Shown here piece after piece: positions 1-64,000 of a stretch of 64,000 nt of DNA (positions are counted from its first letter, which is position 1; each line of letters begins with the position of its first letter). The stretch is from Escherichia virus TH35. Where the stretch lies: the sequence record MT446408.1. One strand, given 5' to 3'. The notes under the pieces were generated by a model. The model worked only from the letters and a program-made list of their open reading frames with translations. It made no database searches and had not been told where the DNA came from. A program made the translations under genes and the position numbers.

Positions 1-1
1 G

Positions 2-196
2 GCTAATCCTTTACTACAGCCGCAGTGCATCGGTATGGGTAAGTGCGCATTCCCTCGTCACGGTAAGGCCCATTGCCCATGGTATCGTGATTGGATGGAT
101 ACCACTGCACAGCAAGAAGAATTACGCATTCAGTTTTGGAATGCAATGCCAATCACCAATAATCCAGTGGCCAAAGATGGAGTATCAAAAGGATGA
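2..196 (+). CDS. Partial CDS, 3' end of an upstream gene truncated by the window edge (C-terminal ~64 aa, Cys/His-rich)
   Basis: Open frame from window start to TGA at 194-196, overlapping ATG of next gene (ATGA); translated by eye. Confidence 0.3.
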   Translation, partial: ANPLLQPQCIGMGKCAFPRHGKAHCPWYRDWMDTTAQQEELRIQFWNAMPITNNPVAKDGVSKG

Positions 197-1065
197 GTAT
201 CAAAAATAACCAAATCTTAAACGTATTCGACCTTGACGGAACTCTGTTTGATGACCGTTGGCGCTTAGACCGCATCAAGGTGGCAGGTCCGTTGTCAGAC
301 TATGATGATTATCACAGCGGTATTGGTTATGATCAGTTCTATCCTCACATTGCATCAGCAGTAGAGTCGGCATCTCTTCGCGGTGAGGCGGTTGAATATT
401 GGACTGCAAGGCCAGAAAAATACAGACAAGTGACTTTTGAACGTCTGGACAATGTTTTTCCTTTTGATGAATTTACAATCAAGATGAGAGACTATGGCGA
501 CAAACGTCCATCAACTATTATGAAATCTGCATGGCTATCGCACGCTTTGCGGCACGGCGATTATCGAATCATCAATGTATTCGACGACCGACAAGACGTA
601 CTCGCGCGGATGCAAGATGAAGCATTGTGTTATAATTCCGTTGCTCAAAATAAAATCGCTTTTACATTTAATCTTTGCAAGGCAGGTGAAGTGGTGCAAC
701 AATTAGCAATTGATCCAAGCGCAACAGGGCAAGAAGAGACTAAGTCTGTGGAAGTTGAACAATCTCCGGCAACTGCCGCCGATATTCTTGATGCAATGGC
801 AGCAACCTTCCGTGAGCGCAACGCTGTCTATGGCGATAACGCTGTGATGGTAGGTCAGGTTATGCAAGTGCTTTTCCCTAATGGCGTGACGTTGAAAACG
901 CCGGAAGACTACCACATGTGGCATCTGTTCGAGCTTAAGATTGTCAAGCTTACACGCTTCGCAATCAGCGGCCTGAAGCACGAAGACTCTATACACGATG
1001 ATGGTGTTTACAGCGCCATGTGTGAACGTCTTGTTAACACCCATAATATTAATTTCAATAAATAG
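193..1065 (+). CDS. HAD-superfamily phosphatase-like protein with an uncharacterised C-terminal domain
   Basis: ORF track 290 aa; N-terminal FDLDGTLF motif typical of HAD phosphatases; C-terminal domain function unknown. Confidence 0.55.
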   Translation: MSIKNNQILNVFDLDGTLFDDRWRLDRIKVAGPLSDYDDYHSGIGYDQFYPHIASAVESASLRGEAVEYWTARPEKYRQVTFERLDNVFPFDEFTIKMRDYGDKRPSTIMKSAWLSHALRHGDYRIINVFDDRQDVLARMQDEALCYNSVAQNKIAFTFNLCKAGEVVQQLAIDPSATGQEETKSVEVEQSPATAADILDAMAATFRERNAVYGDNAVMVGQVMQVLFPNGVTLKTPEDYHMWHLFELKIVKLTRFAISGLKHEDSIHDDGVYSAMCERLVNTHNINFNK

Positions 1066-1094
1066 TTTACTTGTGCGTTTCGATGAGTTATCTT
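1066..1094 (+). promoter_or_regulatory. Sigma70-like promoter (TTTACT-N17-TATCTT) overlapped by inverted repeat CGATGAG/CTCATCG
   Basis: Hexamers and spacing read from sequence upstream of 1130 ATG; shares about 50 bp of similarity with element at 7996-8040. Confidence 0.4.
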
Positions 1095-1129
1095 TATCTC
1101 ATCGAAACGAAGTCCAAAAGGATAAATAA

Positions 1130-1813
1130 ATGAAAAAAGTAATTGTTGTAACTGGCTGCAATTCCGGTCTTGGTAAATCCATTTTTGACACCCTTGGCGC
1201 TTACGGTCATGAAGTTGTCGGTATTGATTTGGAGAACGGCTATGACATCCGTAACGCGAAACAGATGAAAGAGCTTCTCTCTCAATACGACGTAGAAGGC
1301 TTGATCAACTGCGCTGGCGTCAACTCCAACAACTGGTTCGAAGATGTTAACTACGAAGAGTTCAATCGCGTTATGCACACCAACGCCTTCTCTTTCGTCA
1401 ACACGACTCAGGCCGCGCTGAAAAGTCTTATTGACAACAAAGGTTTTGTGATCAACATCGTTTCCAACGCTGCGCATATTCCTATGACGTCCAGCTTGTG
1501 TTATAATGCTTCCAAGGCTGCTGCGCTCATGATTAGCAAGCAGATGGCTCACGAGCTTACGCCTAAATACGGGATCACGGTGTTCTCTATTAGTCCTAAC
1601 AAGCTACGTGGTACTGGCATGTCCAAACAGATTGAAGATGCTGTTTGCGCGACTCGCGACTGGACTCCTGAGTATGCTGCTGAATACCAGAAAAAGGCGT
1701 TGATGAATGGATTGGAGACTGAGCCGCAAGTAATTGCTGACTTCATTCGACATATCTTAATTACGGGCGCATGGCGCTTTATGTCTGGTACTGATATTCC
1801 ATTTGGGAAATAA
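1130..1813 (+). CDS. Short-chain dehydrogenase/reductase (SDR) family oxidoreductase
   Basis: ORF track 227 aa; Rossmann motif VTGCNSGLGK and catalytic YNASK (YxxxK); RBS AAGGA upstream. Confidence 0.8.
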   Translation: MKKVIVVTGCNSGLGKSIFDTLGAYGHEVVGIDLENGYDIRNAKQMKELLSQYDVEGLINCAGVNSNNWFEDVNYEEFNRVMHTNAFSFVNTTQAALKSLIDNKGFVINIVSNAAHIPMTSSLCYNASKAAALMISKQMAHELTPKYGITVFSISPNKLRGTGMSKQIEDAVCATRDWTPEYAAEYQKKALMNGLETEPQVIADFIRHILITGAWRFMSGTDIPFGK

Positions 1814-1816
1814 ATC

Positions 1817-1987
1817 ATGACTATCAAAGTTGTTGTAGAAGTGATTGGCGACTTGGCAGAAGTGAAGATTGATCAAGAAGGCGTTGGATTTGAAGTAATA
1901 AGAATCGAAAACGCAAAGATTAACCACGAGCGCGTCGGTTCCATTGAGACTTATTCCATAGAAGGCAACACAGTAATTAATCAATAA
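1817..1987 (+). CDS. Small hypothetical protein (56 aa), below ORF-track size cut-off
   Basis: ATG 1817 to TAA 1985-1987 translated by eye; fills the gap between SDR gene and next gene on the coding strand. Confidence 0.3.
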   Translation: MTIKVVVEVIGDLAEVKIDQEGVGFEVIRIENAKINHERVGSIETYSIEGNTVINQ

Positions 1988-2007
1988 TATTTAATTAAGG
2001 AAACAAA

Positions 2008-2559
2008 ATGCCACATTTTAAAATTGAACAAATCGCCCTGTCAATTCCATGTGCTCAGCGCGCACAGAATTTCCTGGCTAAAATCGGCCTGACAGAATGG
2101 TTCCATGATCACGTTGTTGCTACTGGTCGCGTATTTGAAGCTGATGTCTTTAAGGGTCAGCGCGGCGATTGCACCAACGAAGCTGACTTGCGCTTCAACT
2201 ATCAGGCTGGCAACGGCACCGATGGCGGCGCTGGTAAGCCTCTTGAGCTTGAAATTCTTGACTATACAAAAGGTTGCAACTGGATTCACGAAAACATCGA
2301 ATACATCGATGCGCACGACAATCAGGTTAGCCATCTTGGTATGCACGTGACTGCCGCTGAACTTGCTGAATGGCGTAAGTTCTTTAAAGAAGAAGGTATT
2401 CAGGTTGCACAGGAAGTTGTAACTGACTCTCATACCAACCCGAACATTGCTGGTCAACGTCGTTACAACTATGTGATCTTTGATACGCGTGAAATCATCG
2501 GCGTTGATTTGAAGTTTATCGTGCGCTTGAATCAAGACGGTACTCCGTACACTGTATAA
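2008..2559 (+). CDS. Hypothetical protein (183 aa)
   Basis: ORF track; RBS AAGGAA upstream; no confident family assignment. Confidence 0.55.
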   Translation: MPHFKIEQIALSIPCAQRAQNFLAKIGLTEWFHDHVVATGRVFEADVFKGQRGDCTNEADLRFNYQAGNGTDGGAGKPLELEILDYTKGCNWIHENIEYIDAHDNQVSHLGMHVTAAELAEWRKFFKEEGIQVAQEVVTDSHTNPNIAGQRRYNYVIFDTREIIGVDLKFIVRLNQDGTPYTV

Positions 2560-2575
2560 CGAATCGTGAATCTGT

Positions 2576-2601
2576 GGCCGTCCTAATGGGCGGCCTTTTT
2601 G
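2576..2601 (+). terminator. Rho-independent terminator (GC hairpin GGCCG...CGGCC followed by T-run)
   Basis: Hairpin plus TTTTT read directly downstream of 2559 stop. Confidence 0.55.
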
Positions 2602-2613
2602 TAGGAGGCTAAT

Positions 2614-3156
2614 GTGTTATTTCTCCCTTATGACTTCGAAACAACCGGATTGACCGTGCACCCGAAAGCGCCGCTTGGGATGCAGCCGCGCCCTATTGAA
2701 TTTGCAGGTCTGTTGACAGACGGCAAAGAGATTCTTGAAACGTTTGAATTCATAATTAATCCTGAAATCGTGATTGAAGAAATTATCACAAAGATTACCG
2801 GATTAACAAATGAAGACCTTGAGTGCAATCCACCATTCATCAATTTTGTCCCGCAGCTAAAAGAAATCTTCAAGAAGACGGATGCCACTATCGCGCACAA
2901 CCATGCGTTCGATAAAAACATTCTTGATTATGCACTACAGCGCGAAGGACTTACGCTTGATGGTGTTAATTTTCCAGAAATAAACATTTGTACAGTTGAG
3001 CAAACCTTGCCTATTTTTGGCCGAAGAGTTAAGCTTCAAGAGCTGTATGAATTATATTTCGGAAAATATGAACAGAAACACCGTGCATTAGACGACGTAA
3101 TATTACTGCACAAAGTCTGCCAACAAATTGGCGTATATGACATCTGGAGTAAATAA
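2614..3156 (+). CDS. DnaQ-like 3'-5' exonuclease (DEDD family, proofreading-type)
   Basis: ORF track 180 aa (GTG start, RBS AGGAGG); Exo I YDFETTGL, Exo II AHNHAFD, Exo III HRALDD motifs. Confidence 0.8.
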   Translation: MLFLPYDFETTGLTVHPKAPLGMQPRPIEFAGLLTDGKEILETFEFIINPEIVIEEIITKITGLTNEDLECNPPFINFVPQLKEIFKKTDATIAHNHAFDKNILDYALQREGLTLDGVNFPEINICTVEQTLPIFGRRVKLQELYELYFGKYEQKHRALDDVILLHKVCQQIGVYDIWSK

Positions 3157-6053
3157 TGTTTCCACAATTGAGAGTTCGCAGCGGTTACACGTTCAAAGAA
3201 GTTTATGGACGGCATCCTGAAATTATAGCACGGCTCAAAGAGTTGGGCTGCGAAGTCGCGGCATTAGTTGATAACAACACATGGGGTCACGTTCGCTGGG
3301 AAAAGGAATGCCAGAAAAATGATATTAAGCCTATGTTTGGGATGGAGATTCCAATCATCGACCCTGATGCGGACCCGAAAAAGGGATTCAAACCGAAGGC
3401 TTGGATATTGGCCCTTGACTTGAAATCTTTTTACAATGCTACAACACTTGCAACGCAGCGCGGTGGACTTACCCGTTCAGAGTTCGGTGCGCTCGATGGC
3501 GTCGTTAAATTCTGTGGCGGTGCCGTGGAGTTGCTGCGGCCAGAGGACTACGACTATATAGACGTCAACCCATCATCGTTCCTTTTGGCAAAGCGCCAGG
3601 CATTGGCTCATCGTAGCAGTGGAAGGCCGCTGGTTTTAACCGGATACAATCACATGCCTTCACCTGAGCACGTTGACTTTGCTTATGCGTGGGAAGTGCG
3701 CGACACGGTTAAGCCGCATTGCATCGTTGACGTTGAAGACTTGCGCAAACAGCTTAAAGGCATCTTGACTGAAGATGAACTTGATCAGGCAACGGCCAAT
3801 GCTGTGGACATCGCAAACGGCATAGTCGGGCTTGACTTGAAATTGCGTAAGGCACCGATTATTCACCTTGCTGGTGACATGGTAAAGCTTGCTCGCGAGG
3901 GTATGGAGTACCGTCTAAAAGCAGGTCACATCAAAGAATGGACTCAGGAATACGAGGACCGCTTCAACGAAGAAATTCACCAGATTCAGCTGAAAGATTT
4001 CGACTCATACTTTCTGGTGGTAGCGGACCTTGTACGATTCGCAAAAACAAAAATGCTCGTCGGTCCTGCGCGCGGCTCATCGGCTGGTTCACTTGTTTGC
4101 TATTGCCTCGGCATCACGGAAGTGGACCCAATCCCGTATAAGCTGCTGTTTGCCCGATTCATCGACGTAAGTCGCGCCGACCTTCCTGACATCGACATCG
4201 ACTTTGAAGATACCAAACGCTATATGGTGTTTGATTATCTCAAAGAGAAATACGGCGAAATGAATGTTGCAAAGCTTGGCAACATCAACACGCTTAAGGC
4301 CAACTCAGTAATGGCGCAGGTTGGTAAGAAGTTCAACATTGGATACCACGAAACGGCCAACATTAAAAACGCACTGCTTGAATACTCATCCGGTGACGCC
4401 CGTTATGGTCACGGCCTGGAGGATACCTTTGCAACAACGACCACGGGCCAAGAGTTCGTGGCGAAATATCCTGACGCCGCGCGTTGCATGGGTGACCTTG
4501 AGATTCACCCTTCCCACACAGGGGTGCACGCAGCGGGAATCATCGTGTGTAATGACCCAATCTCTGATTACTGTACTGTAACTGCGGAAGGGATTGCGCA
4601 AATCGATAAGCCTGACAGCGAGTACCTTAACCTTTTGAAGCTTGATGCACTGGGCCTTCGTACTCTCGGCATTATTTCTGATACAGGCGTTATTGATGCT
4701 GAAACGCTCTACGGAATCAAGCTTGATGATCAAAGCGTACTTGACATTCTTAACGAAAACAAGATGTCAGGCATCTTCCAGTTTGAAGGTGACGCTGTAC
4801 GCTCAGTAACAAACTTTGTGCACGTCGACAACTTTAACAAAATCGACAACCTGACAGCTTTGGGTCGACCTGGCCCGTTGTCATCCGGTATGGCCCAGAA
4901 ATACATTGAACGCGCGGCAGGGCGTGCGCCGATTGAGTACGACGTGCCGCAGCTTGAGCCGTACTTGAAAGAGACTTACGGCGTGTTTCTTTACCAAGAG
5001 CAAATCATGGCCGTGGTTAAAGAGATTGGTTCATTTGACTGGGCGAAAACGTCAGCTGTGCGTAAGGCGATGTCAGGCCGTAAGGGTGAAGAATACTTTA
5101 ACAAGCTTGGCGAGGACTTTGTTGCAGGCGCAATCAATAACGGCGTACCGGAAGCGGATGCAAGAAAGCTTTGGCAAGCGATGGCCACGTTCGGGTCATG
5201 GGGCTTTAACAAGTCACACTCCGTGTCATACGCGGTCGTGACCTACTGGACCTTGTGGCTTAAGCGACACTACCCGTTGGAATTTGCCGCTGCCTGCTTA
5301 CGCGCTGCTAAGGACGAAGACCAGACGATTGCGATATTACGTGAACTAGCGAAGGAAGGCGTGGATTATGTGCCAATCGACCCTGATCACTCTTCGATGA
5401 ACTGGACCATCGCGAACGGAAAGCTAATCGGCGGCATCATGAACGCGAAAGGATACGGAATGGTGAAGGCGATGAAGTATATCGAAGCGCGTGAAGCCGG
5501 AACCTTAACGCAAAAGCAAAAGGACGCATTGGCCAATGCTGAAGTCAAATACGGCGACCTTACAGAGATGCACACAAAGTTCGGCTGGGCGTATAATGAC
5601 CCGTATCTGATTGGTGTGACGTCCGGCGCTTCAATACGCCAGATGAAGGAAGTCGGTGATGACGAGCGTGCAATAGTAATCGGCAAGTTGACAAAGAAAG
5701 TGCTTGCAGACGAGAACGAAGCGACACGCATCCGTAAACGACTTGAGCGCGGCATCTATACAAAGCACGGCAAGCTTAAAAAAGGTCTTCAAGCTGATGG
5801 CCGCTACGCAGAGTTTGACCAGTACGGAAACAAGCTTGAGACTCAGTTCATCGACCTTATGTGCAAAGACGACTCGACCGACTCGCCAATGCGCTTCAGG
5901 ATTCGTCCAGAAAAGTTCCAGAAGTACGGGAAATACATTGCTGAAAACGTCGGGAACGGCGCATTCTTCCTGATGAAAGGTCGCAAGCTTGAAGGCATTG
6001 ACATGTTCATAGTCGACGTTATCAAACAGGTGTATCCAGATGGCAACAAATAA
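3156..6053 (+). CDS. DNA polymerase III alpha-subunit-like replicative polymerase (DnaE family, PHP domain N-terminal)
   Basis: ORF track 965 aa; conserved GSSAGSLVCYCLGIT and DLPDIDIDFE polymerase motifs. Confidence 0.9.
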   Translation: MFPQLRVRSGYTFKEVYGRHPEIIARLKELGCEVAALVDNNTWGHVRWEKECQKNDIKPMFGMEIPIIDPDADPKKGFKPKAWILALDLKSFYNATTLATQRGGLTRSEFGALDGVVKFCGGAVELLRPEDYDYIDVNPSSFLLAKRQALAHRSSGRPLVLTGYNHMPSPEHVDFAYAWEVRDTVKPHCIVDVEDLRKQLKGILTEDELDQATANAVDIANGIVGLDLKLRKAPIIHLAGDMVKLAREGMEYRLKAGHIKEWTQEYEDRFNEEIHQIQLKDFDSYFLVVADLVRFAKTKMLVGPARGSSAGSLVCYCLGITEVDPIPYKLLFARFIDVSRADLPDIDIDFEDTKRYMVFDYLKEKYGEMNVAKLGNINTLKANSVMAQVGKKFNIGYHETANIKNALLEYSSGDARYGHGLEDTFATTTTGQEFVAKYPDAARCMGDLEIHPSHTGVHAAGIIVCNDPISDYCTVTAEGIAQIDKPDSEYLNLLKLDALGLRTLGIISDTGVIDAETLYGIKLDDQSVLDILNENKMSGIFQFEGDAVRSVTNFVHVDNFNKIDNLTALGRPGPLSSGMAQKYIERAAGRAPIEYDVPQLEPYLKETYGVFLYQEQIMAVVKEIGSFDWAKTSAVRKAMSGRKGEEYFNKLGEDFVAGAINNGVPEADARKLWQAMATFGSWGFNKSHSVSYAVVTYWTLWLKRHYPLEFAAACLRAAKDEDQTIAILRELAKEGVDYVPIDPDHSSMNWTIANGKLIGGIMNAKGYGMVKAMKYIEAREAGTLTQKQKDALANAEVKYGDLTEMHTKFGWAYNDPYLIGVTSGASIRQMKEVGDDERAIVIGKLTKKVLADENEATRIRKRLERGIYTKHGKLKKGLQADGRYAEFDQYGNKLETQFIDLMCKDDSTDSPMRFRIRPEKFQKYGKYIAENVGNGAFFLMKGRKLEGIDMFIVDVIKQVYPDGNK

Positions 6054-6462
6054 CCGTGAGCAGAAATACATATTCGTGCCTTTAAAGAAGCATTCAGAGT
6101 CAGTATTGAAGCTTCAACGAATCGAGTCGATGACTGGTGATGGCGTGCCGGACGTAATCGGCACCAACCGGAAAGGGCGCGGCTTTTGGCTTGAAATGAA
6201 GTTCTTTGAATCGTGGCCTGCAAGGGCCACCACTGCACCTTTCAGAAATGCATTTGAGAAAGGTCAATGCAGCTTTCTTTCTTCGTGGAATGATTGGAAA
6301 TACCCATCATTTGTTCTGCTTAAGGTTGATTCTGAGAAGATGTTTTATTTAGTCCACCCTTCTATTGAATTAAAGCGTTATAATACTGCAGACGTTCAAC
6401 GTGAGATAATCGTGAAGGGAACTATTCATCACATCATCAAGTATTTAGAGGAATTGTCGTGA
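6040..6462 (+). CDS. VRR-NUC domain nuclease (PD-(D/E)xK fold)
   Basis: ORF track 140 aa; GVPDVIG ... GFWLEMK motif arrangement. Confidence 0.7.
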   Translation: MATNNREQKYIFVPLKKHSESVLKLQRIESMTGDGVPDVIGTNRKGRGFWLEMKFFESWPARATTAPFRNAFEKGQCSFLSSWNDWKYPSFVLLKVDSEKMFYLVHPSIELKRYNTADVQREIIVKGTIHHIIKYLEELS

Positions 6463-7982
6463 AAACACAAGGAATGCGCCACCAATTATTGGCGCTTGAT
6501 AAAGCAGGCCGCAGAAAATACTTTGCTTATTTCATGGAGCAGGGTCTTGGCAAAACCTGGACCGCTTTGGCAGAGTTTGAAAAGCATTTTACCGCTGGCG
6601 CATTTGATGCCATGGTTGTAATCGCTCCTAACGGTGTACACTCAAACTGGATTCGTCGTGAAGCACCAGAGCACCTTTCCATTAAATGGATTGGTCATTA
6701 CTGGCGCGGCAATGACAAAATGAAAACTAAAAAGGGCAAGGCGCTTTGGGAGAAGATGTTTGCTGATCACTATCCTGAAGGCGAAGTGCCTGCACGAATC
6801 TTCTCATTCAACATTGACACGGTGAACACGCCAGTCGGTTATCAACACATTGAGTCCGTACTGAAGAAGTACCGCTGTTTGATGATCATTGATGAATCGA
6901 CGCGTATCAAAAATAACACAGCCAAACGCTCCATCAAGGTTGTGGAATTGGGACGGCTGGCAAAGGCCCGTCGAATCCTTTCCGGTACGCCGCTGCCGCG
7001 CTCGCCTGCTGATATTTACATGCAGTATCACTTCCTTGAAGCTGGCTTGCTTGGCACAAAATCGTTCCGTGCATTCAACTCTGAATTTACAGTCCTGCTT
7101 GAAGCGCACGACCCAGAGATGCAGGCCATTCTCAAGAAAATCGGCGGCAACGGTTATGGCATTCCGCAAGTGCCGCGCAAAGACCATTTTGGCCGACCGA
7201 TGTACAAAAACCTTGACAAGCTTATCCGGCTGATGGAACCGCACTATTTTCGTGCGACAAAAGCGGAATACTTGCCGGACCTTCCAGAGAAGGTGTACAA
7301 GTTTATTGACTTCGAGTTGTCGCCTAAACAACGCGATGTTTACGATGAACTCAAGAATGAGTACAACTATCTGATGGAGTACAAAGGCGAAGAAGAAAAC
7401 GTTAAGTTTGAGATGATCGCATCTCGCACTAAGATGAAGCAGGTGACATCAGGCTTTGTTAAGGTGTATGATGAGATGGTCTACATGGAAGACAACCCAC
7501 GATTCACGGCCTTTAAGGACTATGTGGAAGGGGTGCTGGAAGACGACCCAGAGCGCAAATTCATTGTTTGGGCCATCTTTAAGGAAGAGATGAACCAGAT
7601 TAAGGACTGGCTTGAGTCTGAAGGCGTGGTCACTGGTGTATATAACGGTGAAACATCAAAAGAGCAGCGCGAGTTCTTGATTGATGACTTCCAGAAGAAC
7701 ACAGTTGAGAACGGTGGAACGCAAGTCTTAGTTTGTCACGCTGCAGCGGCAGGCATCGGAATCACGCTTACCGCCGCCGACTTGGCAATCTATTATTCTT
7801 GCAACTATGACAACGAGTTGCGCAAGCAATCCGAAGACCGAAATCACCGCATCGGCACCAAATCAAGCGTGTTGTATGTTGATTTTATTGGGGTTGATAC
7901 CATCGACGAAGAAATTCAGCGTTCATTGAGTATGAAGTCTATGCTTGCTGATCACATCCTCGACGGCAAAAAGATGAATTAA
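6459..7982 (+). CDS. SNF2-family helicase
   Basis: ORF track 507 aa; motif I GLGKT, motif II IIDESTRIKN, motif VI QSEDRNHRIG. Confidence 0.85.
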   Translation: MKTQGMRHQLLALDKAGRRKYFAYFMEQGLGKTWTALAEFEKHFTAGAFDAMVVIAPNGVHSNWIRREAPEHLSIKWIGHYWRGNDKMKTKKGKALWEKMFADHYPEGEVPARIFSFNIDTVNTPVGYQHIESVLKKYRCLMIIDESTRIKNNTAKRSIKVVELGRLAKARRILSGTPLPRSPADIYMQYHFLEAGLLGTKSFRAFNSEFTVLLEAHDPEMQAILKKIGGNGYGIPQVPRKDHFGRPMYKNLDKLIRLMEPHYFRATKAEYLPDLPEKVYKFIDFELSPKQRDVYDELKNEYNYLMEYKGEEENVKFEMIASRTKMKQVTSGFVKVYDEMVYMEDNPRFTAFKDYVEGVLEDDPERKFIVWAIFKEEMNQIKDWLESEGVVTGVYNGETSKEQREFLIDDFQKNTVENGGTQVLVCHAAAAGIGITLTAADLAIYYSCNYDNELRKQSEDRNHRIGTKSSVLYVDFIGVDTIDEEIQRSLSMKSMLADHILDGKKMN

Positions 7983-7995
7983 TATCAAAAATAAT

Positions 7996-8024
7996 TTGAC
8001 TTGTCACGGAAGATGAGTCATAAT
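7996..8024 (+). promoter_or_regulatory. Sigma70-like promoter (TTGACT-N17-CATAAT) with downstream GATGAG...CATCGAAACGAA box
   Basis: Read from sequence upstream of 8057 ATG. Confidence 0.5.
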
Positions 8025-8056
8025 TACTTCATCGAAACGAAACAGAGGAATACAAA

Positions 8057-8320
8057 ATGGTACGCATCCTTGAACGTTACAAAAATGAAGCTACTGGCGC
8101 AATCGCTTTCAAACGTCTTTTGGTCAAAGAAATTGACGGAATGTTTCGCATTGTTAAAGAGTTTGATTATGGCAACGGTGCTGGGGTGAATACCGTTATC
8201 ATGCCTGGCATCAAGGCGTATAAAACCTTAAAAGGCGCTGAGAAGGCTTTGTCGGCTTGGAAACCTGAACGTTATCAAATGACCCGTGTTGAAGGGCTAA
8301 TGCAAGAAGGTAAAATATGA
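8057..8320 (+). CDS. Hypothetical protein (87 aa)
   Basis: ORF track; RBS GAGGAA upstream; preferred over overlapping 8001-8189 ORF which covers the promoter. Confidence 0.6.
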   Translation: MVRILERYKNEATGAIAFKRLLVKEIDGMFRIVKEFDYGNGAGVNTVIMPGIKAYKTLKGAEKALSAWKPERYQMTRVEGLMQEGKI

Positions 8321-8874
8321 GCAATATTAATTGGGAAGATGATTTGCCGCAGGTCGCTCCTGAGAGCATTCAAGAGCGCCTTGCGCGCTTAGTATCTGAA
8401 TTGGCAGAACGCCAAGAAGCTTTGACAGAGCTTGAAGATGAAGCTGATATGCAAAAGCAGCGCATCAGTGAAATCAAGACTGTTTTACTTCCTGGCGTCA
8501 TGGATGAGCTTGGCGTGTCTGAAATCAAGCTTGAAGACAAGACCAAAATCAAGGTCGAGTCGAAAGTGAATGCTTCAATCAAGAAAGAAAACGAATTAAA
8601 AGTTTTCGATTGGCTTGTCAACAACGGTTACGGCGGCCTGATCAAGTCCAGCGTCACGGCTGAGTTCGGTCGCGAAGAAATCGAACAGGCGCAAGAGATT
8701 GTTGCCGCGCTGCGTGAAGATGGTGTTGAAGCAACGTTGAAACAAGGCGTTCATTCTGCTACACTGAAGTCATTTGTAAAAGAACAACTGGAAGCGGGCA
8801 ATCCAGTTAGTGAAGATATTAGCGTTTTTGAATACAAAGAAGCTAAAATAACCTTGCCTAAAAGCAAAAAGTAA
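8317..8874 (+). CDS. Hypothetical protein (185 aa) with N-terminal coiled-coil
   Basis: ORF track; translational coupling with upstream gene; function not assigned. Confidence 0.6.
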   Translation: MSNINWEDDLPQVAPESIQERLARLVSELAERQEALTELEDEADMQKQRISEIKTVLLPGVMDELGVSEIKLEDKTKIKVESKVNASIKKENELKVFDWLVNNGYGGLIKSSVTAEFGREEIEQAQEIVAALREDGVEATLKQGVHSATLKSFVKEQLEAGNPVSEDISVFEYKEAKITLPKSKK

Positions 8875-8933
8875 TTTAACCTTTATCTTGAAATCAGGTT
8901 GCCACGAAACTTGATACTATAGGAAAATATCAA

Positions 8934-9794
8934 ATGTCTAAGAAAGAAACTACCGAAGTTGCAGTGAAAAACACCCAGATGTCCGCTATGGCTGATTTTG
9001 TCGACATGACCGATTTTGGCGCTGGTTTTGAAGGTGCCGATGCCGATGCGTATGCCATTCCTTTTATCGTCGTACTGCAGAAGATGTCTCCTATGGTCGA
9101 CGAAGATGATCCAAAACACGTTCCTGGCGCAAAAGCTGGCATGCTTTACAACACCGTTACTGGTGAGTTGTATGACGGCAAGAAAGGCGTGCAGATCATC
9201 CCTTGCGCATTCAAACGCACCTTCATCCTTTGGGGCGGTCGCGAGTCCGACGATAAAGGCTTTAAAGGTGAATTCACCAAAGAGCACGTTGATGCAGAAG
9301 TAGCGGCAGGCCGCGCTGTTGAGATCAACGGTAAAGTGTTTGTGCCGGACGAAAACGGCAAAGTGCACGAGAAGAAATCGCCTTACTACGCAGATACACG
9401 TAACCACTTCGTAATTCTGTTGAACGAAGAAACTGGTGAATTTGGTAGCGCAATGTTGTCTTTGACTTCTTCGATGATCAAGCCGTCTCGCATGCTGATG
9501 ACCGCGCTGCAGCAGAAGAAAGTTCAGACTCCGCAAGGTCTGAAAACGCCGCCGACCTTTATGAACATCGTTCGCATGGGTACTGCATCCCAGTCCAAAG
9601 ACGGGAACACCTGGTCTGTTCTGAAGTTTGAGTTGGAAGGTCTGGTGCAGGACAAAGGTCTGTATGAAGTCGCCAAAGCATTCCACAACGATGTAGTTGG
9701 CGGCAACGTTAACATTGACCGCAGCAAGCAGGAAGAAGCAAGCGGTGCCGCTGGCCCTGTTAATGAAACTCCGACCGACGCAGAAGAGTTTTAA
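8934..9794 (+). CDS. Hypothetical protein (286 aa)
   Basis: ORF track; position between helicase and lysis genes; no confident family. Confidence 0.65.
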   Translation: MSKKETTEVAVKNTQMSAMADFVDMTDFGAGFEGADADAYAIPFIVVLQKMSPMVDEDDPKHVPGAKAGMLYNTVTGELYDGKKGVQIIPCAFKRTFILWGGRESDDKGFKGEFTKEHVDAEVAAGRAVEINGKVFVPDENGKVHEKKSPYYADTRNHFVILLNEETGEFGSAMLSLTSSMIKPSRMLMTALQQKKVQTPQGLKTPPTFMNIVRMGTASQSKDGNTWSVLKFELEGLVQDKGLYEVAKAFHNDVVGGNVNIDRSKQEEASGAAGPVNETPTDAEEF

Positions 9795-9812
9795 TCGACA
9801 ATCAAATCAACA

Positions 9813-9838
9813 AGGCTGCCGATTGGCGGCCTTTTATT
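9813..9838 (+). terminator. Rho-independent terminator
   Basis: GGCTGCC-GATT-GGCGGCC hairpin followed by TTTTATTT. Confidence 0.55.
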
Positions 9839-9851
9839 TATCTGGTGCATC

Positions 9852-10370
9852 ATGATAGAAAGAATTGTACCACTCCTGAAGATTATGGCCCTTGTTGGCG
9901 CGTTTGCCGCTGGATCATACGTTGAAGACCTGCAGCAAACCAACGCATCACTGGCCAAGGATAACCAATATCTGACATCGCTTAATGAGCGTAAGGACAA
10001 GATAAATGCACTCGAAGAGCAAATTGCATCTTTACAGGTTGAATCGGCATCGGCATATGAGAAAGGTCGCCAGGAAGCGCAACTGGTTGCTGATGACACT
10101 ATTGCTCGTTACAAGTCTGGGAATATCAAGTTGCGCGAGCAACTCAGCTGCTCCCGTGAGTTACTCAGGAGTGTGCCCGACTCTGCGACCACTGGACGCC
10201 TCTCTATCCCAGAAGGAAACTGTGGACTATCAGAAGAAGATGTCAGATTTCTTGTTCAGTTCGCCGCAGAAACAAACCGATTAAAAGATAAAGTTAATAG
10301 CTTGATTGATACTTATAATCAGGCTAAAATAAAAATCGATCAATTCAATGCATCAAAGGAAAATAAATGA
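9852..10370 (+). CDS. Rz-like i-spanin (inner-membrane spanin subunit)
   Basis: ORF track 172 aa; N-terminal transmembrane segment then long coiled-coil; contains embedded lipoprotein ORF in +1 frame. Confidence 0.6.
   Translation: MIERIVPLLKIMALVGAFAAGSYVEDLQQTNASLAKDNQYLTSLNERKDKINALEEQIASLQVESASAYEKGRQEAQLVADDTIARYKSGNIKLREQLSCSRELLRSVPDSATTGRLSIPEGNCGLSEEDVRFLVQFAAETNRLKDKVNSLIDTYNQAKIKIDQFNASKENK
10057..10284 (+). CDS. Rz1-like o-spanin (outer-membrane lipoprotein), embedded in the i-spanin gene
   Basis: ORF track 10006-10284; start moved to internal ATG 10057 giving MRKVARKRNWLLMTLLLVTSLGISSC signal peptide with lipobox Cys. Confidence 0.5.
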   Translation: MRKVARKRNWLLMTLLLVTSLGISSCASNSAAPVSYSGVCPTLRPLDASLSQKETVDYQKKMSDFLFSSPQKQTD

Positions 10371-10960
10371 AACAGATTTATGCAAACATTCGCCAGTGGG
10401 CTTCTGACCGTAACATCATCCAAGGTTGCGACCTTAAGGACCAATACCCGAAGCTTATCAGCGAGTTTGGGGAGTTAACCGACCACGTTGATCAACTCCA
10501 TGACCTTGTGTTCTTTGACCATGAAATTGAATATACAGAGCAGGCCATCTGTGACCTGCAGGCCGCAATCAAGGACGACATTGGTGATTGTCTTGTTGTA
10601 TTGACTATCCTTGCCGCGCAAAATGGTGCAAAAATCGAAGACATCAACGGCGGCGGTTGCGCTGACAAAGGTGCCCACCCTCACTCGTTTATCCTTCGCT
10701 TGGCAAAGACTCTCGGACGGCTTGGTGACGCCATTGCTAAAAATCAGAGCATGGATATTGATGTCACCATCATGGTCGCAGTCGATTACCTTTCCGGCGT
10801 AGCTCATGATTATGGCCTTCGCTTATCCGACTGTGCGCAAGCGGCCTACGAAGACATCAAGGACCGCAAAGGTGTCATGTACAACGGCACGTTTATCAAA
10901 TCGACTGATCAGGCTTACGCCTATGCGCTGGAACAAGTAATGAATGAGGGGAAAGAGTGA
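10367..10960 (+). CDS. MazG-like nucleotide pyrophosphohydrolase
   Basis: ORF track 197 aa; EFGELTDH and IGDCLVVL motifs typical of all-alpha NTP pyrophosphatases. Confidence 0.6.
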   Translation: MKQIYANIRQWASDRNIIQGCDLKDQYPKLISEFGELTDHVDQLHDLVFFDHEIEYTEQAICDLQAAIKDDIGDCLVVLTILAAQNGAKIEDINGGGCADKGAHPHSFILRLAKTLGRLGDAIAKNQSMDIDVTIMVAVDYLSGVAHDYGLRLSDCAQAAYEDIKDRKGVMYNGTFIKSTDQAYAYALEQVMNEGKE

Positions 10961-11934
10961 TGGCAGGAGAGATCAAAGCGCTTAAGCCAATGAAAGGCTG
11001 TCAACGTAAGCAAATCATCGAACGCGGTGAAGACGTTCCGTTACCTTGCGGATTGTCATTTAAGGTTGATGGCATACGTGCTATGGCTTATGACAAGCTT
11101 CCTATGGGTACGTCTGGAATGCCGCTGCGAAACGTTCAAATCAAGAAAGAGTTCCTTTTCTTGGGCGATTTGATTTACGGCCTTGATGGTGAACTCATCG
11201 ACGGCAATCCTAATGACAAGAACGTCATGCAGCAGGCATATACTGCGTGCATGAATACTGATGCAATAACTAACTTTACATGGTGGGTGTTTGATGACTT
11301 CAGCGACCCCGATTTACCTTTTGAAAAGCGTTATGCGAACTATCGGGCTAGAGTTGCTGAGGTCAATCAGTATCTCTTGGACCATGGCCACAGACCATTC
11401 CTTCGCGCCCTTGAATACCGAAACATTGAGAATATGGATCAATACGCGGCAATGCAAGTCGAAGCGGACCAGCTTGGATATGAAGGCTTATACGGCAAAT
11501 CGTGGACGGGCAAATACAAGCATGGTCGCGCAACGCCGAAGTCGCGTGATGTATGGAAAGACAAGCCGTGGACCGACGAAGAAGGACAGATCATAGATTT
11601 CGTCGAGATGATGGAGAATAACAACGAAGCGTTCATTGATGAGCTTGGTCGCACAAAACGATCAAAGGAAGCTGAAGGACTCGTTGCCAAGGGTTATCTC
11701 GGATCATTTGTCGTAGTCAATCCAAAGTATGTAGATGAGAAGGGTGAGATGATTCCTTTCCGTGTGTCCGCAGGTTCAATGCCTATGGCAGAGCGGAAGA
11801 TGCTTTGGGATAATCGCGAAAATTATCGCCACAAATACTTGACGTATAAATTCTTTAACTTTGGCATCGTTGACGTGCCGCGCTCTGCGCTTTATAAATG
11901 CTTCCGTGATATTACCGATATGGAGTATTTTTAA
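10957..11934 (+). CDS. ATP-dependent DNA ligase
   Basis: ORF track 325 aa; nucleotidyltransferase motif I FKVDGIR (KxDG). Confidence 0.75.
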   Translation: MMAGEIKALKPMKGCQRKQIIERGEDVPLPCGLSFKVDGIRAMAYDKLPMGTSGMPLRNVQIKKEFLFLGDLIYGLDGELIDGNPNDKNVMQQAYTACMNTDAITNFTWWVFDDFSDPDLPFEKRYANYRARVAEVNQYLLDHGHRPFLRALEYRNIENMDQYAAMQVEADQLGYEGLYGKSWTGKYKHGRATPKSRDVWKDKPWTDEEGQIIDFVEMMENNNEAFIDELGRTKRSKEAEGLVAKGYLGSFVVVNPKYVDEKGEMIPFRVSAGSMPMAERKMLWDNRENYRHKYLTYKFFNFGIVDVPRSALYKCFRDITDMEYF

Positions 11935-12008
11935 CACACTGGATAAATAATTGTTGCGTATAATCTATCGCGCCGTTTTATAGAATTTAATATACAGTGT
12001 ATACATAA

Positions 12009-12035
12009 AGCCGGAAATTTCCGGCTTTTCTTTTA
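12009..12035 (+). terminator. Rho-independent terminator
   Basis: Perfect palindrome AGCCGGAAATTTCCGGCT followed by T-run. Confidence 0.6.
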
Positions 12036-12050
12036 TTTACTTTCGGCGTA

Positions 12051-12078
12051 TTTACTTTCAAAACCTTAAGCCTATACT
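12051..12078 (+). promoter_or_regulatory. Sigma70-like promoter (TTTACT-N16-TATACT)
   Basis: Read from sequence upstream of 12110 ATG. Confidence 0.45.
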
Positions 12079-12109
12079 ATTAATATTCATAATCAAAAGG
12101 TGAATTATA

Positions 12110-12652
12110 ATGAAAGCGAACAAATTAAAGATTGTTTTGATCATCATCATGGCTATGCTGACAGTTATATTCTTCACCAAGACTGCATCGGCTGAAAATA
12201 TGTTCACGCCGCCGAATGGAAGTGCAAAAGTTTTGACAAGATATTTCAACAATGGGCAGTCATTTGAGTTTTGCTGGAATAAATACGACGTAATAAAAGA
12301 AAGATTTGACAAAGAAAAGATGTGCGTAATGAATGATCGCGGTCGGCAGGTCGTGTCGTTTGTGTTCGGAATGTCGATGGCAAAAGTTGATGCCCCTGAA
12401 ATCGTTGTCAGGTATAATACATTGGACAGCGGCCTTGTCGACAAGACATACCCTGTTGCAGTAGACAGCAGGACAGGCGGCGCACTAATACTCACTCCAG
12501 AAGATAAATCAGATGTCGTTAACATGCTCATCAACAGCAAAGACGTAATCGTGTTTTATCACATTGAAGGCGTATCAGACTACCAAATGGCCTACTATCC
12601 ACTGCCCTTGAGAGATGCTTCAGGTAATGTTAAGACACAGGAAGTGCGTTGA
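12110..12652 (+). CDS. Secreted hypothetical protein with cleavable N-terminal signal peptide
   Basis: ORF track 180 aa; MKANKLKIVLIIIMAMLTVIFFTKTASA signal-peptide-like N-terminus. Confidence 0.6.
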   Translation: MKANKLKIVLIIIMAMLTVIFFTKTASAENMFTPPNGSAKVLTRYFNNGQSFEFCWNKYDVIKERFDKEKMCVMNDRGRQVVSFVFGMSMAKVDAPEIVVRYNTLDSGLVDKTYPVAVDSRTGGALILTPEDKSDVVNMLINSKDVIVFYHIEGVSDYQMAYYPLPLRDASGNVKTQEVR

Positions 12653-12879
12653 CATGGGTGGTAGTTATGCAGAAAGATTTGGAAGAAAACAAAAGGCTGA
12701 AAAAGGCTTTGACGTCTCAAATCTTGTCCCTGTTGGTAAAGCTTATTGGGGAGTCAATTAGCAACAAGGTGGCACGGGCCGCGATTGTAGGTGTGATTGG
12801 TATGGCGGGGTATTACTTCGACTTGCCAGACATTGATACAAGTTCCGCTCCGCCCGTCCAAGTTGAAGCCGTAAAATAA
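12649..12879 (+). CDS. Small membrane protein (76 aa), holin candidate
   Basis: ORF track; single hydrophobic segment AAIVGVIGMAGYYF; adjacent to convergent endolysin gene. Confidence 0.45.
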   Translation: MTWVVVMQKDLEENKRLKKALTSQILSLLVKLIGESISNKVARAAIVGVIGMAGYYFDLPDIDTSSAPPVQVEAVK

Positions 12880-12881
12880 AC

Positions 12882-12904
12882 AAAGGCCCATATGGGCCTT
12901 TTTC
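12882..12904. terminator. Bidirectional terminator between convergent + and - transcription units
   Basis: Perfect palindrome AAAGGCCCATATGGGCCTTT flanked by A/T runs on both strands. Confidence 0.65.
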
Positions 12905-13549
12905 TTACATGACTGCTAGTGCATCCTTGTAACGCTTTCTTCGCAACTCACCGTGGTTCGCTGCGTTCGGCGCGGCCCCATTAATCCGCTTAACGGTTGA
13001 ATCAAAATTCCCTGCATCCGCAAGAGGAATACAACCACTATTCTTAAAGAACCATGCCGCGCTGTCGGCAATGTATTTTGGTTCAGTCAGAATATCAGGA
13101 TTGTTCAATGCATCATAGCCTGATTGACGCGTATATTCAGCATAGTTCGCTTTGCCAGTCAGCTGAATGGCACCACGGCCACGGTACTTCCAACCGTCGC
13201 CAGATGCTACCGAACCGTTGCCCATGCGGTTTGCGTATGTATTATTGGCGATTTCCATAGGTTTACGTGCAATCGACAGGGCCAATGAGTTCGGGGCGCT
13301 TCCAGCACGACCGTTGACGCTGTAACGACTAGGCCATGTATTGGCAAGGCCCTGTGCAGAGTAGTTGAGATTTTCCACAAAGGTCTTCAAGCCGCCCGTC
13401 TCTACTCCTACGTTTGCAAGGAATGCTGCAATGGCATTCTTGCTTTTTATTCCGTAGTGCTCACAAGCCTGCTTGAAAGGATCCACCCAATTTTCTGCAA
13501 CATCCGTGCTGCATCCTGTCCCTTTAGATATTACGTTTGCATTAATCAT
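12905..13549 (-). CDS. Endolysin, glycoside hydrolase family 19 type
   Basis: ORF track 214 aa; AAFLANVGVETGGL and GDGWKYRGRGAIQLTGKANY motifs. Confidence 0.8.
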   Translation of the reverse strand: MINANVISKGTGCSTDVAENWVDPFKQACEHYGIKSKNAIAAFLANVGVETGGLKTFVENLNYSAQGLANTWPSRYSVNGRAGSAPNSLALSIARKPMEIANNTYANRMGNGSVASGDGWKYRGRGAIQLTGKANYAEYTRQSGYDALNNPDILTEPKYIADSAAWFFKNSGCIPLADAGNFDSTVKRINGAAPNAANHGELRRKRYKDALAVM

Positions 13550-13557
13550 AAATCACC

Positions 13558-15345
13558 TTATGCGCTTCTGTACCAGCCATTCAAAACAACGTATCGCGGC
13601 AAAGTCGCAACAGCCGTTGGCACCGACTGCCCTGCATTGCCAGTGTTACCGACCACATCGTGAGTGTGAGCGGGAAGGGTATAGCTGTGGCTGTGATTGC
13701 CAGCGTAATTTATATTCAACCCATGGGTGTGTGATCCAGAAGATTGAATATTATGAACGTGGTTGCCATTAGTTGACGTATTGTATTTGTAGTTATCCCA
13801 GTCGCCGCCTTTGCGACTTCCGAAGTTGTTGTGTGTCCCATCATAAACGCCGTACCGCGCATCGCTAGTATTGGCTTCACCCCAGCTACTGTCATGGTGG
13901 TGGTTGCCTGCCGTGTCCATTCCGTGCACGTGAGCGCCGTTTTGACTGGTATCGCCTGTGTGGTTGTGGTTGCCTGCGTCTCCAGTGGTATTGGACCATG
14001 GACCACTTTGTCGCGTGGTAATGTTCACGCTGTGATTGTGGAGAGGAAGCATGGCGGCGGTAAGGGTAACAGAGTCTGCTCCGCCTGTATCAAGACCGTT
14101 TCGTGCAGCGCCGGACGTGCGAATCACCATGTTATCAGGCAGTCGTGTCCATACCTGGCCGTAAGCGCCCAGTTTAGTATTCGGGTTGGTCCCGTTGGTG
14201 AGGAATCGAGTCTCACCGACTTCGAACACATCACCCATAGTGATCAACTTCGCAGCCAAAGCATCGAGTTGGCGCTTTGTAACAAACTGTTGCGGCTCAG
14301 TAGCATCAACGCCGATTTGCGCCGCGCCAAACGCCTGAAGGAGACGCCAAACAGTTCCGTCATAAATGATGGTGAATGGCAGCAATCCTACGATAGCGCC
14401 AGCTGGCAACTCGCCGCCGTCGAATCCAAGAACGGCAACTTTGTTTACACCAATGGTCACGGTGACAGGTCCGGTAGTCGTTACATCATTGACGATTGTC
14501 AGGCGACTACCTGCTGACGGAGGCCATGAATACCCTGCTGGAACGGTGAGAATTATATCTTGCGCGCCTTTACCTGATGCAAGATTCGGCGTTCCAATTT
14601 GCACATCTTGAACAGTGGCATTTTGAATCCAAGCACTCCAAGCACCAGAAGTATAAGAGCGAGTAAACAAATAGCCATTCATTGATGTATATTGCTGCAA
14701 GGCAAAGGTTTGCGCATCGACCTGCCAAGCGCAGACCTGCAGTCGACCTGCAACCTTCGTTGCGCCAACCGCATTCGGGATGTTAGAGCACAGAGCGGCG
14801 ACGGCATCGGATTGAATGACGATAGTTGTGGATGTCGTGATGTTATCGAAGTCCACAAAACTTGAAATCAATCCGCGAACAAAGTACGGGTTTTGCGCAT
14901 CGCCGCCAGCAGGCATCGGAATGTATTTTCGCGCTTCGCTGGGCAGTGTTAATTCCTGCCAAGATTCCGTTTCTCCGTTAGCTGGGACGGCGCTTGTGTT
15001 GCCGTCGACCACGCTCTGAAAGATGCGCCACTCAGGTGCTGAAGGCGTTCCAGAGTTGCTGACAACGATGGCATTTTTCGGGTATCCATCAGGCTTCAAG
15101 TCAGAAGAGAAATATTGTTGAGCGCCATGATCTTGAATAAACATAAGGTTGTCTGTGATCAAATTCAGCAACCAGTTCATCGATTCGCGCTCAACAGCTT
15201 TCGCGGCGACGTTTCCAGCCTCCAGAGCAAGCGCATAGTCAGGGGTGTAGCCGCGCTGGAAGTTTACATAACCGCTTGGGCTTGCATCCGGCACCACGGA
15301 TACATCACCGCTTTGCGCGAAAGGTCTGTTAATAAGTGTTGGCAT
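13558..15345 (-). CDS. Tail fiber protein with His-rich C-terminal repeats
   Basis: ORF track 13558-15402; start moved to ATG 15345 (RBS AGAGGAA); repeated HxH motifs near C-terminus. Confidence 0.7.
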   Translation of the reverse strand: MPTLINRPFAQSGDVSVVPDASPSGYVNFQRGYTPDYALALEAGNVAAKAVERESMNWLLNLITDNLMFIQDHGAQQYFSSDLKPDGYPKNAIVVSNSGTPSAPEWRIFQSVVDGNTSAVPANGETESWQELTLPSEARKYIPMPAGGDAQNPYFVRGLISSFVDFDNITTSTTIVIQSDAVAALCSNIPNAVGATKVAGRLQVCAWQVDAQTFALQQYTSMNGYLFTRSYTSGAWSAWIQNATVQDVQIGTPNLASGKGAQDIILTVPAGYSWPPSAGSRLTIVNDVTTTGPVTVTIGVNKVAVLGFDGGELPAGAIVGLLPFTIIYDGTVWRLLQAFGAAQIGVDATEPQQFVTKRQLDALAAKLITMGDVFEVGETRFLTNGTNPNTKLGAYGQVWTRLPDNMVIRTSGAARNGLDTGGADSVTLTAAMLPLHNHSVNITTRQSGPWSNTTGDAGNHNHTGDTSQNGAHVHGMDTAGNHHHDSSWGEANTSDARYGVYDGTHNNFGSRKGGDWDNYKYNTSTNGNHVHNIQSSGSHTHGLNINYAGNHSHSYTLPAHTHDVVGNTGNAGQSVPTAVATLPRYVVLNGWYRSA

Positions 15346-15355
15346 TGCCGTTCCT

Positions 15356-18094
15356 CTACACGATGTATTTAATTTTTGATAAAAGGGTCGATGCCCAATC
15401 ACCAGTCAAGTCAGTTATATTCATGCTTGAAACATAACCGCCAGCAGCACTTCTTGGAAAGTTTACTGTCGCTACAACATCACCATTCGAAGCTATCAAT
15501 TGAACTCCAGTCGCCAGTGACCCTGGGTTTTTGATGTATATAGAAGTTGCAGTTTTCTTTGCAAAATCTTCGCTTGTTGAAATCGCAAGCGCATTCATCG
15601 TATTACCAGAAACAAGCATCAAGCTTAAAATATCAAGTTCAAGAGTCGTACCAACTTCGGTCGGCAAGTCTTTCCCTGATATCAAACCAATGCTGATTCC
15701 ACCTGTCGAACCATCCCAAGTCGTTCCTGCAACAATCTCAGCGGCAAGGTCAATTTCGATACGTTGCAAATCACCTGCGCCTATGCTGTAGAATTTAGGG
15801 ATATAGCCGCCCATACCATCCGGTACGGTTACGAAAAGTTTTTGACCGTTTACCGTGTTGTTTTTAACTATTGCGATAAATGACAAAGGACCAGTCAGGT
15901 TGCCAGTGTATTTAGTAGCAAGTACAGCGCGTGCATAACCGGACGCTGGCACAGTCCCTATTGTAGCGGAAAGCTTGAATGATGGGAACTGGTTGGGCAC
16001 ACCGCTGATTGGCGTCGCCGTTACCGTGTTATCTCCGTCCTTGATGATATTGCCAAAAGATGTGCCGTCATTGGGCTGTGTGTATCGCCAGTAGTTTGTG
16101 ATCGCGGCACGTGGGATTTCACGACCAAAGTCATCTCTTGATGCTTTTGAGATTGAATAGTCGTTGACAAGCGCGCCATCGATAACTTGGTTAACACCTT
16201 TCAGAGACTCAAGCTGTCGTATTACGCCTTTAAAGTTGTTCAGCGGCCACTCGTTTATGCCGCCAACTCTGATGATCCCGTCAGTGTTAATCCATGCGAC
16301 ACCTTCCGTTTCGAATCCAACTCGCGTGTCTGTTATGTTGCTGACAGTCAAATCAATATCAGATAAGTCTGCGACTTCTTGGTAAAGTTGCCAACGTATT
16401 CCGGCATTTGCTGGCAAGAATCCTTCATTCCTGTCGCCAACTAGCGTCTTAAAGTTATCAGACAAGTTGTTGGCGAAATAAGGTCCGATAACATATTCCA
16501 TGTAATAGTCAGCGGTCGGCGGCGGCGGTACTCCGTCCAATCGGCTAACGTTCCATGAGCGTCTGATTCCGTCTGTTTCTGCGATTAGAGTGGCGTTTCC
16601 TGGGTACGGGTAGCCGCCGATTGAACCAGAGTACGCAAGTGATGACCCAGGCTGCATAAATGACTCGCCCACCACGCCATTTCTTGTCGTCAACGGACCG
16701 TTTGCGCAAGAAATGTTGTTGAGCGTTCCTGCCGTAACAGACAAAATTGCTGTGCCATCTGCAGGCGGATTTTGAGTCCCATAGAAATAAGGCTCAGGCC
16801 CATTAGGATTCTGAACAGGGTCGCAAACACAAATTGAGTATCCAAAAAGAAGCGCATCAGACCCTTCAGGCAATTCGCGAGTCTGAGTTGATCCAGCGGC
16901 AGTCGCTTTCAACTCAATTGAAAAGCTTGTGTTTACCCCAGCTGTCGCGTTCGCAGTTTGTTCTACAATCCAGATTCTGTACCAATCGCCGCCGATTGCC
17001 TTGATGCCACCACGGTTTGATTCCCTTCTCACACCGTCGAACTTGCCTGTGATGAAATAACTCAAAGAAGAGTCAAGGTTGAACTGCCCAGTCACTGGGT
17101 CGAAAAGTTTTCCATTACTCGATGCATCACTATTCTCTGTTACGGAAACAGAAGCCACGTTTTCAGAAAGCACTTTTATGTAGAAGCTATAGCAAACGTT
17201 GACACCAGCCTGAGAAGGAAGCGCAATAGATTGGGCGCTTGGATTGCTGGCCAAAGAATACACAGGCTCGCCGCTGGAAGCGGTTTTGATGACCCGTACT
17301 GCGTTGGCGAAATTCTCTATGGCTTCTCCTGGGTAATCACCACACAGCTGGCCGTAATAGTCAGGGCCGCCATATTGGCGTGTATCACCGCCGACAATAC
17401 CAGTGCCGGACCCGTTACCCCATGAATACCAGTCTGGGTGTGCCATTCGCGAAACGGTCCCTGCCACCCCACTTATGGTAAGTCCTGCGTTGTTGCCGTG
17501 ACTCAAAAGAACTTGTTTATAATCGTGCTGAATCTCAGTTGACCCCTGCCAGTCGTACAGAAGGAATGAACCGTTTGTTGATTCAGAAGAAGACACCGCG
17601 CCTTGAGTATTGTCTGTCACGTATGCATAGCGCGATGAAGAGTAATCCCAATCTTCTCCACGGTTAAAAATCCACTTAAGCATACGGTTGATGCTTTCGA
17701 TGCGGCCATCACTTGTAAGCGTCAGATAACGAAGCTTCAGAAGGATGCGCGCTTCTTCAATGTTTTTCACAACCTTTCCGCCAGCACCAAAGAAGTTGCC
17801 GCCGATATTGTCCGGCCCTTCAAAGTTGTCGCGTGTTGGCCCGAATGCCCAGTTGTGCTCATAGTTACTTAAGTCAACAAAGTCTCTTGGGATGCATAGG
17901 ATGTCGCACCAAATATAAATGCCCATTGCGTCACAAGTATCAATGTTGAATATGTTCTTGTACCAGTCAATCCAAAACTGATCTTGATATCGCTCATACC
18001 AGTCACTTTTCTTCTGAACCAAAGATGTGATGTTTGGCGCGTTGTTTTGCATCCACTTAAGGTTTTGCAACAGGTTTGTGTCAAACTTTTGCAT
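15356..18094 (-). CDS. Large tail fiber / baseplate-associated structural protein (912 aa)
   Basis: ORF track; size and position between baseplate genes and distal fiber. Confidence 0.6.
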   Translation of the reverse strand: MQKFDTNLLQNLKWMQNNAPNITSLVQKKSDWYERYQDQFWIDWYKNIFNIDTCDAMGIYIWCDILCIPRDFVDLSNYEHNWAFGPTRDNFEGPDNIGGNFFGAGGKVVKNIEEARILLKLRYLTLTSDGRIESINRMLKWIFNRGEDWDYSSSRYAYVTDNTQGAVSSSESTNGSFLLYDWQGSTEIQHDYKQVLLSHGNNAGLTISGVAGTVSRMAHPDWYSWGNGSGTGIVGGDTRQYGGPDYYGQLCGDYPGEAIENFANAVRVIKTASSGEPVYSLASNPSAQSIALPSQAGVNVCYSFYIKVLSENVASVSVTENSDASSNGKLFDPVTGQFNLDSSLSYFITGKFDGVRRESNRGGIKAIGGDWYRIWIVEQTANATAGVNTSFSIELKATAAGSTQTRELPEGSDALLFGYSICVCDPVQNPNGPEPYFYGTQNPPADGTAILSVTAGTLNNISCANGPLTTRNGVVGESFMQPGSSLAYSGSIGGYPYPGNATLIAETDGIRRSWNVSRLDGVPPPPTADYYMEYVIGPYFANNLSDNFKTLVGDRNEGFLPANAGIRWQLYQEVADLSDIDLTVSNITDTRVGFETEGVAWINTDGIIRVGGINEWPLNNFKGVIRQLESLKGVNQVIDGALVNDYSISKASRDDFGREIPRAAITNYWRYTQPNDGTSFGNIIKDGDNTVTATPISGVPNQFPSFKLSATIGTVPASGYARAVLATKYTGNLTGPLSFIAIVKNNTVNGQKLFVTVPDGMGGYIPKFYSIGAGDLQRIEIDLAAEIVAGTTWDGSTGGISIGLISGKDLPTEVGTTLELDILSLMLVSGNTMNALAISTSEDFAKKTATSIYIKNPGSLATGVQLIASNGDVVATVNFPRSAAGGYVSSMNITDLTGDWASTLLSKIKYIV

Positions 18095-18100
18095 AGTTCC

Positions 18101-19372
18101 TCACACAAATTTAACGTTGATGAAGCCGCGCATAGTATTGGCCTTATCCCAAGGATTGGCAATCCACTCGCTGCCATAATCGGAAGGGTAAGTTGGCGCT
18201 GCCTGTCCGCTTTTAACTGCTGCAATTTTGCAATCTTTGATATAAAGTCCTGGATATTCGCAGGATACTGCTGAAGCAATTTCAAAAGAAGATTGAGATT
18301 GACCTACTGTATATCCCTGCTCACCGTTAAAATTGCCATTGCCGTAATTCAGCACAGCGGCAATGATAGACTCAGCATCAGCGGTCGCCGTTCCTCTTGA
18401 AACGGTTATATCAACATACAAATCATATATCACTGCAGTGTTAAATTTGACGAAATAAGACAACTGTGATTCTGCATCGACCACTTCGATTCCATCAGGC
18501 GAGTTTACCGGATTGCCTTGATTAGTGGCACCAAAGTCCCAAGGTTGACCGCCCATCTTCGCCTTGAATATCGTCTCCGCAAACACTTGCTTGTCAAATG
18601 TTCCGCTTGCGCACACCCAAACACCGTTAGGCGTTGAGAAGGTAATGCCGCGCACCGTTCCAGGCACTCCTGTGTCATTCTCCACGACCATCACAGACTC
18701 TACACCGTCGACCGACATGGCGCGAGCGCGGATGGCACCAAGCGATGCAATGCCCTGCTGGTAAAGACGCTTAACGCGAGCGGCCTTTAATGCTCCGTCG
18801 CCCATGTATTGTGTTCCTGGCACGGTCGTCGTTTCCGACGTTGAATAAGTTCTTGACCATCCGATGACGTCATAACCTTGCACCACTGTGAACTCTTCAT
18901 CAGGTGCAACAGTGAATGATCCATAGTCTTTTGACGCAAGAGTCATATTGCTTGTCTTGCCAGTCGAAGCGATTTGAACGTCTTCCAGCACATACCAGTA
19001 TGTACCATTTGAATCAGTAAGAAGACTTCCAGCAGGAATTTCCAGCAGCGGCGTTCCCTCTGCAGTCACACCTTTCAGCATCGTGCTTACGTTTTTTGTG
19101 CGCTCGATACCAAGAAGCGCCGCGATTGCATCAAGATATACTCCATATGAGTAGTTAGGGTTGATGAGACTTCCCAATTCGGCATTGTTCTTCATCACTG
19201 AAGTTCTTGCCAACGTCTCTGTTGCGATTAGCGTGCCTTGCGGCGTCGAAGCATCAACATCAAGCCCGACCCCTAAAGACTCAATCCATTCACCTTGAAC
19301 ATCAGCCAATAAATCTGCCGTGTCAATGGTGATCACACCAGTGCTTACTATGTAAGAATATTGTGCACTCAT
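18101..19372 (-). CDS. Baseplate protein (J-like wedge protein candidate)
   Basis: ORF track 423 aa; position in baseplate cluster; family assignment by resemblance only. Confidence 0.5.
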   Translation of the reverse strand: MSAQYSYIVSTGVITIDTADLLADVQGEWIESLGVGLDVDASTPQGTLIATETLARTSVMKNNAELGSLINPNYSYGVYLDAIAALLGIERTKNVSTMLKGVTAEGTPLLEIPAGSLLTDSNGTYWYVLEDVQIASTGKTSNMTLASKDYGSFTVAPDEEFTVVQGYDVIGWSRTYSTSETTTVPGTQYMGDGALKAARVKRLYQQGIASLGAIRARAMSVDGVESVMVVENDTGVPGTVRGITFSTPNGVWVCASGTFDKQVFAETIFKAKMGGQPWDFGATNQGNPVNSPDGIEVVDAESQLSYFVKFNTAVIYDLYVDITVSRGTATADAESIIAAVLNYGNGNFNGEQGYTVGQSQSSFEIASAVSCEYPGLYIKDCKIAAVKSGQAAPTYPSDYGSEWIANPWDKANTMRGFINVKFV

Positions 19373-20121
19373 TCTATCATATTCCCAGTTCTGTTTCCAG
19401 GCCCGTTACCGATATGCCCGTGAGTGGATACATCAATGCCGCCGACCGTTGTGCCAGTCGGAAGCGTTGCCGTCGTTCCTTCTTTGCCTTCTATCCCGCC
19501 ATTGAATGTTGCCTTTCCATTTACTATCAATTGTTGATCGATAGTGGTTATCGGGGTCTTGACGTTTACTCCAGCAGACGCAGTTATGTTTATTGAGTCA
19601 TCGCTTAGTGCAATTCTCACAGCGCCGCTGAGGGATTGAATTACCATTGACCCCGCATCCTCTCCGCTTATGGTGTATTTTCGGAATACATCCGGTATGA
19701 ACAGTCCATCAGCGAAAGTTTTTACACGGCCATTGGTAGGCGCGGTCGGCTTCAATTCTTCAAGGAATGTCGACAACTCGCGGTCGCCAGCGAATATCCA
19801 GCCCAAGTCGCCTTCCTTCAAAGGGAAGTTGATCACGAATCCGCCGCCGCCGATTGCCAGTACCGGAATTGACACCAAAGGTTGACGCTCCACTGGCTTA
19901 TCATCAAGACTTACGAAATGAATAACAGGTTTTATGACTGCTAAATTTTTCTTGCGGTCATAAGATATTACTTGCGCAGGAATCATGCCATCAGTGGTAT
20001 ACTTGCCACGGTCCAGCATTCCCTGAAGCGCGGCAAACATACTTGATTTGTCAGTTTGGTTGGGGCTTGTAAGTTGGGTTAACTTTTCTGCCATCATAGA
20101 CTCCTTATATCTGATCAACAA
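19369..20121 (-). CDS. Baseplate hub/spike-like protein
   Basis: ORF track 250 aa; position; Gly-rich beta region. Confidence 0.45.
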   Translation of the reverse strand: MLIRYKESMMAEKLTQLTSPNQTDKSSMFAALQGMLDRGKYTTDGMIPAQVISYDRKKNLAVIKPVIHFVSLDDKPVERQPLVSIPVLAIGGGGFVINFPLKEGDLGWIFAGDRELSTFLEELKPTAPTNGRVKTFADGLFIPDVFRKYTISGEDAGSMVIQSLSGAVRIALSDDSINITASAGVNVKTPITTIDQQLIVNGKATFNGGIEGKEGTTATLPTGTTVGGIDVSTHGHIGNGPGNRTGNMIE

Positions 20122-20154
20122 ATTATAATCTATAAGGAGTCTATAAGCAATATT

Positions 20155-20676
20155 TTAGCGATTTGACTTTGATTCTTTAATGGCAGCTTCGTTTGAGTAG
20201 GCTTCATTAAGTGATTTTGCTATTAAACCATCAAACATGGCAAATGCATCACGCAGTGAATAGTATTCTTCCAACTCCTTTAAAGATGCAAGGCCGTTAT
20301 TTATTAGACTTGCAACCATTGGCTCAAGATAATTAGGCTCTACTGTCGGTGCATCAGCCAAGAATCTATTTGGAATTTTGGTGCTTTTCCAATCGCTAAG
20401 GAATCCAAAGTTGTGCTTTTTAACGGCTTCCATCAATACTTTCAACACAAGATTAGGCGGCAAGTGATTAGGAATACTTTTCACTTCCTCACTAATTACT
20501 TTTTCAGAATTAAGCCTTACTTTGGACCCGTCATATTTGATCACATAACATTCACTCAATAATTCAAGTGGAGTTAATATACTTATGTCATCCACCATTT
20601 CAAATGCATCTATTGCGCTAAATTGATGAATTTCATAAGTCACGCCAAACAAGTCGATTATTTTATTCTTTCTCAT
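20155..20676 (-). CDS. Hypothetical tail/baseplate protein
   Basis: ORF track 173 aa; position. Confidence 0.5.
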   Translation of the reverse strand: MRKNKIIDLFGVTYEIHQFSAIDAFEMVDDISILTPLELLSECYVIKYDGSKVRLNSEKVISEEVKSIPNHLPPNLVLKVLMEAVKKHNFGFLSDWKSTKIPNRFLADAPTVEPNYLEPMVASLINNGLASLKELEEYYSLRDAFAMFDGLIAKSLNEAYSNEAAIKESKSNR

Positions 20677-20678
20677 AT

Positions 20679-21551
20679 TTATGCCGATGGTGCAACGCCG
20701 CCCGTCACCGTAAATATATCATCACGACTCGCTAAATCATATTCAAGTTGCATGATGACAAATGTGGTGTCGTTCAAGCTTGGGTTTAAGACTGATTTGA
20801 ATTTAACACCTTGTGCAAGCTTCAAATCTGCGTTATACATACAAGTGAAGTCTGCACCCCACTCGTTCCACATCGGTATTCCGACAAATTCCTCAATGAC
20901 CGTAATCTGGTCTGGATTTAGAATTTTGTCTTTATCCTTGACAATTAACGTATCGTCATCAATGTATGCCGCGATGGAGTTGCGTTGATAGTTCTGGATC
21001 TCAAGCAGCAGCGCAGCAGCAACATATGTCGTTCTTCCTGGATTCACAAGTCGCTGATTGTTAATCGACGTATCACAAATAACAGTATCGATGTCCATTT
21101 GTTTTGCAGACCATTCCACAAACTCTTTGAAAGTCGGGTTGGATGGCGCAGCTTGAGTGATGAACTTAGTTCTGTTTATTTGGTTGGTGTAGCAAGTGAT
21201 TCTGATGACAATATTCGGCGGCGGCGCTGTTATCTCAACTGTCGTCACCTGTCCCTTGTATACCAAGTTGCTGCTGATGACACTCCCTTCTCTGTATCCA
21301 GCTTCAATAGTCACGTTGACGTAGTTCGCCGCCAGCTGGCCTTGATCACGCAGACGTTTGTTGAATGCCGTGAAGTTGGAAAGCAGGTACTCTCTCAAGT
21401 ACCCTGTTAATCCTGCGACTTCAATCGTTGCCTTATTCTGAACGGAAAGTGCTGCCTTTTTGATTCGGCATCTAAGCATCAATCCTTCGTCAAGCACTTG
21501 ACTTGTGCCATCCGGCATGGATAAGGTGACTTTAAGGATTCTCTTTTTCAA
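20679..21551 (-). CDS. Hypothetical tail protein downstream of tape measure
   Basis: ORF track 290 aa; position. Confidence 0.5.
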   Translation of the reverse strand: MKKRILKVTLSMPDGTSQVLDEGLMLRCRIKKAALSVQNKATIEVAGLTGYLREYLLSNFTAFNKRLRDQGQLAANYVNVTIEAGYREGSVISSNLVYKGQVTTVEITAPPPNIVIRITCYTNQINRTKFITQAAPSNPTFKEFVEWSAKQMDIDTVICDTSINNQRLVNPGRTTYVAAALLLEIQNYQRNSIAAYIDDDTLIVKDKDKILNPDQITVIEEFVGIPMWNEWGADFTCMYNADLKLAQGVKFKSVLNPSLNDTTFVIMQLEYDLASRDDIFTVTGGVAPSA

Positions 21552-21555
21552 ATGA

Positions 21556-23736
21556 TCACCACTTCAAAGGTGTAGCAGTAAGGTTGTTTATGTCGTTGAT
21601 ATCATCTTGTTCAAGCACGCGCTTAGTCTCAATAGCCGTGCTTCGTGGGTCTTGAGCGCCGTTGACGTTGATGACAACGTTTTTCTGACCCATAGTAATA
21701 TCACGCCCACCAGGTCGACTATTCGCGGAGAGGTCGCTGCCGTATTTCTGGAACGCCTCAAGCTGGAATGCGGCAAGACGAGCATTCTTCATCGCTTCGG
21801 CCTGAATGTTCGGTCTTACGCCTGGAGTTGAAGCCAACTGCATGTTTTTAATATAATCCCTTTGCGTTCCAAGTTTAAGGTAAGTTTGAGCAAAGTCAAT
21901 ATCGCCTTTGTTAACTTGCCCTTGCATCAACTGCTCAACTGGCACGTTTAGGTATCCTGCAATGGCTTCTTGCAACTGTCTGTATTGCACCGTTTGGCGG
22001 GATTGGCCTTGTACTGGTGCATAGCTTCCTTTCGGCGCTTCTGCTCCGCTACCGCTAAGCACTGGAGTAACTGGTGCACCTTGCGGCGCTCCTGTGGCGT
22101 ATTCTCCATTCGCCTGTCGGTCGAGAGCGGCCATCACCTTGCCAGGATATGCACGGGTGTTCTTTCCCCATCCGCTTCGGTCATATCCACCGTGATACAT
22201 AGTCAGCGCAAGATTCCAATCGCCATTGGCAGCTGTTAAATATTCCTTGAGAAGTTGAGCGCCGCCCATAATGTTTTGTCTTGGGTCGTTACCGTCAGTG
22301 ATTCCAAGACCCTTGAAGTTGGAAGGCATTATTTGCATCAATCCGGTCGCGCCTGCTCCGCTCACAGCATTAGGGTTGAATCCAGATTCGACTTCTGTGA
22401 CGGCCTTCATCATCGCAACAGGGATTCCATAACGCTTGGAGGCTTCCTCATAGATTGAGTCATATGCAGTCGGATTTCCTGACCCCAAGTTGTTGCCTAC
22501 GGTCGCACCAGTGCTTAGTGCTGGCGTGCCAGGCATTGCGGATTGGCCTGCGCTTCGTCCTATCTCACCAGCCCATGCAGCCCACGCTTGTCGCTCATCA
22601 ATAACACCAGCAAAGGTTGAAACGGCGCTTGAAAACAGGTTTATATCGCGAGTGAAAAGTGCTTGCGCAGAACGTTGTTCAGCCGCGTTTTGCTCCTGGT
22701 TCCTCTGGCGCTTCACATCGCCGTCAGCCATCTGAGTTATCCATCTATCAACTGCACGCTCGTGACGCTCGTTAACAGCCGCCTGTTTATCGAACGGGTG
22801 TTTCAAATCAGCAATGAAATTGTCGACAAATTCAGACCATCCATCAGACATCCTTTGGAACATCATCTGGAATCCTTCGACTGTATCGGCGGTCTTGCTG
22901 ACAAGCGTCGAGAATGCAGGCATCACGTTCTCACCGATTACCAGTCCAATGCGTCGCCAGTCTTCTTGAATTTGGCCCATGCTGTTTCGTATCGTTTCAA
23001 GCGCAGCCTGCTGTCTTTGCAGCTTCGCCGTTTCTTCGTCGCTTATACGGGTGCTTTCTTTGACTGATTGATTTCGCTCACGAAGCGCACGGACTTCATC
23101 GGCGGTAAAACCTGCCAGAGCACCAATAGCACGAGCGGTTTGCTCATTCACACTTCTCAGCTTTGTGCCAATTTCATCAAGAAGCTGGTTTGTGTCTTTG
23201 ATGCCGCCGTTACTATTGAAAGGACTGGTCCCCATCTTGTTCAGCAACAAGTTGTCCTTGTTCATCACATCTGGGTTGGTGTATGCGTTAAATGCGAGAT
23301 TAGAAGCCTTGCTGATTAAATCCCTTGACCCTTGCGCACCAAGAACTCCGCCTGAACTCTCATTCAATTGTCGCTGTAATTGCTCCACGCCAATTGGTGA
23401 AAGTCCTGCTTCAAATCCAAGCTTCCTTTGCGCTTCATATTCTTTTCGAACATCAACGATTGATTTAACGACAACAGCCAATCCTGCGACAACAGGAACG
23501 AGCGCGGCAAAGCGGTAAGTAAGCCGCGCAAGGATTCCGTCAATGGACCCCAGTTCAGCTGTGAGAGGCTTCAGCTCACCAAACACATCTTTGAATGCTC
23601 CGGTGAAGTCCTTGCCAGCGGCCTTTGCCTTTTTGTTTGTCTGATCAACCTTATCTTGCAATTGCTCAAGACGATTGATGGACTCTTTCAAGTCCACCGT
23701 GTATTGAAGAACAAATTTTTCTAATGAGTCAGACAC
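21556..23736 (-). CDS. Tail tape measure protein with C-terminal lytic transglycosylase (SLT) domain
   Basis: ORF track 726 aa; coiled-coil-rich N-terminal part; SLT motif EVESGFNPNAVSGAGATGLMQIMPS. Confidence 0.8.
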   Translation of the reverse strand: MSDSLEKFVLQYTVDLKESINRLEQLQDKVDQTNKKAKAAGKDFTGAFKDVFGELKPLTAELGSIDGILARLTYRFAALVPVVAGLAVVVKSIVDVRKEYEAQRKLGFEAGLSPIGVEQLQRQLNESSGGVLGAQGSRDLISKASNLAFNAYTNPDVMNKDNLLLNKMGTSPFNSNGGIKDTNQLLDEIGTKLRSVNEQTARAIGALAGFTADEVRALRERNQSVKESTRISDEETAKLQRQQAALETIRNSMGQIQEDWRRIGLVIGENVMPAFSTLVSKTADTVEGFQMMFQRMSDGWSEFVDNFIADLKHPFDKQAAVNERHERAVDRWITQMADGDVKRQRNQEQNAAEQRSAQALFTRDINLFSSAVSTFAGVIDERQAWAAWAGEIGRSAGQSAMPGTPALSTGATVGNNLGSGNPTAYDSIYEEASKRYGIPVAMMKAVTEVESGFNPNAVSGAGATGLMQIMPSNFKGLGITDGNDPRQNIMGGAQLLKEYLTAANGDWNLALTMYHGGYDRSGWGKNTRAYPGKVMAALDRQANGEYATGAPQGAPVTPVLSGSGAEAPKGSYAPVQGQSRQTVQYRQLQEAIAGYLNVPVEQLMQGQVNKGDIDFAQTYLKLGTQRDYIKNMQLASTPGVRPNIQAEAMKNARLAAFQLEAFQKYGSDLSANSRPGGRDITMGQKNVVINVNGAQDPRSTAIETKRVLEQDDINDINNLTATPLKW

Positions 23737-23739
23737 AGT

Positions 23740-24156
23740 TTACCCCTTGTTTGGAGTCTCGCCGCTGAGGAATGGCGCGATTAATCGCATCGATTCGCCA
23801 ATAAATGCTGCAGCCATTTCGCCGCCAGCTTGCTCCCAGTATCCTTCACGTTCAGCGTGAGTCTCTGGGTTGATTCCGTTTTCCATCAACACTGCTTCGA
23901 AAACCAATTTCAAGTTTTCCCAGTCGCCAAGATGGTTGTCAATAAGTGCGCCAGTGCTCAGAGGAATTTCTTGCCCGACATCAAGTTCAACCTTCGCAAA
24001 GCTTAATACTTCCATTGTGTATTCTGAACGAAAGGCAGGGTCTTTTGACATCGCAAATTCGATGAATCGGCGCTGTATGTTCCAACCTTCCATCGCAGTC
24101 ATTTTGCTGATTTTAATTTCTACTTTGCGACCAGTTTGTTTATTGGTGATCTTCAT
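23740..24156 (-). CDS. Tail assembly chaperone-like protein
   Basis: ORF track 138 aa; immediately upstream of tape measure gene. Confidence 0.45.
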   Translation of the reverse strand: MKITNKQTGRKVEIKISKMTAMEGWNIQRRFIEFAMSKDPAFRSEYTMEVLSFAKVELDVGQEIPLSTGALIDNHLGDWENLKLVFEAVLMENGINPETHAEREGYWEQAGGEMAAAFIGESMRLIAPFLSGETPNKG

Positions 24157-24157
24157 T

Positions 24158-24718
24158 TTATATTCCTACTGTTGATTTTATTTTATTATATAACGAACTC
24201 ACAGTTGTAGTCAAACTGACTGGCTCTTTAATAGCCACGCCATTTGACGATTCATCTGCGGACTGTTTAGGGTCAAAGCTTCCTTGAATACTAAATGACG
24301 TCTGTTCAAATGTTATTACAATTGAGACTCCATTCAGGTTTTCTTCTGACTGAGTTATTTCGACATCAGACATCGACATTTTGCTTGCAATTATGCTTCG
24401 AGAAGTTATCGAAAATGTGACTTCATCATTGTCGAATGTATTAATTATGTTTTCAATAGTCGATTGGTCGTTGCAAATTACGTTTAGCGCCATGTGCGCT
24501 GGCATTATTACTTTTGCCGCCTGTAAATTGCTTACTGAGGATGTGCTTGATACTTCCACCACCTGCATCGCCGTTCCAGCAAGGGGAAATTGAGTAGTTT
24601 CTGCTGGTGATGTTATTTCTGCAGACACTGGAGAAAGCCTTGTCCAGACAGGAAGCCCTGTCGACTCGTTCGTTATGGTCAGAGATTGACCAGAAAGCAG
24701 AATCGAAACAAAGTCCAT
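24158..24718 (-). CDS. Hypothetical tail protein
   Basis: ORF track 186 aa; position. Confidence 0.5.
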   Translation of the reverse strand: MDFVSILLSGQSLTITNESTGLPVWTRLSPVSAEITSPAETTQFPLAGTAMQVVEVSSTSSVSNLQAAKVIMPAHMALNVICNDQSTIENIINTFDNDEVTFSITSRSIIASKMSMSDVEITQSEENLNGVSIVITFEQTSFSIQGSFDPKQSADESSNGVAIKEPVSLTTTVSSLYNKIKSTVGI

Positions 24719-25251
24719 CAGAACATCCCCTTGATGCCATTCATCACCTTTGTTGCAACGCCAGTGACGCTGGCAGTAGTCTCTTTTATATAAGCGATGC
24801 CGCGCTCAATGACAGTGGAGTCGGCTGCTTGCGCTGTTTGAATAGACACATCCTGCTGTGTTAATATCTCATGGAAGACCAGTTGTATGGGTTGTGAAGT
24901 TATATTGTCAGCATCTTGGCTGAAATTGTTATTTTGCAGCACCATACGTTCAAATATTAGCCCACGAGAATTTATTGTGTATATCGTGGACCTGTTCTGC
25001 AACATCTTTGCGATTGCGTCGGATGCGCTTTTTGTCTGTGCTATTACAGTCACAGTCAATATTCTAGGCATTTTGACTCTGCCATCGACAATATAGCTTC
25101 CATCTTCCCTTTGGTTCTTGAATATCTTTGCTTGGAGTCTTATTTTAACGTTAACAATTGCCCAACCAAGCGTTGACACTTCCCCAAGGTTGAAGCTTCT
25201 TATTGTGAAGCTTCTGTTGGAAAGACTATATGACAATAAATCGATAGCCAT
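24718..25251 (-). CDS. Hypothetical tail protein
   Basis: ORF track 177 aa; position. Confidence 0.5.
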   Translation of the reverse strand: MAIDLLSYSLSNRSFTIRSFNLGEVSTLGWAIVNVKIRLQAKIFKNQREDGSYIVDGRVKMPRILTVTVIAQTKSASDAIAKMLQNRSTIYTINSRGLIFERMVLQNNNFSQDADNITSQPIQLVFHEILTQQDVSIQTAQAADSTVIERGIAYIKETTASVTGVATKVMNGIKGMF

Positions 25252-25748
25252 TAAATTGACCCCAATATGCTCTGCACCACGCCTTTTGCAATTTGCGATG
25301 TGCTCTGTGCGCCGCCGTAGCTGGCAAACACGAATGTGTATCTGTTTGTCTTACGACGACCGGATTGCTCAATGGAGTCGCCAAGCGGACCGCTGATGAT
25401 GGTTCCGTTTGAAAATGCCACTCTGCCGCCATCAGGATATGTAATAAGCATTGACGTGACATCCTGTATAGGAAGCCACTTGAATCCGCCTTTACGAGCG
25501 GAAAGCAAAAGCTTTAGGTTTATATCGTCTTCAGTGTTTGGGATCACCGCAATGGATACGCGAACGACGGCGGCCTTGTCATAAATACAAATGCCACCGT
25601 CATAAGTAAGTTGATAGCCTACTGATTCAACTTCCTCAATAATTAGCGAATCCTGGTCATCAGACAAAGAACTGATATTCAGCCCAACAGGGAAAGATTG
25701 GAGAGCGACAATTCTAATGCTTGTGCCAAATCCACTAATATTGACCAT
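25251..25748 (-). CDS. Tail tube-like protein, paralog of 26699-27166
   Basis: ORF track 165 aa; N-terminal MVNISGFGTSIRIVA similar to MINVSGFGASIRLVA of the other tube protein. Confidence 0.55.
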   Translation of the reverse strand: MVNISGFGTSIRIVALQSFPVGLNISSLSDDQDSLIIEEVESVGYQLTYDGGICIYDKAAVVRVSIAVIPNTEDDINLKLLLSARKGGFKWLPIQDVTSMLITYPDGGRVAFSNGTIISGPLGDSIEQSGRRKTNRYTFVFASYGGAQSTSQIAKGVVQSILGSI

Positions 25749-25750
25749 GT

Positions 25751-26017
25751 TTACTCCGCAGATGCAGATTTAACTGCCGCAAGAATTTCATCCTTATAAG
25801 AAAGACCTTTGATGTCAATCTCATGTTCCTTTGCATAAGCCTTCAATTCAGAGACGCTCATTGAATCAAAATCAACTTTCGACTCTACTGGCTTCTCTTC
25901 TACCTGTTCTTTCTTTTCCGCAACAGGCTTTGAAGTCTTGTTGAATAATTCCGATGCGTCTTCAAATTTTTCGCCAAATTTCATGACGCCATTAGCAAAA
26001 TGAATTACTTGTGCCAT
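25751..26017 (-). CDS. Hypothetical protein (88 aa)
   Basis: ORF track; position in tail module. Confidence 0.5.
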   Translation of the reverse strand: MAQVIHFANGVMKFGEKFEDASELFNKTSKPVAEKKEQVEEKPVESKVDFDSMSVSELKAYAKEHEIDIKGLSYKDEILAAVKSASAE

Positions 26018-26373
26018 TATTGATTACTCACCTTTATACGTTCGCCATAAATAGTCACCACTTCAGCGGTAAATCCAAGAATACCGTTTTGGATGGTGAC
26101 AGTCAATGAGTCGATTCCGGCAACGTCTGCTTTCTTCAGAATAGCATCTGCAATCGACTTTCTCGCACCGTCTTCATCAACGGGCGATTTGAAAACAGTG
26201 CCCAAATAATCGACTCCGTTTTCAACATCGTACAAGTCTTCACCAAGTCGCATTTGATGCGCCGCCTTGATAACTTGTACCATGGCCTTTTCTCCTGACA
26301 GAATATTCAAATTTCTTCCATCAGGCAGAAACAGGTCATTGTTATCATTAACTTCAATCGTTAGAGTTGTCAA
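26017..26373 (-). CDS. Hypothetical protein (118 aa)
   Basis: ORF track; position. Confidence 0.5.
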   Translation of the reverse strand: MTTLTIEVNDNNDLFLPDGRNLNILSGEKAMVQVIKAAHQMRLGEDLYDVENGVDYLGTVFKSPVDEDGARKSIADAILKKADVAGIDSLTVTIQNGILGFTAEVVTIYGERIKVSNQ

Positions 26374-26699
26374 ATTGCAAACTCCGCTTCAGCAGTTTTC
26401 TGGAATTCAGCCAACTCAGATTCTGACATGTAATATAAATTACAGCCGCCAGAGTTAAAATGCTCATAATCGGGCAAGCTGTCAAAAATAAAGTTGCCGT
26501 ACCCAATCATGAGATATTTATAAGGCACCATTGGTATACCACCAAAACAGCGCACCCCTTGAATCAACAATTCGCCATTGCGGTAAACATCTGCGCACAT
26601 GTGCTCAATTGCGGCGAATATGTGCAGTTGCCAATAAGCACCGTCAACGTTAAAGCTGATATTCTGGTTAGGTACGCTGTCAAGTGGTATTTGATACAT
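26370..26699 (-). CDS. Hypothetical protein (109 aa)
   Basis: ORF track; position. Confidence 0.5.
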   Translation of the reverse strand: MYQIPLDSVPNQNISFNVDGAYWQLHIFAAIEHMCADVYRNGELLIQGVRCFGGIPMVPYKYLMIGYGNFIFDSLPDYEHFNSGGCNLYYMSESELAEFQKTAEAEFAI

Positions 26700-27166
26700 T
26701 ATAAAATCTCTTGGTTGCTCACGCCAGTTTTGACTACGTTCTCAAACTTAAAGCGATATTGACGTGTTTTTACACGACCCTGAGACTGGATGCCAGGAAT
26801 CACTGAACCAGTCGTCAAAGTACCCTTGTTCAGTGTGATGACCATGCCAGAAGGATAGGTCAGAATAAGGGTGATCACGTCTTTCGCAGAGTTCTTGCGC
26901 TTGCCTACACGGTTAGCCGCTGCCAGAACATCTAAGTTTACATCGCTTTCAGAAGTAGGGATGATGTTGACGCCTACTTCAAGAGGGTTGGCACGGTTCC
27001 AGACTACCAAGTCACCGTTCAATCCCATTGCCGCTTCAGAGATTTGAAGATCAGGCGCGTCAATCGGATCAGCATCGTCTGCGAAATCAGAAAGAGTTAC
27101 ACCATTTGGAAAAGTGTTTGATGCCACTAAACGAATCGAAGCGCCAAAACCGGAAACGTTAATCAT
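26699..27166 (-). CDS. Tail tube protein
   Basis: ORF track 155 aa; immediately downstream of sheath gene. Confidence 0.6.
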   Translation of the reverse strand: MINVSGFGASIRLVASNTFPNGVTLSDFADDADPIDAPDLQISEAAMGLNGDLVVWNRANPLEVGVNIIPTSESDVNLDVLAAANRVGKRKNSAKDVITLILTYPSGMVITLNKGTLTTGSVIPGIQSQGRVKTRQYRFKFENVVKTGVSNQEIL

Positions 27167-27213
27167 TACAGATTCCTCTCAGAGAGATGGCCGCCAGTTA
27201 CGGCGGCAATTAT

Positions 27214-28752
27214 TTAGATAAGAACGTCACGACCTTCAACGCGACGCACAGCATCATCTTTAGAGTAGATTAGCGTGTATGTTGCATAGTATTCGGTGCG
27301 TCCATCGGAAGTGGTTTCAGTATCAAAATCTACAGTCAGCCAGTAACCGATAGTTTCAACCTGTCGCCAAGCAGTGTTGTCACCGGAAGTTTGCGTGATG
27401 TATTGTTTCTGAATCTCAGTCAGCGCCTTGCCAACAGAGATGGTGCCGTTTACTTTTGCGTTATCCACAGCAACCTGAATCATGGCTTGTACAGTCGCTT
27501 TCCCTTCTTCGTTAGCAGGCACGCGACCCAGATTCAAGAACATGCTAAACAGCTGAGATGTAATAGCAGACTTTAGCCACATTTCGTTGGCATAAGTGTT
27601 CATATCAACTGCTGCAGTTGAACCGCCCATCAATACGCCGCGCTGGAAGAATGCCAAGGTTTGTCCGGCCTGCTGAGTAGCACCGATGTAGTTCGCACGG
27701 TTTTGATCAGCAGTATCTGCGCGAGAGTCAGTTGAAACAGTCACGTTGCGAGTATCAAACTGATAATACATGTAGTTTTGAGTCGCATTTACAGTATTAT
27801 AGTTTGTTGCCGCGAGGATTTCAGCAGGTGCTTGGTCGATGTAATCGTTGGCAAGGTTAGTTGCACGAATCATCATGCCAACGCCTGAGTACCCTTTCAG
27901 AGCGGTGTAGTATGACCCGATATTGGCGAACGAAGTCGAGAATAAATACATGTACATATTATTCTGCGAATGAGTCCACGCTGCCACAGCGGTAATTTCT
28001 TCCAGAGTTCGGTCAGCCCCAGCAAAAAGGAATGAGCCGAAGTTGTTGGAGATTTCCACAGATGCTGCGATTGCTTCTACCGGACTTGAAACGCCCTGGC
28101 CTGCAACGGTTACAGTGCCAGTGGTGGTCCAACCTAATGCTTGAGACGGGTCGGTCGGTTGGCCTGTGACATTGATAGACAGATTGCCTGCACCAGCGGT
28201 CGACGGCGCTGCTTCCAGCGTGAACTGCTGAGTATTAGCGTTCCAATACACTTCTGCATCAGCAAGTGCAGGCACCGACATGCCACCTTCTGCTGCAAAT
28301 TTAGTATTGATTGCCGTTTCCAGAAGTTCAGCCACATTTGCCAGACTTGTTGCCGCTGAAAGGTTAATTGCGTCAGTCAGGTAGTCTGTGCCGTCATAAG
28401 TGATGCTTAAAATAGCGCCAGTAAACGCTTGAAACGTAGCAAGCACTTTAGGCTCAGTATCACCGATTACCATCGCTGGAATCGCAGTTGAAACAATACG
28501 CGAGAAGCTGATTGAATCAGGCGAGTTAATTTGCTTGCTGATGAATCCAAAATATAATGCTGCGCGCTTATATTCTTCGGAAGAATAACCGAAATATGAT
28601 CCAACAGCATCAGCCGTTGAAAATTCTGCTACAATGCCTGGCGGCAGAACTGTATTAGAAGTCATGACGCGAAGCGACAGTTTGCGAACTGCAACAGCCG
28701 CGCCTGCTCCGACCCCTGATACAATTTTAATATAACGAGATTGACTGATCAC
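27214..28752 (-). CDS. Tail sheath protein
   Basis: ORF track 512 aa; size and position upstream of tube gene. Confidence 0.6.
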   Translation of the reverse strand: MISQSRYIKIVSGVGAGAAVAVRKLSLRVMTSNTVLPPGIVAEFSTADAVGSYFGYSSEEYKRAALYFGFISKQINSPDSISFSRIVSTAIPAMVIGDTEPKVLATFQAFTGAILSITYDGTDYLTDAINLSAATSLANVAELLETAINTKFAAEGGMSVPALADAEVYWNANTQQFTLEAAPSTAGAGNLSINVTGQPTDPSQALGWTTTGTVTVAGQGVSSPVEAIAASVEISNNFGSFLFAGADRTLEEITAVAAWTHSQNNMYMYLFSTSFANIGSYYTALKGYSGVGMMIRATNLANDYIDQAPAEILAATNYNTVNATQNYMYYQFDTRNVTVSTDSRADTADQNRANYIGATQQAGQTLAFFQRGVLMGGSTAAVDMNTYANEMWLKSAITSQLFSMFLNLGRVPANEEGKATVQAMIQVAVDNAKVNGTISVGKALTEIQKQYITQTSGDNTAWRQVETIGYWLTVDFDTETTSDGRTEYYATYTLIYSKDDAVRRVEGRDVLI

Positions 28753-28764
28753 GTCGGTGTCCTC

Positions 28765-29250
28765 TTATTTAATGACTTGGCTGCTGACAGATTGCCACAT
28801 GAGGCTAGTGTGAATCAAAGGCTTGTCGAATCCCTTCACACGTACAGTATATCTGGCGTTTGGTTGCCACGGTCCGTTTTTAATTGATTCGACAATCTTT
28901 GCTTCCATCGCAAGCCCAATTTGACCTAATGCCTGTCTAGCGTCTATTTTACCGGAAAAAATCTTTTTAGCAATTTTATTCTCTATTTCACTGCGCTCAC
29001 TAACGAATAATTCATAGGCATATCTCATGAATGGTCTGGGTGGAACTTCTACCCTGACTGGCCCTTGTCCAAAGTTCAAAACGGCTATGTGACCAAACTC
29101 GTTAAGCCGCGCGACTTCTGACACCAGTATTCCTTCTCCACCAGTTTCTGAAGGGTATCTGGTAGAATCAAACCATCCTGCCTCAACAGTAAGACCCTTC
29201 ATAGACTGAAGCGCCTTAATCTGTTTCTCTATCATTTTTGATTTTGTCAT
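28765..29250 (-). CDS. Neck / head-tail joining protein candidate
   Basis: ORF track 28765-29310; start moved to internal ATG 29250 abutting upstream stop. Confidence 0.5.
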   Translation of the reverse strand: MTKSKMIEKQIKALQSMKGLTVEAGWFDSTRYPSETGGEGILVSEVARLNEFGHIAVLNFGQGPVRVEVPPRPFMRYAYELFVSERSEIENKIAKKIFSGKIDARQALGQIGLAMEAKIVESIKNGPWQPNARYTVRVKGFDKPLIHTSLMWQSVSSQVIK

Positions 29251-29251
29251 A

Positions 29252-29833
29252 TTACACCGGAATATCACCCAAATCATTATTAACAGCTCTTGCAACAGCA
29301 GGAGTATCAATTGAAATTGCGTTTCTGTGAAGTATTACCAAATCAAAAGAAGGGAATGATTCAAATTGCGACATGTCATCATAAAACTTTTCATTATTAT
29401 TCATGTCGATTCGATATACTGATGCCTGATGCTTTTTGAACCAATCCCTCAAATTCGCTTTATGAGTTATGAATCTTGCCAAATAAGTCAATACGTCATT
29501 AGCAGTAGGCTTTTCTGGATTGCCAGGAACTTCTGGAAATAAGCCGCTGATTTGAAAACGTGTAGCGTATATTTGATCTTCAACATCTTTGAATTTTCCG
29601 TTTACAAATTGAGACTCATCATTGACAAATTCACTTTTCCTCATGGACCATCCAAACGGAACTGAGAATAAAAGGTTAAACCAAATTTGGTCACCAGTCG
29701 GAAGACCCTGTTGAGTCGGTTGATACTTTTTCTGGACCGGAACAGCAGAAAGGTCTGCACGACTATACGCCGCCAGACCTTCTTCAATTCGCGTTGCCAG
29801 CATGTCAATCAGGTCGACATCTGTCATATACAC
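29252..29833 (-). CDS. Hypothetical head-tail connector region protein
   Basis: ORF track 193 aa; position. Confidence 0.5.
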   Translation of the reverse strand: MYMTDVDLIDMLATRIEEGLAAYSRADLSAVPVQKKYQPTQQGLPTGDQIWFNLLFSVPFGWSMRKSEFVNDESQFVNGKFKDVEDQIYATRFQISGLFPEVPGNPEKPTANDVLTYLARFITHKANLRDWFKKHQASVYRIDMNNNEKFYDDMSQFESFPSFDLVILHRNAISIDTPAVARAVNNDLGDIPV

Positions 29834-29834
29834 C

Positions 29835-30221
29835 TCAAGTAGACACTGGAAAGCTTTGTTTTATTTCCACGGCAAGGCAAGTCGTCCAACCATCTTGGTC
29901 AAACCATGTCGTTTCATCTTCCATTTTATACGTTTTCCCACCAAACACAAAATAGTCGCCGGAAGCGTCGCGGTCAAGGTCAACAATGTCTTTGTCTACC
30001 CAGATTTTGACATAGTTCTTTTGAAGCTCCAATCCAAGCTCGACGTATTGATTTCGAAGAACAGCCTGCACCGAAGCAAGTAGCGTGATTGGTTCTTCAT
30101 AAGTGGTAACGTAGTTGCGCATTTTATCAAGGGTGCGCCCCTTGTACATGTAATATTGAATCGGTTGGCGACCGATGACCTTTGTCGCAACTCGATATAA
30201 GTTTACGCCAGGAATCCTCAC
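29835..30221 (-). CDS. Hypothetical protein (128 aa)
   Basis: ORF track; position. Confidence 0.5.
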   Translation of the reverse strand: MRIPGVNLYRVATKVIGRQPIQYYMYKGRTLDKMRNYVTTYEEPITLLASVQAVLRNQYVELGLELQKNYVKIWVDKDIVDLDRDASGDYFVFGGKTYKMEDETTWFDQDGWTTCLAVEIKQSFPVST

Positions 30222-30682
30222 CAGAATACCCCACCAATTTTACGAAATCCTTCGCGCTCTGGAAGACCGCCAAACGACAAGCCGCCGACAGCCAGTGCTT
30301 GCAGAAGCGCCCAAAGCGCCATGCCATAAGGAGTGCTTGAAAGCCAGTATTCCCAACCATCACTTGCAGGCGGCGCTACCTTATTCACGGTGATGTCACC
30401 GATTGTTGCACCAGTCACGAAGCCGCCTTGTTCAACTCCGTCACCAGAAGACACAGACACCTGTTGGTCTGTGGCTATGCATAAAAGATGAGCCGTCATA
30501 TATTCCAATGCCAGCTCCAATTTACTGCCATTTAAAACACGACAAGGACTGTCTTGTGATTCAATAAATTCACATGCCATGTCATAGAATACTTGAAGCG
30601 TTGTGTCAGGGAATTTTACCTGATCAGCAAACTGTGGAAATTTTATTCTGAACTTTTCGTAATCTAATGACATGGCATTCAC
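30218..30682 (-). CDS. Hypothetical protein (154 aa)
   Basis: ORF track; position. Confidence 0.5.
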   Translation of the reverse strand: MNAMSLDYEKFRIKFPQFADQVKFPDTTLQVFYDMACEFIESQDSPCRVLNGSKLELALEYMTAHLLCIATDQQVSVSSGDGVEQGGFVTGATIGDITVNKVAPPASDGWEYWLSSTPYGMALWALLQALAVGGLSFGGLPEREGFRKIGGVFW

Positions 30683-30687
30683 CTTAT

Positions 30688-31152
30688 TTAAACGCGGAAC
30701 AAATCATCTTCTTGTTCGCCGCTCAATTTAACCTTGATGCGCTTGTCAGCCGTCTCACGCGTCATAGGTGCGAACGGGTCATCTGACATGCCGCGCACTT
30801 CTTTAGCGACAGCTTTATGATTGCCAACGATGTCGTGGTTAACCACTTTAACCAGACCTTTTTCAAGGTGCTGCTTGAATACGTGATGATCTTTTAAATG
30901 TTCAAAATCAGCATCGCTTACAACGGTGACGATTCCTTCAGGAGTCCACAAAGGTGCACCATCAGCGCCTTTTGCCATTTCACCAAAGCCGGAAGTTGCC
31001 GAAGTAAGACCAGCACCGCCCTTGATCAGAATCTGTTTGCGAATATTTGGAAGAGCGCCTGAACCAGCTTTTGCATTCGGGTTTTCTTTCACTTCCGTAT
31101 AGAAAGTGTAGTTGACTGACATAGACATAGTTGAAACGATGTATTTTGGCAT
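30688..31152 (-). CDS. Hypothetical virion protein downstream of capsid gene
   Basis: ORF track 154 aa; position. Confidence 0.5.
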   Translation of the reverse strand: MPKYIVSTMSMSVNYTFYTEVKENPNAKAGSGALPNIRKQILIKGGAGLTSATSGFGEMAKGADGAPLWTPEGIVTVVSDADFEHLKDHHVFKQHLEKGLVKVVNHDIVGNHKAVAKEVRGMSDDPFAPMTRETADKRIKVKLSGEQEDDLFRV

Positions 31153-31267
31153 TTTGTAGTCCTATTTATATAAGCCTCAGATAAGCCCCTACAGCCCTTG
31201 AGGTCTATTGATATGGGGCGAAGCCTTTCGACCACGCCCCATGTGTTTTACTGTGTAATCACAGCAA

Positions 31268-32407
31268 TTAGATACCAGTCATACGGACGACTGCGAAAGG
31301 ACGCTTGAGCAGAACGCCTGCTGTTGCGTTTGCGTAGTCTTCAACGTAGCTCTTAGCGCGTTTCTCAACGCCCAGAGTCATAAACTTAGTCTGGACCAGC
31401 TGACTGAATACGGAACCATCATCGCTTGAGCCATCAATTGAGGAATCGATGTGATCAGCGTACAGATATGCCACGTTCAGGAAAGTCGGGTCACTGCCAA
31501 GTGCACCGTTGAGTTCCGGTGCAGATTTGATCTTCATCTTCGGATAAGTCTGGGTGATCCAGTCACGTACAGAAATACCGAAGTCGGTGGTGTTTGACAG
31601 CCAATCAATAGAGTTGGTCGGCAGCGCCAGAGTCATATCAACCTTCTCTGGATCAATCTGGTCCTGAGAGTTGACACGGATTTGACGAACCATCAAACGG
31701 ATGTCTGCAGTCACCTGTTGGAAGGTCGCAGTAGCCCAGCCGGAAGTGGTGTTTGAAGTCATTGCCGCTGGCAGGTTTGGATCATTCAGGAAGCCGAACG
31801 TGCGGTTGTTCCCGTTATACCAACCATAGAAGCCGATTGCGTTACGCATGATTTCCAGAGATACAGCAGCCTGCTGGCGCTTGGTCTCTGCAGAGTTCAG
31901 ACGCATCGCAGACGCGCGGCCTTCTTCCAGCATGCCGACTGCCATGCCCATTTCACCGCGAACGATGGAACGGCGTTCAAAGTTCACGTTCCAGCTTGCC
32001 AGAGGAATAGAGGTGAAATCACCATATTCAACTGCGGTGCCAGCTGGTTCAACGATGCCCTGAACGATTTCTGCATCTTCCCACTGACCAACGGTGTCAA
32101 TACCAACCAGCTCGTCAATTTTACGGGCAGCGGTCATGATTTTGACGAAGCCAGGCAGCCACTGTTGCAGGAACTGCAGCGGGGTCGGGATTGATGGCGT
32201 GGTTTGCGGCGCAGTAAATGCGGCGTCACCTACGCGGAAAGCGCCTGCACGGTTTAAGTGCTCAATCTGATCACGCACAATCGCGGAATCAAACACAATA
32301 CCGATACGCGCAAGCTGGGAAACAGCCGCGTCGGTCACGGATTGCATATCAAAAGGGCGCACCTTGCTCGCTGGGAGGCGAGAGTGTGTTTGGCTAATGC
32401 GAGTCAT
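31268..32407 (-). CDS. Major capsid protein
   Basis: ORF track 379 aa; size and position after scaffold/protease gene; followed by hairpin at about 31215-31245. Confidence 0.8.
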
Positions 32408-32421
32408 TATTCACCTGCCTA

Positions 32422-33039
32422 TTAACGAGTCAATTGTACAATGGTATAAGTGGAAGACTGGACGCTTGGGCCGGAAAGGGCAATAGTCGTCGGGTCAATC
32501 ACAATACCGCCTGGGATGGCAACCATGCCAGTTGGCAATGAGCCAGTATAGGCGATAATTGCACCAATAGGCAAGTTGTTCGGGTTGTTACCGCTGGAAA
32601 TGCCTTTAGGTACATAAGCAAGCAGGTCGCCATAGTTAAGCGTCTGCGGACTGGTGCTTGGGTTGAATACTTCAACTACGAGGCCCGTGCACATATCATA
32701 GAACTCGCCTTCGCTATATTGAGGCAGAACCATGCTGGCACCCAAAGGACCAGTAGAGTTGCCATACAGCGCGTAACGCTTGCTATTGCCGAGGATGCCG
32801 TAGTAGTTAGTGCCGCCCAGCTCAACTTCAAAGTCCTGCGCGCCCAAAGTTTTGGTTTGACCAGTACCCATTAAGGATACGTCAGTCTTAAAACCGAACA
32901 CACGGCTGATGGCGTTTACGTTTGCGCCTTCGTTAGCGTTGGCAATTCGGCCTGGCTTCCCACGCTGTGGGCCGTCGCGAACGATGTCGCCAGGAAAGCC
33001 AGTTGTATATTGACGGCCTACACTAGTTTGGAAAGTCAT
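32422..33039 (-). CDS. Hypothetical head protein (decoration protein candidate)
   Basis: ORF track 32422-33060; start moved to internal ATG 33039. Confidence 0.5.
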   Translation of the reverse strand: MTFQTSVGRQYTTGFPGDIVRDGPQRGKPGRIANANEGANVNAISRVFGFKTDVSLMGTGQTKTLGAQDFEVELGGTNYYGILGNSKRYALYGNSTGPLGASMVLPQYSEGEFYDMCTGLVVEVFNPSTSPQTLNYGDLLAYVPKGISSGNNPNNLPIGAIIAYTGSLPTGMVAIPGGIVIDPTTIALSGPSVQSSTYTIVQLTR

Positions 33040-33041
33040 GT

Positions 33042-34460
33042 TTATTCCCCTTTCAACCAAGCTTCAAACGCTTCGTCAGTTGCTGCAGAATCCGCAGCGG
33101 CCTTTTGTTTTGCGACTACACGCTGTTTTTGACCGTGTTCAACGCCGCGCAGATAATTATCCACCACGTCAAACTCAGCACCATCAACGCACTTCAAGCC
33201 TAACTTTTTAGCGCCATATTTCGCTACGGACTTGGAGTCCATAGTTGCATGATCAAAGGCACCAACAACTTTAGACAGGCGCTGGTAGAGGCTATTCTTA
33301 CGAGCAGAATCAGCGTAGAAAGCAGCAACTGCTGAATCAGATGCCATTGAGTGTTCCCCTTTTGCTGGACCTGGCGACGCTTTCGCCGCTTTTGTCGGTT
33401 TGTCATCTTTTTCGACCGAAGCCCCCTTTACGTTGCTGTTTTGCAGGCCGCTAACCACATCTTCAGCTTTGTCGCAAGGTGATACATCTTCAGCCTTGAC
33501 TTCAACTTCTTCGTCTTTGACTTCGGCTTCAACTTCTTCTTCATCACCTACCGCGCCACCTTTCAGTTTTGCAATAAGTGCTTCGATTTGGCTGATCAGT
33601 TGCGGAAGCTCGCCGCCAGCGTGAGATTCAGTTTCAACTTCAAACTTCTCTTCACCTTCTGGAGTCTCTTCAGCTTCTGCTTTGACTTCTGGATCAACCA
33701 TCACTTCTTCACGTTCTTCGGTTGAATCCTTCTCTTCTGCTTTCACTTCAACTTCGTCCTGATGAGCAGCTTCGGTGCTCTCTTCATTCAGAAATTGTTC
33801 GAGCGCAGGGATCAGTGATTTCAGCTGTTCAACAGCATTATCACGCGCTTTACCTTTTAACGGTTTTGGCATGTCTAAATCCTCGTTGGATGGTGTTACA
33901 GTCGTCAAACAAAGATGGTCAAAGCAACGACCATCCAGCACCCGTGCACCTGGTACTCGACCAACGTCCACGAGAGCAATGTGGTTGCCGCGAAGAGTTG
34001 TCTGTACCACTTCATACGGCTGCCCGTCAAACTCTCCAGACTGTATGATGAATTCACAGTCATAGCCCAAAGACAAGTCAACCTTTCCAGAATCGATGGC
34101 CTTCTTCAGACGACGGCTAAAAACTTTAAGGTCGCCGCGCATCCATGGCTTGTCATAATAAACATTGCCAGTTAGAACGCCATCAACGCCATACTCTTCG
34201 GGTGCTGTGTTATCCTCATCACCTTCGAATCCAGAAAGCATTTCGTGATTGTCGATGAAAGGGATATTTTTGAATGAATCTATCGCTTCGGGGTCTTTCA
34301 CCGCTGACTCTGGGCGATAAACTTTTACGATGCGATTCGGATCACCATCAAGTCCAACCTGACCTGCAGAATAATCAAAAATGCCAAATGACGAAATGGG
34401 ACAACCCACAATCGTCAAGAATCCATTTTTGTCAATTTCGCGTGCCGTTTGCATTCGCAT
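33042..34460 (-). CDS. Prohead scaffolding / protease-like protein with acidic coiled-coil central region
   Basis: ORF track 472 aa; long E/K/A/V-rich low-complexity segment; position upstream of capsid gene. Confidence 0.55.
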   Translation of the reverse strand: MRMQTAREIDKNGFLTIVGCPISSFGIFDYSAGQVGLDGDPNRIVKVYRPESAVKDPEAIDSFKNIPFIDNHEMLSGFEGDEDNTAPEEYGVDGVLTGNVYYDKPWMRGDLKVFSRRLKKAIDSGKVDLSLGYDCEFIIQSGEFDGQPYEVVQTTLRGNHIALVDVGRVPGARVLDGRCFDHLCLTTVTPSNEDLDMPKPLKGKARDNAVEQLKSLIPALEQFLNEESTEAAHQDEVEVKAEEKDSTEEREEVMVDPEVKAEAEETPEGEEKFEVETESHAGGELPQLISQIEALIAKLKGGAVGDEEEVEAEVKDEEVEVKAEDVSPCDKAEDVVSGLQNSNVKGASVEKDDKPTKAAKASPGPAKGEHSMASDSAVAAFYADSARKNSLYQRLSKVVGAFDHATMDSKSVAKYGAKKLGLKCVDGAEFDVVDNYLRGVEHGQKQRVVAKQKAAADSAATDEAFEAWLKGE

Positions 34461-34564
34461 CCACCCTCAAATAAGTATTGTGTATTATATCTAATGAAAA
34501 AAACTTAGGCAAACAATAATTATGGTTTGAATATGTATAACAACCGATATAGCCGCGCCTTAAT

Positions 34565-34835
34565 TAGTGTGATACGGATGATACGGATAAAATGAGGCGT
34601 ATTTTTATCCGTATCGGTGTATAAGCCGCGCTATCACTGGTGTGCTACGGATGATACGGATGATACGGATACTTTTCATATATAAGAGTTTATAAAAAAA
34701 AATAAAATTAAATTAGATATATAATTTTAAATTAATTTATTTGAATTCCTATAAAGTATCGCGGCAACGCGTATCATCCGTATCATCCGTAAGATTCTTT
34801 TGAAAACAACTACTTACTTGATACGGATGATACGT
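34565..34835. repeat. Iteron-like array of GATACGGAT 9-mers (both orientations) flanking a ~70-bp AT-rich core
   Basis: About 9 copies read directly; 21-mer ATCCGTATCATCCGTAAGATT is shared with 50974-50994. Confidence 0.6.
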
Positions 34836-34878
34836 CATTATACGCGTAAAATCCTGCGGCAATCCATTGCCAGGCGAT

Positions 34879-35016
34879 TCAGTGAATATTAAAAAGCACT
34901 CCAGCAACTAAAACGCCAATCAGCATCGAGTCGTAAACAGCCCATTTCCAAGAAAGCAAAGAGTTGCAATTAATATTTCGCACTTTAACGTAACGTGACT
35001 GAATAATCTTTTGCAT
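34879..35016 (-). CDS. Small membrane peptide (45 aa), not in ORF track
   Basis: ATG 35016 with strong RBS AGAGGAAG; hand translation MQKIIQSRYVKVRNINCNSLLSWKWAVYDSMLIGVLVAGVLFNIH. Confidence 0.35.
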   Translation of the reverse strand: MQKIIQSRYVKVRNINCNSLLSWKWAVYDSMLIGVLVAGVLFNIH

Positions 35017-35026
35017 AACTTCCTCT

Positions 35027-35947
35027 TTAGTTCAACTTAATTGCGGTGATCTGTCCGTAAACGGTAGATGTCAATGCGTCTGTGCATTGATAGTTTAGAT
35101 ACACGTTGCCAGGCGCGGCAAGAGTAATTATCTTTGTTGGAATATTGCCGCCGAAACGACCTGCAGCCCGAATGCCAGCAGACATCGTGAATGCATCATC
35201 CGTAATATCTGAATTACTTGTTGACAATTTTACTGTAATTCCGGTATTCGCTTGAACTCCTTCTGTTGCTACAGTCAACTGACTTGCTGTCACAAGCCAT
35301 TTCCCTGCAGGCAGGTTTAATGTTGCCAGATTCACCAGAGTTGTCGGAGGATTGCTTACACTATTGCTTGTGTTTTGCACATTGCTTGCAGCAGCATTAA
35401 GAACTCCAGAACCATCAATTGATAGTGTCGTTCCTACTTTTACGCCACCCAAGGTTGATGCTGATGCAATCGGTAACGAGTATTGAGTAACACTAATTGT
35501 ACCGTCACCTGCAACACTTATGCCACTTCCTATCTTGACGCCGCCGAGAATAGAAGCCGTTGCCGCTGGTAACGTGTATTGGTTGCCGCTGGATTTGACT
35601 ACCTTAACGGCGACAGCATTCTTGGAACCTCCAGACTCCATGCCTATAATCACTGCTTCTCCAAAAGCGATGGTGATTGTAGATGCAGTTAAACCAGTCT
35701 GCACGTCTGTTATGTTCATTTTGGGAACTGAAAGTGTCAGATTCGGCTTGCTGGTAGAATCGCCATCATTACCGATCATAAAGAATTGACCAACTGAATT
35801 GTATCCAGACGCCAATGGCGGACTCAATGGAACAATCAGGTTTTTATCGGATGTAAATTCTGAAACAATCGCCAAACCGTTAGCATATACAGCAGGCAAT
35901 ACTGGCGTTTGTCCAGATAGAGGAAACGTGCTGATTGGTATCGTCAT
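35027..35947 (-). CDS. Fiber-like structural protein with internal tandem repeats
   Basis: ORF track 35027-36016; start moved to ATG 35947 (RBS GAGGT); repeats YTLPAATASILGGVKIGSGISVAGDGTISV and YSLPIASASTLGGVKVGTTLSIDGSGVLN. Confidence 0.6.
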   Translation of the reverse strand: MTIPISTFPLSGQTPVLPAVYANGLAIVSEFTSDKNLIVPLSPPLASGYNSVGQFFMIGNDGDSTSKPNLTLSVPKMNITDVQTGLTASTITIAFGEAVIIGMESGGSKNAVAVKVVKSSGNQYTLPAATASILGGVKIGSGISVAGDGTISVTQYSLPIASASTLGGVKVGTTLSIDGSGVLNAAASNVQNTSNSVSNPPTTLVNLATLNLPAGKWLVTASQLTVATEGVQANTGITVKLSTSNSDITDDAFTMSAGIRAAGRFGGNIPTKIITLAAPGNVYLNYQCTDALTSTVYGQITAIKLN

Positions 35948-35954
35948 AATGACC

Positions 35955-36806
35955 TCAAATGATTGGTATTTTTCTGCACTTGCAGTGTATTGCCCATCCA
36001 GGAGGACCGATGTCACCCTTTTTGAACTTCAATTCGCCGCCAACTTCCCATAGGCGCTTGTCATCAAGTTTGAATCTCATTCCGTCGACGTGTTCATGAG
36101 AGATTCGCGGCTCCTTTCCTGCTCCTGAGTGCGCCCACTCAAATTCTTCGACTCCATTCTGGCGCATCCTTTCATCGCTTAGAACGCAATACAATTTGCT
36201 TGTCTGGTCTTTAGCGATCAAGTCGACTCTCTTTGCAGAGAAGTGTTTTACGTTTCGCAATGCCGCCTGAATGCCTGACGTGCCTTGCTGGGCTGGGTCG
36301 GGAGAAGTCAGCGAAAGCATGACTGCTTCGTACACTCTGTTGTGAATATCCTCGCCGACCTTAGTCACTAGAGTCGTGTTAAACTTCTCGCTTGTTCTAA
36401 GAGTGTTCTCAACGAATTTGTTATATGTGGCCTTTGGCGCTTCTATGCCTGCGGACTTAAGGCTTGCGAATGTAGCAGAAGTGGCACCCTTTTCGACCGA
36501 TTTGATAAAATCAGCGGCAATCTTCGACCCAACACGTGCAAACGCCTTTGCCCATTTCAGTTGCAGCCGTTTCATAAGGGTCTGGAATGTCGAATCAGCA
36601 GAGTCCTGCGCAAAAAACTTCTGCACCTGCTTCTTGTCAAGCCATTCTGAAATGCCTGCCTGATAGTCATCAATCATCGCATAGCAAAGACCTTTCATCT
36701 CACGACGGTAGGCCATCGCAATAGCGTTTGATGGGATTATCGGACTGCCGCGCCCGATTCTATCGGGTGAGCGGCGTTCACGTTTTTTCGAAGCTTTAAA
36801 AGCCAT
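35955..36806 (-). CDS. Head morphogenesis protein (MuF-like minor capsid protein)
   Basis: ORF track 35955-36869; start moved to ATG 36806 just after portal stop; position between portal and capsid genes. Confidence 0.65.
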   Translation of the reverse strand: MAFKASKKRERRSPDRIGRGSPIIPSNAIAMAYRREMKGLCYAMIDDYQAGISEWLDKKQVQKFFAQDSADSTFQTLMKRLQLKWAKAFARVGSKIAADFIKSVEKGATSATFASLKSAGIEAPKATYNKFVENTLRTSEKFNTTLVTKVGEDIHNRVYEAVMLSLTSPDPAQQGTSGIQAALRNVKHFSAKRVDLIAKDQTSKLYCVLSDERMRQNGVEEFEWAHSGAGKEPRISHEHVDGMRFKLDDKRLWEVGGELKFKKGDIGPPGWAIHCKCRKIPII

Positions 36807-36807
36807 A

Positions 36808-39183
36808 TCAACCTTGCTTCGGTGAATTAGTAGGATTATTGAGTGCTCCGTATGCTTGAGAGCAATCACCCTTCAACCACTCCTTGAATGAGTTCACATC
36901 TAATTCGTGGATTGAGTCGAATCCGTTCCAACCGTTACCAAATGATGCTTGATAAGCTTCTTTCGCTTCTTCTGCTGAATCGAATCCAAGCATACACTTG
37001 TGTTCATCAAACTCGCCAGAGTAGTTATCGTTTTGGTTCACGATAAAGACTTTCGGCGACTTCAGATTTGGACCCACAAAGCAGTCGACTTCATCACCGT
37101 CTGCGCCCTTGGTGCCCTTGATGAATCCGTAGTGGTGCGGCATCTTCACGGCCCATTCACCGTCAAGGCTGTTTCCTCTACGAATGCTGTTTCGCGGATT
37201 CTCAATGCCAAGAATCATTCCGTGCAACTTCATCTTAGGTAATGATGCTGCGTCCATTTTACCCACGTTGTGGCGTAAGTTGACGACGTGTCCTTTAACG
37301 CTTGGAAGGGTAGACGGTTGCACCGACCGTGAATCTTTTTGAGGGTCAAAATCCACATCCTGACCTTCTTTCAGGTAGTAATCCGCAATACCCTCCAGCC
37401 CTTCTTTCAACTGCGTTAGGACATCAACCTTATGGCTTGATTCATCATCGGTATCGTCCATGTTGATTTCGACAGGCGCTTTGTCAGGGTTTTCCGCCAA
37501 CTCACCACGCGCGGCACCCTCTGGCATAATACCTGTTTCGCTATAGAACTGGCCGCCCATCTTAACGACATCAGCTTTCGCCTGTTCAATATCGGCCTTA
37601 CCTTGCAGGACTTCACCAGCAGACTTGCCAAGCAATGCCATATTCTCTGGAGACATCCCTGGGGTTTCTTCTGCCGCGTCTTCCGGCAGACGGTTGTAGC
37701 CGCTGTTTTTGTCGTCTTTGATGCGGTCGCGCTCTTCATCAGGAGAAATGACGCCAGCATCAATAAGAGTTTTGCCAGTGTTGGCTCGCTTATCATTGAT
37801 TTCTGCAAGTTGAGTAGCAGTAAGTGAGCCAACTGGTTCCCATGCAACCTTAACATCGACATCCACCCCTTCTGATTTGAGAAGGATTTTGTAATGGCGG
37901 TCGAGAATTTTTGTCAGGTCATGCTGCTGGCACGTTTCCAACTCTTCGTGATAGCTGACCATCTCGAATTCACCAGTGGCGTTAAAGCCTTTTGGCGAAG
38001 TCCCAAGCAGTTTGGTCGACGGAACTTTTGCGATTGCGGCCACAAGCTGGTACTGGTTCATGATGATGCTGTCGAAGTCTGACAAGTTGATGTCAAACTG
38101 GTCCATCTCTTCTTTTTGGCCAAGCACTTTGACTGCATAGTTGTCGCGGTACTTGATCCACATCATCAGACGTTCTGCAAAAGACCGCTCATTGGCAATA
38201 GCCTTGTCAACGTCGGTCCGCAGCGTCGTTGTACGCTTGGACATCGCCAGCAATGGCGCTTCGTTGGCGGTACGTTCAGCGGCATAGATGCGTTCATAAA
38301 TCTGCTGAGTCAGAGGAATGCCGCCGTAAATATAAGTCGGCTTGAGAATATCAGCTGGCTCATCGTTGCGCAAGATTATGAGGTGGCTGCGATGATAACG
38401 TTGTCCGCTGATTACCCAATATTCTGGGTCATAGAAGTGCTGTGATGCAGGGTCTGCTGTGTTTTCAGACGTCAGAAACGGCATCATCCAATAAGGGTCA
38501 ACCTGAATGATTCCCTTATAAGACCCCTTTGTCACACCATCAATGTTAAAAGGCTTGCTGTAATATTCTGGGTCATCGCTACGCACATCAAATATGATGA
38601 CGCGGATACCAAAAATATTTTTGAATCGTTCGGCTTCAACTAAGTGCTCTTTGATATTAAATTCTTTATCAATTTGCTTTAGGCGTTCGCTTGCCTGTAC
38701 TGACAATTCTGACTCAGAACTGGATTTGACTTCCCAGCCTTTACGGACTGCATCGCGGCCTACCATGGAACACGCTTTGTTCACCAGCCAGTGCTGCGCG
38801 ATGATTGCGCAAGCTTGATAGCCGATGAATGACTGTGACAAATACCAGTTTTGAAGTTGAATAGGTACTGTGTATGGGTTGACCTGCCCTTCTGAACTGA
38901 TGTTCTTCAAGGCATTATCCATAACTTTTTTGGATACTGTTGCGGAATCGACTGAACGACCTTTTATGATAGCAACACCGTCGCCATTAATATCAGGCTC
39001 ATACAAAGGGAAGTCATCAACCGTTTTAAAGGTAGGTCGATTGCTTTCAGTCTTTTCCCAGCGTTGACCGCTGCCGCGCCTTTCAAGGCGTTCAAACGGT
39101 GCCAATGGGTCGCCTGGCGGCATCTCCGCTGGTTCGGCTTCTGGTTGCGTCTTCTCCCAGAGTTTTATGCCAAGAATTTTCAT
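36808..39183 (-). CDS. Portal protein with C-terminal inorganic-pyrophosphatase-like domain
   Basis: ORF track 36808-39216 (TTG); start moved to ATG 39183 (RBS AGGTGG); position next to large terminase; C-terminal D-G-D-E-V-D-C signature. Confidence 0.75.
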   Translation of the reverse strand: MKILGIKLWEKTQPEAEPAEMPPGDPLAPFERLERRGSGQRWEKTESNRPTFKTVDDFPLYEPDINGDGVAIIKGRSVDSATVSKKVMDNALKNISSEGQVNPYTVPIQLQNWYLSQSFIGYQACAIIAQHWLVNKACSMVGRDAVRKGWEVKSSSESELSVQASERLKQIDKEFNIKEHLVEAERFKNIFGIRVIIFDVRSDDPEYYSKPFNIDGVTKGSYKGIIQVDPYWMMPFLTSENTADPASQHFYDPEYWVISGQRYHRSHLIILRNDEPADILKPTYIYGGIPLTQQIYERIYAAERTANEAPLLAMSKRTTTLRTDVDKAIANERSFAERLMMWIKYRDNYAVKVLGQKEEMDQFDINLSDFDSIIMNQYQLVAAIAKVPSTKLLGTSPKGFNATGEFEMVSYHEELETCQQHDLTKILDRHYKILLKSEGVDVDVKVAWEPVGSLTATQLAEINDKRANTGKTLIDAGVISPDEERDRIKDDKNSGYNRLPEDAAEETPGMSPENMALLGKSAGEVLQGKADIEQAKADVVKMGGQFYSETGIMPEGAARGELAENPDKAPVEINMDDTDDESSHKVDVLTQLKEGLEGIADYYLKEGQDVDFDPQKDSRSVQPSTLPSVKGHVVNLRHNVGKMDAASLPKMKLHGMILGIENPRNSIRRGNSLDGEWAVKMPHHYGFIKGTKGADGDEVDCFVGPNLKSPKVFIVNQNDNYSGEFDEHKCMLGFDSAEEAKEAYQASFGNGWNGFDSIHELDVNSFKEWLKGDCSQAYGALNNPTNSPKQG

Positions 39184-39345
39184 TGTTAACGCCACCTGAC
39201 AGTGAAAGGGAATCAATCTATATTATAAATATTCATGTGTTTGTAAGCAAATGATATGTATGGTGATCATAAATAGTTCATAAAATATTTTGCTTTTGTA
39301 TCATTTTGAGTTATATTTTAGTTAACCAAACGAAAGGAGATTGAA

Positions 39346-39762
39346 ATGAGCACAACAATTGTATTTGTCGTCTTGAATAAAGGCGAAGTCGTTAACGTAT
39401 GTGAATATGAAGAACTGGCAAAGGCCACTGCTGCGCGATACGAAGGTGCTATTATTGACCCGTGGATTTTAGATGCGCGCAACGTCTTGCAGGCGACTTT
39501 GGATGAGTGGTTGTTGGGCCGCAAGGTCTATCCAGTAGACAACATCGACTCAATTCAAGGTGAAACAGTATACTTTGAAGATGAATGCGTTCGCGGAATC
39601 GGCAAATTTATGGGATTGTGCCCATCTTCATCCAAAAATAAATTCTATCGTATTCAAGTTGAAGAAAACGATATGTTTGATAAAGTCACGCGCTCGATTG
39701 TTCCTGGCGGCGGAACTCCAATCTTTATGGCAGAATCAGACATCAAGGGGATTATCAAATGA
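39346..39762 (+). CDS. Hypothetical protein (138 aa), opposite strand to flanking structural genes
   Basis: ORF track; RBS AAGGAGA upstream. Confidence 0.6.
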   Translation: MSTTIVFVVLNKGEVVNVCEYEELAKATAARYEGAIIDPWILDARNVLQATLDEWLLGRKVYPVDNIDSIQGETVYFEDECVRGIGKFMGLCPSSSKNKFYRIQVEENDMFDKVTRSIVPGGGTPIFMAESDIKGIIK

Positions 39763-39998
39763 GAACTTTAACCGAACTCGATGTTTTGAAAGACGTTGCA
39801 GCCGCGCTGGGCGTTGAAGTCTCTGAAAAGTCGACACTGGGTGCTCTGCGTCGTGATTTACTCGAAGCCGTCGACCGCAACGATTTTGATCGTAAGTGTT
39901 TGCAAAAGAAGATTCGACAGGCAGTAAGGGCGGGTAAGCGATTCCGTGCCAGGTCGTTTGCCGCAAGAAAACTCGACCTTCAGCACGGAATGCTTTAA
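39759..39998 (+). CDS. Hypothetical basic protein (79 aa)
   Basis: ORF track; ATGA overlap with upstream gene. Confidence 0.55.
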   Translation: MRTLTELDVLKDVAAALGVEVSEKSTLGALRRDLLEAVDRNDFDRKCLQKKIRQAVRAGKRFRARSFAARKLDLQHGML

Positions 39999-40001
39999 TT
40001 G

Positions 40002-41462
40002 TTAAAGGTTAGAGAAGAAGCCGGATGCTGCAACAATTGGTTTCATCAACGCCATGATTGCTGCGTCCGCTTTGTTAGGCGATTTGACTCCACGCTTTGC
40101 CATATCCTTTTTCGATTCAACTTTAAACTTACCAAGCACAGACGTGTCTTTGCGCGGCGCTGACATCTCAAAAAGAAATGTCTCAATTTCTTCCGCAGAC
40201 CAAGCAGGAATCCCAAGTTCTGGAATGCCGTCTGTGTCGATGGAAATCAGCTCATCAGTCGGGTATACAGCCTGCCCTGTTGCATACTCATATGTCTTCC
40301 TGAATCGTTCGGCAATCTCAGTCCATTTTTGCGCTTTTATGTTTGCGAAATGGTCTTTATTGAGTATTTCAACGTGTGGTAACTCAAGGAAGACGTCATC
40401 AGGATCATCAACAGCACCTTGCGCGTTGAACGCATTAAATTCGATTCTTGGGAATGTTGGATTTTCATGGATTGCATACTCATTAAGCTCATCAAATTTT
40501 GAACCAGCAAATGCACCAACACCGATGGCGTCATAGGTAATTGATGCGCCGAATGTTAATGCATCTTTCCAAACTCCGCTTGCGGACTTAAGCAATTCAT
40601 CTTCCAGACCTTCCCATGTCTTGATGCCGCGCAATACGTTGCCCGTGACAAATGCTGTGGCGTTTAAGTCGTCGCCGTCGTCTGCCACGTCAAAGCCTAT
40701 ACGGTTAGACCCTGACAAGCTCCATCCCAACGTAGGGTGTTTGTGGAGGTTTAGCGCGGCCTTGACGAATGCACGGTTGATGACCGACTTGTCGCCGCCT
40801 GTCTTCGGTACTCCGCCATAAACGTGTTCTGCCTTTTTCGGGTCGCGCTCATACATGCCAGCGATAACGTCCAGCATTGTTTGCGACAAGAATGGATTGT
40901 CCTGCCAGTTAATCTTCTTAACAATGGCATTTTTAGGCGGTCGCATAACAAAGTTCTGGTAGACGAAATCAGCCTCTTCATCAGGGTTAAATATGATCCA
41001 TATTTCGGACCCTTCCTTACGAATTGTCGGCTCAATAATATCCCACTGCTCTTCAGTCAGCGCGTGCGCTTCTTCAAGCCAAAGAACGTCAACACCTTCT
41101 GTTGATTTGATTTCGTCAACGTTGCGTGCGATACCGTAAAATAAGAATTCAGATTTTGTTCTTTTGTGTTCAATGGAGTTCTTTAATAAGTTGAACTCAT
41201 CTTTGAAATCAGAAATTTCTATTTTGTCTTTTAATAGCGTATATACTGATTCAGAAATCTTGTTCTGGAATTGTCGAACGCAAAGGAATTTTAATTTAAA
41301 ATTTGCCGCCAAATAAATAGCAAAACCAGCGGCATCATGCGATTTGGAAGATGCACGACCGCCGTATATAACTTTGTATCGCGCTTTCGTCTTCCAGACT
41401 TCTCTTAAAGCAGGATTCAACTGGTACATGACTTTCCAATTATGTGTTAATATTTTATTCAT
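40002..41462 (-). CDS. Terminase large subunit
   Basis: ORF track 486 aa; Walker A-like VIYGGRASSKSHDAAG; nuclease-type C-terminal half. Confidence 0.9.
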   Translation of the reverse strand: MNKILTHNWKVMYQLNPALREVWKTKARYKVIYGGRASSKSHDAAGFAIYLAANFKLKFLCVRQFQNKISESVYTLLKDKIEISDFKDEFNLLKNSIEHKRTKSEFLFYGIARNVDEIKSTEGVDVLWLEEAHALTEEQWDIIEPTIRKEGSEIWIIFNPDEEADFVYQNFVMRPPKNAIVKKINWQDNPFLSQTMLDVIAGMYERDPKKAEHVYGGVPKTGGDKSVINRAFVKAALNLHKHPTLGWSLSGSNRIGFDVADDGDDLNATAFVTGNVLRGIKTWEGLEDELLKSASGVWKDALTFGASITYDAIGVGAFAGSKFDELNEYAIHENPTFPRIEFNAFNAQGAVDDPDDVFLELPHVEILNKDHFANIKAQKWTEIAERFRKTYEYATGQAVYPTDELISIDTDGIPELGIPAWSAEEIETFLFEMSAPRKDTSVLGKFKVESKKDMAKRGVKSPNKADAAIMALMKPIVAASGFFSNL

Positions 41463-41470
41463 ATTATAGT

Positions 41471-41499
41471 TTGCTTGCGACAGCTATATCAAGTAAAAT
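41471..41499 (+). promoter_or_regulatory. Candidate sigma70-like promoter (TTGCTT-N17-TAAAAT)
   Basis: Read from sequence; lies in divergent intergenic region between terminase and + strand genes. Confidence 0.3.
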
Positions 41500-41539
41500 T
41501 ATGATTCCAGCTTAGTAGTGGATAAAGGATGATCTTTTC

Positions 41540-41568
41540 GGCCAGATTCTTTCTGGCCATTTTTTTTA
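41540..41568 (+). terminator. Terminator-like hairpin (GGCCAGA...TCTGGCC) followed by T8, immediately upstream of an RBS
   Basis: Read directly; unusual position 5' of gene 41582. Confidence 0.5.
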
Positions 41569-41581
41569 TCAGGAGTAAATC

Positions 41582-41812
41582 ATGGCCCTAGTAAATATTC
41601 AACTCACTCCATCTTACACTTCCGTTCTTTCTGTTGCTGAAAACGTATCAGGCGCACTTATTCAAGTTCGCGGCGGTGCCGCAGAGATCTGTTTCGAAGA
41701 AAAAGCCGATGACAAGTTGATCGGCATCGCAGTTGTTGGCACGGTCACAATCCCGCCAGGCGTTGAGATTTTCGCGAAAGGAAGCGGCACATTAGTCGTG
41801 TCTTCTCACTAA
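41582..41812 (+). CDS. Hypothetical protein (76 aa)
   Basis: ORF track; RBS AGGAG upstream. Confidence 0.55.
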   Translation: MALVNIQLTPSYTSVLSVAENVSGALIQVRGGAAEICFEEKADDKLIGIAVVGTVTIPPGVEIFAKGSGTLVVSSH

Positions 41813-41901
41813 TCATTTGCCATGGACGGCATAAATTCACAAAAAGTTTGCCTTTCTGAAACTCTGCGTTATAATCATATTAACTCAAAACCGGAGGTAA
41901 T

Positions 41902-42117
41902 ATGAAACTCATCGACCGTGCCATCAAAGCCATTGATAACCACTCCACCGCGCTTGCTTTCGTGATGGGATTTTGTTTCACTGCTGCGTTTGGCGACGTT
42001 CACACATTCAAGTCTGTCATCTTGTGCTGGTCCATCTGGTCCCTTATTTCTCTGGTTTTGATTCTTCCGATGACGTGGCTTGTTCTTACTTGTCTTGAAT
42101 CTCAAGGTGAAGACTGA
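41902..42117 (+). CDS. Small multi-pass membrane protein (71 aa), holin candidate
   Basis: ORF track; two to three hydrophobic segments. Confidence 0.45.
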   Translation: MKLIDRAIKAIDNHSTALAFVMGFCFTAAFGDVHTFKSVILCWSIWSLISLVLILPMTWLVLTCLESQGED

Positions 42118-42338
42118 TGAGACTATCAATCAAAGAGCGGGCAAAGCGACCCAAAAGGAGTGAGCCAAAGGCCAAATACATATGCGTTGGCGGACCGTTC
42201 GACGGTCAAGCGATGTGGCTTTCAAAATCTAATCCATCGACGGTTGAGTTCAGCCTTCATGGAATGCGCGGCAGGTATCTGCTAAACAGAGAAACAAGCG
42301 GCAGCACATTTGTGGAGTGGAAAGAAAATGGCAAGTGA
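42117..42338 (+). CDS. Hypothetical protein (73 aa)
   Basis: ORF track; ATGA overlap. Confidence 0.5.
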   Translation: MRLSIKERAKRPKRSEPKAKYICVGGPFDGQAMWLSKSNPSTVEFSLHGMRGRYLLNRETSGSTFVEWKENGK

Positions 42339-42561
42339 ATTATCAATCGAAGTACCGAAAGAATGGCTGGATAAGGCATACGCAGATTCTGTAAAAGAAC
42401 TTGCTGTTGTGCTTGGAATCGAAAATGAGTTTAACGTTCAACTTCAATTCCTAAAAGATACTCTTCAAATCAAAGAGAATAGAGAAGCTGGCGGCGGTGC
42501 GCCTTTGGCTCTGGCAATAATCTATGCGGGATTAATTTTGAAGTCTGGAGGCGAACTGTGA
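42310..42561 (+). CDS. Hypothetical protein (83 aa)
   Basis: ORF track. Confidence 0.45.
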   Translation: MWSGKKMASELSIEVPKEWLDKAYADSVKELAVVLGIENEFNVQLQFLKDTLQIKENREAGGGAPLALAIIYAGLILKSGGEL

Positions 42562-42757
42562 ATCGTTGGTGCAGTTGGAAGTTGAAACGTCTCGCCTGGG
42601 CCAATGCCGCCAATTCTGCTGGCCCAATCACCGCTGGTGTTGGGTCGATATGGGACGGCGAAGGACGTTGGGACTCTCTGTGTGGCACGCGCCTATTCTT
42701 TCGCTTAAAATAACATTCGCCCTTCCCGATATGGGAAGGGAATTTAAAGAGGTTATC

Positions 42758-43099
42758 ATGAACAATACTTTATCACAACTGCTAATCTGGACAATTGCTG
42801 CTATCATCGGCACCGTTATTATGATGTCGAGTGCAAAGGCCGATACGGATATTTGCGGCAGACTTATTTCTGAGAATGGCGAGATTTATTATGGCAACTC
42901 AAAAGGCGATTATATATCGCCTGAGGTTTGCGCTCAGAAGAAAGCAGAAATGCAAAAGCAGTATCATGAAGATCAATCTATATCTCAAGCCGCGCTGATT
43001 GAATTAAGTATATCAGCCATCATCTTTCTAATCGTTTTTATGCTCATTATTAAACCAGATAATGGCAGCCACCGTCATATTCCTCTCAAAAGAAATTAA
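42758..43099 (+). CDS. Membrane protein with N-terminal signal/anchor and C-terminal transmembrane segment
   Basis: ORF track 42566-43099; start moved to ATG 42758 with RBS AAGAGG. Confidence 0.45.
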   Translation: MNNTLSQLLIWTIAAIIGTVIMMSSAKADTDICGRLISENGEIYYGNSKGDYISPEVCAQKKAEMQKQYHEDQSISQAALIELSISAIIFLIVFMLIIKPDNGSHRHIPLKRN

Positions 43100-43137
43100 G
43101 GTTATAATACGGTTGTCGACAAAACGAGGACCGTAAA

Positions 43138-45480
43138 ATGCCAAGGCTAATATTCAAAAACAACTTTGAGGTCGCGCTGGCTCAACCAACGACGACTTCA
43201 GACACCACAATCACAATTCGCTCAGGGTCGGGCTTTCCGACTTTGGGCGCAAACGAGCGTGTAGTGGCGACAATCGTCGACGCTGCAACAGGCCTCCAAT
43301 TCGAAATCGTCACAGTAACAGCCGTGGTTGGAAACGTCCTGACCGTGCAGCGTGCTCAAGAAGGAACTGCAGCGCGTGCATGGGCTGCTGGTGACATGCT
43401 TTCCATTCGAACTACTGCCGCGACTTTGACGGGTACTGTCCGAAACTTTGGCGCTGTTCCATCCGGTATGAATTTGAACGCTCTTACTGGCAGCTGGTTT
43501 GGGCAATATTATCAGAACTCTGACGGCGCAGCCTCTTCTGGGTTGAACTATCCTGTTGAGCAGGCAGGAGTCCTAGAGGTGTTGCAAACAGGAGTATCGA
43601 CCGAAAGTTGCATCCAAAAATACACATCATATTCCATCAACAACACTTACCAAAGAAGATTCAATGCGCAAAATAGCACATGGTCTCCTTGGGTGATGAT
43701 TTATTCAGAATCAAGCGTCATACCTGTGTCCAACGGCGGCACGGGTCAAACAACCATTCAGGGGATGAAGTCCGCGTTTGGATTCGGTACAGTTGCTGAT
43801 CAGAATGTCGTCCCTACTTCCATGGGCGGTACGGGCTCAGCAGACAATGCACAAGCATGGCTGAATATTCGTCCACAAGGGTCAACGCCGCTCGCTGGTG
43901 ACCCAGTTAACGATTATGATGCCGCGACCAAGCGTTGGGTTGAAAACTTAGTTAACACAGGCACCATTGGTCCAAGCATGAACGGTGTCATGAACTATGG
44001 CGTTGGTGATTTTCACTTACGCGACAGTCGTGCATATATTCAACCGTATGAAGTCGTTGCTGATGGGCAGTTATTAAACCGCGCTGACTGGCCTGAACTT
44101 TGGTCATATGCGCAAATGCTGTCGCCTATTGCAGATGCTGACTGGCTGGCGGACCCGCAAAAGCGCGGAAGATATTCCTTGGGGAATGGCACCACCACAT
44201 TCCGAGTGCCAGACCGCAACGGCGTCCAGACAGGGTCAATAAAAGAGCTTTTCTGCAGAGGTGATGGCGGCAACCCGACAAACGATGGAATGGTGTATAA
44301 TGCTGCTGCGCCTAACATACTTGCCTATACGCCTCACACAGTGCTCACCGCTGCCAGTGCAAAAGGCCAAGTGGCCACTGATGGGTCTTTCACATCAACG
44401 ACATCCACTAGTGGTGTTTGGCCTACGTCCGGTGGCGAAGGCCTGTATGCGAATATCCGTTTCGACGCTTCCCAATCATCTCCATTGTATGGTCGATACG
44501 GAATCGTGGACAACCTGATACCAAAGAACTTTATTGGCGTTTGGGTGATTCGTGCATCGGGTGGATTTGTTGCCGCGAATACGTCTTGGAGTGTTATAAA
44601 TGGTGATGGCACAAGACCGCCTGGCGGGACGAGAGTTGAATCAGGGAAAGTAAGCGTTGAATACAAGATTGGAACTTCCATTGAAGCGCAAGGAACGGTT
44701 TACACATCAGCAACGATGGGTGGTTCATACTCCACCCAGTTGTCCGTAAAAAACGTCACTGCAGGTAAAGAAAAAGACATCAGCTTGACTGATGACGGTC
44801 TATTGTGGTCTGACCGATTTGCGGCACGTTACGGAACATTGATGTCATGGGCTGAAACAGGTTCAAAGTCAGGCACCTTCTCGATGACGAGACAGGCACT
44901 TGGTCAAAACTATGGCTTTAACAGCCTTATCAGCGGTAGTCAATCTGTTAATACAGGATACGCAACTACTGTTCACCATGGCATGATTCACAACAACAAT
45001 GGAAGTTTTGCGCAAGCTACGTGGATTGCTTCTGGTGATGATGATGCAAAGTATCAAACAAAGATGCAAATCCAGCCTAACGTAGAGGATGTATTTTTTT
45101 CAGTATCCGTTCCAGGCTCTGACAGCTTCTTTACTCTTCAAAAGAATGCCATCTCTGATGAGAATTTGAAGCATGACATACGACCAGGAACGGTTGAAAA
45201 AGCATGGAGCAACCTTTCATCGCTGGAGTATGTAACGTTCATATACAACAATGATGAAAAGGAAAGGATAAGAAGGGGTATTATCGCTCAACAGGCAGAG
45301 ATTATTGACCCTTTGTATGTTAAGACGATTAAATTCTATCCGAGTGAAGGTGTCGAAGTTGAACAAAAACAACTTGACACGACACCTATGCTTTTGGATA
45401 CGATGCACGTGGTGCAGGAGTTGATGAAAAAAGTTGAATCCCTAGAGGCAGAGATAGCCGCGCTGAAAGCAGCAAAATAA
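43138..45480 (+). CDS. Tail fiber/tailspike protein with C-terminal intramolecular chaperone (peptidase S74-type) domain
   Basis: ORF track 780 aa; C-terminal NAISDENLKHDI motif followed by coiled-coil. Confidence 0.7.
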   Translation: MPRLIFKNNFEVALAQPTTTSDTTITIRSGSGFPTLGANERVVATIVDAATGLQFEIVTVTAVVGNVLTVQRAQEGTAARAWAAGDMLSIRTTAATLTGTVRNFGAVPSGMNLNALTGSWFGQYYQNSDGAASSGLNYPVEQAGVLEVLQTGVSTESCIQKYTSYSINNTYQRRFNAQNSTWSPWVMIYSESSVIPVSNGGTGQTTIQGMKSAFGFGTVADQNVVPTSMGGTGSADNAQAWLNIRPQGSTPLAGDPVNDYDAATKRWVENLVNTGTIGPSMNGVMNYGVGDFHLRDSRAYIQPYEVVADGQLLNRADWPELWSYAQMLSPIADADWLADPQKRGRYSLGNGTTTFRVPDRNGVQTGSIKELFCRGDGGNPTNDGMVYNAAAPNILAYTPHTVLTAASAKGQVATDGSFTSTTSTSGVWPTSGGEGLYANIRFDASQSSPLYGRYGIVDNLIPKNFIGVWVIRASGGFVAANTSWSVINGDGTRPPGGTRVESGKVSVEYKIGTSIEAQGTVYTSATMGGSYSTQLSVKNVTAGKEKDISLTDDGLLWSDRFAARYGTLMSWAETGSKSGTFSMTRQALGQNYGFNSLISGSQSVNTGYATTVHHGMIHNNNGSFAQATWIASGDDDAKYQTKMQIQPNVEDVFFSVSVPGSDSFFTLQKNAISDENLKHDIRPGTVEKAWSNLSSLEYVTFIYNNDEKERIRRGIIAQQAEIIDPLYVKTIKFYPSEGVEVEQKQLDTTPMLLDTMHVVQELMKKVESLEAEIAALKAAK

Positions 45481-45487
45481 TTCACTC

Positions 45488-45512
45488 AAGGCGCTGAAAA
45501 GCGCCTTTACTT
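45488..45512 (+). terminator. Rho-independent terminator (weak T-run)
   Basis: GGCGC-TGAAAA-GCGCC hairpin after fiber gene stop. Confidence 0.45.
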
Positions 45513-45561
45513 TATGCGCAATTAAGTTATACTCATTATACGTTAACAAGTGAGGTGATTT

Positions 45562-45849
45562 ATGAAATTTGAAGATATTGATAAGGCTCAGAAAGCAAAG
45601 ACTCTTCCAAAATACTTAATTTGCGGCATCGACCCTGCGGACAAGCGCCTTGTCTTTTTGAAAGCCGTCAAGGGTGATGAACATGGCAACGCAGTTGATT
45701 GGTGCATCCCGCTCTTTGAGACAAAGGGAGAAGCCGAACAGGCATTGTTAGAAAGCAAGATGCCTTCGCATTACAAAGTCAGGACTCAAGATGAAATTCC
45801 AACCTTGATTTTGGACAACATTAACAGCGGAGAAGGCTCTAATGGATAA
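45562..45849 (+). CDS. Hypothetical protein (95 aa)
   Basis: ORF track. Confidence 0.6.
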   Translation: MKFEDIDKAQKAKTLPKYLICGIDPADKRLVFLKAVKGDEHGNAVDWCIPLFETKGEAEQALLESKMPSHYKVRTQDEIPTLILDNINSGEGSNG

Positions 45850-45940
45850 AGAGGCACGACGCTTTGCATTTTGGGGCACGGTTTGTGTTGTCGCCCTGTT
45901 AGGAATTGTTTACGCAATAATTCATGCTGCTGCGGCATAA
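45842..45940 (+). CDS. Small hydrophobic peptide (32 aa), not in ORF track
   Basis: ATG 45842 with RBS GGAGAAGG; hand translation MDKEARRFAFWGTVCVVALLGIVYAIIHAAAA. Confidence 0.3.
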   Translation: MDKEARRFAFWGTVCVVALLGIVYAIIHAAAA

Positions 45941-45943
45941 ATC

Positions 45944-46339
45944 ATGATCATTGATATTGAAAAGGCGCTTAAGCGCGAACTGACGCCAGGTGCAACTCCT
46001 GGTGAAGAGGCTTATTACCGGCCCAAGCCGCAACGCACTAATGATATTCCGGTCTTCAAGCGTACAGTGAATAAAAACGGTCAGCGGTCGCGACCGCGCT
46101 CTATCCGGTCCGGTGAGAAGCTGAAAACGATTCGCCAGTGTCTACAACGACTCGAAATCATGGGTTGTCGCGCTTATATCGACCCTGATGGAAAGGTTCT
46201 GGTGAGAATTGGCAATAGTACACATCTACAGGACGGATTGCCCTGCGGCGAATCCAGACCCATAGCCAAGACCGACCGTGTGGCTACTGGCCGCGAGATT
46301 GAGGAAAGTTGGTTGGGTGCTTTCTTATTAAAATATTGA
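45944..46339 (+). CDS. Hypothetical protein (131 aa)
   Basis: ORF track. Confidence 0.55.
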   Translation: MIIDIEKALKRELTPGATPGEEAYYRPKPQRTNDIPVFKRTVNKNGQRSRPRSIRSGEKLKTIRQCLQRLEIMGCRAYIDPDGKVLVRIGNSTHLQDGLPCGESRPIAKTDRVATGREIEESWLGAFLLKY

Positions 46340-46346
46340 GGATTAT

Positions 46347-46595
46347 ATGAATCAAAATGAATCAGTAGCATTCTTACAATGGCTGGAAGGTGTGGTGGAG
46401 TATAACGCAGCAAACGACCGCTTCATCTTTCAAGGTAAAAGTTACAAGCGCAAAGGTCAAGCCCAGAAAGCTGCGCGCAAGTACTGGAAAGAAGTTTATT
46501 CAGAATTTTTCTCTCAGATGGGTATCGTCGGCGCTACTGTTCACGGCGACCCAGCACAATTGGTATCGATTGATGAATCCAATCGTCACAATTAA
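46347..46595 (+). CDS. Hypothetical protein (82 aa)
   Basis: ORF track. Confidence 0.55.
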   Translation: MNQNESVAFLQWLEGVVEYNAANDRFIFQGKSYKRKGQAQKAARKYWKEVYSEFFSQMGIVGATVHGDPAQLVSIDESNRHN

Positions 46596-46638
46596 CAAAC
46601 CGATTTGAATGCCGCGCCATGCGACTTTATTATAGTTA

Positions 46639-47049
46639 TTGTTAATCACCCTCATGAAAGGTAATGATATGTCAAATAAGAATGATTCTATTCACAATAC
46701 ATATACTAAAGGCAGCGGAATGGCCTTTGGTGGCAGTATCAAAATTGACGTTCCATCTTGCGATTCTGATGGATTGGAAGTCGGCAACCGCGACTTAACA
46801 TGGGTTTTACGTCGCCAATCTGATTTAGAAGAGAAGCTGGAAAATATTGAGCGTTCTCTCGAAAGTTTGCGCGATCAGCTTTTTGGTTGTTCTGAAGATG
46901 ATTCACAACCTGGACCATATGCAGCCAATCATGGTTTGATTGATAATATGCTTGCTATTACCGCTCGATCAATTGGTAAAACTGTGTCCATTGAATCATT
47001 GATCAGCCAGATTGCGGATGGCTTTGGTGATGCCCATAAGAGCGAATAG
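46639..47049 (+). CDS. Hypothetical protein (136 aa)
   Basis: ORF track; true start may be internal ATG near 46669. Confidence 0.55.
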   Translation: MLITLMKGNDMSNKNDSIHNTYTKGSGMAFGGSIKIDVPSCDSDGLEVGNRDLTWVLRRQSDLEEKLENIERSLESLRDQLFGCSEDDSQPGPYAANHGLIDNMLAITARSIGKTVSIESLISQIADGFGDAHKSE

Positions 47050-47079
47050 TGGGTGGATGTTGCTTTAACCGTGAATCGT

Positions 47080-47105
47080 GGGTCGCTGTGGCGGCCCTTT
47101 ATTTT
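47080..47105 (+). terminator. Rho-independent terminator
   Basis: GGGTCGC-TGTG-GCGGCCC hairpin followed by TTTATTTT. Confidence 0.55.
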
Positions 47106-47109
47106 GCCT

Positions 47110-47745
47110 GCCGCGCAGGAGTGTACTGCAAATTTACTGTGGGCACAAAATAGTACGGTACTGTCTAGGACTTTTTCTTTGAAAAGTTAGTGGACCAAAT
47201 GTGTCGTATTTTGATTAGTGTACTGCAAATTTCATCAAGTACCAAAACGCACCAAAAGACCCATGCCCTAAAAACCACACGAACGCAATAATCAATCGCC
47301 GTTACAGTTTCCAGCGTTACAATTCGAAAGCGAATGATTCGATACACAATAATATGAAGCATAATGATTCGAAAGCGAATGATTGCGTGTAGTATAATAT
47401 CGGTGGGGATTATTCTAGATGCATGTAATTTCGCATGCGTACTATTTTCGGACGAAGGGTCGGCATATTCCTCGTTTTAGTTCGGAACGAAGGGAAAGTT
47501 TTGCGCCTTTATAAAACAACGACTTACGCAACCCGCCCTAACGGTCCGATATAGGTGTCTATATAAAACAAGGACTTACGCGATGTTCTCCATTTAACGT
47601 AATACCCGTTATGCGAACTAAGGAGCATCTCGAAGAAGATTATGAGGCGACGAAGGGAAGGATAAAGGAGTTTTCGCGGAGAAGCGCATCGAGATAGGGA
47701 CGAAGAAAAGCCGCGACTAAGCGCGGCCTATTAGTAACGGAAGGA
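47110..47745. repeat. Noncoding repeat-rich region (~640 bp) with several direct repeats
   Basis: TACTGCAAATTT x2, TTCGAAAGCGAATGATT x2, TATAAAACAA(C/G)GACTTACGC x2, ACGAAGGG x3-4 read directly; only one weak 65-aa ORF. Confidence 0.5.
47689..47712 (-). terminator. Rho-independent terminator for acidic paralog A
   Basis: On - strand GCCGCG-CTTAGT-CGCGGC hairpin followed by TTTTCTT. Confidence 0.45.
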
Positions 47746-47747
47746 TA

Positions 47748-48038
47748 TTATAAGGAGACAATTTTAAAATAAGTTACTTCGCCGCCGAGTTGCGGTACAG
47801 CGATATATTCGCCGCCGATTTCGGTAATCGTATAAACGAAGCCGTTAATCGTTACGCGATAGGATACGATGTCCTCGTCGCGATACTTGTAAAGGTCGAG
47901 GAAGTTGATCGGCTCATAAATAGACTCGATAATCGCGTCGACGTTAGAGAGATAAACGCTCTCTAAGGTTTCGCCAAATACGTTAGAGTTTTCGGAAGTT
48001 TCGACGCGAGCGGAACGGATAGCGGCTAAAGTAATCAT
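47748..48038 (-). CDS. Acidic small protein, paralog A (96 aa, net charge about -10)
   Basis: ORF track; RBS AGGAG; own promoter; similar to 48146-48448 and 48674-48958. Confidence 0.65.
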   Translation of the reverse strand: MITLAAIRSARVETSENSNVFGETLESVYLSNVDAIIESIYEPINFLDLYKYRDEDIVSYRVTINGFVYTITEIGGEYIAVPQLGGEVTYFKIVSL

Positions 48039-48105
48039 AATAATCTCCTAGTTGGTCGGGCGGGTAGCGACCTATTCGCTACCTCATCCCCTCTCGATAT
48101 AAAAC

Positions 48106-48134
48106 ATTATAGTATTAGTGTACGAAGAAGTAAA
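48106..48134 (-). promoter_or_regulatory. Sigma70-like promoter TTTACT-N17-TATAAT with upstream CGAAAAAGTGC element
   Basis: Read on - strand; near-identical to promoter at 48577-48604. Confidence 0.6.
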
Positions 48135-48145
48135 GCACTTTTTCG

Positions 48146-48448
48146 TTATTTTGCGATAAAATGTTTATAAGCTTTATCGCCTTCTACGTCGATATACTCG
48201 ACGATAATTAACGCTTCGTCGCGAGGCGTAACCGTCTCGATAAGGGTAACGGCTTCGTCGTCGGTCTTCGCGAAGCGGATGGCGCTACGTTCGGCGTATT
48301 TCATATCGTCGAAGGAAAGGCCGACGAAGGCGAACGCGCGGACCTTAATAGCGGTCCCGTCTAGTTCCGCGTTAACGGCTTTAAGAAGAGAAGCGACGGT
48401 TAAGCGGTCTTCGTCGTAAGTAAGGATAGAAGAGATTAAAGTGGTCAT
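48146..48448 (-). CDS. Acidic small protein, paralog B (100 aa)
   Basis: ORF track 48146-48505; start moved to ATG 48448 (RBS GGGAG) because the promoter -10 lies at 48505-48510. Confidence 0.6.
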   Translation of the reverse strand: MTTLISSILTYDEDRLTVASLLKAVNAELDGTAIKVRAFAFVGLSFDDMKYAERSAIRFAKTDDEAVTLIETVTPRDEALIIVEYIDVEGDKAYKHFIAK

Positions 48449-48504
48449 AATAAAACTCCCGATGCTAGTAGAAGGAAGGGCCATCGCCCGTCTCGATATA
48501 AACA

Positions 48505-48532
48505 AGTATACGCGAGTGTACGAAGAAGTAAA
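48505..48532 (-). promoter_or_regulatory. Sigma70-like promoter TTTACT-N16-TATACT
   Basis: Read on - strand upstream of paralog B. Confidence 0.5.
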
Positions 48533-48576
48533 GAAAAAAGATAAAATAATTTATCTCATTTTTATCGAAAAAGTGC

Positions 48577-48604
48577 TTTACTTTTTTCTACACTATATTA
48601 TAAT
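48577..48604 (+). promoter_or_regulatory. Sigma70-like promoter TTTACT-N16/17-TATAAT with upstream CGAAAAAGTGC element
   Basis: Read on + strand upstream of paralog C; about 60-nt leader to ATG. Confidence 0.6.
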
Positions 48605-48673
48605 GTACTCATATCGGGACGGGATGAGTTAACGAATAGGTCGTTAACGCCCGTCGAGAACTAGGAGTTTAAA

Positions 48674-48958
48674 ATGGCTATTCTTAACGTTTCTTCCATC
48701 CGTAACGCTATCGTCGAGAACTACGGCGTAAAACAAATTTTATCCGAAGTCTACGCCGCGAACGTAGACCAAACTATCGAGGCAGGTGGGGTAACGGTCG
48801 CCGAGGCTTTTAAACTTTACGCGGCGCTACCGGAATCGGACCGCGAAGCCTTCGAAGTAAACGTTAACGGATACTTCTTCGAAGCGGTCGAAATCGGTAA
48901 CACCTTACTCGTTATGGGCGAAGAAGAATTTGAGACCTTCTCCCTCGTCGAAGCGTAA
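48674..48958 (+). CDS. Acidic small protein, paralog C (94 aa, net charge about -12)
   Basis: ORF track; RBS AGGAG; own promoter and terminator. Confidence 0.65.
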   Translation: MAILNVSSIRNAIVENYGVKQILSEVYAANVDQTIEAGGVTVAEAFKLYAALPESDREAFEVNVNGYFFEAVEIGNTLLVMGEEEFETFSLVEA

Positions 48959-48972
48959 GAGAGGATTTTTAG

Positions 48973-48998
48973 AGCGTCGTGCGCGACGCTTTAATAAA
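48973..48998 (+). terminator. Terminator hairpin after paralog C
   Basis: AGCGTCGTGCGCGACGCT palindrome followed by TTTAATAAAATTCTTT. Confidence 0.5.
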
Positions 48999-49038
48999 AT
49001 TCTTTCGCGCCTAGCGCCCTAACAAATAGGAGTTTATT

Positions 49039-49665
49039 ATGGTTAGCTTAAATCGTTTCTCGACTAGCGGCGACGTTATCGCAACTAAGACCGCCGACCT
49101 CGTTGCATTTTATAATGCAAATTCCGGTTCGAAGCCGATTAAGAAATTTTCGGACCGCCGGACCGCCGAGGCTCGCGTAATAGCGTTAATCGAGTCCTTA
49201 AACGCGCTCGATGAGCCGTCCAACGAATCGCCCATCCCAGACGCGAAGTCGCGCGAGGAAGTGCCCAGCGATGTAAAAACGCATAAGGCGCGTGCGGTCG
49301 TTAAAAAGTCCGAGCCGACCCAGGAAGAACTCGACGCGATGACCGACGAAGAGTATGAAGCCTTCGTTAAGAGCGGTTTAAACGATAGTGCAAATTGCGT
49401 AGTGCAAAATGGAACTCCTTCCCATCGCCGTTCAAATAGCGAAGGTATTGCGAAAAGTTGGGATAACAAGGAAGTGGCGCAAAAGCGTCTCACGCGTAAC
49501 GGCGTTATGGTCGAGGGTGTAGGCGAGTTCAAATCGGTCCGCGTAGCGTTTGCTGCGCTGGGCTTACCGGATAGCAAGCACATTCGCTTCCGCATGAAGC
49601 TTAAAGAAGCTGGACGATTGAACTTTGAGTTCGGCAACAAGTCCTACACCTTCCAGATCATCTAA
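49039..49665 (+). CDS. Hypothetical protein (208 aa), mosaic composition
   Basis: ORF track; RBS AGGAG; 5' half CpG-rich like the acidic cassette; contains two ATAGTGCAAAT-type motifs at 49385-49410. Confidence 0.6.
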   Translation: MVSLNRFSTSGDVIATKTADLVAFYNANSGSKPIKKFSDRRTAEARVIALIESLNALDEPSNESPIPDAKSREEVPSDVKTHKARAVVKKSEPTQEELDAMTDEEYEAFVKSGLNDSANCVVQNGTPSHRRSNSEGIAKSWDNKEVAQKRLTRNGVMVEGVGEFKSVRVAFAALGLPDSKHIRFRMKLKEAGRLNFEFGNKSYTFQII

Positions 49666-49671
49666 TCGAAT

Positions 49672-49694
49672 GGCGGCCCTTCGGGGTCGCTTTT
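49672..49694 (+). terminator. Rho-independent terminator
   Basis: GCGGCCC-TTCG-GGGTCGC hairpin (one G-U pair) followed by TTTT; followed immediately by ATAGTGCAAAT. Confidence 0.5.
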
Positions 49695-49715
49695 CATAGT
49701 GCAAATTGGTGGCTT

Positions 49716-49979
49716 ATGAATACGCTTATTCTTATCGCTACGTTGTCCATCGGAAGTGGTCGCACCTTATCCCTTTATGATCATAGTGCAAATTGCGCTT
49801 ACCCAACGCGCGTTGCGGTGATAGTTAATAGTGCAAATCGAATGCTATTCGAGACTTGTTGGCGGGTCGATAACGAGAAAGGTCGGGTAGTCTTAGGTTA
49901 TAGTGCAAATCTGCTGGTGGAGTCGTTCGATTGGACGGTTGAAGGCCGTAAATTGTTACGGAAAGTGACTAAAAGATGA
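49716..49979 (+). CDS. Doubtful ORF (87 aa) carrying three ATAGTGCAAAT motif copies
   Basis: ORF track; GGTGG as possible RBS; coding status uncertain. Confidence 0.3.
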   Translation: MNTLILIATLSIGSGRTLSLYDHSANCAYPTRVAVIVNSANRMLFETCWRVDNEKGRVVLGYSANLLVESFDWTVEGRKLLRKVTKR

Positions 49980-50040
49980 CTTATAATAATACACTTTCTA
50001 ACGCGTTTATGGTTGTAACCTTCCCCGTCGTATTACCGAT

Positions 50041-50080
50041 GGCCCTAGAAGTGGAGAAAATGTGTTCTAGGGCCGTTTTA
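50041..50080 (+). terminator. Rho-independent terminator
   Basis: Perfect 10-bp stem GGCCCTAGAA/TTCTAGGGCC followed by GTTTTA, then ATAGTGCAAAT. Confidence 0.55.
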
Positions 50081-50093
50081 TAGTGCAAATTGG

Positions 50094-50582
50094 CTAGTGG
50101 CGGGAGAATTGCTCACCTTCTTTGGCCGCCTCTCCAAAATCCTTGTAGAAATCGTCCATAGAACGGCCCATTTTACTATTGCCGTTTTCATCAATCATCG
50201 TGATGCCGTAGATGATATTCAGTTCACGAATAGCATTAAGCTTGGCTGATGCCGCGACTTCTGGATCACGCACAAGCTTGACCAAATTGTGAATTGCACC
50301 TTTTACGCTCCACAAATCCTTTAGCGGCATTTCTTCCATACGCTTTTTGAAGCGCATTTTGTAGTACGGATTGCGTTGTGCGCAAAGGATTCGCTGGCCA
50401 GTGTAGTTATCCGTTGCAACTTCCATTCCAAATACTAGTGCAAAAGCTGCGCGCATGTCATGGCCCTGAATAACAAGGTCAATGAACTCATCGAATAAGG
50501 CCTGATTGTGCTCTGCAAATCGCGGGTCTTCAAAGTCTTCAGGCATCGCTACATAGTCTTGACTCATAGTGCAAAATCCCAT
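50094..50582 (-). CDS. Hypothetical protein (162 aa); motif copies overlap both gene ends
   Basis: ORF track; start codon overlaps an ATAGTGCAAAAT copy; no clear RBS; function not assigned. Confidence 0.55.
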   Translation of the reverse strand: MGFCTMSQDYVAMPEDFEDPRFAEHNQALFDEFIDLVIQGHDMRAAFALVFGMEVATDNYTGQRILCAQRNPYYKMRFKKRMEEMPLKDLWSVKGAIHNLVKLVRDPEVAASAKLNAIRELNIIYGITMIDENGNSKMGRSMDDFYKDFGEAAKEGEQFSRH

Positions 50583-50714
50583 AGTGCAAATTAATAGTGT
50601 GAATTATACAATGGATGAACATTATATTCAAGTGCAGATTGATGTTCATTATGGCTATAAACGTACACAAATCATATTGCGGAATGAATAGCGGACCGTG
50701 GTGCGTGGTGTACT

Positions 50715-51130
50715 GTTTGATACGTATAAAAGAAATCCATCCCTTTCGCCGCTTGTTATGCAAATCAATGACTTAGCCGCTGCTGGCTGGTTTAAGCGTA
50801 TCATGACGTATCATCCGTATTGCCGCAAGTCTTTGTTTTTACTTATATCTTACGGATAATACGTATAAATATAAGTTTAGTATAAGTATGAGGATATGAA
50901 AAAAATTAATTTAAATGTTTTTAAAATGGAGTTTATTTATTTTTGGAGTTTTATATATAACGATGCCCAGTTTTATCCGTATCATCCGTAAGATTAATGT
51001 ACAAGCCAGGCGCGGCAAGGGCTGTACACTGATACGGATAAAAAAACATGACGTATCATGACGTAAGGGTGTACCACTTTGGAAAAGAGGAATCCAGGAA
51101 CGGTGCGGCCTGCAGCCATGATACGCTTAA
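50715..51130. repeat. Second iteron-like array (GATACGGAT and GTATCATGACGTA repeats) flanking a ~90-bp AT-rich core
   Basis: Read directly; shares 21-mer ATCCGTATCATCCGTAAGATT with 34774-34794. Confidence 0.6.
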
Positions 51131-51397
51131 ATTTTAGCCGTATTTTAGGCGTATCAAATGTGTGCAAACAACACGTTTCACGACACTAAAATTTCAATCC
51201 ATAGATAATTCCTAACAAACACCACGGACCAATAGACACGATCTATGAAATATATTTCTAAATATTTCCGCACAATTAATAAATAAAACACAACCTCATA
51301 ATTATTCCATCGCAAAACACGACCCAAACGACAAAAGGCCGCATAAAGCGACCCATTGCACACATTCCATTCTTCAAAACACACAAATCAATGTTCT

Positions 51398-51934
51398 TTA
51401 TCCGCTGACCTTCCAGTCACCATTCCTTTTATCACGCTTCTTTAACTCCGTTTTAATGACATTATTATCCACAATAACTCCTAAACGGCGCAATTCACAC
51501 ATGACCTTGTGGCGATATTGTCGAAGCTTTTTGACGTCCATTGTGCTCCTTGAATAAGATAGTACCATAAAAATAATATCATCATTCATTTTGTAACGCA
51601 TACAAGTTTTATAATGCCTTTTGAAAATTGCATTTACGGCATCTGTTTTCAGCAATTCATCCATTAATTCTGGATTCCCTTCACAGACGTTAATGACCCA
51701 TTCATCCCTTGATTTTGCCGCTTTCAATCCCCTTAGAGTTAATAACTCATATAATGCCTTTCTGCACTTAGAGCAATCACCAATTGTCAAACTTGATTCC
51801 ATTTCTTGAGCATCGGTCAACTCTGTATTGCCTTTGTTGAATTTACCGCACAAGCTGATTTGCTCGCCGTTGTCAAAGTAGTGGGCAAGTTTTGAGTATC
51901 GCGGCTTGCCCCATCCTGCAACGTTACCCATCAC
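51398..51934 (-). CDS. Hypothetical early protein (178 aa)
   Basis: ORF track. Confidence 0.55.
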   Translation of the reverse strand: MMGNVAGWGKPRYSKLAHYFDNGEQISLCGKFNKGNTELTDAQEMESSLTIGDCSKCRKALYELLTLRGLKAAKSRDEWVINVCEGNPELMDELLKTDAVNAIFKRHYKTCMRYKMNDDIIFMVLSYSRSTMDVKKLRQYRHKVMCELRRLGVIVDNNVIKTELKKRDKRNGDWKVSG

Positions 51935-52356
51935 CCCTCCTTAACGACCCGATAAGCAACAATCTTTGCACCAGTCGGGCTTGTGACTTTATCCCATGTC
52001 AAACTATCCGAAGGAACGGCCTCTTTTGATTTATAACCGTTGAGTAATTCAAACTCAACCATCTTCCCAGGCACCGGATTCGCGCCACCAAACCACACGA
52101 TCCACATTTCCTCCTTCGGCGCATCATCATCCACGCCTATAGTAGCAACAACGTCATGCAACTGCTTAACAAGCGCTGACGCATCACGGACCTGTGAGCG
52201 TAATGCGACCAACTCGCGTTGCGCTTCACTATATTTCGCTTCCAGCGCGGCATAGTCCTCATATGCAACAAAACGTCCTTCGTGACTTTCTGGAACAGGA
52301 GTGATGTCGAAATCTTCTGTCGCCACATCGTATGTCAGGTCATAACGTTGTATCAT
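51931..52356 (-). CDS. Hypothetical protein (141 aa) with C-terminal domain shared with 53240-53749
   Basis: ORF track; shared W..W.GG.NPVPGK ... Y.VV.E pattern. Confidence 0.55.
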   Translation of the reverse strand: MIQRYDLTYDVATEDFDITPVPESHEGRFVAYEDYAALEAKYSEAQRELVALRSQVRDASALVKQLHDVVATIGVDDDAPKEEMWIVWFGGANPVPGKMVEFELLNGYKSKEAVPSDSLTWDKVTSPTGAKIVAYRVVKEG

Positions 52357-52573
52357 TTAACTTCTCCAAAATTTCAATAGCGATTTGCGTTTTCTTCTCA
52401 AGAGCTAGACGCAGCATATCAATTTGCAAGTCACGATGGGCCAGTTCAGCGGCAATGTCCGACTTGCTGTAAAGACCTTCATGCGTCATGGCATAGATGT
52501 GGCGCGTATAATAGCCGCCCTCGTCGAGTTGCTCGATGTCACGCTGCCCGACTGCGTATTGTTTATCGGTCAT
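52340..52573 (-). CDS. Hypothetical protein (77 aa)
   Basis: ORF track. Confidence 0.5.
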   Translation of the reverse strand: MTDKQYAVGQRDIEQLDEGGYYTRHIYAMTHEGLYSKSDIAAELAHRDLQIDMLRLALEKKTQIAIEILEKLNDTTL

Positions 52574-52902
52574 GATGCATCCTTAGTTGGATAGAATTTA
52601 GGGTTGTTCTTATAGAACGCCTTGAGCCATGCCTTTGCTTCAGCAATGCTGCTGAACTCTTCTTTGGAGAGTCCGGTGCGGTCCTCACCTGCGACCTTGA
52701 AATGGATGCGCACCTTGAGCCGAAGGTTGGTTGCTCTCGCGTAGTGGCCTTCATAGCCGTCATGATTAAGACTTACTATCGCGGCGAGCATCTCGCAGTC
52801 TTCTTTATCGGGATTGCCGCTGTAACAAATCGGCCAGCCACGACGTTGGAATGACCTGTATTGGCCTGTCGGCTCAGGGTCCACATACCATTTCAATTTC
52901 AT
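52570..52902 (-). CDS. Hypothetical protein (110 aa)
   Basis: ORF track. Confidence 0.55.
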   Translation of the reverse strand: MKLKWYVDPEPTGQYRSFQRRGWPICYSGNPDKEDCEMLAAIVSLNHDGYEGHYARATNLRLKVRIHFKVAGEDRTGLSKEEFSSIAEAKAWLKAFYKNNPKFYPTKDAS

Positions 52903-53240
52903 TCAACCTTCTCCAATTGGAATCTTGTTTCTGGAAAACCTGCGACAAACATGTCACGGCCCTCGACATCACGCTTCACAAACCAACGCATTCCGCTGAC
53001 TACCGTGAAGACAATTTGCCTTCCATCAATAATAAGTCCTTTTGCCTCATAAAGCAAATAGGTTTGACCGACCTTGAAGCTTGAAAGCTCTTTGCTTGCG
53101 CTGGTGCACTTGAGCCGCCACTGGGTGAGATTGGATTCGCTTGCCTCGATGTCAACAACCTTACCGCGCAGCGGCGATGTGCGCTGAAGCTCTTGCATCT
53201 GCTCGTCGAAAGTTAGCTCACGACCTTCTTGCTCTTCCAT
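52899..53240 (-). CDS. Hypothetical protein (113 aa)
   Basis: ORF track. Confidence 0.55.
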   Translation of the reverse strand: MEEQEGRELTFDEQMQELQRTSPLRGKVVDIEASESNLTQWRLKCTSASKELSSFKVGQTYLLYEAKGLIIDGRQIVFTVVSGMRWFVKRDVEGRDMFVAGFPETRFQLEKVE

Positions 53241-53749
53241 TATTCCTCCACGACTTTGTATTTGATGACATCGCCGTCGCGGTGGCGCTCAATCTTCTCC
53301 CAGCGCAATTCATTTGATGCAATCGGCTTTGTCGCTGTAGCACCGTCGCGCAGCATGTAAAGCACCTTCTTTCCTGGTACTGGATTCAAGTCGCCGCCGT
53401 CCCAATCAATCCAGCCGTCATCTGTCGTTGACTTCTCCTTTAAGTGGTCGTACTTCTCACCGATGTGGGCGATTGGCTGGTTGCTTTTGTAAAAGAATCC
53501 AAGTGCAACGTCGTAGCACGGGTGACTATGAGAAAGGCAAATGTCATCACACCAAAGCTCCATGGTGCGCGACTTAAGAGTCATCATATTAGTATACCAC
53601 TCGATGGTGTAGTGGTCATTAAGGTTGCCGACAATATAGAAGTTGCGACAAAAGTGCGCGGCATCATCCGACTTCTCGCGGCTATAGCTTCTGATTGCGC
53701 CTGCCTTTACAGCCATTTCCAATACTGCTTCGAGTTGTTCGATTTTCAT
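53240..53749 (-). CDS. Hypothetical protein (169 aa) with C-terminal domain shared with 51931-52356
   Basis: ORF track. Confidence 0.55.
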   Translation of the reverse strand: MKIEQLEAVLEMAVKAGAIRSYSREKSDDAAHFCRNFYIVGNLNDHYTIEWYTNMMTLKSRTMELWCDDICLSHSHPCYDVALGFFYKSNQPIAHIGEKYDHLKEKSTTDDGWIDWDGGDLNPVPGKKVLYMLRDGATATKPIASNELRWEKIERHRDGDVIKYKVVEE

Positions 53750-53765
53750 TGTTGTCTTCTCCTAT

Positions 53766-53930
53766 TTATTTGATGGATGTTGTGTAAGAATATACCTTCT
53801 TGCGACGCTTTGCCTTGTAAAGACAACGGTCGCCGCTGCGGTTGTAGATGTTAAGCCAGGTACGCTTGCTAATCTTGTACGGCACATGCGGCTTTATGAA
53901 TAGTAAACGGGCTTTAAGGTTGGATGTCAT
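53766..53930 (-). CDS. Small basic protein (54 aa), not in ORF track
   Basis: ATG 53930 to TAA; hand translation MTSNLKARLLFIKPHVPYKISKRTWLNIYNRSGDRCLYKAKRRKKVYSYTTSIK; RBS weak. Confidence 0.3.
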   Translation of the reverse strand: MTSNLKARLLFIKPHVPYKISKRTWLNIYNRSGDRCLYKAKRRKKVYSYTTSIK

Positions 53931-54225
53931 AATAGTATTTTCCTTCTCTCATATTCTTTTTAATTCCTTGTAATGCCTCGCGCCCCTTCTTTGTCATCAC
54001 CACAAATGAATATAGTCTTGGGTCTTTTTCTCCTTGAACCGCCCAATCAACAAGCCCAAGGCGAAACAAAACAGGGATTGATGGTGCATTGACGTCATAA
54101 AACGGCGATGGGCGCTTCTCATGAGCCTTCTTGCAATCGCCACGCAACATATATCGCGTCCCGTCTTCCATACGGTATAATGTTTGGACTTGTGCTAAAC
54201 TTAGTTTCATTGCTGTCTTCTCCAA
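53914..54225 (-). CDS. Hypothetical protein (103 aa)
   Basis: ORF track. Confidence 0.5.
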   Translation of the reverse strand: MEKTAMKLSLAQVQTLYRMEDGTRYMLRGDCKKAHEKRPSPFYDVNAPSIPVLFRLGLVDWAVQGEKDPRLYSFVVMTKKGREALQGIKKNMREGKYYYDIQP

Positions 54226-54392
54226 ACTGCATGTAATGTTTTCTGGTCAAACTTGGACAGCGTTTCACGCTCCGAAGCCTTAAGGAAGCGCGTGCCAAAG
54301 AACAGCATGCCTTGCGGCGTTTTAACGAGAGACACGCCTTTGTTACGGTAAAAGCTTACCATTGCTGAAGCGTTATGGACTTCGGTACTCAT
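54207..54392 (-). CDS. Hypothetical protein (61 aa)
   Basis: ORF track. Confidence 0.4.
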   Translation of the reverse strand: MSTEVHNASAMVSFYRNKGVSLVKTPQGMLFFGTRFLKASERETLSKFDQKTLHAVWRRQQ

Positions 54393-54694
54393 AAATTCCC
54401 TCCAAACGTTGCAACACGGATGGCGCGACGCTCAAATGCCAACATAGGATTAAGGCCGTCGGCACAAGTGATGAATGCATCATCAGCGACAAGGTCGTAA
54501 CCGCCGACGCAAAGAATAAATGTATCATCACTATTCTTTAATAGCATGATTGCCGCTACACCGTCCTTTTTATTCTTAAAGAAGAATACTGGCTCACCGC
54601 CTTCTTGAGTCTCCTTGAACTCTTTAATGGCACCACAGTTCACGGCTTCTTGCAAAGTGTTCAAAATCTTTTTCTTCATTGCTTCGGTACTCAT
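54389..54694 (-). CDS. Hypothetical protein (101 aa)
   Basis: ORF track. Confidence 0.55.
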   Translation of the reverse strand: MSTEAMKKKILNTLQEAVNCGAIKEFKETQEGGEPVFFFKNKKDGVAAIMLLKNSDDTFILCVGGYDLVADDAFITCADGLNPMLAFERRAIRVATFGGNL

Positions 54695-54993
54695 AGCTCA
54701 CCCTCTTTAAAAACAAATCCGCTGATAACAGATTGATAGTAGTTCACGCCGCGCACCTCTACAACCTTGCACCGATGAGCCTGACCCTTGTATTCTATCC
54801 ACCAGACTTCCATGTCAGGCAAGTTGTTGCGACGCGTCAACCAGCCGTGAAACAGCTTGTATGTTTCGCCGACCTTAAAAGGTTTCAGCGTACCGTAAGA
54901 ATCAACCTTGAATGCGCAGACAACATCTTTGCTGTCTTTGTGTACAGCGTCATGAAATAATCCGCTTCTGCCAAACCTTTCGTCGTAACTCAT
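54691..54993 (-). CDS. Hypothetical protein (100 aa)
   Basis: ORF track 54691-55053; start moved to internal ATG 54993 with RBS AGGAGA. Confidence 0.5.
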   Translation of the reverse strand: MSYDERFGRSGLFHDAVHKDSKDVVCAFKVDSYGTLKPFKVGETYKLFHGWLTRRNNLPDMEVWWIEYKGQAHRCKVVEVRGVNYYQSVISGFVFKEGEL

Positions 54994-55071
54994 AATCATT
55001 TCTCCTTTGCTTGATGAACTAAGTATAATGCAGGCAAATAAAAAGGCAAGCATTTAGCTCACCTTTTTGAA

Positions 55072-55332
55072 TTAAATATTCTTCGCCTCTTCGTGAAGGC
55101 CGACCGACCTTAGTTTGCGCCGCAAGTAAGCTTTCTTTTCGCTCTCCCGCCCTTTCGGAGTAACGCGCCAGCGTAATGTGTTCTCCAGATTCTTGCGTCG
55201 GTTGTGCTCGTCGAGTAGCTCTACCAGTGCCTTTGCGTCGTCGAGTGTTAACACCACGGGCCGCGACCCATTAACGGCTTGTCGAAGCTTCCGCGCGGCA
55301 ACGGCTAACTTAGTCATCGGACCCTTGTTCAC
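55072..55332 (-). CDS. Hypothetical basic protein (86 aa)
   Basis: ORF track. Confidence 0.55.
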   Translation of the reverse strand: MNKGPMTKLAVAARKLRQAVNGSRPVVLTLDDAKALVELLDEHNRRKNLENTLRWRVTPKGRESEKKAYLRRKLRSVGLHEEAKNI

Positions 55333-55712
55333 GGCAACTCCTTATTCATCGGTGTGATAGACAACACCTTCACTTCAGTGATGTCACGGTTGTATTCGCG
55401 CTTGATTTGTAGAATCTGAGATTGGATGCGCGCAATAAAGTGCGGCGTGATTCCTTCCTTAACGTTAATCCAAGCCGCAAGCTGAATTGAGTCGATGTCG
55501 CTTCTCAATGTTGTTGGACAGTAAATCGTACTTGGTGCGCCGTAAGAACGTTGCACTTCATAAGCAGAAGCTTTGAATGACACCAAGAACATTCTTTCTT
55601 CAAGTTGGCTTTCGCTATTAGGATTCTTATCACAGTTAGTCATGTGCTGCACAAACTCTTCGTGTGGAAGGTGCATCACATCGTGGCAGTAAGGGCAACG
55701 CTTCATTCTCAT
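55329..55712 (-). CDS. Zinc-ribbon-containing protein, paralog of adjacent gene
   Basis: ORF track 127 aa; N-terminal MRMKRCPYCHDVMHLPHEEFVQHMTNCDKNP. Confidence 0.55.
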   Translation of the reverse strand: MRMKRCPYCHDVMHLPHEEFVQHMTNCDKNPNSESQLEERMFLVSFKASAYEVQRSYGAPSTIYCPTTLRSDIDSIQLAAWINVKEGITPHFIARIQSQILQIKREYNRDITEVKVLSITPMNKELP

Positions 55713-55713
55713 T

Positions 55714-55998
55714 TCACACCTCGTGCAAGAAAGATAAAGATTTAATGCAGACTATTTCTTTGCCAGACACTTCCTTGATTGTATCCAGCAGGCTTTCATA
55801 CGCCTTTTTGGTGATCACCATTTCTTTCGTAGTGACGATGCCTGTTGCGCCTGAGCCGTCTTCTGCTTCCGCATGATAATGATAATAGTAACGTGTCGAG
55901 TTTTCAGGATTAGCATCACAAACGTTAACGTGATGTAAATATTCTTCAGCAGTAAGCCGCATCGTGGACAAGCAATGGGGACATCTTTGCATCTTCAT
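55714..55998 (-). CDS. Zinc-ribbon-containing protein, paralog of adjacent gene
   Basis: ORF track 94 aa; N-terminal MKMQRCPHCLSTMRLTAEEYLHHVNVCDANP. Confidence 0.55.
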   Translation of the reverse strand: MKMQRCPHCLSTMRLTAEEYLHHVNVCDANPENSTRYYYHYHAEAEDGSGATGIVTTKEMVITKKAYESLLDTIKEVSGKEIVCIKSLSFLHEV

Positions 55999-56231
55999 TT
56001 TGCATACTCCATAGCATATTGCTGCAGCTTGAATGCAGCATGTTGTAATTGTTTACGACGCTCATTCAATTCTTTCCATTCTTCTTCAGGACAATTTAGA
56101 GAGTATGCCTTGTTTGCAATCTTGATTAGTGATAAATGCGTTTGTTGAAAGCGCGATACCATGCGCAACTCATTACGCTTATTGAATGGCAACTTACCCA
56201 GCGCGGCGTTCATAATTGCACCTCGACACAC
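55995..56231 (-). CDS. Hypothetical protein (78 aa)
   Basis: ORF track. Confidence 0.5.
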   Translation of the reverse strand: MCRGAIMNAALGKLPFNKRNELRMVSRFQQTHLSLIKIANKAYSLNCPEEEWKELNERRKQLQHAAFKLQQYAMEYAK

Positions 56232-56527
56232 GATTCACTAGCCTCGAAGCTCCAGCCTTCCAGACCGACTTCGCCGCAGTAACGCGCCATTGCACGCTCG
56301 TCCAAAAACCAACCGTGATATTGCTCTATATACTTTGGTTTTTCCGAATAACAGTGAATGACTCCGTCGTCATCAATGGCCACGTAACGCGTGCCAGGAG
56401 CGACTGGGACAACAACGTCTGGGTGGGCGATTGGCCAAGGCTTGATGTGTACAGCTGTGTCCAACTTAACGTTTGGCACCCTTGAAAGGTCTTTGTAAGC
56501 ACCCTCGTCCATTCCTAAGTAAATCAT
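56210..56527 (-). CDS. Hypothetical protein (105 aa)
   Basis: ORF track. Confidence 0.55.
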   Translation of the reverse strand: MIYLGMDEGAYKDLSRVPNVKLDTAVHIKPWPIAHPDVVVPVAPGTRYVAIDDDGVIHCYSEKPKYIEQYHGWFLDERAMARYCGEVGLEGWSFEASESCVEVQL

Positions 56528-56612
56528 GATTCACCTCACTTGTTAGTCTTGATGAAAAGAGTATAAGTATTGATAAAAGAAAAGGCAAGCATTTAGCTCA
56601 CCTTTTTGATAT

Positions 56613-56945
56613 TCATTTTACATAGTGGAGTAGGTCAATCTCTATCTGGTCACGCGTCCTTGTTATCTTTGTATCACCCGTCCGGTGAGAGAATCGATAG
56701 ATGGTCAACTCTCCGTCATTTCCTCTATCGAACTTCATGCTGGCTAGTCGACAAGCATATATTGCATTAAGCTTTTCGCCATAAGACAGAAGATTAAAAG
56801 TCAATACTGTGTTGCCCATTCTTGCATTTTCTTTTATGCACTTCTTTAAGAAGTAATAAGAATCAGCAAAAGCATTGGCCTTCTTCCACACTTCTTTTAT
56901 TAATCCACGCTCATGCGCGACGAGTATCTGATCACGGGTCATCAC
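56613..56945 (-). CDS. Hypothetical protein (110 aa)
   Basis: ORF track. Confidence 0.55.
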   Translation of the reverse strand: MMTRDQILVAHERGLIKEVWKKANAFADSYYFLKKCIKENARMGNTVLTFNLLSYGEKLNAIYACRLASMKFDRGNDGELTIYRFSHRTGDTKITRTRDQIEIDLLHYVK

Positions 56946-57181
56946 TGCACCTCTGTTATTCCGGTAATTCGAACGATGACGGTGTCATCCAAATTGAACT
57001 GCTGCCGCGCGACGCGTTTGATGTCGTCCTTAAGGTCAGAAATCAACTCCCTTGTTAACACTGTACGCTCTGAAACGTCATATTGAACGTCAAAGGTATA
57101 CTCGCCATAGAATACCGCGCCATTCGGAAGTTGCACGACATAGAATGCCATATACATAGCGTTGATATAATCTTCCATCAT
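56942..57181 (-). CDS. Hypothetical protein (about 79 aa)
   Basis: ORF track 56942-57292; start moved to internal ATG 57181 to remove overlap with 57178-57525. Confidence 0.45.
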   Translation of the reverse strand: MMEDYINAMYMAFYVVQLPNGAVFYGEYTFDVQYDVSERTVLTRELISDLKDDIKRVARQQFNLDDTVIVRITGITEVQ

Positions 57182-57525
57182 ACATTCTCCACGGGTCGAC
57201 GGATGAGTTTGCGTAATCCTTCGGGCCATACCTTCTTGATCACGGCTTTCGCTGGGCTGGATGAAAGTTTCTTCAGCTTCAATAGGACACATCCTTCATC
57301 ATCGTTCGGTTGTACCTGGATAACGACGCGCGCTTGTCGGTCGATGACCATGACATCGCCAATGCGAATGTCTTTTACCAACACGCCCATCTCCTTCGTG
57401 CCGGATACGCCGTTGATGTGATCAAAACCTTTTCGCAGCGACTTCACTCTTTCTTCTCCTGCCATTTCTCTGACACGTTTCTTAATCTCTGCGCCAAACA
57501 ACACTTCGTCTTTAACATGAGCCAT
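57178..57525 (-). CDS. Hypothetical protein (115 aa)
   Basis: ORF track. Confidence 0.5.
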   Translation of the reverse strand: MAHVKDEVLFGAEIKKRVREMAGEERVKSLRKGFDHINGVSGTKEMGVLVKDIRIGDVMVIDRQARVVIQVQPNDDEGCVLLKLKKLSSSPAKAVIKKVWPEGLRKLIRRPVENV

Positions 57526-58006
57526 GGTCGAGTACCTTATAAAGAGTGCAAGAAGGACTGTTGAATTCCCTTAATGCGTAAGCCACGTTCAAGCTGCCAG
57601 GTTCTTTCTTTGCGTTTGTCACTTCCATGTGTTGGCAGCCGTTTATACTGTATCGTCTTACTACAACAGCATTGAAAATCTGACTGCCGTAATAGACGCA
57701 GACGATAACATCACCGACTTCTATTTTATCAGCCGGAACAGGCTTAAGGCGCGGCTTTTTATCAACATAAGTCTTGATAGGAGCTTGTACGCAACGAGAT
57801 TGATGGTAAATAGGTCTTGTTGCACCCTTGACGTTGCGCTTCAGCAATTCATCAATGGCATAGTCAACATCATCACTTTCGAACTGCTTCATAATGAAGC
57901 CTCTTACCTTTACGCGAAGTTTAACATCTGCTTCTGCACGTCTCAATGCGTGTAAAATTTCTTTAGCTTCTTCTTTCTTTAACATTAAAGGGCGATGGAT
58001 GATCAT
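57512..58006 (-). CDS. Hypothetical protein (164 aa)
   Basis: ORF track; RBS AGAGGT upstream. Confidence 0.55.
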   Translation of the reverse strand: MIIHRPLMLKKEEAKEILHALRRAEADVKLRVKVRGFIMKQFESDDVDYAIDELLKRNVKGATRPIYHQSRCVQAPIKTYVDKKPRLKPVPADKIEVGDVIVCVYYGSQIFNAVVVRRYSINGCQHMEVTNAKKEPGSLNVAYALREFNSPSCTLYKVLDHGSC

Positions 58007-58008
58007 AA

Positions 58009-58164
58009 TTAACCTCTGATTTGTGACACAAAACGTTTATAATGTTCTTTGGCTAGGACGCGTGCACGCTCTTTCGTATGGCCGCTGGCTTCAAGTACGC
58101 GACGAAGCTGCTTGATTGCATCCGCCTTACTGATTTTATTATCGCTAAATTGATATTTATTCAT
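58009..58164 (-). CDS. Small helical protein (51 aa), not in ORF track
   Basis: ATG 58164 overlapping upstream stop (ATGA); hand translation MNKYQFSDNKISKADAIKQLRRVLEASGHTKERARVLAKEHYKRFVSQIRG. Confidence 0.4.
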   Translation of the reverse strand: MNKYQFSDNKISKADAIKQLRRVLEASGHTKERARVLAKEHYKRFVSQIRG

Positions 58165-58382
58165 GCTTCACAAGCCGCCTTAATTTGACGTGGAGTAACG
58201 ATGACCACTTCACCAACCATTGACTTGTCATCTTCTTTTACTGTATCGATTCTTACACGGTAATGATTGCGACCGCGAGAATCGGTAAGGTATTCATCCA
58301 GCTCAAGGATGGTGCCCGCACGCATGTGCTGTCCTGACACCCAACGGATACGGTCGCCAGCCTTAAGGGTTTTCTTGCTCAT
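58161..58382 (-). CDS. Hypothetical protein (73 aa)
   Basis: ORF track 58161-58547; start moved to internal ATG 58382 because upstream part overlaps 58390-58668 out of frame. Confidence 0.45.
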   Translation of the reverse strand: MSKKTLKAGDRIRWVSGQHMRAGTILELDEYLTDSRGRNHYRVRIDTVKEDDKSMVGEVVIVTPRQIKAACEA

Positions 58383-58389
58383 CTTCAAC

Positions 58390-58668
58390 TCACTTATAAT
58401 ATTTAAACATTGCCGCGCAGAAGTCTTGCATGGCATTCTTAATGTGCTTCTTAAACAACGGGTCGTGCATATTTTCGACATTGGTCTTGAGTCGCACATG
58501 ACCGACGACCTCAAACGCAGTCGCTGGCATAGGTTCATAGATGTCATAATCGTTCAAGATTATATCGATATTTGGATTGGAAATCACGCAATAGTTTTTA
58601 CCAGCAGTAAATTGGTCATCAATGGATGATGTGCACTTGACAAAGAACACTTTGTATGTAGTAATCAT
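58390..58668 (-). CDS. Hypothetical protein (92 aa)
   Basis: ORF track. Confidence 0.55.
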   Translation of the reverse strand: MITTYKVFFVKCTSSIDDQFTAGKNYCVISNPNIDIILNDYDIYEPMPATAFEVVGHVRLKTNVENMHDPLFKKHIKNAMQDFCAAMFKYYK

Positions 58669-58874
58669 AGCGAGTCCTTCGGGCCGCAGTAGCGCCCGTC
58701 CAGGTAGCGGTCGTATTGGATTAAAGCGAATGTCTTCAATGAAAGGTTACGGCGCTTAAACAGGTGACCCGTTGATGGATTCTGCTCGTGCGCCGTTGGA
58801 TAAAGGCGTGACAGGTAGTGGATGAGGACTTGTAAAGCCCTACGTTGCTTTGTTATTCTCCCTTGTGTATTCAT
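58665..58874 (-). CDS. Hypothetical protein (69 aa)
   Basis: ORF track; weak RBS. Confidence 0.4.
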   Translation of the reverse strand: MNTQGRITKQRRALQVLIHYLSRLYPTAHEQNPSTGHLFKRRNLSLKTFALIQYDRYLDGRYCGPKDSL

Positions 58875-59064
58875 GGCTGAATCTACCCTCTGTCAATATC
58901 CGGTCGTGGATAACTATACCAGTACAGCGCAGGCGGTTAGCATTGCTTCGCGCCTTTGCTGCTTGATGAGGATTGAACAAGCCGAACAAACTAGCCTTAA
59001 AAGCAAACTGGTAATATTTGATTAAGGTACTAAGTGCTAACTCAATCCTGTCTAAATTAATCAT
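58840..59064 (-). CDS. Hypothetical protein (74 aa)
   Basis: ORF track; strong RBS GAGGTGA upstream of ATG 59064. Confidence 0.5.
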   Translation of the reverse strand: MINLDRIELALSTLIKYYQFAFKASLFGLFNPHQAAKARSNANRLRCTGIVIHDRILTEGRFSHEYTRENNKAT

Positions 59065-59103
59065 AATATCACCTCGTCAGAAAAGCAAATATTTTGATGA
59101 TGA

Positions 59104-59751
59104 TTATCCTGTGGCCTGCATATTGCGTACATACTTCTGCTCTAATGAATAGATGAAGTCGGCGACAGTCAATCCCTTCGTGTGCCATTCATACATGGTG
59201 AAGCCTGTATTCAGGAAATAGCCGCGCACCTTGTCCATCGCTTCAGCTTCCTCCAGTGAAGCCATCAGCGCGGCGACGTTGTCATAAGAAGGTACAAATC
59301 CCTTCTTGCGTAGCGCATTGCGCAAATCTTTAGTTCTGAAGCCAATCTTGCAAGGGTCATCGCGGCCCGTGGATGATGCAACCTTTGGAAGAGCAAGGAA
59401 CTCTTTGAGGAACATTGCAATGTTCAAGTCGCCTGCATCATCAAGCTTCTGGATTCGGTTGCGACCGCGACCCTTGAATTCACTCGCACGAGGGTGAGCG
59501 CCAAAACAGTGCGCCCCTTCCAGTTTAGGGTCAATGATCATCACATCTTTCCCAATGCGCAGCTCTACGTAGTAAAGATAAGACTCATCGACAAGCTTTG
59601 TGCGCTTGCAAGTGATTGAGTCCTTATCATAACCAAAGCCGCGCAACACGGTTGAGATCATTCGGTTCATTTCTTCGCCGTGAACGTCACTTTCTTTGTT
59701 CAGTTCACCAAGATGTTGAAAGAATTTAGCGATGTTGATTGCTTTATTCAT
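59104..59751 (-). CDS. Hypothetical protein (215 aa)
   Basis: ORF track. Confidence 0.6.
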   Translation of the reverse strand: MNKAINIAKFFQHLGELNKESDVHGEEMNRMISTVLRGFGYDKDSITCKRTKLVDESYLYYVELRIGKDVMIIDPKLEGAHCFGAHPRASEFKGRGRNRIQKLDDAGDLNIAMFLKEFLALPKVASSTGRDDPCKIGFRTKDLRNALRKKGFVPSYDNVAALMASLEEAEAMDKVRGYFLNTGFTMYEWHTKGLTVADFIYSLEQKYVRNMQATG

Positions 59752-61421
59752 CAGAATTCATCCTTATCTCTTCCCAAAGAACGTTTACGCTCAATAACCT
59801 TCTTCAAGAATTCAATATCTTCAGGGTCAGACTCATCGCGGATAAGATACGCTAAGATGGTCATCAAATCAGAAATGTATTCTCCTGCTTCATTCTTAAT
59901 CAGCGGCGTAAAGTACCCGCGCTGGTTGCGATAGGTTGCAGGCTCAAAACCAAGCTTCGACATGTGCGGCGCAAGGGTACGTGAGAAAGGCGACTTGCCG
60001 CACTTAGCTCTGAAGCCCATAGCGATTGCACCACTAGTGATGTGCCAGCGTCCGCTGTGATGTCGGTCATAAGGCGCGGTAATGATGACTTCAACAAGGT
60101 CGTTGTCGACCATCTCATCACGGATAACGCCGCGAGCGCGTTCCATTTCGTTCTTACTGAACTCAGTAAGCATACGAGATGTTTCACCAACAAAGGCATT
60201 GTAACCTGCTTCACCGTGCTTCTCCATCCACGCAGCGCACTCAGCCATCAGTTGCCAAACGTCTTCTTTCAAAGTGGAAAGGTCAGCTTGGAAGTCTTTA
60301 GACCAGTTCGGTTGCCCGTCCTTGTCAGCAAGTTGTCCAACAAAGATAGGGTACACACGACGGTTGCCCGTGTCGTCACGCTGCATACCTGCGTATTCGT
60401 TGCCGTCCATGATAGCAATCCACTGGCGTGGTTTAACCTGCGTGTCTTCAAATTTGAAGTCCAGGTCATCTTCCGTCTTAGTCAGGAATGCTTTCATGTT
60501 TTCGATGTCAGCCTTTTTAAAGCCTGTCATCTCGCCAACGTTCGCGATAATTGAGCGACCCGTAATAGCTCGCAAGAACGGGTTGAAGTTCTGCGCGGCC
60601 AAGTTCAACGGAATCGGTGTTGCGTGGCGGTCGTTCATAATAGCTTCGCAAAGTAGCTTACTAAAATAACTCTTCCCTGCGTTCTGGCCGCCGATGAGCG
60701 CAATGGAGATTGGCGCTTGACAGCCAGGGTTGGTCAGGCGGTTATAGAGCGATAGCCAAAAATACACACCGATTTGTCGGTTTAACTCTGTATCGAACGG
60801 TCGGAATAGCTCGATAAGGTATTTCTCAATGCGCGCAGTACCGTCCCATTCAGGCAGCTTCTTGTAGAAGAAGTCCATCAGGTCATCGCGCTGATAACGC
60901 ATGGCCCATTCCTTATAGGATTGAGCGACCTGACGTGAGTTTGGGTTGGACAGGCCTGCTGCGTCGACAGCGGCAACTATCTCTGTGACTTCCAACGTCC
61001 GGTCGGTGAATGTTTCTCCGCGATGGTCGACTAAGCGTCCACGAAAAGTATCTTTGTGAGGGAATGGGACAATGCCGCTTCCCTTATCAAACAACGCGTC
61101 GAAAACCGCATAACGGTTCATGTCACTCGTCCGGTCCGCCTGAAGAACAAAATCATCTTTCGTCGGTTTGTAGTGAGGGAACTTGATTACCTGAAGTGAG
61201 GCGAGCAAACGTGCTCTTTCAACCAAGTCTTCTTCACCGTAGCATTCCATGCGCTCTGCATCTTTCTCAACAGCCTTATGCTGGAGGCTGATTTTAGCTC
61301 TGGCGCCTTGCTGCTCTGCCGCTTGCATTTCTTCTGAAACACCAGCGTCTTGAATTTCGTCAAAGATTGCACCAAATTCATCACCTGTATCCTCTGGAAG
61401 ATTGTCATGTTCAATTGACAT
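59751..61421 (-). CDS. P-loop NTPase of the primase-associated D5/VirE-like helicase type
   Basis: ORF track 556 aa; Walker A IALIGGQNAGKS; directly downstream of primase gene cluster. Confidence 0.55.
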   Translation of the reverse strand: MSIEHDNLPEDTGDEFGAIFDEIQDAGVSEEMQAAEQQGARAKISLQHKAVEKDAERMECYGEEDLVERARLLASLQVIKFPHYKPTKDDFVLQADRTSDMNRYAVFDALFDKGSGIVPFPHKDTFRGRLVDHRGETFTDRTLEVTEIVAAVDAAGLSNPNSRQVAQSYKEWAMRYQRDDLMDFFYKKLPEWDGTARIEKYLIELFRPFDTELNRQIGVYFWLSLYNRLTNPGCQAPISIALIGGQNAGKSYFSKLLCEAIMNDRHATPIPLNLAAQNFNPFLRAITGRSIIANVGEMTGFKKADIENMKAFLTKTEDDLDFKFEDTQVKPRQWIAIMDGNEYAGMQRDDTGNRRVYPIFVGQLADKDGQPNWSKDFQADLSTLKEDVWQLMAECAAWMEKHGEAGYNAFVGETSRMLTEFSKNEMERARGVIRDEMVDNDLVEVIITAPYDRHHSGRWHITSGAIAMGFRAKCGKSPFSRTLAPHMSKLGFEPATYRNQRGYFTPLIKNEAGEYISDLMTILAYLIRDESDPEDIEFLKKVIERKRSLGRDKDEF

Positions 61422-61557
61422 TTAATCCTCCTGATACGGCTTTGTTATATTGTTGCATGGATATATCCTTTCAGGGTGCGGTAAATAAACGCCAGAAATC
61501 TGGCGTTGTATATTAATATAGTAAAACTCAGTTTAAAGCAATATAACTGGTGAACTA

Positions 61558-61848
61558 TCAACAAGGAAATTGGTCAGCGTATGCCTTTCTCAATTTGTTT
61601 ACTGACTGAACAGAATGAAGGTATTGGCAATCGGTGAAGATGCGGCGCAAACAATCCATAGAAGACAGGTCATCGTTAGTAACCACCAGAATCTCTTCAG
61701 AAGGGCAACCAGCTTCTTTGGCAATCTCATTAAGATTTGAGCCATTAATTTCTTCAACACGTTTCACCTCATCGATACCGTAAACATCAACGGCAACTTC
61801 GATGTCGTCATCGCTGATATTCTCACCATAAAGAATTACAATATTCAT
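61558..61848 (-). CDS. Hypothetical acidic protein (96 aa)
   Basis: ORF track. Confidence 0.5.
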   Translation of the reverse strand: MNIVILYGENISDDDIEVAVDVYGIDEVKRVEEINGSNLNEIAKEAGCPSEEILVVTNDDLSSMDCLRRIFTDCQYLHSVQSVNKLRKAYADQFPC

Positions 61849-61967
61849 TTACTCACCCCTGCCAAATAATATGCCATATCCAATACATATAATAGCCCCA
61901 GGATGATTACAAGGGAAATGATTAATGTGTATTTCTTTACGGCTTTCATATGTATCTATACCTAAAT

Positions 61968-62231
61968 TTACTGTTGAGGATCACCGATGGAGTTTGTCGC
62001 ATCCCATTCAACGCGTGCTGAACGTTCTGCTGGTGGACAACCTTCTCCTGCGTAAAGCTCCACCACGCCTTCGTGAGAGCAGCACTGGCACTCTACAAGG
62101 TCGCCGTCCTCCCAGGCACCTTCCTCTGCACTACGATGCTGCCGCACCTTGATCACATCGCTCGCACAGTTAGGACAAGTCGAAAGACTGCTTGTGACGT
62201 TCCAAATAAACTCGTTGCGGAAAGCGCCCAT
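61968..62231 (-). CDS. Zinc-ribbon protein (about 87 aa)
   Basis: ORF track 61968-62282; start moved to internal ATG 62231; CPNC ... CQCC cysteine pairs. Confidence 0.45.
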   Translation of the reverse strand: MGAFRNEFIWNVTSSLSTCPNCASDVIKVRQHRSAEEGAWEDGDLVECQCCSHEGVVELYAGEGCPPAERSARVEWDATNSIGDPQQ

Positions 62232-62232
62232 G

Positions 62233-62523
62233 CTACACCTCTTGATCTCGCTGTTGTTGAATTGCGGCTGCGGCTTCTTCAAAATTTACTGGCTCAACGG
62301 TGAATGTTGCACTGACAGTAAATTTGTTGATCGTCAGCAAAGTATTGAAACGCTCTGCATTCAGATTCATCGCTACGTGCGTCGACACATTAAGGATTGC
62401 GCCAACGACTTCTTCAACTGCATAGCCTTTAAACAGAGGAAGAATTTCATTGACAAGCTTAAGCTCGTTCTCCACGCGAAGTTTTTGCGCTTCTTCAGGA
62501 GTCATCATTTTTGGTTCGTTCAT
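62233..62523 (-). CDS. Hypothetical protein (96 aa)
   Basis: ORF track. Confidence 0.55.
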   Translation of the reverse strand: MNEPKMMTPEEAQKLRVENELKLVNEILPLFKGYAVEEVVGAILNVSTHVAMNLNAERFNTLLTINKFTVSATFTVEPVNFEEAAAAIQQQRDQEV

Positions 62524-62526
62524 TTT

Positions 62527-62673
62527 TTATTCCTTAACAAATTCAAAGTAGTGTTTGGCCGCAGCCGATTGGTGGTGAGCCATGACACCTTCAAGGGTGG
62601 GAAGCTCTACGTGCTTAGGTTCTAACGAATTTAACAGACCTTCAAGCTCGATGTTCAATTCTTCGCTTTGCAT
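62527..62673 (-). CDS. Small acidic protein (48 aa), not in ORF track
   Basis: ATG 62673 with strong RBS AGAGGTGA; hand translation MQSEELNIELEGLLNSLEPKHVELPTLEGVMAHHQSAAAKHYFEFVKE. Confidence 0.45.
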   Translation of the reverse strand: MQSEELNIELEGLLNSLEPKHVELPTLEGVMAHHQSAAAKHYFEFVKE

Positions 62674-62731
62674 AGATCACCTCTGCTTCAGTTCATAAAA
62701 TGATTATAGTTGCTAGAAAAATAAAAGCAAA

Positions 62732-63814
62732 CTATTTTATGCCACCTGCGCGACGATTTATCATATCAAGTTGATTCTCAATATAAGGCATGACTACTGC
62801 TTCAACAAAAGCGGTCCAGCCTTTCTTGCCTTCCCCTTTCCGGTGACAGTCGTGAGCACAACCGAAAACGAATTCATGTTCAGCACCAGGGATGGGGCCG
62901 CGAAAATAAGCGCCGTATGGGTCGCCGTTGGTGTGCTCTTCACCCCAAGGGCAAATGATTCGGCATTTACCTGACATGTTTTCAACCACATCGCCATCAG
63001 ACCCTTCGCCCATCTTATTGCGCGCAAGGATTTGCTGGGCTATCTTATACCAAACAGCATCATATTTGTATTCGTCAACGTCGATTTGAATTTCACGCTT
63101 TTGCGGCATAACGACGTGGAAACCGAAGGCTTGGCAAATCTCTTCGATTGTGTAGCGCAAAGAATAGTCTGCATGGACAAGTCGGCAGCGGAACGGGTCG
63201 CCGTTCTCATCGACATATTTATAGGGGCCGTCGTGAGTCACGCGCTTGTTGTTGATGCACCCAGGAACACGGCCCACGCGCGTCACGTCTTTAATCGTAT
63301 TGTCGCCGCCCTTCTTGAGTACCATGTTTACGAAAGACCCAAGGAATGCTTTGAACTGAATAAGATGGTCAATTGGCTCTTTAAAGAAATACCACAGCTG
63401 GTGGTTGTTCGGCGAAGTCTCAACGATGACGGTTGGCTTCAGACGCTCGAAAAAGAACTCCAAATCTAAATCGCCTTTAGACCCTTTACCGTGACCGATG
63501 TCGTCGACCATCATCGCCATGCCATGACCAAAGGCCGATTCCGTGCGCCAGTATCGCATCTCGCCTGTCTTTGGGTTGGGAGACTTACGCATTGAACTTA
63601 TGCAGGCGTAACCGTTCTGATGTTGCATCAGCGGCTTGCCAAGCTTCCAAGGCTTAGGCCAGAAGCTGCTGTTAATCTTTTTGCCGCGCTCGTCGGTCTG
63701 CACCGTTGCTTCAGGCGCAAACACGGTCATGACGCGTTCATCTTCTGGAATGCCTCTTTGGAGTTCCGTCAAAAACTCTTCGATTATTTTTGCTTCTTCT
63801 CTTAAACTAGCCAT
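62732..63814 (-). CDS. Archaeo-eukaryotic-type primase (primase-polymerase-like) with C-terminal zinc-binding region
   Basis: ORF track 360 aa; AEP-like motifs MMVDDIGHG, ETSPNNHQLW, RVGRVPGCINNK; Cys/His cluster CPWGEEH ... FGCAHDCH. Confidence 0.65.
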   Translation of the reverse strand: MASLREEAKIIEEFLTELQRGIPEDERVMTVFAPEATVQTDERGKKINSSFWPKPWKLGKPLMQHQNGYACISSMRKSPNPKTGEMRYWRTESAFGHGMAMMVDDIGHGKGSKGDLDLEFFFERLKPTVIVETSPNNHQLWYFFKEPIDHLIQFKAFLGSFVNMVLKKGGDNTIKDVTRVGRVPGCINNKRVTHDGPYKYVDENGDPFRCRLVHADYSLRYTIEEICQAFGFHVVMPQKREIQIDVDEYKYDAVWYKIAQQILARNKMGEGSDGDVVENMSGKCRIICPWGEEHTNGDPYGAYFRGPIPGAEHEFVFGCAHDCHRKGEGKKGWTAFVEAVVMPYIENQLDMINRRAGGIK

Positions 63815-64000
63815 CTTTCTTTCCTTCGGTGATCAATACCTGCAGTATAATATTGAGTGATACAAAGTCAACAATATTTACCATTTAGTTCACAATTTCG
63901 ATTTACTTTGCTTTATACTATATCTGCAATTATACTATCAGAAAATATTTCCGCACTAACAAAGGTCGCCTGAAATGAACGAAAAAGAGACGAAGCAACG

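Follow-up and report, generated by a model that had tools for sequence, protein, structure and literature searches.

Positions 193–2559 of the window, by which we mean the whole 64,000-nucleotide stretch of DNA analyzed here (MT446408.1, from the Wifcevirus-type E. coli myovirus TH35), were found to cover the last (downstream) two-thirds of a single phage-specific operon that is bounded by terminators. The best overall explanation of this operon, to which we assign a probability of about 0.5, is that it acts on a pyrimidine (deoxy)nucleotide to the benefit of the phage DnaE replicase. Annotation one gene at a time had misled in three cases, with the labels 'FabG-like reductase, moron', 'polynucleotide kinase/phosphorylase' and 'hypothetical protein', whereas reading across genomes revealed one conserved, phage-exclusive enzyme set tied to ThyX and DnaE-type replicases in phages of both Proteobacteria and Actinobacteria. 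Whatever its product, the operon represents an uncharacterised portion of viral nucleotide metabolism. The features of the region were as follows.

1–196, + strand: 3′ end of a ThyX-like gene, truncated by the window start (ORF ending at 196; Pfam Thy1)
193–660, + strand: HAD phosphatase domain of the PNKP-phosphatase type, without a kinase domain (Pfam HAD_PNKP, invariant motifs)
about 661–759, + strand: variable linker from the HAD to the helical domain, within the same 290-aa protein
760–1065, + strand: DUF6378/Nmad1-like four-helix domain (PF19905 matches in homologues, AlphaFold)
1130–1813, + strand: classical SDR of a phage-specific subfamily (adh_short, invariant tetrad)
1817–1987, + strand: accessory 56-codon ORF (tblastn)
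2008–2559, + strand: predicted VOC (vicinal-oxygen-chelate, glyoxalase-fold) protein of a phage-restricted family (AlphaFold, Foldseek)
2576–2600, + strand: intrinsic terminator in the gap between the VOC and exonuclease genes (hairpin 2576–2595; stem-loop and T-run)
2614–3156, + strand: DEDDh exonuclease (profile match)
3156–6053, + strand: DnaE polymerase (profile match), with the exonuclease gene directly upstream

All four ORFs listed in the first-pass annotation (193–1065, 1130–1813, 1817–1987 and 2008–2559) were present on the + strand, and the exonuclease and DnaE genes indeed lay directly downstream of them. The start of the cluster, which had been put at 193, had to be moved, as the unit actually extends upstream into the ThyX-like gene and a flavoprotein gene; the order in relatives is a UDP-galactopyranose-mutase (UGM)-like flavoprotein, ThyX-like, HAD with DUF6378/Nmad1-like, SDR and VOC. 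The stop codon of the ThyX-like gene (flavin-dependent thymidylate synthase family; Pfam Thy1, E 1.7e-29) overlaps the ATG of the HAD gene by 4 bases, the HAD–DUF6378 gene being tightly and translationally coupled to ThyX, and in Bas98 and WFH a complete ThyX-like gene is annotated immediately upstream of the HAD gene. The terminator at the downstream end consists of an 8-bp stem with 7 G–C pairs and a 4-nt loop, followed by TTTTT. In Bas98 this site ranks among the top-listed terminators of the + strand, and WFH and XcP1 have a terminator annotated there; strong terminators in Bas98 also bracket exactly the stretch from the flavoprotein to the VOC gene. The cluster adjoins the exonuclease and DnaE genes, but with a terminator in between it forms a separate transcription unit, outside that of the polymerase.

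The product of 193–1065 is a protein of 290 aa having two domains, the second of which had escaped notice when it was first described as a HAD-like phosphatase. Its N-terminal domain matched Pfam HAD_PNKP at 33.4 bits (cut-off 27.6), with HAD motifs I (DxDxT), II (T/S), III (K) and IV (DD) all intact and with D13, D15, T71, K111, D131 and D132 invariant among 50 homologues; judged by these motifs, the domain should be catalytically intact and of the PNKP-phosphatase type. When the family profile was compared with solved structures, the matches were Pnkp1 (4xrp, E 4e-8), 5uj0 (1e-7) and the phosphatase domain of T4 PNK (1ltq, 1e-6). These PDB matches were confined to the phosphatase domain, and family searches found no P-loop 5′-kinase domain in the window protein or its homologues. 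Identification as a bifunctional polynucleotide kinase/phosphatase was therefore rejected, the other half of the protein being DUF6378-like. The N-terminal domain is homologous to the HAD phosphatase domain of T4 PseT (polynucleotide kinase/3′-phosphatase) and bacterial Pnkp1; unlike these enzymes, the window protein lacks the P-loop kinase, has its phosphatase N-terminally, with a DUF6378/Nmad1-like domain fused to it or lying next to it, and is encoded by a gene coupled to ThyX whose equivalent elsewhere is an NT5C-type deoxynucleotidase.

This relationship would also fit a role in end healing, with the HAD domain as a PNKP-type 3′-phosphatase mending the ends of DNA or RNA, for instance after attack by host nucleases, ready for the phage ligase, with DUF6378 as an accessory or substitute kinase-like domain, and the SDR and VOC proteins doing something separate. 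The nearest solved relatives, the PHROG/GenBank label of the protein (polynucleotide kinase/phosphatase, also 'polynucleotide kinase/phosphorylase') and the presence, some 8 kb downstream, of a phage gene for an ATP-dependent DNA ligase all agree with such a function. We consider it unlikely, however, in view of the missing kinase domain, the translational coupling to ThyX and the NT5C-type equivalents found in actinophages and in a divergent contig (L093), where the equivalent is fused to a dUTPase-like domain; it would also leave unexplained that SDR and VOC genes accompany the HAD gene in unrelated phages.

The C-terminal domain (residues ~190–290) was better conserved than the HAD domain, having R209, Y213, N216, K252, R255, H263, D265, S266, D269 and Y273 invariant. 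PF19905 (DUF6378) was matched by 17 of 25 family members, with a best E of 4e-6 and mostly under the 27.1-bit cut-off, and the Pfam search gave no PF19905 match for this domain of the window protein itself. Its AlphaFold model (pLDDT 95) had four helices and was structurally matched by named DUF6378 proteins with probabilities of 0.92–0.99, while Foldseek against an Nmad1 protein gave probability 1.0, E 0.06 and TM 0.54. In hhalign, DUF6378 aligned with DUF1599 (PF07659, 'Nucleotide modification associated domain 1', i.e. Nmad1) at E 0.035 and 1.5% probability, and a relationship between the two is weakly supported at the sequence level. Of 60 related loci, 22 have the DUF6378-like domain fused to HAD and 38 encode it as a gene of its own, which lends Rosetta-stone support to a functional module; in Aeromonas phage Gekk3-15 two DUF6378 copies occur in tandem.

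The second large gene, 1130–1813, encodes a 227-aa protein with a clear adh_short match (E 1e-31, 110.3 bits against a gathering score of 26.6), which confirmed it as an SDR with intact TGxxxGxG and YxxxK motifs. The cofactor motif TGCNSGLG spans residues 8–15, with G13 and G15 invariant, and the tetrad N85, S112, Y125 and K129, with Y125-x3-K129, is invariant among 33 family members. D33 at the end of β2 is conserved in at least 90% of the family, and the enzyme is probably NAD(H)-dependent. Subclassification by profiles, as the first-pass annotation had proposed for the HAD and SDR proteins, placed the former in HAD_PNKP and the latter in a phage-specific subfamily below all NCBIfam cut-offs, the best subfamily model scoring 84.8 bits against 215. 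Identity as FabG was rejected, since the best FabG models reached 75.5, 75.1 and 61.7 bits against cut-offs of 222, 269 and 296. With FabG and other classical SDRs the protein has in common the Rossmann fold, TGxxxGxG and the N-S-Y-K tetrad, but it differs from FabG in being short, in occurring only in phages, beside DnaE, and in having a motif of its own, R-G-W-T...A-x-E-Y (R176-x-W178, A183, Y186), which is common to DnaE-adjacent SDRs of actinophages.

These data bear directly on the notion that the genes are ordinary auxiliary metabolic genes or morons, with FabG boosting host fatty-acid synthesis and a glyoxalase detoxifying methylglyoxal. Such a view is embodied in the GenBank/PHROG label of the SDR ('FabG-like 3-oxoacyl-ACP reductase, moron/auxiliary metabolic gene'), and the closest PDB sequence matches are FabG proteins (E ~1e-12). 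Nevertheless, with FabG models far below their cut-offs, an invariant motif found only beside phage DnaE, a VOC family missing from cellular genomes, and a fixed position under strong selection across distant phages, quite unlike morons, this is the least probable of the explanations considered here. Aromatic catabolism of the BphB/BphC type pairs an NAD-dependent SDR with a subsequent VOC enzyme that acts on the vicinal-oxygen product. The window likewise has an SDR followed by a VOC protein, and EntA/DhbA-type models were among the better SDR matches, although all far below cut-off; the cluster differs in having no ring-hydroxylating partner and in its context of phage replication.

Of the two genes first given as unknowns, that at 2008–2559 could be assigned through its predicted fold, whereas 1817–1987 matched no family. 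The AlphaFold model of the former (pLDDT 93) consists of two βαβββ modules forming one cupped sheet, and Foldseek against the PDB gave 21 VOC matches at E ≤1e-3, with methylmalonyl-CoA epimerases (MMCE), which ranked highest, and HPPD at probability 1.0 and identity ≤16%; by this model the protein is a member of the VOC superfamily. Searches of the PDB by sequence found no relative, and Pfam Glyoxalase_4 scored 12.9 bits on the window protein and 23.5 bits on the L093 homologue, against a cut-off of 27 bits; a PF13669 match has been precomputed for a few homologues. The family comprised 690 homologues, many on contigs of ~60–72 kb, with 42 invariant columns including Q8, E80, E82, H109, H113 and D167. 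Judging from the topology, Q8, E80/E82, H109/H113 and D167, on strands 1, 4, 5 and 8, would be the metal ligands, since these invariant polar residues fall on the four strands that bear those of MMCE. The single-chain paired βαβββ fold is common to MMCE and glyoxalase I, from which the window protein differs in its low identity, a TM of ~0.5, an inserted loop at 65–79 and a setting devoid of CoA or glutathione context. Among 185,579 cellular species genomes, the family was found on 3 phage-like contigs only.

The order ThyX-HAD-DUF6378-SDR-VOC-Exo-DnaE was seen on ~60 viral contigs, with the flavoprotein first in essentially all of 80 IMG/VR loci and the SDR immediately upstream of VOC in 61 of the 62 loci with enough flank; metagenomic relatives of the enzyme set number in the thousands. 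Microbacterium phage Sparcetus carries flavoprotein (g55), HAD (g56), SDR (g57), VOC (g58) and a DUF6378-domain protein (g59), then DnaE. In L093 the set is rearranged as flavoprotein, a dUTPase_2+NT5C fusion, SDR, DUF1599 (Nmad1), VOC, ThyX and DnaE, the helical slot being filled by a DUF1599 protein at 27 bits (cut-off 25). The RGW...A.EY motif also occurs in the SDRs of two actinophages, Gordonia phage Ranch and Mycobacterium phage Gumball, where the SDR adjoins DnaE in the company of an NT5C-type HAD and a flavoprotein of the same family. Pbunaviruses keep flavoprotein-ThyX-HAD-DUF6378, with SDR and VOC missing, and in another contig (L086) the VOC gene is found by itself amid structural genes. 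The dN/dS values were 0.04–0.09 for HAD–DUF6378, 0.07–0.12 for the SDR and 0.03–0.14 for VOC, compared with 0.02–0.03 for the exonuclease. The three large genes are thus real and under strong purifying selection. They are also expressed; a glyoxalase-family protein and a reductase were found by mass spectrometry in phage preparations of vB_Eco4M-7 and ECML-117 (PMC7048862).

Asgard wyrdviruses have a dUTPase-ThyX-DUF1599 block, described as a putative dUTP-to-dTMP operon. Like the unit in the window, such viral blocks combine ThyX, a nucleotide hydrolase and a small helical domain, and L093 has exactly ThyX, a dUTPase-like domain and DUF1599, plus SDR and VOC; the window unit differs in that its hydrolase is a PNKP-type HAD and in having the UGM-like flavoprotein, SDR and VOC in addition. 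Taking this block together with the terminators, the purifying selection, the expression and the phage-only VOC family, we hold it quite probable that the genes form a co-functional nucleotide-metabolism module. The small-molecule or nucleotide-modification pathway proposed at first reading gains from the co-inheritance of the genes with ThyX and DnaE and from their recurrence in the Microbacterium phage and L093, which argue for one nucleotide-directed pathway, and the dUTPase-like and NT5C-type equivalents in L093 and actinophages point to mononucleotides. It is weakened by the absence of SDR and VOC from Pbunaviruses and by the lack of any annotated modification enzyme in the regions inspected.

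For the pyrimidine-nucleotide operon, we infer both the substrate and the order of steps, and the step-by-step chemistry is offered tentatively. The helical and HAD domains would bind and dephosphorylate a nucleotide, and in the divergent relative a fusion of a dUTPase-like pyrophosphatase with a 5′(3′)-deoxynucleotidase takes this slot. The SDR, probably NAD-dependent, could then oxidise a hydroxyl of the freed nucleoside or sugar to a carbonyl, whereupon the VOC protein, putatively metal-dependent, may enolise and then isomerise or epimerise the product via its vicinal oxygens. Several observations count against the operon explanation as a whole. The SDR falls below all characterised subfamily cut-offs, VOC has no PDB sequence relative and stands alone among structural genes in L086, and the window HAD domain is closest to polynucleotide 3′-phosphatases rather than mononucleotidases. 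Moreover, a catabolic phosphatase with the nucleotide kinase missing makes an odd first step toward a DNA precursor, and since a single broad lineage of phages supplies most of the synteny, some of it may be due to vertical inheritance and not to functional coupling.

The phage restriction of the families could alternatively suggest counter-defence or host takeover, in which the enzymes, instead of serving replication directly, would destroy or transform some nucleotide-derived molecule of the host, for instance an immune signal or a nucleotide analogue that terminates chains. A combination of phosphatase and pyrophosphatase-like logic fits detoxification, and Wifceviruses are insensitive to every tested defence system except one. 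Known counter-defence genes are, however, typically variable and located in early regions, whereas the slot beside ThyX and DnaE in the replication module is constant across phages of Escherichia, Xanthomonas, Aeromonas and Microbacterium; no likeness to known anti-defence enzymes was seen, and we regard this explanation as very unlikely, even more so than end healing.

A further alternative is that the enzymes make a non-canonical pyrimidine nucleotide that DnaE incorporates, or exclude the canonical one, so that the DNA, being (hyper)modified, escapes restriction. Base-replacing phages (T4, SPO1, PBS2, Z-genome phages) combine a thymidylate-synthase-type enzyme with an NTP pyrophosphatase and a nucleotidase, as in the dCMP hydroxymethylase and dCTPase of T4, the dTMP nucleotidases of SPO1/PBS2 and PurZ/MazZ/DatZ of Z-genome phages. 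The layout of the operon follows the same logic, a synthase with pyrophosphatase and/or nucleotidase being encoded together with replication genes, although its synthase is ThyX-type instead of ThyA-type, it has no dNMP kinase and no replaced base is known here. To our knowledge, SDR and VOC enzymes occur in none of the T4, SPO1/PBS2 and Z-genome systems. Also in keeping with modification are the phage-only families, the resemblance of the helical domain to Pfam 'Nucleotide modification associated domain 1', the divergence of the ThyX-like enzyme (RTR in place of the RHR motif; 23 bits only against the solved T. maritima ThyX) and the number of enzymes, five to six, which exceeds the needs of dTMP supply.

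Wifceviruses of the BASEL collection are resistant to restriction of types I, II and III and, according to the BASEL authors, have no known mechanism of genome protection; Bas98 has 36 EcoRI, 6 EcoRV, 93 EcoCFT_II and 82 EcoP1_I sites. The operon is a candidate source of this resistance and provides a short gene list for it. On the other hand, we found no literature report of a modified base or nucleoside in virion DNA of these phages, EcoP1_I is still fully effective against them, and Pbunaviruses carry ThyX-HAD-DUF6378 with neither SDR nor VOC. In the inspected regions of Bas98 (a 96%-identical genome), no dNMP kinase, transferase, glycosylase or known hypermodification gene is annotated, nor, in the parts inspected outside the small early genes, a ThyA-like hydroxymethylase, 5-HMUDK, aGPT-Pplase, DpdA/QueCDE or glycosyltransferase, and any of many small early proteins could confer resistance. 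The genomes sequence and PCR-amplify normally, which is not decisive, and in a published synthetic system vB_Eco4M-7 reboots from PCR products. We therefore find DNA modification possible yet rather doubtful, and much the same holds for its specific form, a new route to a base- or sugar-modified pyrimidine via the flavoprotein, divergent ThyX-like, HAD/Nmad1-like, SDR and VOC proteins, whose product DnaE would insert. If true, that route would explain the resistance to all three restriction types despite the 36 EcoRI sites and would be the first DNA-modification pathway with SDR and VOC enzymes; if the DNA is unmodified, the module would still be notable as an accessory to flavin-dependent thymidylate synthesis with Nmad1/DUF6378 helper proteins.

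As for the small ORF at 1817–1987, profile searches found no family match, and with a dN/dS of ~1.4 in the single possible comparison, purifying selection was not seen. It is accessory and outside the module core, its status as a functional gene is doubtful and it is possibly not functional. By tblastn it was present in six Wifcevirus records only; WFH lacks it, the gap between SDR and VOC there being 90 nt.

The genes flagged at 193-2559 were found to constitute the 3' part of an operon of their own, running from a flavoprotein gene to a VOC gene and separate from the exonuclease/polymerase unit that follows, and thus not the head of a replication block as the first-pass annotation had proposed. 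The four open reading frames that it listed were all present as described, and so were its two downstream genes, which encode an RNase_T-family exonuclease and then a DnaE-type polymerase. The features concerned, in the window unless stated otherwise, were the following.

Bas98 (Wifcevirus) locus L001, 3866-4861, upstream of the window: Rossmann-type flavoprotein of 331 aa (Bas98_0053, phrog_4828; labelled ‘hypothetical protein’)
L001 5387-6196 (full gene), with its tail at window 1-196: ThyX-like gene, labelled ‘thymidylate synthase ThyX’
193-1065, plus strand: HAD-DUF6378 protein of 290 aa
1130-1813, plus strand: SDR
1817-1987, plus strand: small ORF of 56 codons
2008-2559, plus strand: VOC protein, by predicted fold
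2576-2595: terminator 3' of the VOC gene
2614-3156: DEDDh exonuclease
3156-6053: DnaE polymerase

Placement of the flagged genes in this operon followed from terminators, gene overlap and synteny taken together. In Bas98, strong plus-strand terminators occur just after the gene preceding the flavoprotein gene and just after the VOC gene, while the ThyX stop and the HAD start overlap by 4 bases. Among 80 IMG/VR loci with a VOC homologue (52-99% identity), the order of flavoprotein, ThyX, HAD, DUF6378, SDR, VOC, exonuclease, DnaE, a 140-aa protein and an SNF2 helicase was seen wherever the contig was long enough, with the SDR gene directly 5' of the VOC gene in 61 of the 62 loci having a 2.5 kb flank. 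Of the sigma-70-like matches in this stretch, the best-scoring one (window 2044-2015, minus strand, 11/12, TTGACA-18-TAAAAT) lies antisense at the VOC start; the count of such matches equalled that expected from shuffled sequence, and this one is probably due to chance.

Over its first 8 kb the window was 94-96% identical to some 28 genomes of Wifceviruses, which are E. coli/Shigella myoviruses with ~68 kb of DNA and include Bas98-101, FEC19, WFC/WFH, ECML-117 and vB_Eco4M-7; since its far end matched their primase region, the window covers nearly the whole phage. The absent ~4.7 kb adjoins position 1 on the upstream side and in relatives encodes a Dda-like helicase and three hypothetical proteins, besides containing the greater part of the ThyX-like gene; the genomes of related Wifceviruses end in a direct repeat of ~3.5-3.7 kb. 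The HAD, SDR and VOC genes are real, expressed and constrained, with dN/dS values of 0.04-0.09, 0.07-0.12 and 0.03-0.14, respectively (0.02-0.03 for the exonuclease), and with a reductase and a glyoxalase-family protein detected by mass spectrometry in preparations of two Wifceviruses (PMC7048862). The ORF at 1817-1987 is instead an accessory or spurious one, found in only 6 related records and missing from WFH, having no match in a family search and a dN/dS of ~1.4 in the single comparison possible. The SDR-VOC spacer is variable, holding one small ORF in the window, two in Bas98 (L001 7821-7988 and 7991-8206) and none in WFH.

The flavoprotein has N-terminal GxGxxG and C-terminal GRFxxW motifs, and its family profile matched UDP-galactopyranose mutase (E 5e-7) over the YFPx..YRAS and GRFG.W segments. 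Its ThyX-like neighbour scored ~103 bits against Pfam Thy1, and its version of the signature RHRxxSxxxxSxR is RTRxxAxxxxTxR; canonical ThyX activity of this divergent enzyme was assumed here.

The HAD-like phosphatase of the first-pass annotation was borne out, as the 290-aa protein exceeds the Pfam cut-off for HAD_PNKP and none of its four HAD motifs varies among 50 homologues. It comprises a HAD domain at the N-terminus and a DUF6378-like domain at the C-terminus. In the profile comparison the HAD domain came nearest to Pnkp1 (E 4e-8) and T4 polynucleotide kinase (E 1e-6), in each case to the phosphatase domain; a domain search found no kinase domain in the protein or its homologues. The C-terminal 100 residues are its best-conserved portion, with R209, Y213, N216, K252, R255, H263, D265, S266, D269 and Y273 invariant, a DUF6378 match in 17 of 25 homologues and an AlphaFold model predicting a confident four-helix bundle (pLDDT 95). 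HAD and DUF6378 share a single gene in 22 loci and have separate genes in 38, and such fusion or fission is evidence for the two working together. A profile search with the DUF6378 alignment gave 2127 representatives, and the best 150 listed were all close relatives, revealing no other domain partners of DUF6378 among those 150 matches. The HAD protein of Aeromonas phage Gekk3-15 (L005 4792-6270) has a tandem pair of DUF6378-like domains, at residues 286-345 and 396-490; the record of this phage annotates DnaE as wrong-strand fragments, yet a long plus-strand DnaE ORF exists.

Assignment of the next gene as an SDR with intact motifs also held, with an adh_short E value of 1e-31, TGxxxGxG present and an invariant N-S-Y-K tetrad. 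Profile subclassification, as proposed for both enzymes, succeeded for the HAD protein through HAD_PNKP and failed for the SDR, which matched 213 NCBIfam families, none near cut-off (best score 84.8 bits versus a cut-off of 215). FabG models reached ~75 bits against cut-offs of 222-296, and the best PDB sequence matches were generic FabG proteins (E ~1e-12); because no NCBIfam subfamily cut-off was reached, with every one for FabG missed, we rejected the label ‘FabG-like’ as unearned. The family has invariant residues of its own (P118, S122, S128, E142, L143, P156, T162, M164, R176, W178, A183 and Y186) and conserves an Asp where beta-2 ends. By an established rule for classical SDRs, Asp at this position points to NAD(H) rather than NADP(H), and judged from this residue the enzyme should use NAD(H). 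A role as a FolM-like reductase in folate/pterin support was set aside, on reasoning only, since the ThyX reaction leaves tetrahydrofolate unoxidised and pterin genes, that for GTP cyclohydrolase included, were absent.

The protein at 2008-2559, earlier left as unknown, is by its model (pLDDT 93) a VOC-superfamily protein, predicted to have two beta-alpha-beta-beta-beta modules and matched by Foldseek to methylmalonyl-CoA epimerases (MMCE) and HPPD with probability 1.0, at identities of at most 16%. The invariant residues Q8, E80/E82, H109/H113 and D167 are placed by the model on the four strands that bear the metal ligands in MMCE-type enzymes; the VOC profile had no match among PDB sequences. 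In one genome each from 185,579 species, the family was found on only three contigs, all phage-like. On one 70.6-kb viral contig (L086) a lone homologue (7896-8504) lies between genes for a 1148-aa portal-like and a terminase-like protein, the latter beside it on the other strand, with no SDR, HAD or DnaE gene within 8 kb.

The gene set recurs in other phages. In Microbacterium phage Sparcetus (Krampusvirus), the region upstream of DnaE holds a flavoprotein (g55), a HAD phosphatase (g56, weakly NT5C-like), an SDR (g57, 32% identical), a VOC protein (g58, profile E 3e-29) and a protein with a DUF6378-like domain (g59, profile E 1e-24). This phage lineage may have additional partners in g54 (L003 4234-4782), located before the module and weakly like a pyrimidine-dimer DNA glycosylase (E 0.0016), and g65 (L003 12029-13105), a glycosyltransferase 3' of DnaE. 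A 49-kb AT-rich phage-like contig (L093), binned with an archaeal MAG, has a flavoprotein, a dUTPase-NT5C fusion, an SDR, a DUF1599/Nmad1 protein (above cut-off), a VOC protein, a ThyX likewise with RTR, and DnaE. The fusion (5965-6894) joins a PF08761 dimeric-dUTPase-family domain to an NT5C 5'(3')-deoxynucleotidase, both above cut-off, and would on paper convert a deoxypyrimidine triphosphate to the nucleoside; a search for relatives of the DUF1599 protein, meant for a better profile comparison, gave one weak phage match only. In Gordonia phage Ranch and Mycobacterium phage Gumball, the genes just upstream of DnaE encode a flavoprotein, a HAD of NT5C type, a methyltransferase and an SDR bearing the motif peculiar to its family. 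No VOC protein was detected in these two phages, and the small proteins beside their SDRs, when tested as VOC homologues, were not VOC. SDR and VOC are lacking in Pbunaviruses (293 records) and a Ralstonia phage, where the order is flavoprotein-ThyX-HAD-DUF6378-Exo-DnaE. In Sparcetus, Ranch, Gumball, L093 and Pbunavirus NH-4, a member of the same flavoprotein family lies ahead of the phosphatase/SDR genes. This distribution suggests an older core of flavoprotein, ThyX, HAD and helical domain, with an SDR-VOC pair in many lineages, not all.

A pyrimidine deoxynucleotide as the substrate is what the partners point to, namely ThyX, a dUTPase-like domain, NT5C-/PNKP-type phosphatases, the UDP-sugar-mutase-like flavoprotein and the helical domain, of a kind seen alongside dUTPase and ThyX in Asgard viruses too. 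The nucleotide would be bound and dephosphorylated by the helical domain and the HAD, whereupon the SDR, probably NAD-dependent, might oxidise a hydroxyl of the product. VOC-superfamily enzymes in general work through a metal-stabilised enediolate, and a metal in the VOC protein could stabilise such an intermediate, with the product being isomerised or epimerised.

In the BASEL study, Wifceviruses were insensitive to the tested defence systems, including restriction systems, with EcoP1_I as the exception. Bas98 has 36 EcoRI, 6 EcoRV, 93 EcoCFT_II and 82 EcoP1_I sites, and the window has 12 EcoRI and 84 AGACC sites. A DNA modification made by the operon and protecting these genomes would agree with its enzymes being more than dTMP supply needs, with its phage-only families and with the divergence of the ThyX-like enzyme (RTR for RHR, S88 to T, 23 bits and E 4e-4 against T. 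maritima ThyX). We nevertheless consider it rather unlikely, as EcoP1_I still restricts Wifceviruses, the vB_Eco4M-7 genome PCR-amplifies and reboots from PCR products (PMC11074155), half of the module is common to Pbunaviruses, no report of a modified base was found, and the related genome regions inspected have no gene annotated as a kinase, a transferase or a known hypermodification enzyme. The literature searched held no restriction-digest or modification data on Wifcevirus, Myosmarvirus or Carpasinavirus DNA. Escape from restriction might also be helped by unusually rapid replication, one study being cited as reporting 3-5 min from adsorption to progeny release. The main interest of the module is that the open observation of Wifcevirus restriction resistance becomes directly testable.

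Literature searches on DUF6378, FabG-like phage SDRs and SDR+glyoxalase+ThyX modules found nothing, and no earlier description of the gene set as one unit was found in the literature searched; the individual genes already have GenBank annotations, whose labels did not stand up in this analysis. Viral ThyX-dUTPase-Nmad1 blocks are among the closest known kinds, and the nucleotide-pool systems of base-replacing phages are close by logic only, but neither has the combination of SDR, VOC and UDP-galactopyranose-mutase-like flavoprotein. Finally, the 140-aa protein after DnaE (window 6040-6462), kept 3' of DnaE in most related loci, is labelled ‘DNA helicase’ in relatives and has no match in Pfam, and its GVPD...EMK stretch resembles the PD-(D/E)xK nuclease motif.

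Follow-up and report, generated by a model that had tools for sequence, protein, structure and literature searches.

Two predicted promoter, stem-loop and leader cassettes in a Wifcevirus genome carry a start-site box found in unrelated phage families

We analysed a stretch of DNA of 64,000 nucleotides from Escherichia virus TH35 (MT446408.1), hereafter called the window. Judging by its sequence, the window is DNA of Wifcevirus, a genus of E. coli myoviruses; its first 8.4 kb exhibited 94–96% identity to several of these phages (Bas98, FEC19, WFC, vB_Eco4M-7, and others). Our search of the Wifcevirus literature did not find any promoter work. The window contains two similar intergenic elements, copy 1 and copy 2, each located between two genes:

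193–1065, polynucleotide kinase/phosphatase gene, the upstream neighbour of copy 1
1130–1813, + strand, FabG-like short-chain dehydrogenase gene, downstream of copy 1 (Pfam adh_short, 1e-31)
6459–7982, SNF2-type helicase gene, the upstream neighbour of copy 2 (TAA stop at 7980–7982)
8057–8320, + strand, gene encoding a product of 87 aa, downstream of copy 2 (phrog_27467, without Pfam family)

A scan of six proteins encoded near the two sites against Pfam and PHROGs revealed no DNA-binding domain and no regulator, and the Rfam covariance models, applied to the entire window at the gathering score, gave 0 matches.

The initial annotation had described a similarity of about 50 bp between the regions upstream of the dehydrogenase gene and of the 87-aa gene. 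The two stretches and their sequences are as it described them and their similarity is actually longer: positions 1046–1111 and 7976–8041 align over 66 positions without gaps, at a constant offset of 6930, and are identical at 46 of them. Among 200,000 random draws of 66-mers, 3 reached 46/66, which is also the number of self-matches (i = j) expected by chance; we infer that these draws were self-matches and that no distinct random pair attained this value. When all pairs of the 30 intergenic gaps of the window were compared (870 comparisons), the two copies ranked sixth, with a score of 35 versus a background of 27–28. The observation of two related elements therefore stands. The identity was very unevenly distributed: 13/20 in the AT-rich upstream block, 8/9 in TTKACTTGT, 0/7 in the 5' part of the spacer, 7/7 in GATGAGT, 3/6 in the −10, 13/13 in the box TCATCGAAACGAA, and 6/18 in the remaining leader. 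TTKACTTGT occurs 5 times in the window versus 1.5 expected, and the −35 form TTTACTT is also present at several other likely promoters in the window as well as in phage PB1, while a search of the window for GATGAGT adjoining a −10 returned the two copies only. Copy 1 comprises the following parts:

1046–1065, + strand, AT-rich upstream block (−55 to −36), UP-element-like, in the same register as the copy 2 block
1066–1071, + strand, −35 hexamer TTTACT (extended form TTTACTTGT, 1066–1074), read from the sequence
1076–1090, + strand, left arm of a palindrome, CGTTTCGATGAGTTA, 15 nt, 93% complementary, holding the shared GATGAGT (1082–1088)
1089–1094, + strand, −10 hexamer TATCTT, 17 bp from the −35 and at the centre of the palindrome
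1095–1109, + strand, right arm of the palindrome, TATCTCATCGAAACG, from the inverted-repeat search
1099–1111, + strand, start-site or initial-transcribed box TCATCGAAACGAA, predicted +1 at A1101
1118–1132, + strand, Shine-Dalgarno AAGGA (1118–1122) and ATG (1130) of the dehydrogenase gene

Copy 2 comprises the corresponding parts:

7976–7995, + strand, AT-rich upstream block, spanning the TAA stop of the helicase gene
7996–8001, + strand, −35 hexamer TTGACT (extended form TTGACTTGT), listed by the promoter scan
7997–8020, + strand, hairpin in which TGACTTGTC (7997–8005) pairs with GATGAGTCA (8012–8020), 9 pairs including 2 G-U, 6-nt loop
8019–8024, + strand, −10 hexamer CATAAT
8029–8041, + strand, start-site or initial-transcribed box TCATCGAAACGAA, predicted +1 at A8031
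8045–8320, + strand, Shine-Dalgarno GAGGA (8045–8049) and the 87-aa gene (8057–8320)

The initial annotation had also read these elements as two related promoters, and their anatomy supports this prediction. Both show hexamers close to the sigma-70 pair TTGACA/TATAAT and a spacing within its range of 16–18 bp, with a TTKACT −35, a 17-bp spacer, a −10, and a Shine-Dalgarno followed by an ATG. Copy 2 (TTGACT-17-CATAAT) had 10/12 hexamer matches in the promoter scan, and its CATAAT is the commonest −10 among the promoters of other phages that carry the same start box (see below). Copy 1 (TTTACT-17-TATCTT) had 8/12 sigma-70 hexamer matches versus 9/12 in its relatives, whose −10 is TATATT in 7/7 cases. 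In both copies, a CA dinucleotide sets the predicted A start 7 nt past the −10 (A1101 and A8031), and the leader that follows is purine-rich, 26–29 nt long, and ends in the Shine-Dalgarno and ATG. From these elements we infer the promoter activity, start site, and timing of both copies. The AT-rich block of copy 1 overlaps the last codons and TAG stop of the kinase/phosphatase gene, a coding context that differs from that of copy 2. An extended −10 (TGn) reading of GATGAGT was rejected, as its TG is out of register and the G at −14 alone fits.

Both units were near-invariant in 7 Wifcevirus relatives, with a divergence too low for a real covariation test. The variable sites were 1092, 1097, the length of the A-run in the copy 1 leader, 8007, and two positions in the copy 2 leader (8043 and 8052). 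In the more distant Serratia phage Spe5P4 (Myosmarvirus), whose helicase is 55% identical, we found sigma-70-type promoters at both syntenic positions. Sigma-70-like promoters of the PB1-like phage 14-1 are active in E. coli as well as in P. aeruginosa (PMC10914365).

The second element that had been pointed out, a 7-bp inverted repeat formed by CGATGAG (1081–1087) and CTCATCG (1098–1104) with a 10-bp spacer across the −10 of copy 1, was confirmed. It is in fact part of a longer repeat, 12 bp of which are perfect, with 15-nt arms (1076–1090 and 1095–1109) matching at 93%, which makes it one of the five longest inverted repeats at close range in the 64-kb window. As RNA, it is predicted to form a hairpin of 12+2 bp across the −10 (−18.7 kcal/mol, z −5.8), within a whole intergenic RNA that folds at −22.2 kcal/mol; as DNA, the palindrome reaches −12.7 kcal/mol (z −5.9). 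The two substitutions observed within the genus at 1092 and 1097 both fall at unpaired positions of this hairpin.

Copy 2 exhibits a different structure. About the centre of symmetry of copy 1, only 6/15 of its positions are symmetric; it retains GATGA/TCATC only, and the corresponding GATGAG/TTCATC pairing is not favoured (−5.3 kcal/mol, z −0.8). Nevertheless, GATGAGT is predicted to be a hairpin arm in both copies, pairing with the box in copy 1 and, as a 3' arm, with the −35 region in copy 2. The copy 2 hairpin has −10.0 kcal/mol as RNA (z −3.6; 0/200 shuffles equally stable) and is weak as DNA (−3.1, z −1.6). Position 8007, located in its loop, is C or T in the relatives and G in one IMG/VR contig. 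In the post-helicase promoter of Spe5P4, the −35 and −10 are likewise bridged by a hairpin (−12.9, z −3.5), whose sequence is unrelated, and the one before the dehydrogenase gene of this phage is weak (z −1.0). Since the transcripts of both promoters would start downstream of the left arms, the hairpins are expected only in read-through transcripts of the upstream genes.

We considered several known functions for these stem-loops. An intrinsic (Rho-independent) terminator was rejected: there is no U-tract after either hairpin, the copy 1 stem being followed by GAAGUCCAAAAGG, and neither hairpin was listed in the terminator scan of the window, so that a terminator function is doubtful. RNase III cleavage is an unlikely reading of the copy 1 hairpin; its stem of 12–15 bp is shorter than typical RNase III substrates. 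A link between GATGAGT and ACGGATGATAC iterons elsewhere in the window was unconvincing, as the two share the GATGA core alone.

The box that follows the −10 is identical in the two copies. Written as the 11-nt CATCGAAACGA, its C lies exactly 5 nt past the −10 hexamer in both copies; written as TCATCGAAACGA, it lies exactly 4 nt downstream of it. We found the same box in early-gene promoters of many unrelated proteobacterial phages, among them at least six unrelated lineages infecting Escherichia, Klebsiella, and Pseudomonas. It has the same position past the −10 in the T4-type Slopekvirus phage Miro, in promoters annotated for Krischvirus GEC-3S, a member of the genus from which PeSLs were defined, and in the pL promoter of phi80, whose box has no gene start after it and lies beyond the annotated CI operators, which stop at the −10. 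It was also found twice within 1 kb, with a TTTACTT −35, in Pseudomonas phage PB1 (a distant Wifcevirus relative), and in many uncultured phages with the canonical TTGACA −35. In the T1-like phage haarsle, TCATCGAAACGA (≤2 mismatches) is present in at least 6 promoter units, plus two further diverged variants; there, the box is found 4 nt after (C/T)ATAAT, with a G/C hairpin and the sequence ATAGCACTTTTTGTTAAAA upstream of each, the latter being the published 21-nt repeat of T1-like phages. The haarsle box marks small-gene promoters at the genome ends, not the other promoters that share the 21-nt repeat.

We refer to these sequences as the CATCGAAACGA start-box promoter family, a grouping defined in this analysis to which, by sequence, both Wifcevirus copies belong. 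With a profile built from non-Wifcevirus promoters only, copy 2 scored 32.3 bits and copy 1 19.6 bits, and the maximum in 30 shuffles was 13.2; the copy 1 box of the relatives scored 25.0–25.6 bits on the same profile. No other sequence passed, neither in the window nor, for the relatives, in the 7.3 kb that precede copy 1 and include the part of the genome absent from the window. The profile showed 11 consecutive box positions conserved above the −10 itself, and the variants CATCGACAAC, CAACGAAAC, and CACCGAAAC are tolerated. In 46/58 distinct non-Wifcevirus instances, the C of the box comes exactly 5 nt after the end of a −10-like hexamer (≥4/6 positions matching TATAAT), while the Shine-Dalgarno lies anywhere from 1 to 25 nt from the box or is missing. 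By its position, the box goes with the −10 and the start, and is not part of the ribosome site. The genes behind it are small, with a median of 74 aa and 77/97 of ≤100 aa.

Searches of IMG/VR with ATAAT-N5-CATCGAAACGA yielded at least 120 loci, and 81 of the 113 distinct contexts listed had a Shine-Dalgarno and a start within 40 nt. The N6 spacing gave 52 loci (Shine-Dalgarno and start in 12/43) and the N4 spacing 11 (2/10). In 185,579 bacterial genomes, the N5 pattern occurred at roughly the chance count (about 277, a hand estimate from the database size) in unrelated taxa, with a gene start after 20 of the 118 matches listed (17%). The element is therefore phage-associated. A host origin was accordingly not retained: E. 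coli genomes gave 24-nt matches only (95.8%), in unannotated DNA, including that of cloning strains such as DH5alpha and DH10B, which we take to be phi80 remnants. Readings of the box as a site for CRP, IHF, Fis, or OmpR, or as a sigma-dependent pause, were dropped because of the poor matches to the consensuses. We found no paper mentioning the box itself, and full-text searches with the box and the T1 repeat as strings retrieved unrelated primers only; the cross-family start box appears to be undescribed.

Each copy also resembles a described type of intergenic unit. [quoted passage not shown] 2010, PMC2839356; Comeau et al. 2014, PMC4122927). Both Wifcevirus copies display, from the upstream stop, the AT-rich block, sigma-70 promoter, and Shine-Dalgarno with start, and the stem-loop overlaps the −10 in copy 1 and lies between the −35 and −10 in copy 2. 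Like PeSLs, both are composite intergenic units, copy 2 sits before a small gene inserted relative to Spe5P4, and the start box is itself shared, since the promoters of Krischvirus GEC-3S also carry CATAAT-N5-CATCGA(A/C)AAC. There are, however, some differences. Wifcevirus, which is related to Pbunavirus and not to T4, has two copies per genome, outside any hyperplastic region, and its stems contain A/U instead of being G/C-rich and lack a U-tract, whereas PeSL stem-loops have been shown to have terminator function.

Copy 2 also resembles intergenic units of the T1-like phages (Drexlerviridae). Their 21-nt repeat aaATAGCACnnnTTGnTAAAA has a function that is listed as an open question (PMC11447400, TLS paper). 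The succession of −10, N4, TCATCGAAACGA, and Shine-Dalgarno is spaced identically in their units and in copy 2, and blastn detected, unexpectedly, 87–91% identity between the region from the −10 through the ATG of copy 2 and the T1-like phages haarsle and LHE71. They also share the cargo: the 87-aa product is 70% identical in amino acids to that of a gene of the T1-like phage MM01, which has the same leader. The two types differ upstream, since the Wifcevirus copies have a canonical −35 and a 17-bp spacer, whereas the T1-like units mostly lack a suitably spaced −35 and have the 21-nt repeat together with a G/C hairpin instead. The 87-aa gene is also found in Seuratvirus CAjan, there without the copy 2 leader. 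In Spe5P4 it is absent at the post-helicase position, and the promoter directly precedes a homologue (40% identity) of the DUF7307 gene; in Wifcevirus, the 87-aa gene lies between the two. Seen in this comparison, copy 2 is the site of insertion of the 87-aa gene relative to Spe5P4, and the gene is common to a T1-like phage. A search of IMG/VR with the leader specific to copy 1 returned no match.

Other coliphage promoters share shorter parts of this arrangement. The phi80 pL promoter (TTGACC-N17-TTTAAT-TACTCC-ATCGAAACGAAACA) is identical to copy 2 at 23/24 positions of the −10-proximal region and initial transcript, but its CI operators are found upstream of and over the −10, excluding the box, and nutL instead of a gene start comes after the box. 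The T7 A1 promoter has a TTGACTT −35 and the start ATCGAGAGGG at 498 (sequence confirmed), its known transcription start. This −35 and the ATCGA start fit our start assignment in both copies, although the match to the box covers the first 5 nt only. In strong early promoters of coliphages, the first ~20 transcribed nucleotides have been proposed to be conserved and to affect late steps of initiation. The T5 early promoters N25, P25, and P26 are said to have such a conserved transcribed region (reportedly described by Gentz and Bujard in 1985 and by Kammerer et al. in 1986), but with a sequence other than that of the box.

The two copies are probably PeSL-like composites in which a host sigma-70 promoter is combined with a stem-loop and a leader. 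Each would be made of six parts: an AT-rich block, TTKACT, a 17-bp spacer with the GATGAGT stem-loop arm, a −10, TCATCGAAACGA, and a purine-rich leader. The roles that we propose for the box and hairpins are deduced from the anatomy, distribution, spacing, and predicted folding of these parts. The A of the box is the likely transcription start, so the box would be the first ~10 nt of the RNA. By fixing an A as the start and making the initial transcript purine-rich, it could promote efficient initiation and escape. The stem-loops, present only in read-through RNA from the upstream operon, might insulate or stabilise the junction between transcription units, and the conserved sequence as a whole may serve as a recombination joint for the exchange of small genes between phages. 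Some observations sit less comfortably with a cassette of this kind: there are two copies per genome versus dozens of PeSLs in RB49-like phages, the 7/7 identity of GATGAGT could reflect common ancestry instead of selection, and the exact conservation of 11 nt of transcript exceeds a generic need for a "purine-rich, unstructured" sequence. The conservation of the 11-nt box across unrelated phages is the one feature that the generic explanation does not fully cover, and a sequence-specific reader of the box may exist.

It is possible, if on balance rather unlikely, that some conserved component of the host recognises the box specifically; this could be an RNase, an RNA-binding protein that acts on the 5' end AUCGAAACGA, or the RNA polymerase while it makes the initial transcript. 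The box would mark a class of immediate-early small-gene transcripts for special treatment, and the read-through hairpin of copy 1 would hide it. The 11 consecutive positions conserved above the −10, the occurrence in at least six unrelated lineages of Escherichia, Klebsiella, and Pseudomonas phages, the restriction of the haarsle box to small-gene promoters at the genome ends among those with the 21-nt repeat, and the small size of the downstream genes (median 74 aa) are all consistent with such a signal. However, no factor is known, cassette recombination and concerted evolution could keep the sequence without any reader, the variants CATCGACAAC, CAACGAAAC, and CACCGAAAC are tolerated, and the strong T7 A1 promoter also starts with ATCGA, which fits a general optimum for initiation. 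An elaborated version seems to us unlikely. In it, CATCGAAACGA would be read by the RNA polymerase in initial transcription or by a factor acting on the 5' end AUCGAAACGA; unrelated phages (T1-like, T4-type, lambdoid phi80-like, PB1/Wifcevirus, and many uncultured ones) would have come by it through convergence or exchange; and the palindrome of copy 1 would mask it in read-through RNA or in extruded DNA, giving a switch between two forms of the transcript.

A simpler alternative, to which we give little credit, is plain paralogy: the two copies would derive from one ancestral promoter or from gene conversion, their blocks would be generic, and the palindrome would be an accidental inverted duplication without any role. 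There are indeed two copies only, with the same order and register of parts, and at the low divergence of the genus their invariance proves little. The palindrome also looks singular. Among 130 non-Wifcevirus start-box promoters, a complement of the box of ≥7 nt within the 55 nt upstream was found in 1, versus ~2 expected by chance, and the palindrome is therefore private to copy 1, unique among at least 130 family members. Against paralogy, identity goes from 0/7 in the 5' spacer to 13/13 in the box, a block-wise pattern where a recent duplication would leave a uniform one, and the box keeps its spacing in phage families that have no other DNA in common. Moreover, a perfect 12-bp repeat within 20 nt is expected, by our own estimate, ~0.08 times per 64 kb, and hairpins recur at the same promoter positions in a relative with ~55% protein identity.

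The initial annotation had interpreted the inverted repeat as a repressor operator, which in its explicit form means that a dimeric phage protein binds GATGAG-N10-CTCATC over the −10 of both promoters and silences them together. This proposal is not supported by our results, and we regard it as very doubtful. It is true that copy 1 has a strong palindrome exactly centred on the −10, stable also as DNA and reminiscent of lambda-type OR/OL and LexA boxes, that both arms are invariant within the genus, and that GATGAGT is identical at 7/7 positions in a spacer that has otherwise diverged. Nevertheless, the two promoters do not share the dyad: copy 2 is symmetric at 6/15 positions and its repeat is not favoured (z −0.8). 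A search of the window for GATGAG-N10-CTCATC with ≤2 mismatches found the two copies plus one match at chance level only, with no repeated operators of the lambda type, and the flanking genome of the relatives contained no further operator sites. Conservation of the right half-site is explained by the start box, which 129/130 promoters of other phages carry with no left half; in phi80 pL, the box even lies outside the annotated CI operators. The geometry of copy 1 is atypical as well: 6-bp half-sites with centres 16 bp apart would face opposite sides of the helix, and arms of 12–15 bp exceed the usual length of operator half-sites. Finally, none of the six proteins scanned beside the sites has a DNA-binding domain. 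Even less probable is a divergent antisense promoter, in which the copy 1 palindrome mirrors the −10 and box and directs a minus-strand RNA into the 3' end of the kinase/phosphatase gene: the minus-strand profile scores reach 12.4 bits in FEC19 and Mansfield and 18.0 in WFC and vB_Eco4M-7, but the window itself scores 9.0, below the shuffle maximum of 13.2, the mirrored −10 (TAAAGA/TAAATA) lacks the critical final T, the sequence offers no acceptable −35, and there is no minus-strand gene at that place.

As far as the sequence allows us to judge, what was found is not a repressor operator but a known kind of cassette, made of promoter, stem-loop, and leader. The finding gives a first sequence-based picture of how Wifcevirus would drive two units of its replication region, one with a moron-like dehydrogenase gene and the other with an 87-aa gene swapped with T1-like phages. 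At the same time, it reveals one start-site box that promoters of several unrelated phage families carry at a set distance from the −10. In the T1-like units, where the 21-nt repeat upstream is a published open question (PMC11447400), the box makes up the downstream half, and it is also part of the RB49-type PeSL promoters. Should the box have a specific function, it would be a compact, portable element determining strong early expression, of use in annotating phages and designing promoters; without one, it would be a marker of the recombination-driven spread of regulatory cassettes between phage families.

In copy 1 (1046-1111), the first of the two look-alike cassettes of putative sigma-70 promoter, stem-loop and leader, TH35 carries the -10 hexamer TATCTT where all seven relatives examined have TATATT, a weaker variant than theirs; the difference, at position 1092, lies in the hairpin loop. 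A stretch upstream of gene 39346-39762, inside a bidirectional AT-rich promoter region, bears a weak resemblance to the unit with the start box, the conserved CATCGAAACGA 4 nt after the -10 (39306-39348, TGAGT-TATATT-N-...AACGAAAGGAG-ATG; 7 bits against the start-box promoter profile, below threshold).

Further promoter pairs with related leaders occur in the window:

48039-48145 (-), divergent promoter, AAAAAGTGCTTTACTT...TATAAT, 65-nt leader
48506-48673 (+), its divergent partner, same motif, 65-nt leader
47748-48038 (-), gene downstream of the first of these leaders
48674-48958 (+), gene downstream of the second
45481-45561 (+), intergenic unit, -10 TATACT and leader ACAAGTGAGGTGA
56528-56612 (-), related intergenic unit with the same elements (score 40)

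The two 65-nt leaders are ~85% identical, and both contain a hairpin whose loop, AATAGGT, is conserved while its stems differ by a compensatory change (GGTAGCG/CGCTACC versus GTTAACG/CGTTAAC). They had no match in Rfam, and may represent regulatory 5' UTRs of the genes that follow them. The unit at 45481-45561 is a terminator/promoter composite, in which the U-tract of the terminator hairpin GGCGCTGAAAAGCGCC-TTTACTTT also serves as the -35.

The initial annotation had read the copy 1 palindrome as a repressor operator; an 11-nt iteron, ACGGATGATAC, forms two clusters, at 34574-34833 and 50808-50989, that look more operator-like than the copy 1/copy 2 promoter pair. These iterons, found in both orientations and flanking very AT-rich DNA, number 11 copies at ≤1 mismatch against 0.7 expected, and the two regions align once one of them is inverted (score 101). 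Each may be a replication origin or an array of sites bound by a phage DNA-binding protein.

An 87-aa gene (phrog_27467, with no Pfam family) is shared by Wifcevirus, Drexlerviridae and Seuratvirus and absent in the Serratia relative, phage Spe5P4; it is a small gene moving among unrelated coliphages:

8057-8320, TH35
1540-1806, T1-like phage MM01 (70% aa)
707-970, Seuratvirus CAjan (~80% nt)

The start box itself extends to other phages. The whole genome of the T1-like phage haarsle contains 17 copies of aaATAGCACnnnTTGnTAAAA, the 21-nt repeat already published for T1-like phages, most of them followed after ~19 nt by a -10-like hexamer, often with a G/C hairpin between, and about half of these units then have the box. 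Given this placement, the repeat seems to form the upstream portion of a promoter unit devoid of a normal -35. A unit of the same repeat and box also occurs in the T4-type Slopekvirus Klebsiella phage Miro (3960-4660). In Pseudomonas phage PB1, two promoters with the box lie inside 1 kb, each followed by a small early gene:

166-195, TTTACTT-N16-CATAAT-CTCT-TCATCGAAACG
497-526, same architecture

This makes it likely that the start-box promoter is an old type in the Pbunavirus/Wifcevirus lineage and is functional in Pseudomonas too.

What the first reader, a model, noticed from the sequence alone, without database searches (positions are those of the whole stretch)
2614..7982. Replication module of bacterial-replisome type: DnaQ-like exonuclease plus DnaE-like polymerase, with VRR-NUC nuclease and SNF2 helicase
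The polymerase carries the Pol III alpha catalytic motifs rather than family A or B motifs common in phages, and is preceded by a separate DEDD exonuclease. The far end of the window adds an AEP-type primase and a D5/VirE-like NTPase (59751-63814). The combination is a distinctive replication strategy worth placing phylogenetically.
Basis: partly seen in the sequence, partly recalled or inferred. Interest (0 to 1): 0.5.

Follow-up and report, generated by a model that had tools for sequence, protein, structure and literature searches.

The report
Known Wifcevirus phage DnaE replication module
The flagged genes are a real but already annotated replication and repair block of a known E. coli phage group (Wifcevirus), built round a bacterial-type DNA polymerase that shows no sign of using a sliding clamp.

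Summary
Four overlapping + strand genes at 2614-7982 encode a DEDDh exonuclease, a DnaE-type C-family polymerase with intact catalytic aspartates, a 140-aa nuclease and an SNF2 ATPase. A RepB'-type primase and a VapE/D5-like NTPase lie at 59751-63814 on the - strand.

The window is 97% identical to sequenced Wifcevirus phages (Bas101, vB_Eco4M-7). Those records, and one paper (PMC7048862), already list this block. The same gene order occurs in Pseudomonas Pbunavirus. DnaE-like genes occur in 1374 of 50,697 phage records. The finding is therefore ordinary.

Three corrections:
- **"VRR-NUC" is approximate.** The ORF has no Pfam hit. Its best profile match is a phage VRR-Nuc structure (E 2e-4), but its predicted fold is closest to the RecU and Hjc Holliday-junction resolvases. 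The "DNA helicase" label in databases is wrong.
- **"Bacterial-replisome type" is overstated.** The polymerase lacks the β-clamp motif, the τ-binding C-terminal domain and the PHP metal ligands, and ends in an OB fold. No clamp, clamp loader, DnaB or DnaG was found.
- **The polymerase is not a recent host acquisition.** Its clade is monophyletic (100/100) and about 29-30% identical to every bacterial DnaE sampled, E. coli's included.

How a clampless C-family polymerase achieves processivity remains open.

The parts
2576..2600 (+). Intrinsic-terminator-like hairpin (GGCCGTCC-TAAT-GGGCGGCC followed by a T run) just upstream of the module
   Evidence: 8 pairs, 7 of them G-C; sequence. This is a consensus match only. 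Function is not shown.
2604..2609 (+). Shine-Dalgarno-like AGGAGG, 4 nt upstream of the GTG start of the exonuclease gene
   Evidence: Read directly from the sequence.
2614..3156 (+). DEDDh 3'-5' exonuclease, 180 aa (20.8 kDa). It is the catalytic domain only and is the presumed proofreading subunit.
   Evidence: PF00929, 1.4e-21. PHROG 192 'DNA polymerase exonuclease subunit', 2.9e-37. Best solved relative is the T. maritima PolC-type exonuclease 2p1j, 4.5e-6. All NCBIfam epsilon and dnaQ models score below their cut-offs. The motifs DFETTG, HNHAFD and HRALDD are present.
3156..6053 (+). DnaE-type C-family DNA polymerase, 965 aa (108 kDa). Layout: degenerate PHP, then palm/thumb/fingers, then a helical region, then an OB fold. 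It has no beta-clamp motif and no tau-binding CTD.
3156..3875 (+). PHP domain with its metal ligands lost (the usual HxH reads RVR in QLRVRS). Limits are approximate, residues 1-240.
   Evidence: Pfam PHP 26.6 bits against a cut-off of 26.4. Four of the five N-terminal metal-ligand columns examined are lost across the clade.
3882..5144 (+). Polymerase core (Pfam DNA_pol3_alpha plus finger, residues 243-663) with catalytic D345, D347 and D497
   Evidence: The catalytic columns are 100% conserved in both the phage and bacterial sets.
5667..6032 (+). C-terminal OB-fold domain of the polymerase (about residues 838-959). The protein ends a few residues later.
6040..6462 (+). 140-aa basic (pI 9.35) PD-(D/E)xK nuclease of the Holliday-junction-resolvase kind (like VRR-Nuc, RecU and Hjc). 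Its start overlaps the polymerase gene by 14 nt.
6459..7982 (+). SNF2-family ATPase/translocase, 507 aa (58.7 kDa). Its GTG start overlaps the nuclease stop codon (GTGA).
   Evidence: PF00176 8.7e-22 and PF00271 5.8e-11. Best solved relative is the Sulfolobus SNF2/Rad54 core 1z63, 3.6e-21. Motifs GLGKT, IIDEST, SGTP and QSEDRNHRIG are present. Junction sequence.
10957..11934 (+). ATP-dependent DNA ligase, in the same transcription direction as the module
   Evidence: Weak, sub-threshold Pfam ligase hits. Annotated as a ligase in Bas101.
59751..61421 (-). VapE/D5-like NTPase, 556 aa, the candidate replicative helicase (SF3 by family membership, from general knowledge)
   Evidence: PF05272 1.6e-28. 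DUF5906 at 22 bits is below its 27.6 cut-off.
62732..63814 (-). RepB'-type (AEP-like) primase, 360 aa
   Evidence: PF16793 1.6e-36. No solved relative by sequence.

Best explanation
This is the conserved DNA-synthesis and DNA-processing block of a Wifcevirus, a PB1-like myophage of E. coli.

**Shown:**
- Four translationally coupled genes encode a catalytically intact DnaE-type C-family polymerase, a stand-alone DEDDh exonuclease, a junction-resolvase-like PD-(D/E)xK nuclease and an SNF2 ATPase.
- The polymerase lacks the PHP metal ligands, the beta-clamp motif and the tau-binding CTD, and ends in an OB fold.

**Inferred:**
- The exonuclease proofreads in trans for a polymerase whose own PHP site is dead.
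- The polymerase works without a sliding clamp or the host Pol III holoenzyme. It would be primed by the phage RepB'-type primase and unwound by the VapE/D5-like and Dda-like helicases. That makes the replisome a mosaic, not a bacterial copy.
- The SNF2 motor and the nuclease remodel and cut branched replication or recombination intermediates before packaging. This would be analogous to T4 UvsW with endonuclease VII, or to T7 endonuclease I.
For: **Identity and conservation.** The block is 93.9-97.2% identical in nucleotides over its full length to the listed Wifcevirus records (28 records cover at least 80% of it at 90% identity or more), which already annotate these genes. The same order ThyX-PNK-exo-DnaE-nuclease-SNF2 occurs in Pbunavirus phage billy. 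The nuclease occurs in 372 phage records, and 374 records hold a DnaE covering at least 80% of the query. In the PB1-like records listed the nuclease lies beside the DnaE gene.

**Polymerase.**
- Pfam, PHROG and PDB hits.
- The catalytic Asp triad is invariant.
- NCBIfam scores: DnaE1 model 496 bits, DnaE2 model 331, PolC model 45. Only the superfamily model TIGR00594 passes its cut-off.
- PHP ligands: H10 and H12 are each Arg in 96% of the clade, while D19 and H44 vary.
- The beta motif (Q91%-x-x-L77%-F94% in 70 bacterial DnaE) is a gap in all 30 clade members. A regex scan of 12 clade members gave only two isolated, non-conserved matches and none in the window protein.
- The C-terminal OB fold is followed directly by the stop codon.

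**No accessory factors.** No clamp or clamp loader is annotated or detectable by Pfam, PHROGs or PDB sequence search.

**Nuclease.**. Prokaryotic VRR-Nuc proteins are dimeric Holliday-junction resolvases (PMC4103454).

**Coupling.** The gene overlaps are 1, 14 and 4 nt.
Against: - No biochemical data exist for any member that I could find.
- Physical association of the exonuclease with the polymerase is untested. The exonuclease lacks epsilon's alpha-binding tail, and no fusions occur among 120 homologs.
- Absence of a clamp rests on sequence methods only. Several unknown ORFs of 180-330 aa near the replication genes could not be modelled.
- A non-canonical clamp-binding peptide cannot be excluded.
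- A reported life cycle of about 10 minutes with a burst of about 100 (PMC7048862) implies fast, processive synthesis. A bare alpha subunit would not be expected to deliver that (general knowledge of E. coli alpha).
- The roles proposed for the SNF2 ATPase and the nuclease rest on analogy.
Confidence: 0.75

Rival explanations
1. Hybrid holoenzyme. The phage alpha and exonuclease plug into host accessory factors (beta clamp, and perhaps the clamp loader) through a non-canonical or exonuclease-borne clamp-binding peptide. The module would then really be a bacterial-type replisome with borrowed parts.
For: The phage encodes no detectable processivity factor, yet it is reported to multiply very fast (PMC7048862; PMC11990801). 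C-family polymerases generally depend on the beta clamp (PMC3919608).
Against: The canonical motif position is deleted in all 30 clade members. No conserved Qxx[LMI]xF-like motif was found in the 12 members scanned. The tau-binding CTD is absent. The exonuclease ends at the catalytic domain, where E. coli epsilon carries its clamp motif and alpha-binding tail. The clade infects hosts from Pseudomonas to Escherichia to Burkholderia, whose clamps differ.
Confidence: 0.13
2. The DnaE is a specialised repair or translesion polymerase like DnaE2/ImuC, and bulk phage replication is done by host Pol III.
For: Its domain composition (PHP-Pol3-HhH-OB, no CTD, dead PHP) matches the one Timinskas et al. 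describe for DnaE2 (PMC3919608).
Against: It is the only polymerase annotated in the related complete genome. It scores higher against the DnaE1 model than the DnaE2 model (496 against 331 bits). It is paired with a proofreading exonuclease. It sits among the primase, helicase, ligase and nucleotide-metabolism genes. It is conserved in all 374 PB1-like records. No ImuA or ImuB partners were seen.
Confidence: 0.06
3. The nuclease and SNF2 pair is not part of replication. It would act in host-DNA degradation or counter-defence.
For: SNF2 ATPases also occur in defence systems: the ZorD model hits at 4.3e-19, far below its cut-off. A homolog of the nuclease sits without DnaE or SNF2 in Achromobacter phage AMA1.
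Against: The pair is tightly coupled in translation to the polymerase gene, with the same order across Wifcevirus and Pbunavirus. The nuclease fold and active site match junction resolvases, not non-specific nucleases.
Confidence: 0.06

Closest known systems
Replication block of sequenced Wifcevirus phages (Bas98-101, vB_Eco4M-7, WFC/WFH, FEC19, ECML-117) and the related Pbunavirus (PB1-like) phages
   Same: The listed Wifcevirus records share 93.9-97.2% nucleotide identity over the whole 5.4-kb block. Gene order and overlaps are the same. Pbunavirus billy has the same ThyX-PNK-exo-DnaE-nuclease-SNF2 synteny. The block is listed in PMC7048862.
   Different: Nothing of substance. This window is another isolate of the same genus.
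Bacterial DnaE1 (E. coli Pol III alpha) with epsilon (DnaQ)
   Same: The PHP-palm-thumb-fingers-HhH-OB order, the catalytic aspartates, and a proofreading DEDDh exonuclease encoded as a separate gene just upstream.
   Different: Only about 29% identity. The QxxLF beta-clamp motif, the tau-binding CTD and the epsilon tail that binds the PHP domain are missing. It scores below every NCBIfam DnaE and epsilon equivalog cut-off. The genome has no beta, clamp loader, DnaB or DnaG.
DnaE2 (ImuC) and the 'ancestral' C-family architecture of Timinskas et al. 2014 (PMC3919608)
   Same: The same domain composition, without the CTD and with a disrupted PHP metal site.
   Different: It scores lower against the DnaE2 model than against the DnaE1 model. 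It is accompanied by a proofreading exonuclease and lies in a replication gene context.
Phage C-family polymerases surveyed by Kazlauskas & Venclovas 2011 and 2016 (PMC3201878, PMC4889955)
   Same: These are phage DnaE-like polymerases conserved from PHP to fingers, with a divergent C-terminus. Among genomes carrying a C-family polymerase, a clamp homolog was found only in phage 0305phi8-36.
   Different: Here the divergent C-terminus is resolved as an OB fold. The 2011 survey could not assign it by sequence.
Stand-alone prokaryotic and phage VRR-Nuc (4QBN, 4QBO), RecU and archaeal Hjc junction resolvases
   Same: The E...PD...ExK...Q signature with the same spacing as 4qbo. The predicted fold matches RecU, Hjc and VRR-Nuc.
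   Different: It is 140 aa against about 90 aa for VRR-Nuc, with a C-terminal extension. It fails Pfam VRR_NUC and RecU thresholds. Activity is untested.

Membership tests
C-family DNA polymerase, DnaE type | Pol3 core (palm/thumb/fingers; PF07733 and PF17657) above curated cut-offs | tested here: met
   214.3 and 129.5 bits against cut-offs of 23.9 and 22. TIGR00594 superfamily model: 475 bits against 434.
C-family DNA polymerase, DnaE type | Catalytic aspartate triad (E. coli D401, D403, D555) | tested here: met
   D345, D347 and D497 are 100% conserved in the phage and bacterial sets.
C-family DNA polymerase, DnaE type | OB domain C-terminal to the core (DnaE topology), with no exonuclease inserted in PHP (a PolC trait) | tested here: met
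DnaE1 (replicative Pol III alpha) | Beta-clamp-binding motif after the (HhH)2 region | tested here: not met
   The column block is a gap in 30 of 30 clade members, against Q91%/L77%/F94% in 70 bacterial DnaE. A regex scan of 12 members found no conserved motif.
DnaE1 (replicative Pol III alpha) | C-terminal tau-binding domain (CTD) | tested here: not met
   The protein ends a few residues after the last OB strand. It is 965 aa, against 1130-1280 aa for the full-length bacterial relatives.
DnaE1 (replicative Pol III alpha) | NCBIfam equivalog score | tested here: not met
   PRK05673: 495.7 bits against a cut-off of 1002.
DnaE1 (replicative Pol III alpha) | Intact PHP metal-binding site (outside the proteobacterial and Bacteroidetes exceptions) | tested here: not met
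   Four of the five N-terminal ligand columns examined are lost across the clade. The remaining four of the nine ligands were not examined.
DnaQ / Pol III epsilon | DEDDh exonuclease fold and motifs (PF00929) | tested here: met
   78.2 bits against a cut-off of 24. Exo I, II and III motifs are present.
DnaQ / Pol III epsilon | Epsilon-family model score (TIGR00573 and equivalogs) | tested here: not met
   36.1 bits against 71.5. Every equivalog model is far below its cut-off.
DnaQ / Pol III epsilon | C-terminal segment that binds the alpha PHP domain, plus a clamp motif | tested here: not met
   The protein is 180 aa and ends about 15 residues after the Exo III motif.
DnaQ / Pol III epsilon | Physical complex with the polymerase and proofreading in trans | not testable with these tools
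   Only adjacency and a 1-nt gene overlap are seen. No fusions occur in 120 homologs.
VRR-NUC (PF08774) | Pfam model above the gathering score | tested here: not met
   No hit even at E<=10. Only 4 of 116 relatives hit, the best at E 0.0027.
VRR-NUC (PF08774) | Active-site signature E / PD / ExK plus the conserved Gln | tested here: met
   E29, D38, E52, K54 and Q76 are invariant. They align without gaps to 4qbo. The role of the Gln is described in PMC4103454.
VRR-NUC (PF08774) | [quoted passage not shown] | tested here: met
VRR-NUC (PF08774) | Dimeric enzyme that cleaves four-way junctions | not testable with these tools
   Needs biochemistry.
SNF2 ATPase | SNF2-related N-lobe and Helicase_C lobe with ATPase motifs | tested here: met
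   Motifs I, II, III and VI are read. Best solved relative is 1z63.
AEP-like RepB' primase | PF16793 above its cut-off | tested here: met
   126.4 bits against 24.3. Catalytic residues were not examined. That RepB' belongs to the AEP group rests on the literature about RSF1010 RepB' and was not tested here.
VapE/D5-like NTPase | PF05272 above its cut-off | tested here: met
   100.1 bits against 25. DUF5906 is sub-threshold.
Bacterial Pol III holoenzyme-type replisome | Own or recruited beta clamp, clamp loader, DnaB helicase and DnaG primase | tested here: not met
   None is annotated in the complete related genome. Unknown neighbouring ORFs give no Pfam, PHROG or PDB hit. A clamp search at the level of fold was not possible.

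The most novel reading that the evidence does not exclude
The PB1-like phage polymerase and its 20-kDa exonuclease could form a minimal, clamp-independent C-family replicase. It would get its processivity from something other than a beta clamp: its OB domain, coupling to the phage VapE/D5-like or Dda-like helicase, or an unrecognised phage factor. That could underlie the unusually short life cycle reported for Wifcevirus. It would be the simplest known way to make a Pol III-type enzyme processive.
Probability: 0.3. Interest if true: 0.5.

Novelty: already known. Interest (0 to 1): 0.2.

Why it matters
As a finding it matters little. The genes are already in GenBank and in print for this genus and for the widely used Pbunavirus therapy phages.

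Three small points are useful:
- The 140-aa gene labelled "DNA helicase" (PHROG 2165 and many records) is really a junction-resolvase-like nuclease.
- The previously unassigned C-terminus of these phage DnaE proteins is an OB fold. The clamp motif and the tau-binding domain are both missing.
- The clade is an old, self-contained phage lineage, not a recent capture from the host.

Together these set up a testable biochemical question: how does a C-family polymerase work without a clamp?

Tried and rejected
- **Word-indexed homolog search for the 140-aa ORF.** It found only 6 close relatives. The exhaustive profile search was needed to reach 312.
- **Pfam at E<=10 for the 140-aa ORF.** It gave only a faint RecU hit. 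NCBIfam gave nothing.
- **Search for a clamp or clamp loader.** I checked the annotation of the complete related genome. I also ran Pfam and PHROGs on the unknown ORFs beside the replication genes, including three that lie outside the window, and PDB sequence searches of the 331-, 279- and 286-aa unknowns. All were negative. The only "clamp loader" PHROG hit (E 5e-4) is the P-loop of the Dda-like helicase, so I rejected it.
- **Fusion evidence linking the exonuclease or nuclease to the polymerase.** None in 120 homologs.
- **Close cellular or prophage relatives of the polymerase.** In 185,579 species genomes the best match is 37% identical, and the full-length ones are ordinary chromosomal-length DnaE.
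- **PolC-type reading of the exonuclease and polymerase** (as some GenBank labels have it). Rejected: the PolC models score 41-45 bits on the polymerase and the exonuclease is a separate gene.
- **Alignment of the region beyond E. coli residue about 860.** It is unreliable in the 100-sequence alignment, so I judged the C-terminus by structure prediction instead.
- **Literature search for biochemistry on phage DnaE.** It found none. The library is limited, so this is not proof of absence.
- **PDB sequence search for the primase.** It found nothing.
Full report
**What is there.** The ORF list shows four co-oriented, overlapping + strand ORFs that match the finding's limits exactly:
- 2614-3156: 180 aa, GTG start.
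- 3156-6053: 965 aa.
- 6040-6462: 140 aa.
- 6459-7982: 507 aa, GTG start.

The junctions overlap by 1, 14 and 4 nt, which points to translational coupling. A terminator-like hairpin at 2576-2595 and an AGGAGG at 2604-2609 precede the first gene.

**Where the window comes from.** Megablast of the 5.4-kb block finds 33 phage records. Twenty-eight of them cover at least 80% of the block at 90% identity or more, and the 20 listed cover it fully at 93.9-97.2%. All belong to the E. coli/Shigella myophage genus Wifcevirus: Bas98-101, vB_Eco4M-7, WFC, WFH, FEC19 and others. Those records already label the genes as DNA polymerase (III alpha), exonuclease/epsilon and helicase. [quoted passage not shown] The genus is a distant relative of Pseudomonas Pbunavirus (PMC11990801). 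Pbunavirus phage billy has the same order: ThyX, PNK, epsilon, alpha, "helicase" (the nuclease), SNF2 helicase. The window is a permuted, incomplete copy of a genome of about 68 kb. The roughly 4.5 kb that is missing holds a Dda-like helicase, ThyX and three unknown genes.

**Polymerase.** Pfam gives DNA_pol3_alpha (3e-63), the finger domain (1e-37) and a borderline PHP hit. The only solved relatives by sequence are DnaE1 chains from Thermus aquaticus (3e0d) and related entries, E. coli and M. tuberculosis, at about 1e-79 to 1e-85. No PolC chain appears.

NCBIfam ranks the DnaE1 model (496 bits) above the DnaE2 model (331) and far above the PolC model (45). Only the superfamily model passes its cut-off. 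The catalytic aspartates are invariant.

It is not a standard Pol III alpha, for four reasons.
1. **Dead PHP site.** In 30 clade members, four of the five N-terminal PHP metal-ligand columns I examined are lost. H10 and H12 are each Arg in 96% of members, and D19 and H44 vary. Seventy bacterial DnaE keep these at 80-92%. The PHP domain therefore cannot supply the zinc-dependent proofreading described for some DnaE1 (PMC3919608).
2. **No clamp motif.** The beta-clamp motif (Q91%-x-x-L77%-F94% in the bacterial set) falls in a gap in every clade member. A motif scan of 12 members gave only two isolated, non-conserved matches, and none in the window protein.
4. **No tau-binding domain.** The chain stops a few residues after the OB fold, so there is no CTD. 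The protein is 965 aa, against 1130-1280 aa for the full-length bacterial relatives.

Timinskas et al. describe this composition (PHP-Pol3-HhH-OB) for DnaE2 and for the presumed ancestral form (PMC3919608).

**Phylogenetic placement.**
- The homolog search returns more than 5,900 hits. The top 120 are 56-99% identical. Most are 900-1,000 aa, and the eight longer ones include two of more than 1,200 aa that probably carry inteins. Many lie on contigs of about 65-73 kb, and the few that carry names come from Pantoea, Serratia, Luteibacter, Xanthomonas and Burkholderia phages.
- In one genome per bacterial species, the 80 best loci kept are 28-37% identical, and the full-length ones are of ordinary chromosomal DnaE length.
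- A neighbour-joining tree on 867 well-occupied columns used 30 phage-clade and 70 bacterial sequences. The phage clade is monophyletic in 100 of 100 bootstraps.
- The window protein is about 29-30% identical to its nearest bacterial DnaE sequences, E. coli's among them. The between-group distance is about twice the spread within bacteria.

It is an old phage lineage, not a recent capture from the host. The tree has limits: it is neighbour-joining only, has no PolC outgroup, and has no labelled DnaE2 or DnaE3 sequences.

In the phage collection, 1374 of 50,697 records hold a DnaE-like gene, including hundreds of actinophages that already carry the annotation "DnaE-like DNA polymerase III". Of these, 374 cover at least 80% of this protein. 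Kazlauskas and Venclovas (2011) noted that viral C-family polymerases are conserved from PHP through fingers with a divergent C-terminus. Among genomes carrying such a polymerase, they found a clamp homolog only in phage 0305phi8-36 (PMC3201878).

**Exonuclease.** It hits RNase_T/DEDDh at 1.4e-21 and has intact Exo I, II and III motifs. Its best solved relative is a PolC-type exonuclease domain from T. maritima. Every NCBIfam epsilon and dnaQ model scores below its cut-off. At 180 aa it is the catalytic domain alone. It lacks the C-terminal segment through which E. coli epsilon binds the PHP domain of alpha (PMC3919608), and, from general knowledge of E. coli epsilon, the clamp-binding motif as well. 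"DnaQ-like" is right at the superfamily level only. Proofreading in trans is a reasonable inference from the dead PHP site, the adjacency and the 1-nt overlap. It is not shown, and no fused versions exist among 120 homologs.

**The 140-aa ORF.**
- **No family hit.** It has no Pfam or NCBIfam hit.
- **Doubtful database label.** PHROG 2165 and many GenBank records call it "DNA helicase".
- **Active-site signature.** An exhaustive profile search finds 312 relatives. In a 116-sequence alignment, E29, D38, E52, K54 and Q76 are invariant, which is a PD-(D/E)xK signature.
- **Pfam VRR_NUC.** Only 4 of the 116 relatives touch the model, the best at E 0.0027.
- **Solved structures by sequence.** The family profile's best match is the phage VRR-Nuc 4qbo (E 2e-4, aligned without gaps through E, PD, ExK and Q), followed by RecU at 7e-3.

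RecU and Hjc are Holliday-junction resolvases, and stand-alone prokaryotic VRR-Nuc proteins are dimeric enzymes that cleave four-way junctions (PMC4103454). The "helicase" label is unsupported: no helicase model hits this ORF, and its fold and active site are those of a nuclease.

The gene occurs in 372 phage records, and in the PB1-like records listed it lies next to the DnaE gene. A homolog also sits alone in an Achromobacter phage that uses PolA.

**SNF2 ATPase.** Both lobes pass their Pfam cut-offs. The ATPase motifs are present. The best solved relative is the Sulfolobus SNF2/Rad54 core.

**Far-end genes.** RepB_primase (1.6e-36) and VapE-like (1.6e-28) are confirmed on the - strand. In the complete genome they form a divergent transcription unit facing the Dda-helicase-to-ligase unit that contains the flagged block.

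**Clamp and clamp loader.** None is annotated in the complete related genome. Unknown ORFs near the replication genes give nothing with Pfam, PHROGs or PDB sequence search. Both structure-prediction slots were already used, so a fold-level search of these ORFs was not possible. This is the main gap.

Mass spectrometry of vB_Eco4M-7 preparations detected proteins of 31.2, 20.7 and 20.8 kDa (PMC7048862). These match the masses of ORFs 8934-9794, 8317-8874 and 2008-2559, which suggests they are abundant or virion-associated proteins rather than replisome parts. The link is inferred from mass alone.

**Most likely mechanism.** The identities above are shown. What follows is inferred.
- The exonuclease proofreads for a polymerase that has lost its own PHP activity.
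- The polymerase works outside the host holoenzyme, because it has lost both known contact points (the beta motif and the tau-binding CTD). It relies on the phage's own primase and its VapE/D5-like and Dda-like helicases.
- The SNF2 motor and the resolvase-like nuclease process branched replication or recombination intermediates before packaging.

"Bacterial-replisome type" therefore overstates the case. The replisome is a mosaic with a bacterial-type catalytic core. How the enzyme becomes processive enough for a reported 10-minute cycle (PMC7048862) is unexplained. That is the only interesting open point, and it applies to the whole, already known, PB1-like group.

**Verdict.** The novelty rating is "already known", and the interest is low.

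Noticed in passing
window 6040-6462 (and PHROG 2165; for example Bas101_0043 and billy_3): The 140-aa junction-resolvase-like nuclease is labelled 'DNA helicase' in PHROGs and in many GenBank phage records. No helicase model hits it, and its fold and active site are those of a PD-(D/E)xK nuclease.
   Followed up: yes
homologs P0121 (1232 aa, Pfam PF14890 intein) and P0105 (1215 aa): Some metagenomic members of the same phage DnaE clade are about 250 aa longer. One carries an intein-splicing domain, so inteins appear to invade this polymerase.
   Followed up: no
window 2008-2559 (+): A 183-aa (20.8 kDa) ORF lies just upstream of the module, separated from it by the terminator-like hairpin. It has only faint Pfam hits (Glyoxalase_4, E 0.14). 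A 'glyoxalase family protein' of 20.8 kDa was detected with a high score by mass spectrometry in vB_Eco4M-7 preparations (PMC7048862).
   Followed up: partly
window 8317-8874 and 8934-9794 (+): Two ORFs matching Pfam families named after cyanophage Pam3 gp33 and gp34 (DUF7307 2.6e-37; Pam3_Gp34 4.2e-86) sit between the replication and lysis genes. Their masses (20.7 and 31.2 kDa) equal two abundant 'unknown proteins' in the vB_Eco4M-7 mass-spectrometry table. Function is unknown.
   Followed up: partly
window 1130-1813 (+) and 193-1065 (+): A FabG-like short-chain dehydrogenase (adh_short, 1.1e-31) and a polynucleotide kinase/phosphatase-like gene lie inside the replication-side transcription unit. 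The dehydrogenase is an unusual passenger among DNA-metabolism genes.
   Followed up: no
window 2576-2613: A strong terminator-like hairpin lies 14 nt before the exonuclease start codon, with no sigma-70-like promoter between them. Either transcription reads through, or the phage uses promoters of another type. Across 1-13000, promoter-like sites are not enriched over shuffled sequence (26 against 18.5 +/- 5).
   Followed up: partly
L003 3149-5631 (Bas101 genes 0050-0052), just outside the window: Three unknown ORFs (148, 331 and 279 aa) lie between ThyX and the Dda-like helicase. They have no Pfam or PDB hit. PHROGs 4828 and 4765 hit the 331- and 279-aa ORFs and are of unknown function; the 148-aa ORF has no PHROG hit. 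The 279-aa ORF may be the 31.1-kDa 'TolA protein' seen in the vB_Eco4M-7 mass-spectrometry table, but I did not compute its mass. They are the best remaining places to look for an unrecognised processivity factor.
   Followed up: partly
L085 5944-6405 (Achromobacter phage AMA1, Steinhofvirus): A homolog of the nuclease occurs in a phage that uses PolA, among nucleotide-metabolism genes and without a DnaE or SNF2 neighbour. The nuclease family is therefore not strictly tied to the DnaE module.
   Followed up: partly
window 4001-6000: G+C is 0.50 over the polymerase gene, against about 0.44-0.46 in the flanking 2-kb windows. This is a minor composition difference and was not pursued.
   Followed up: no
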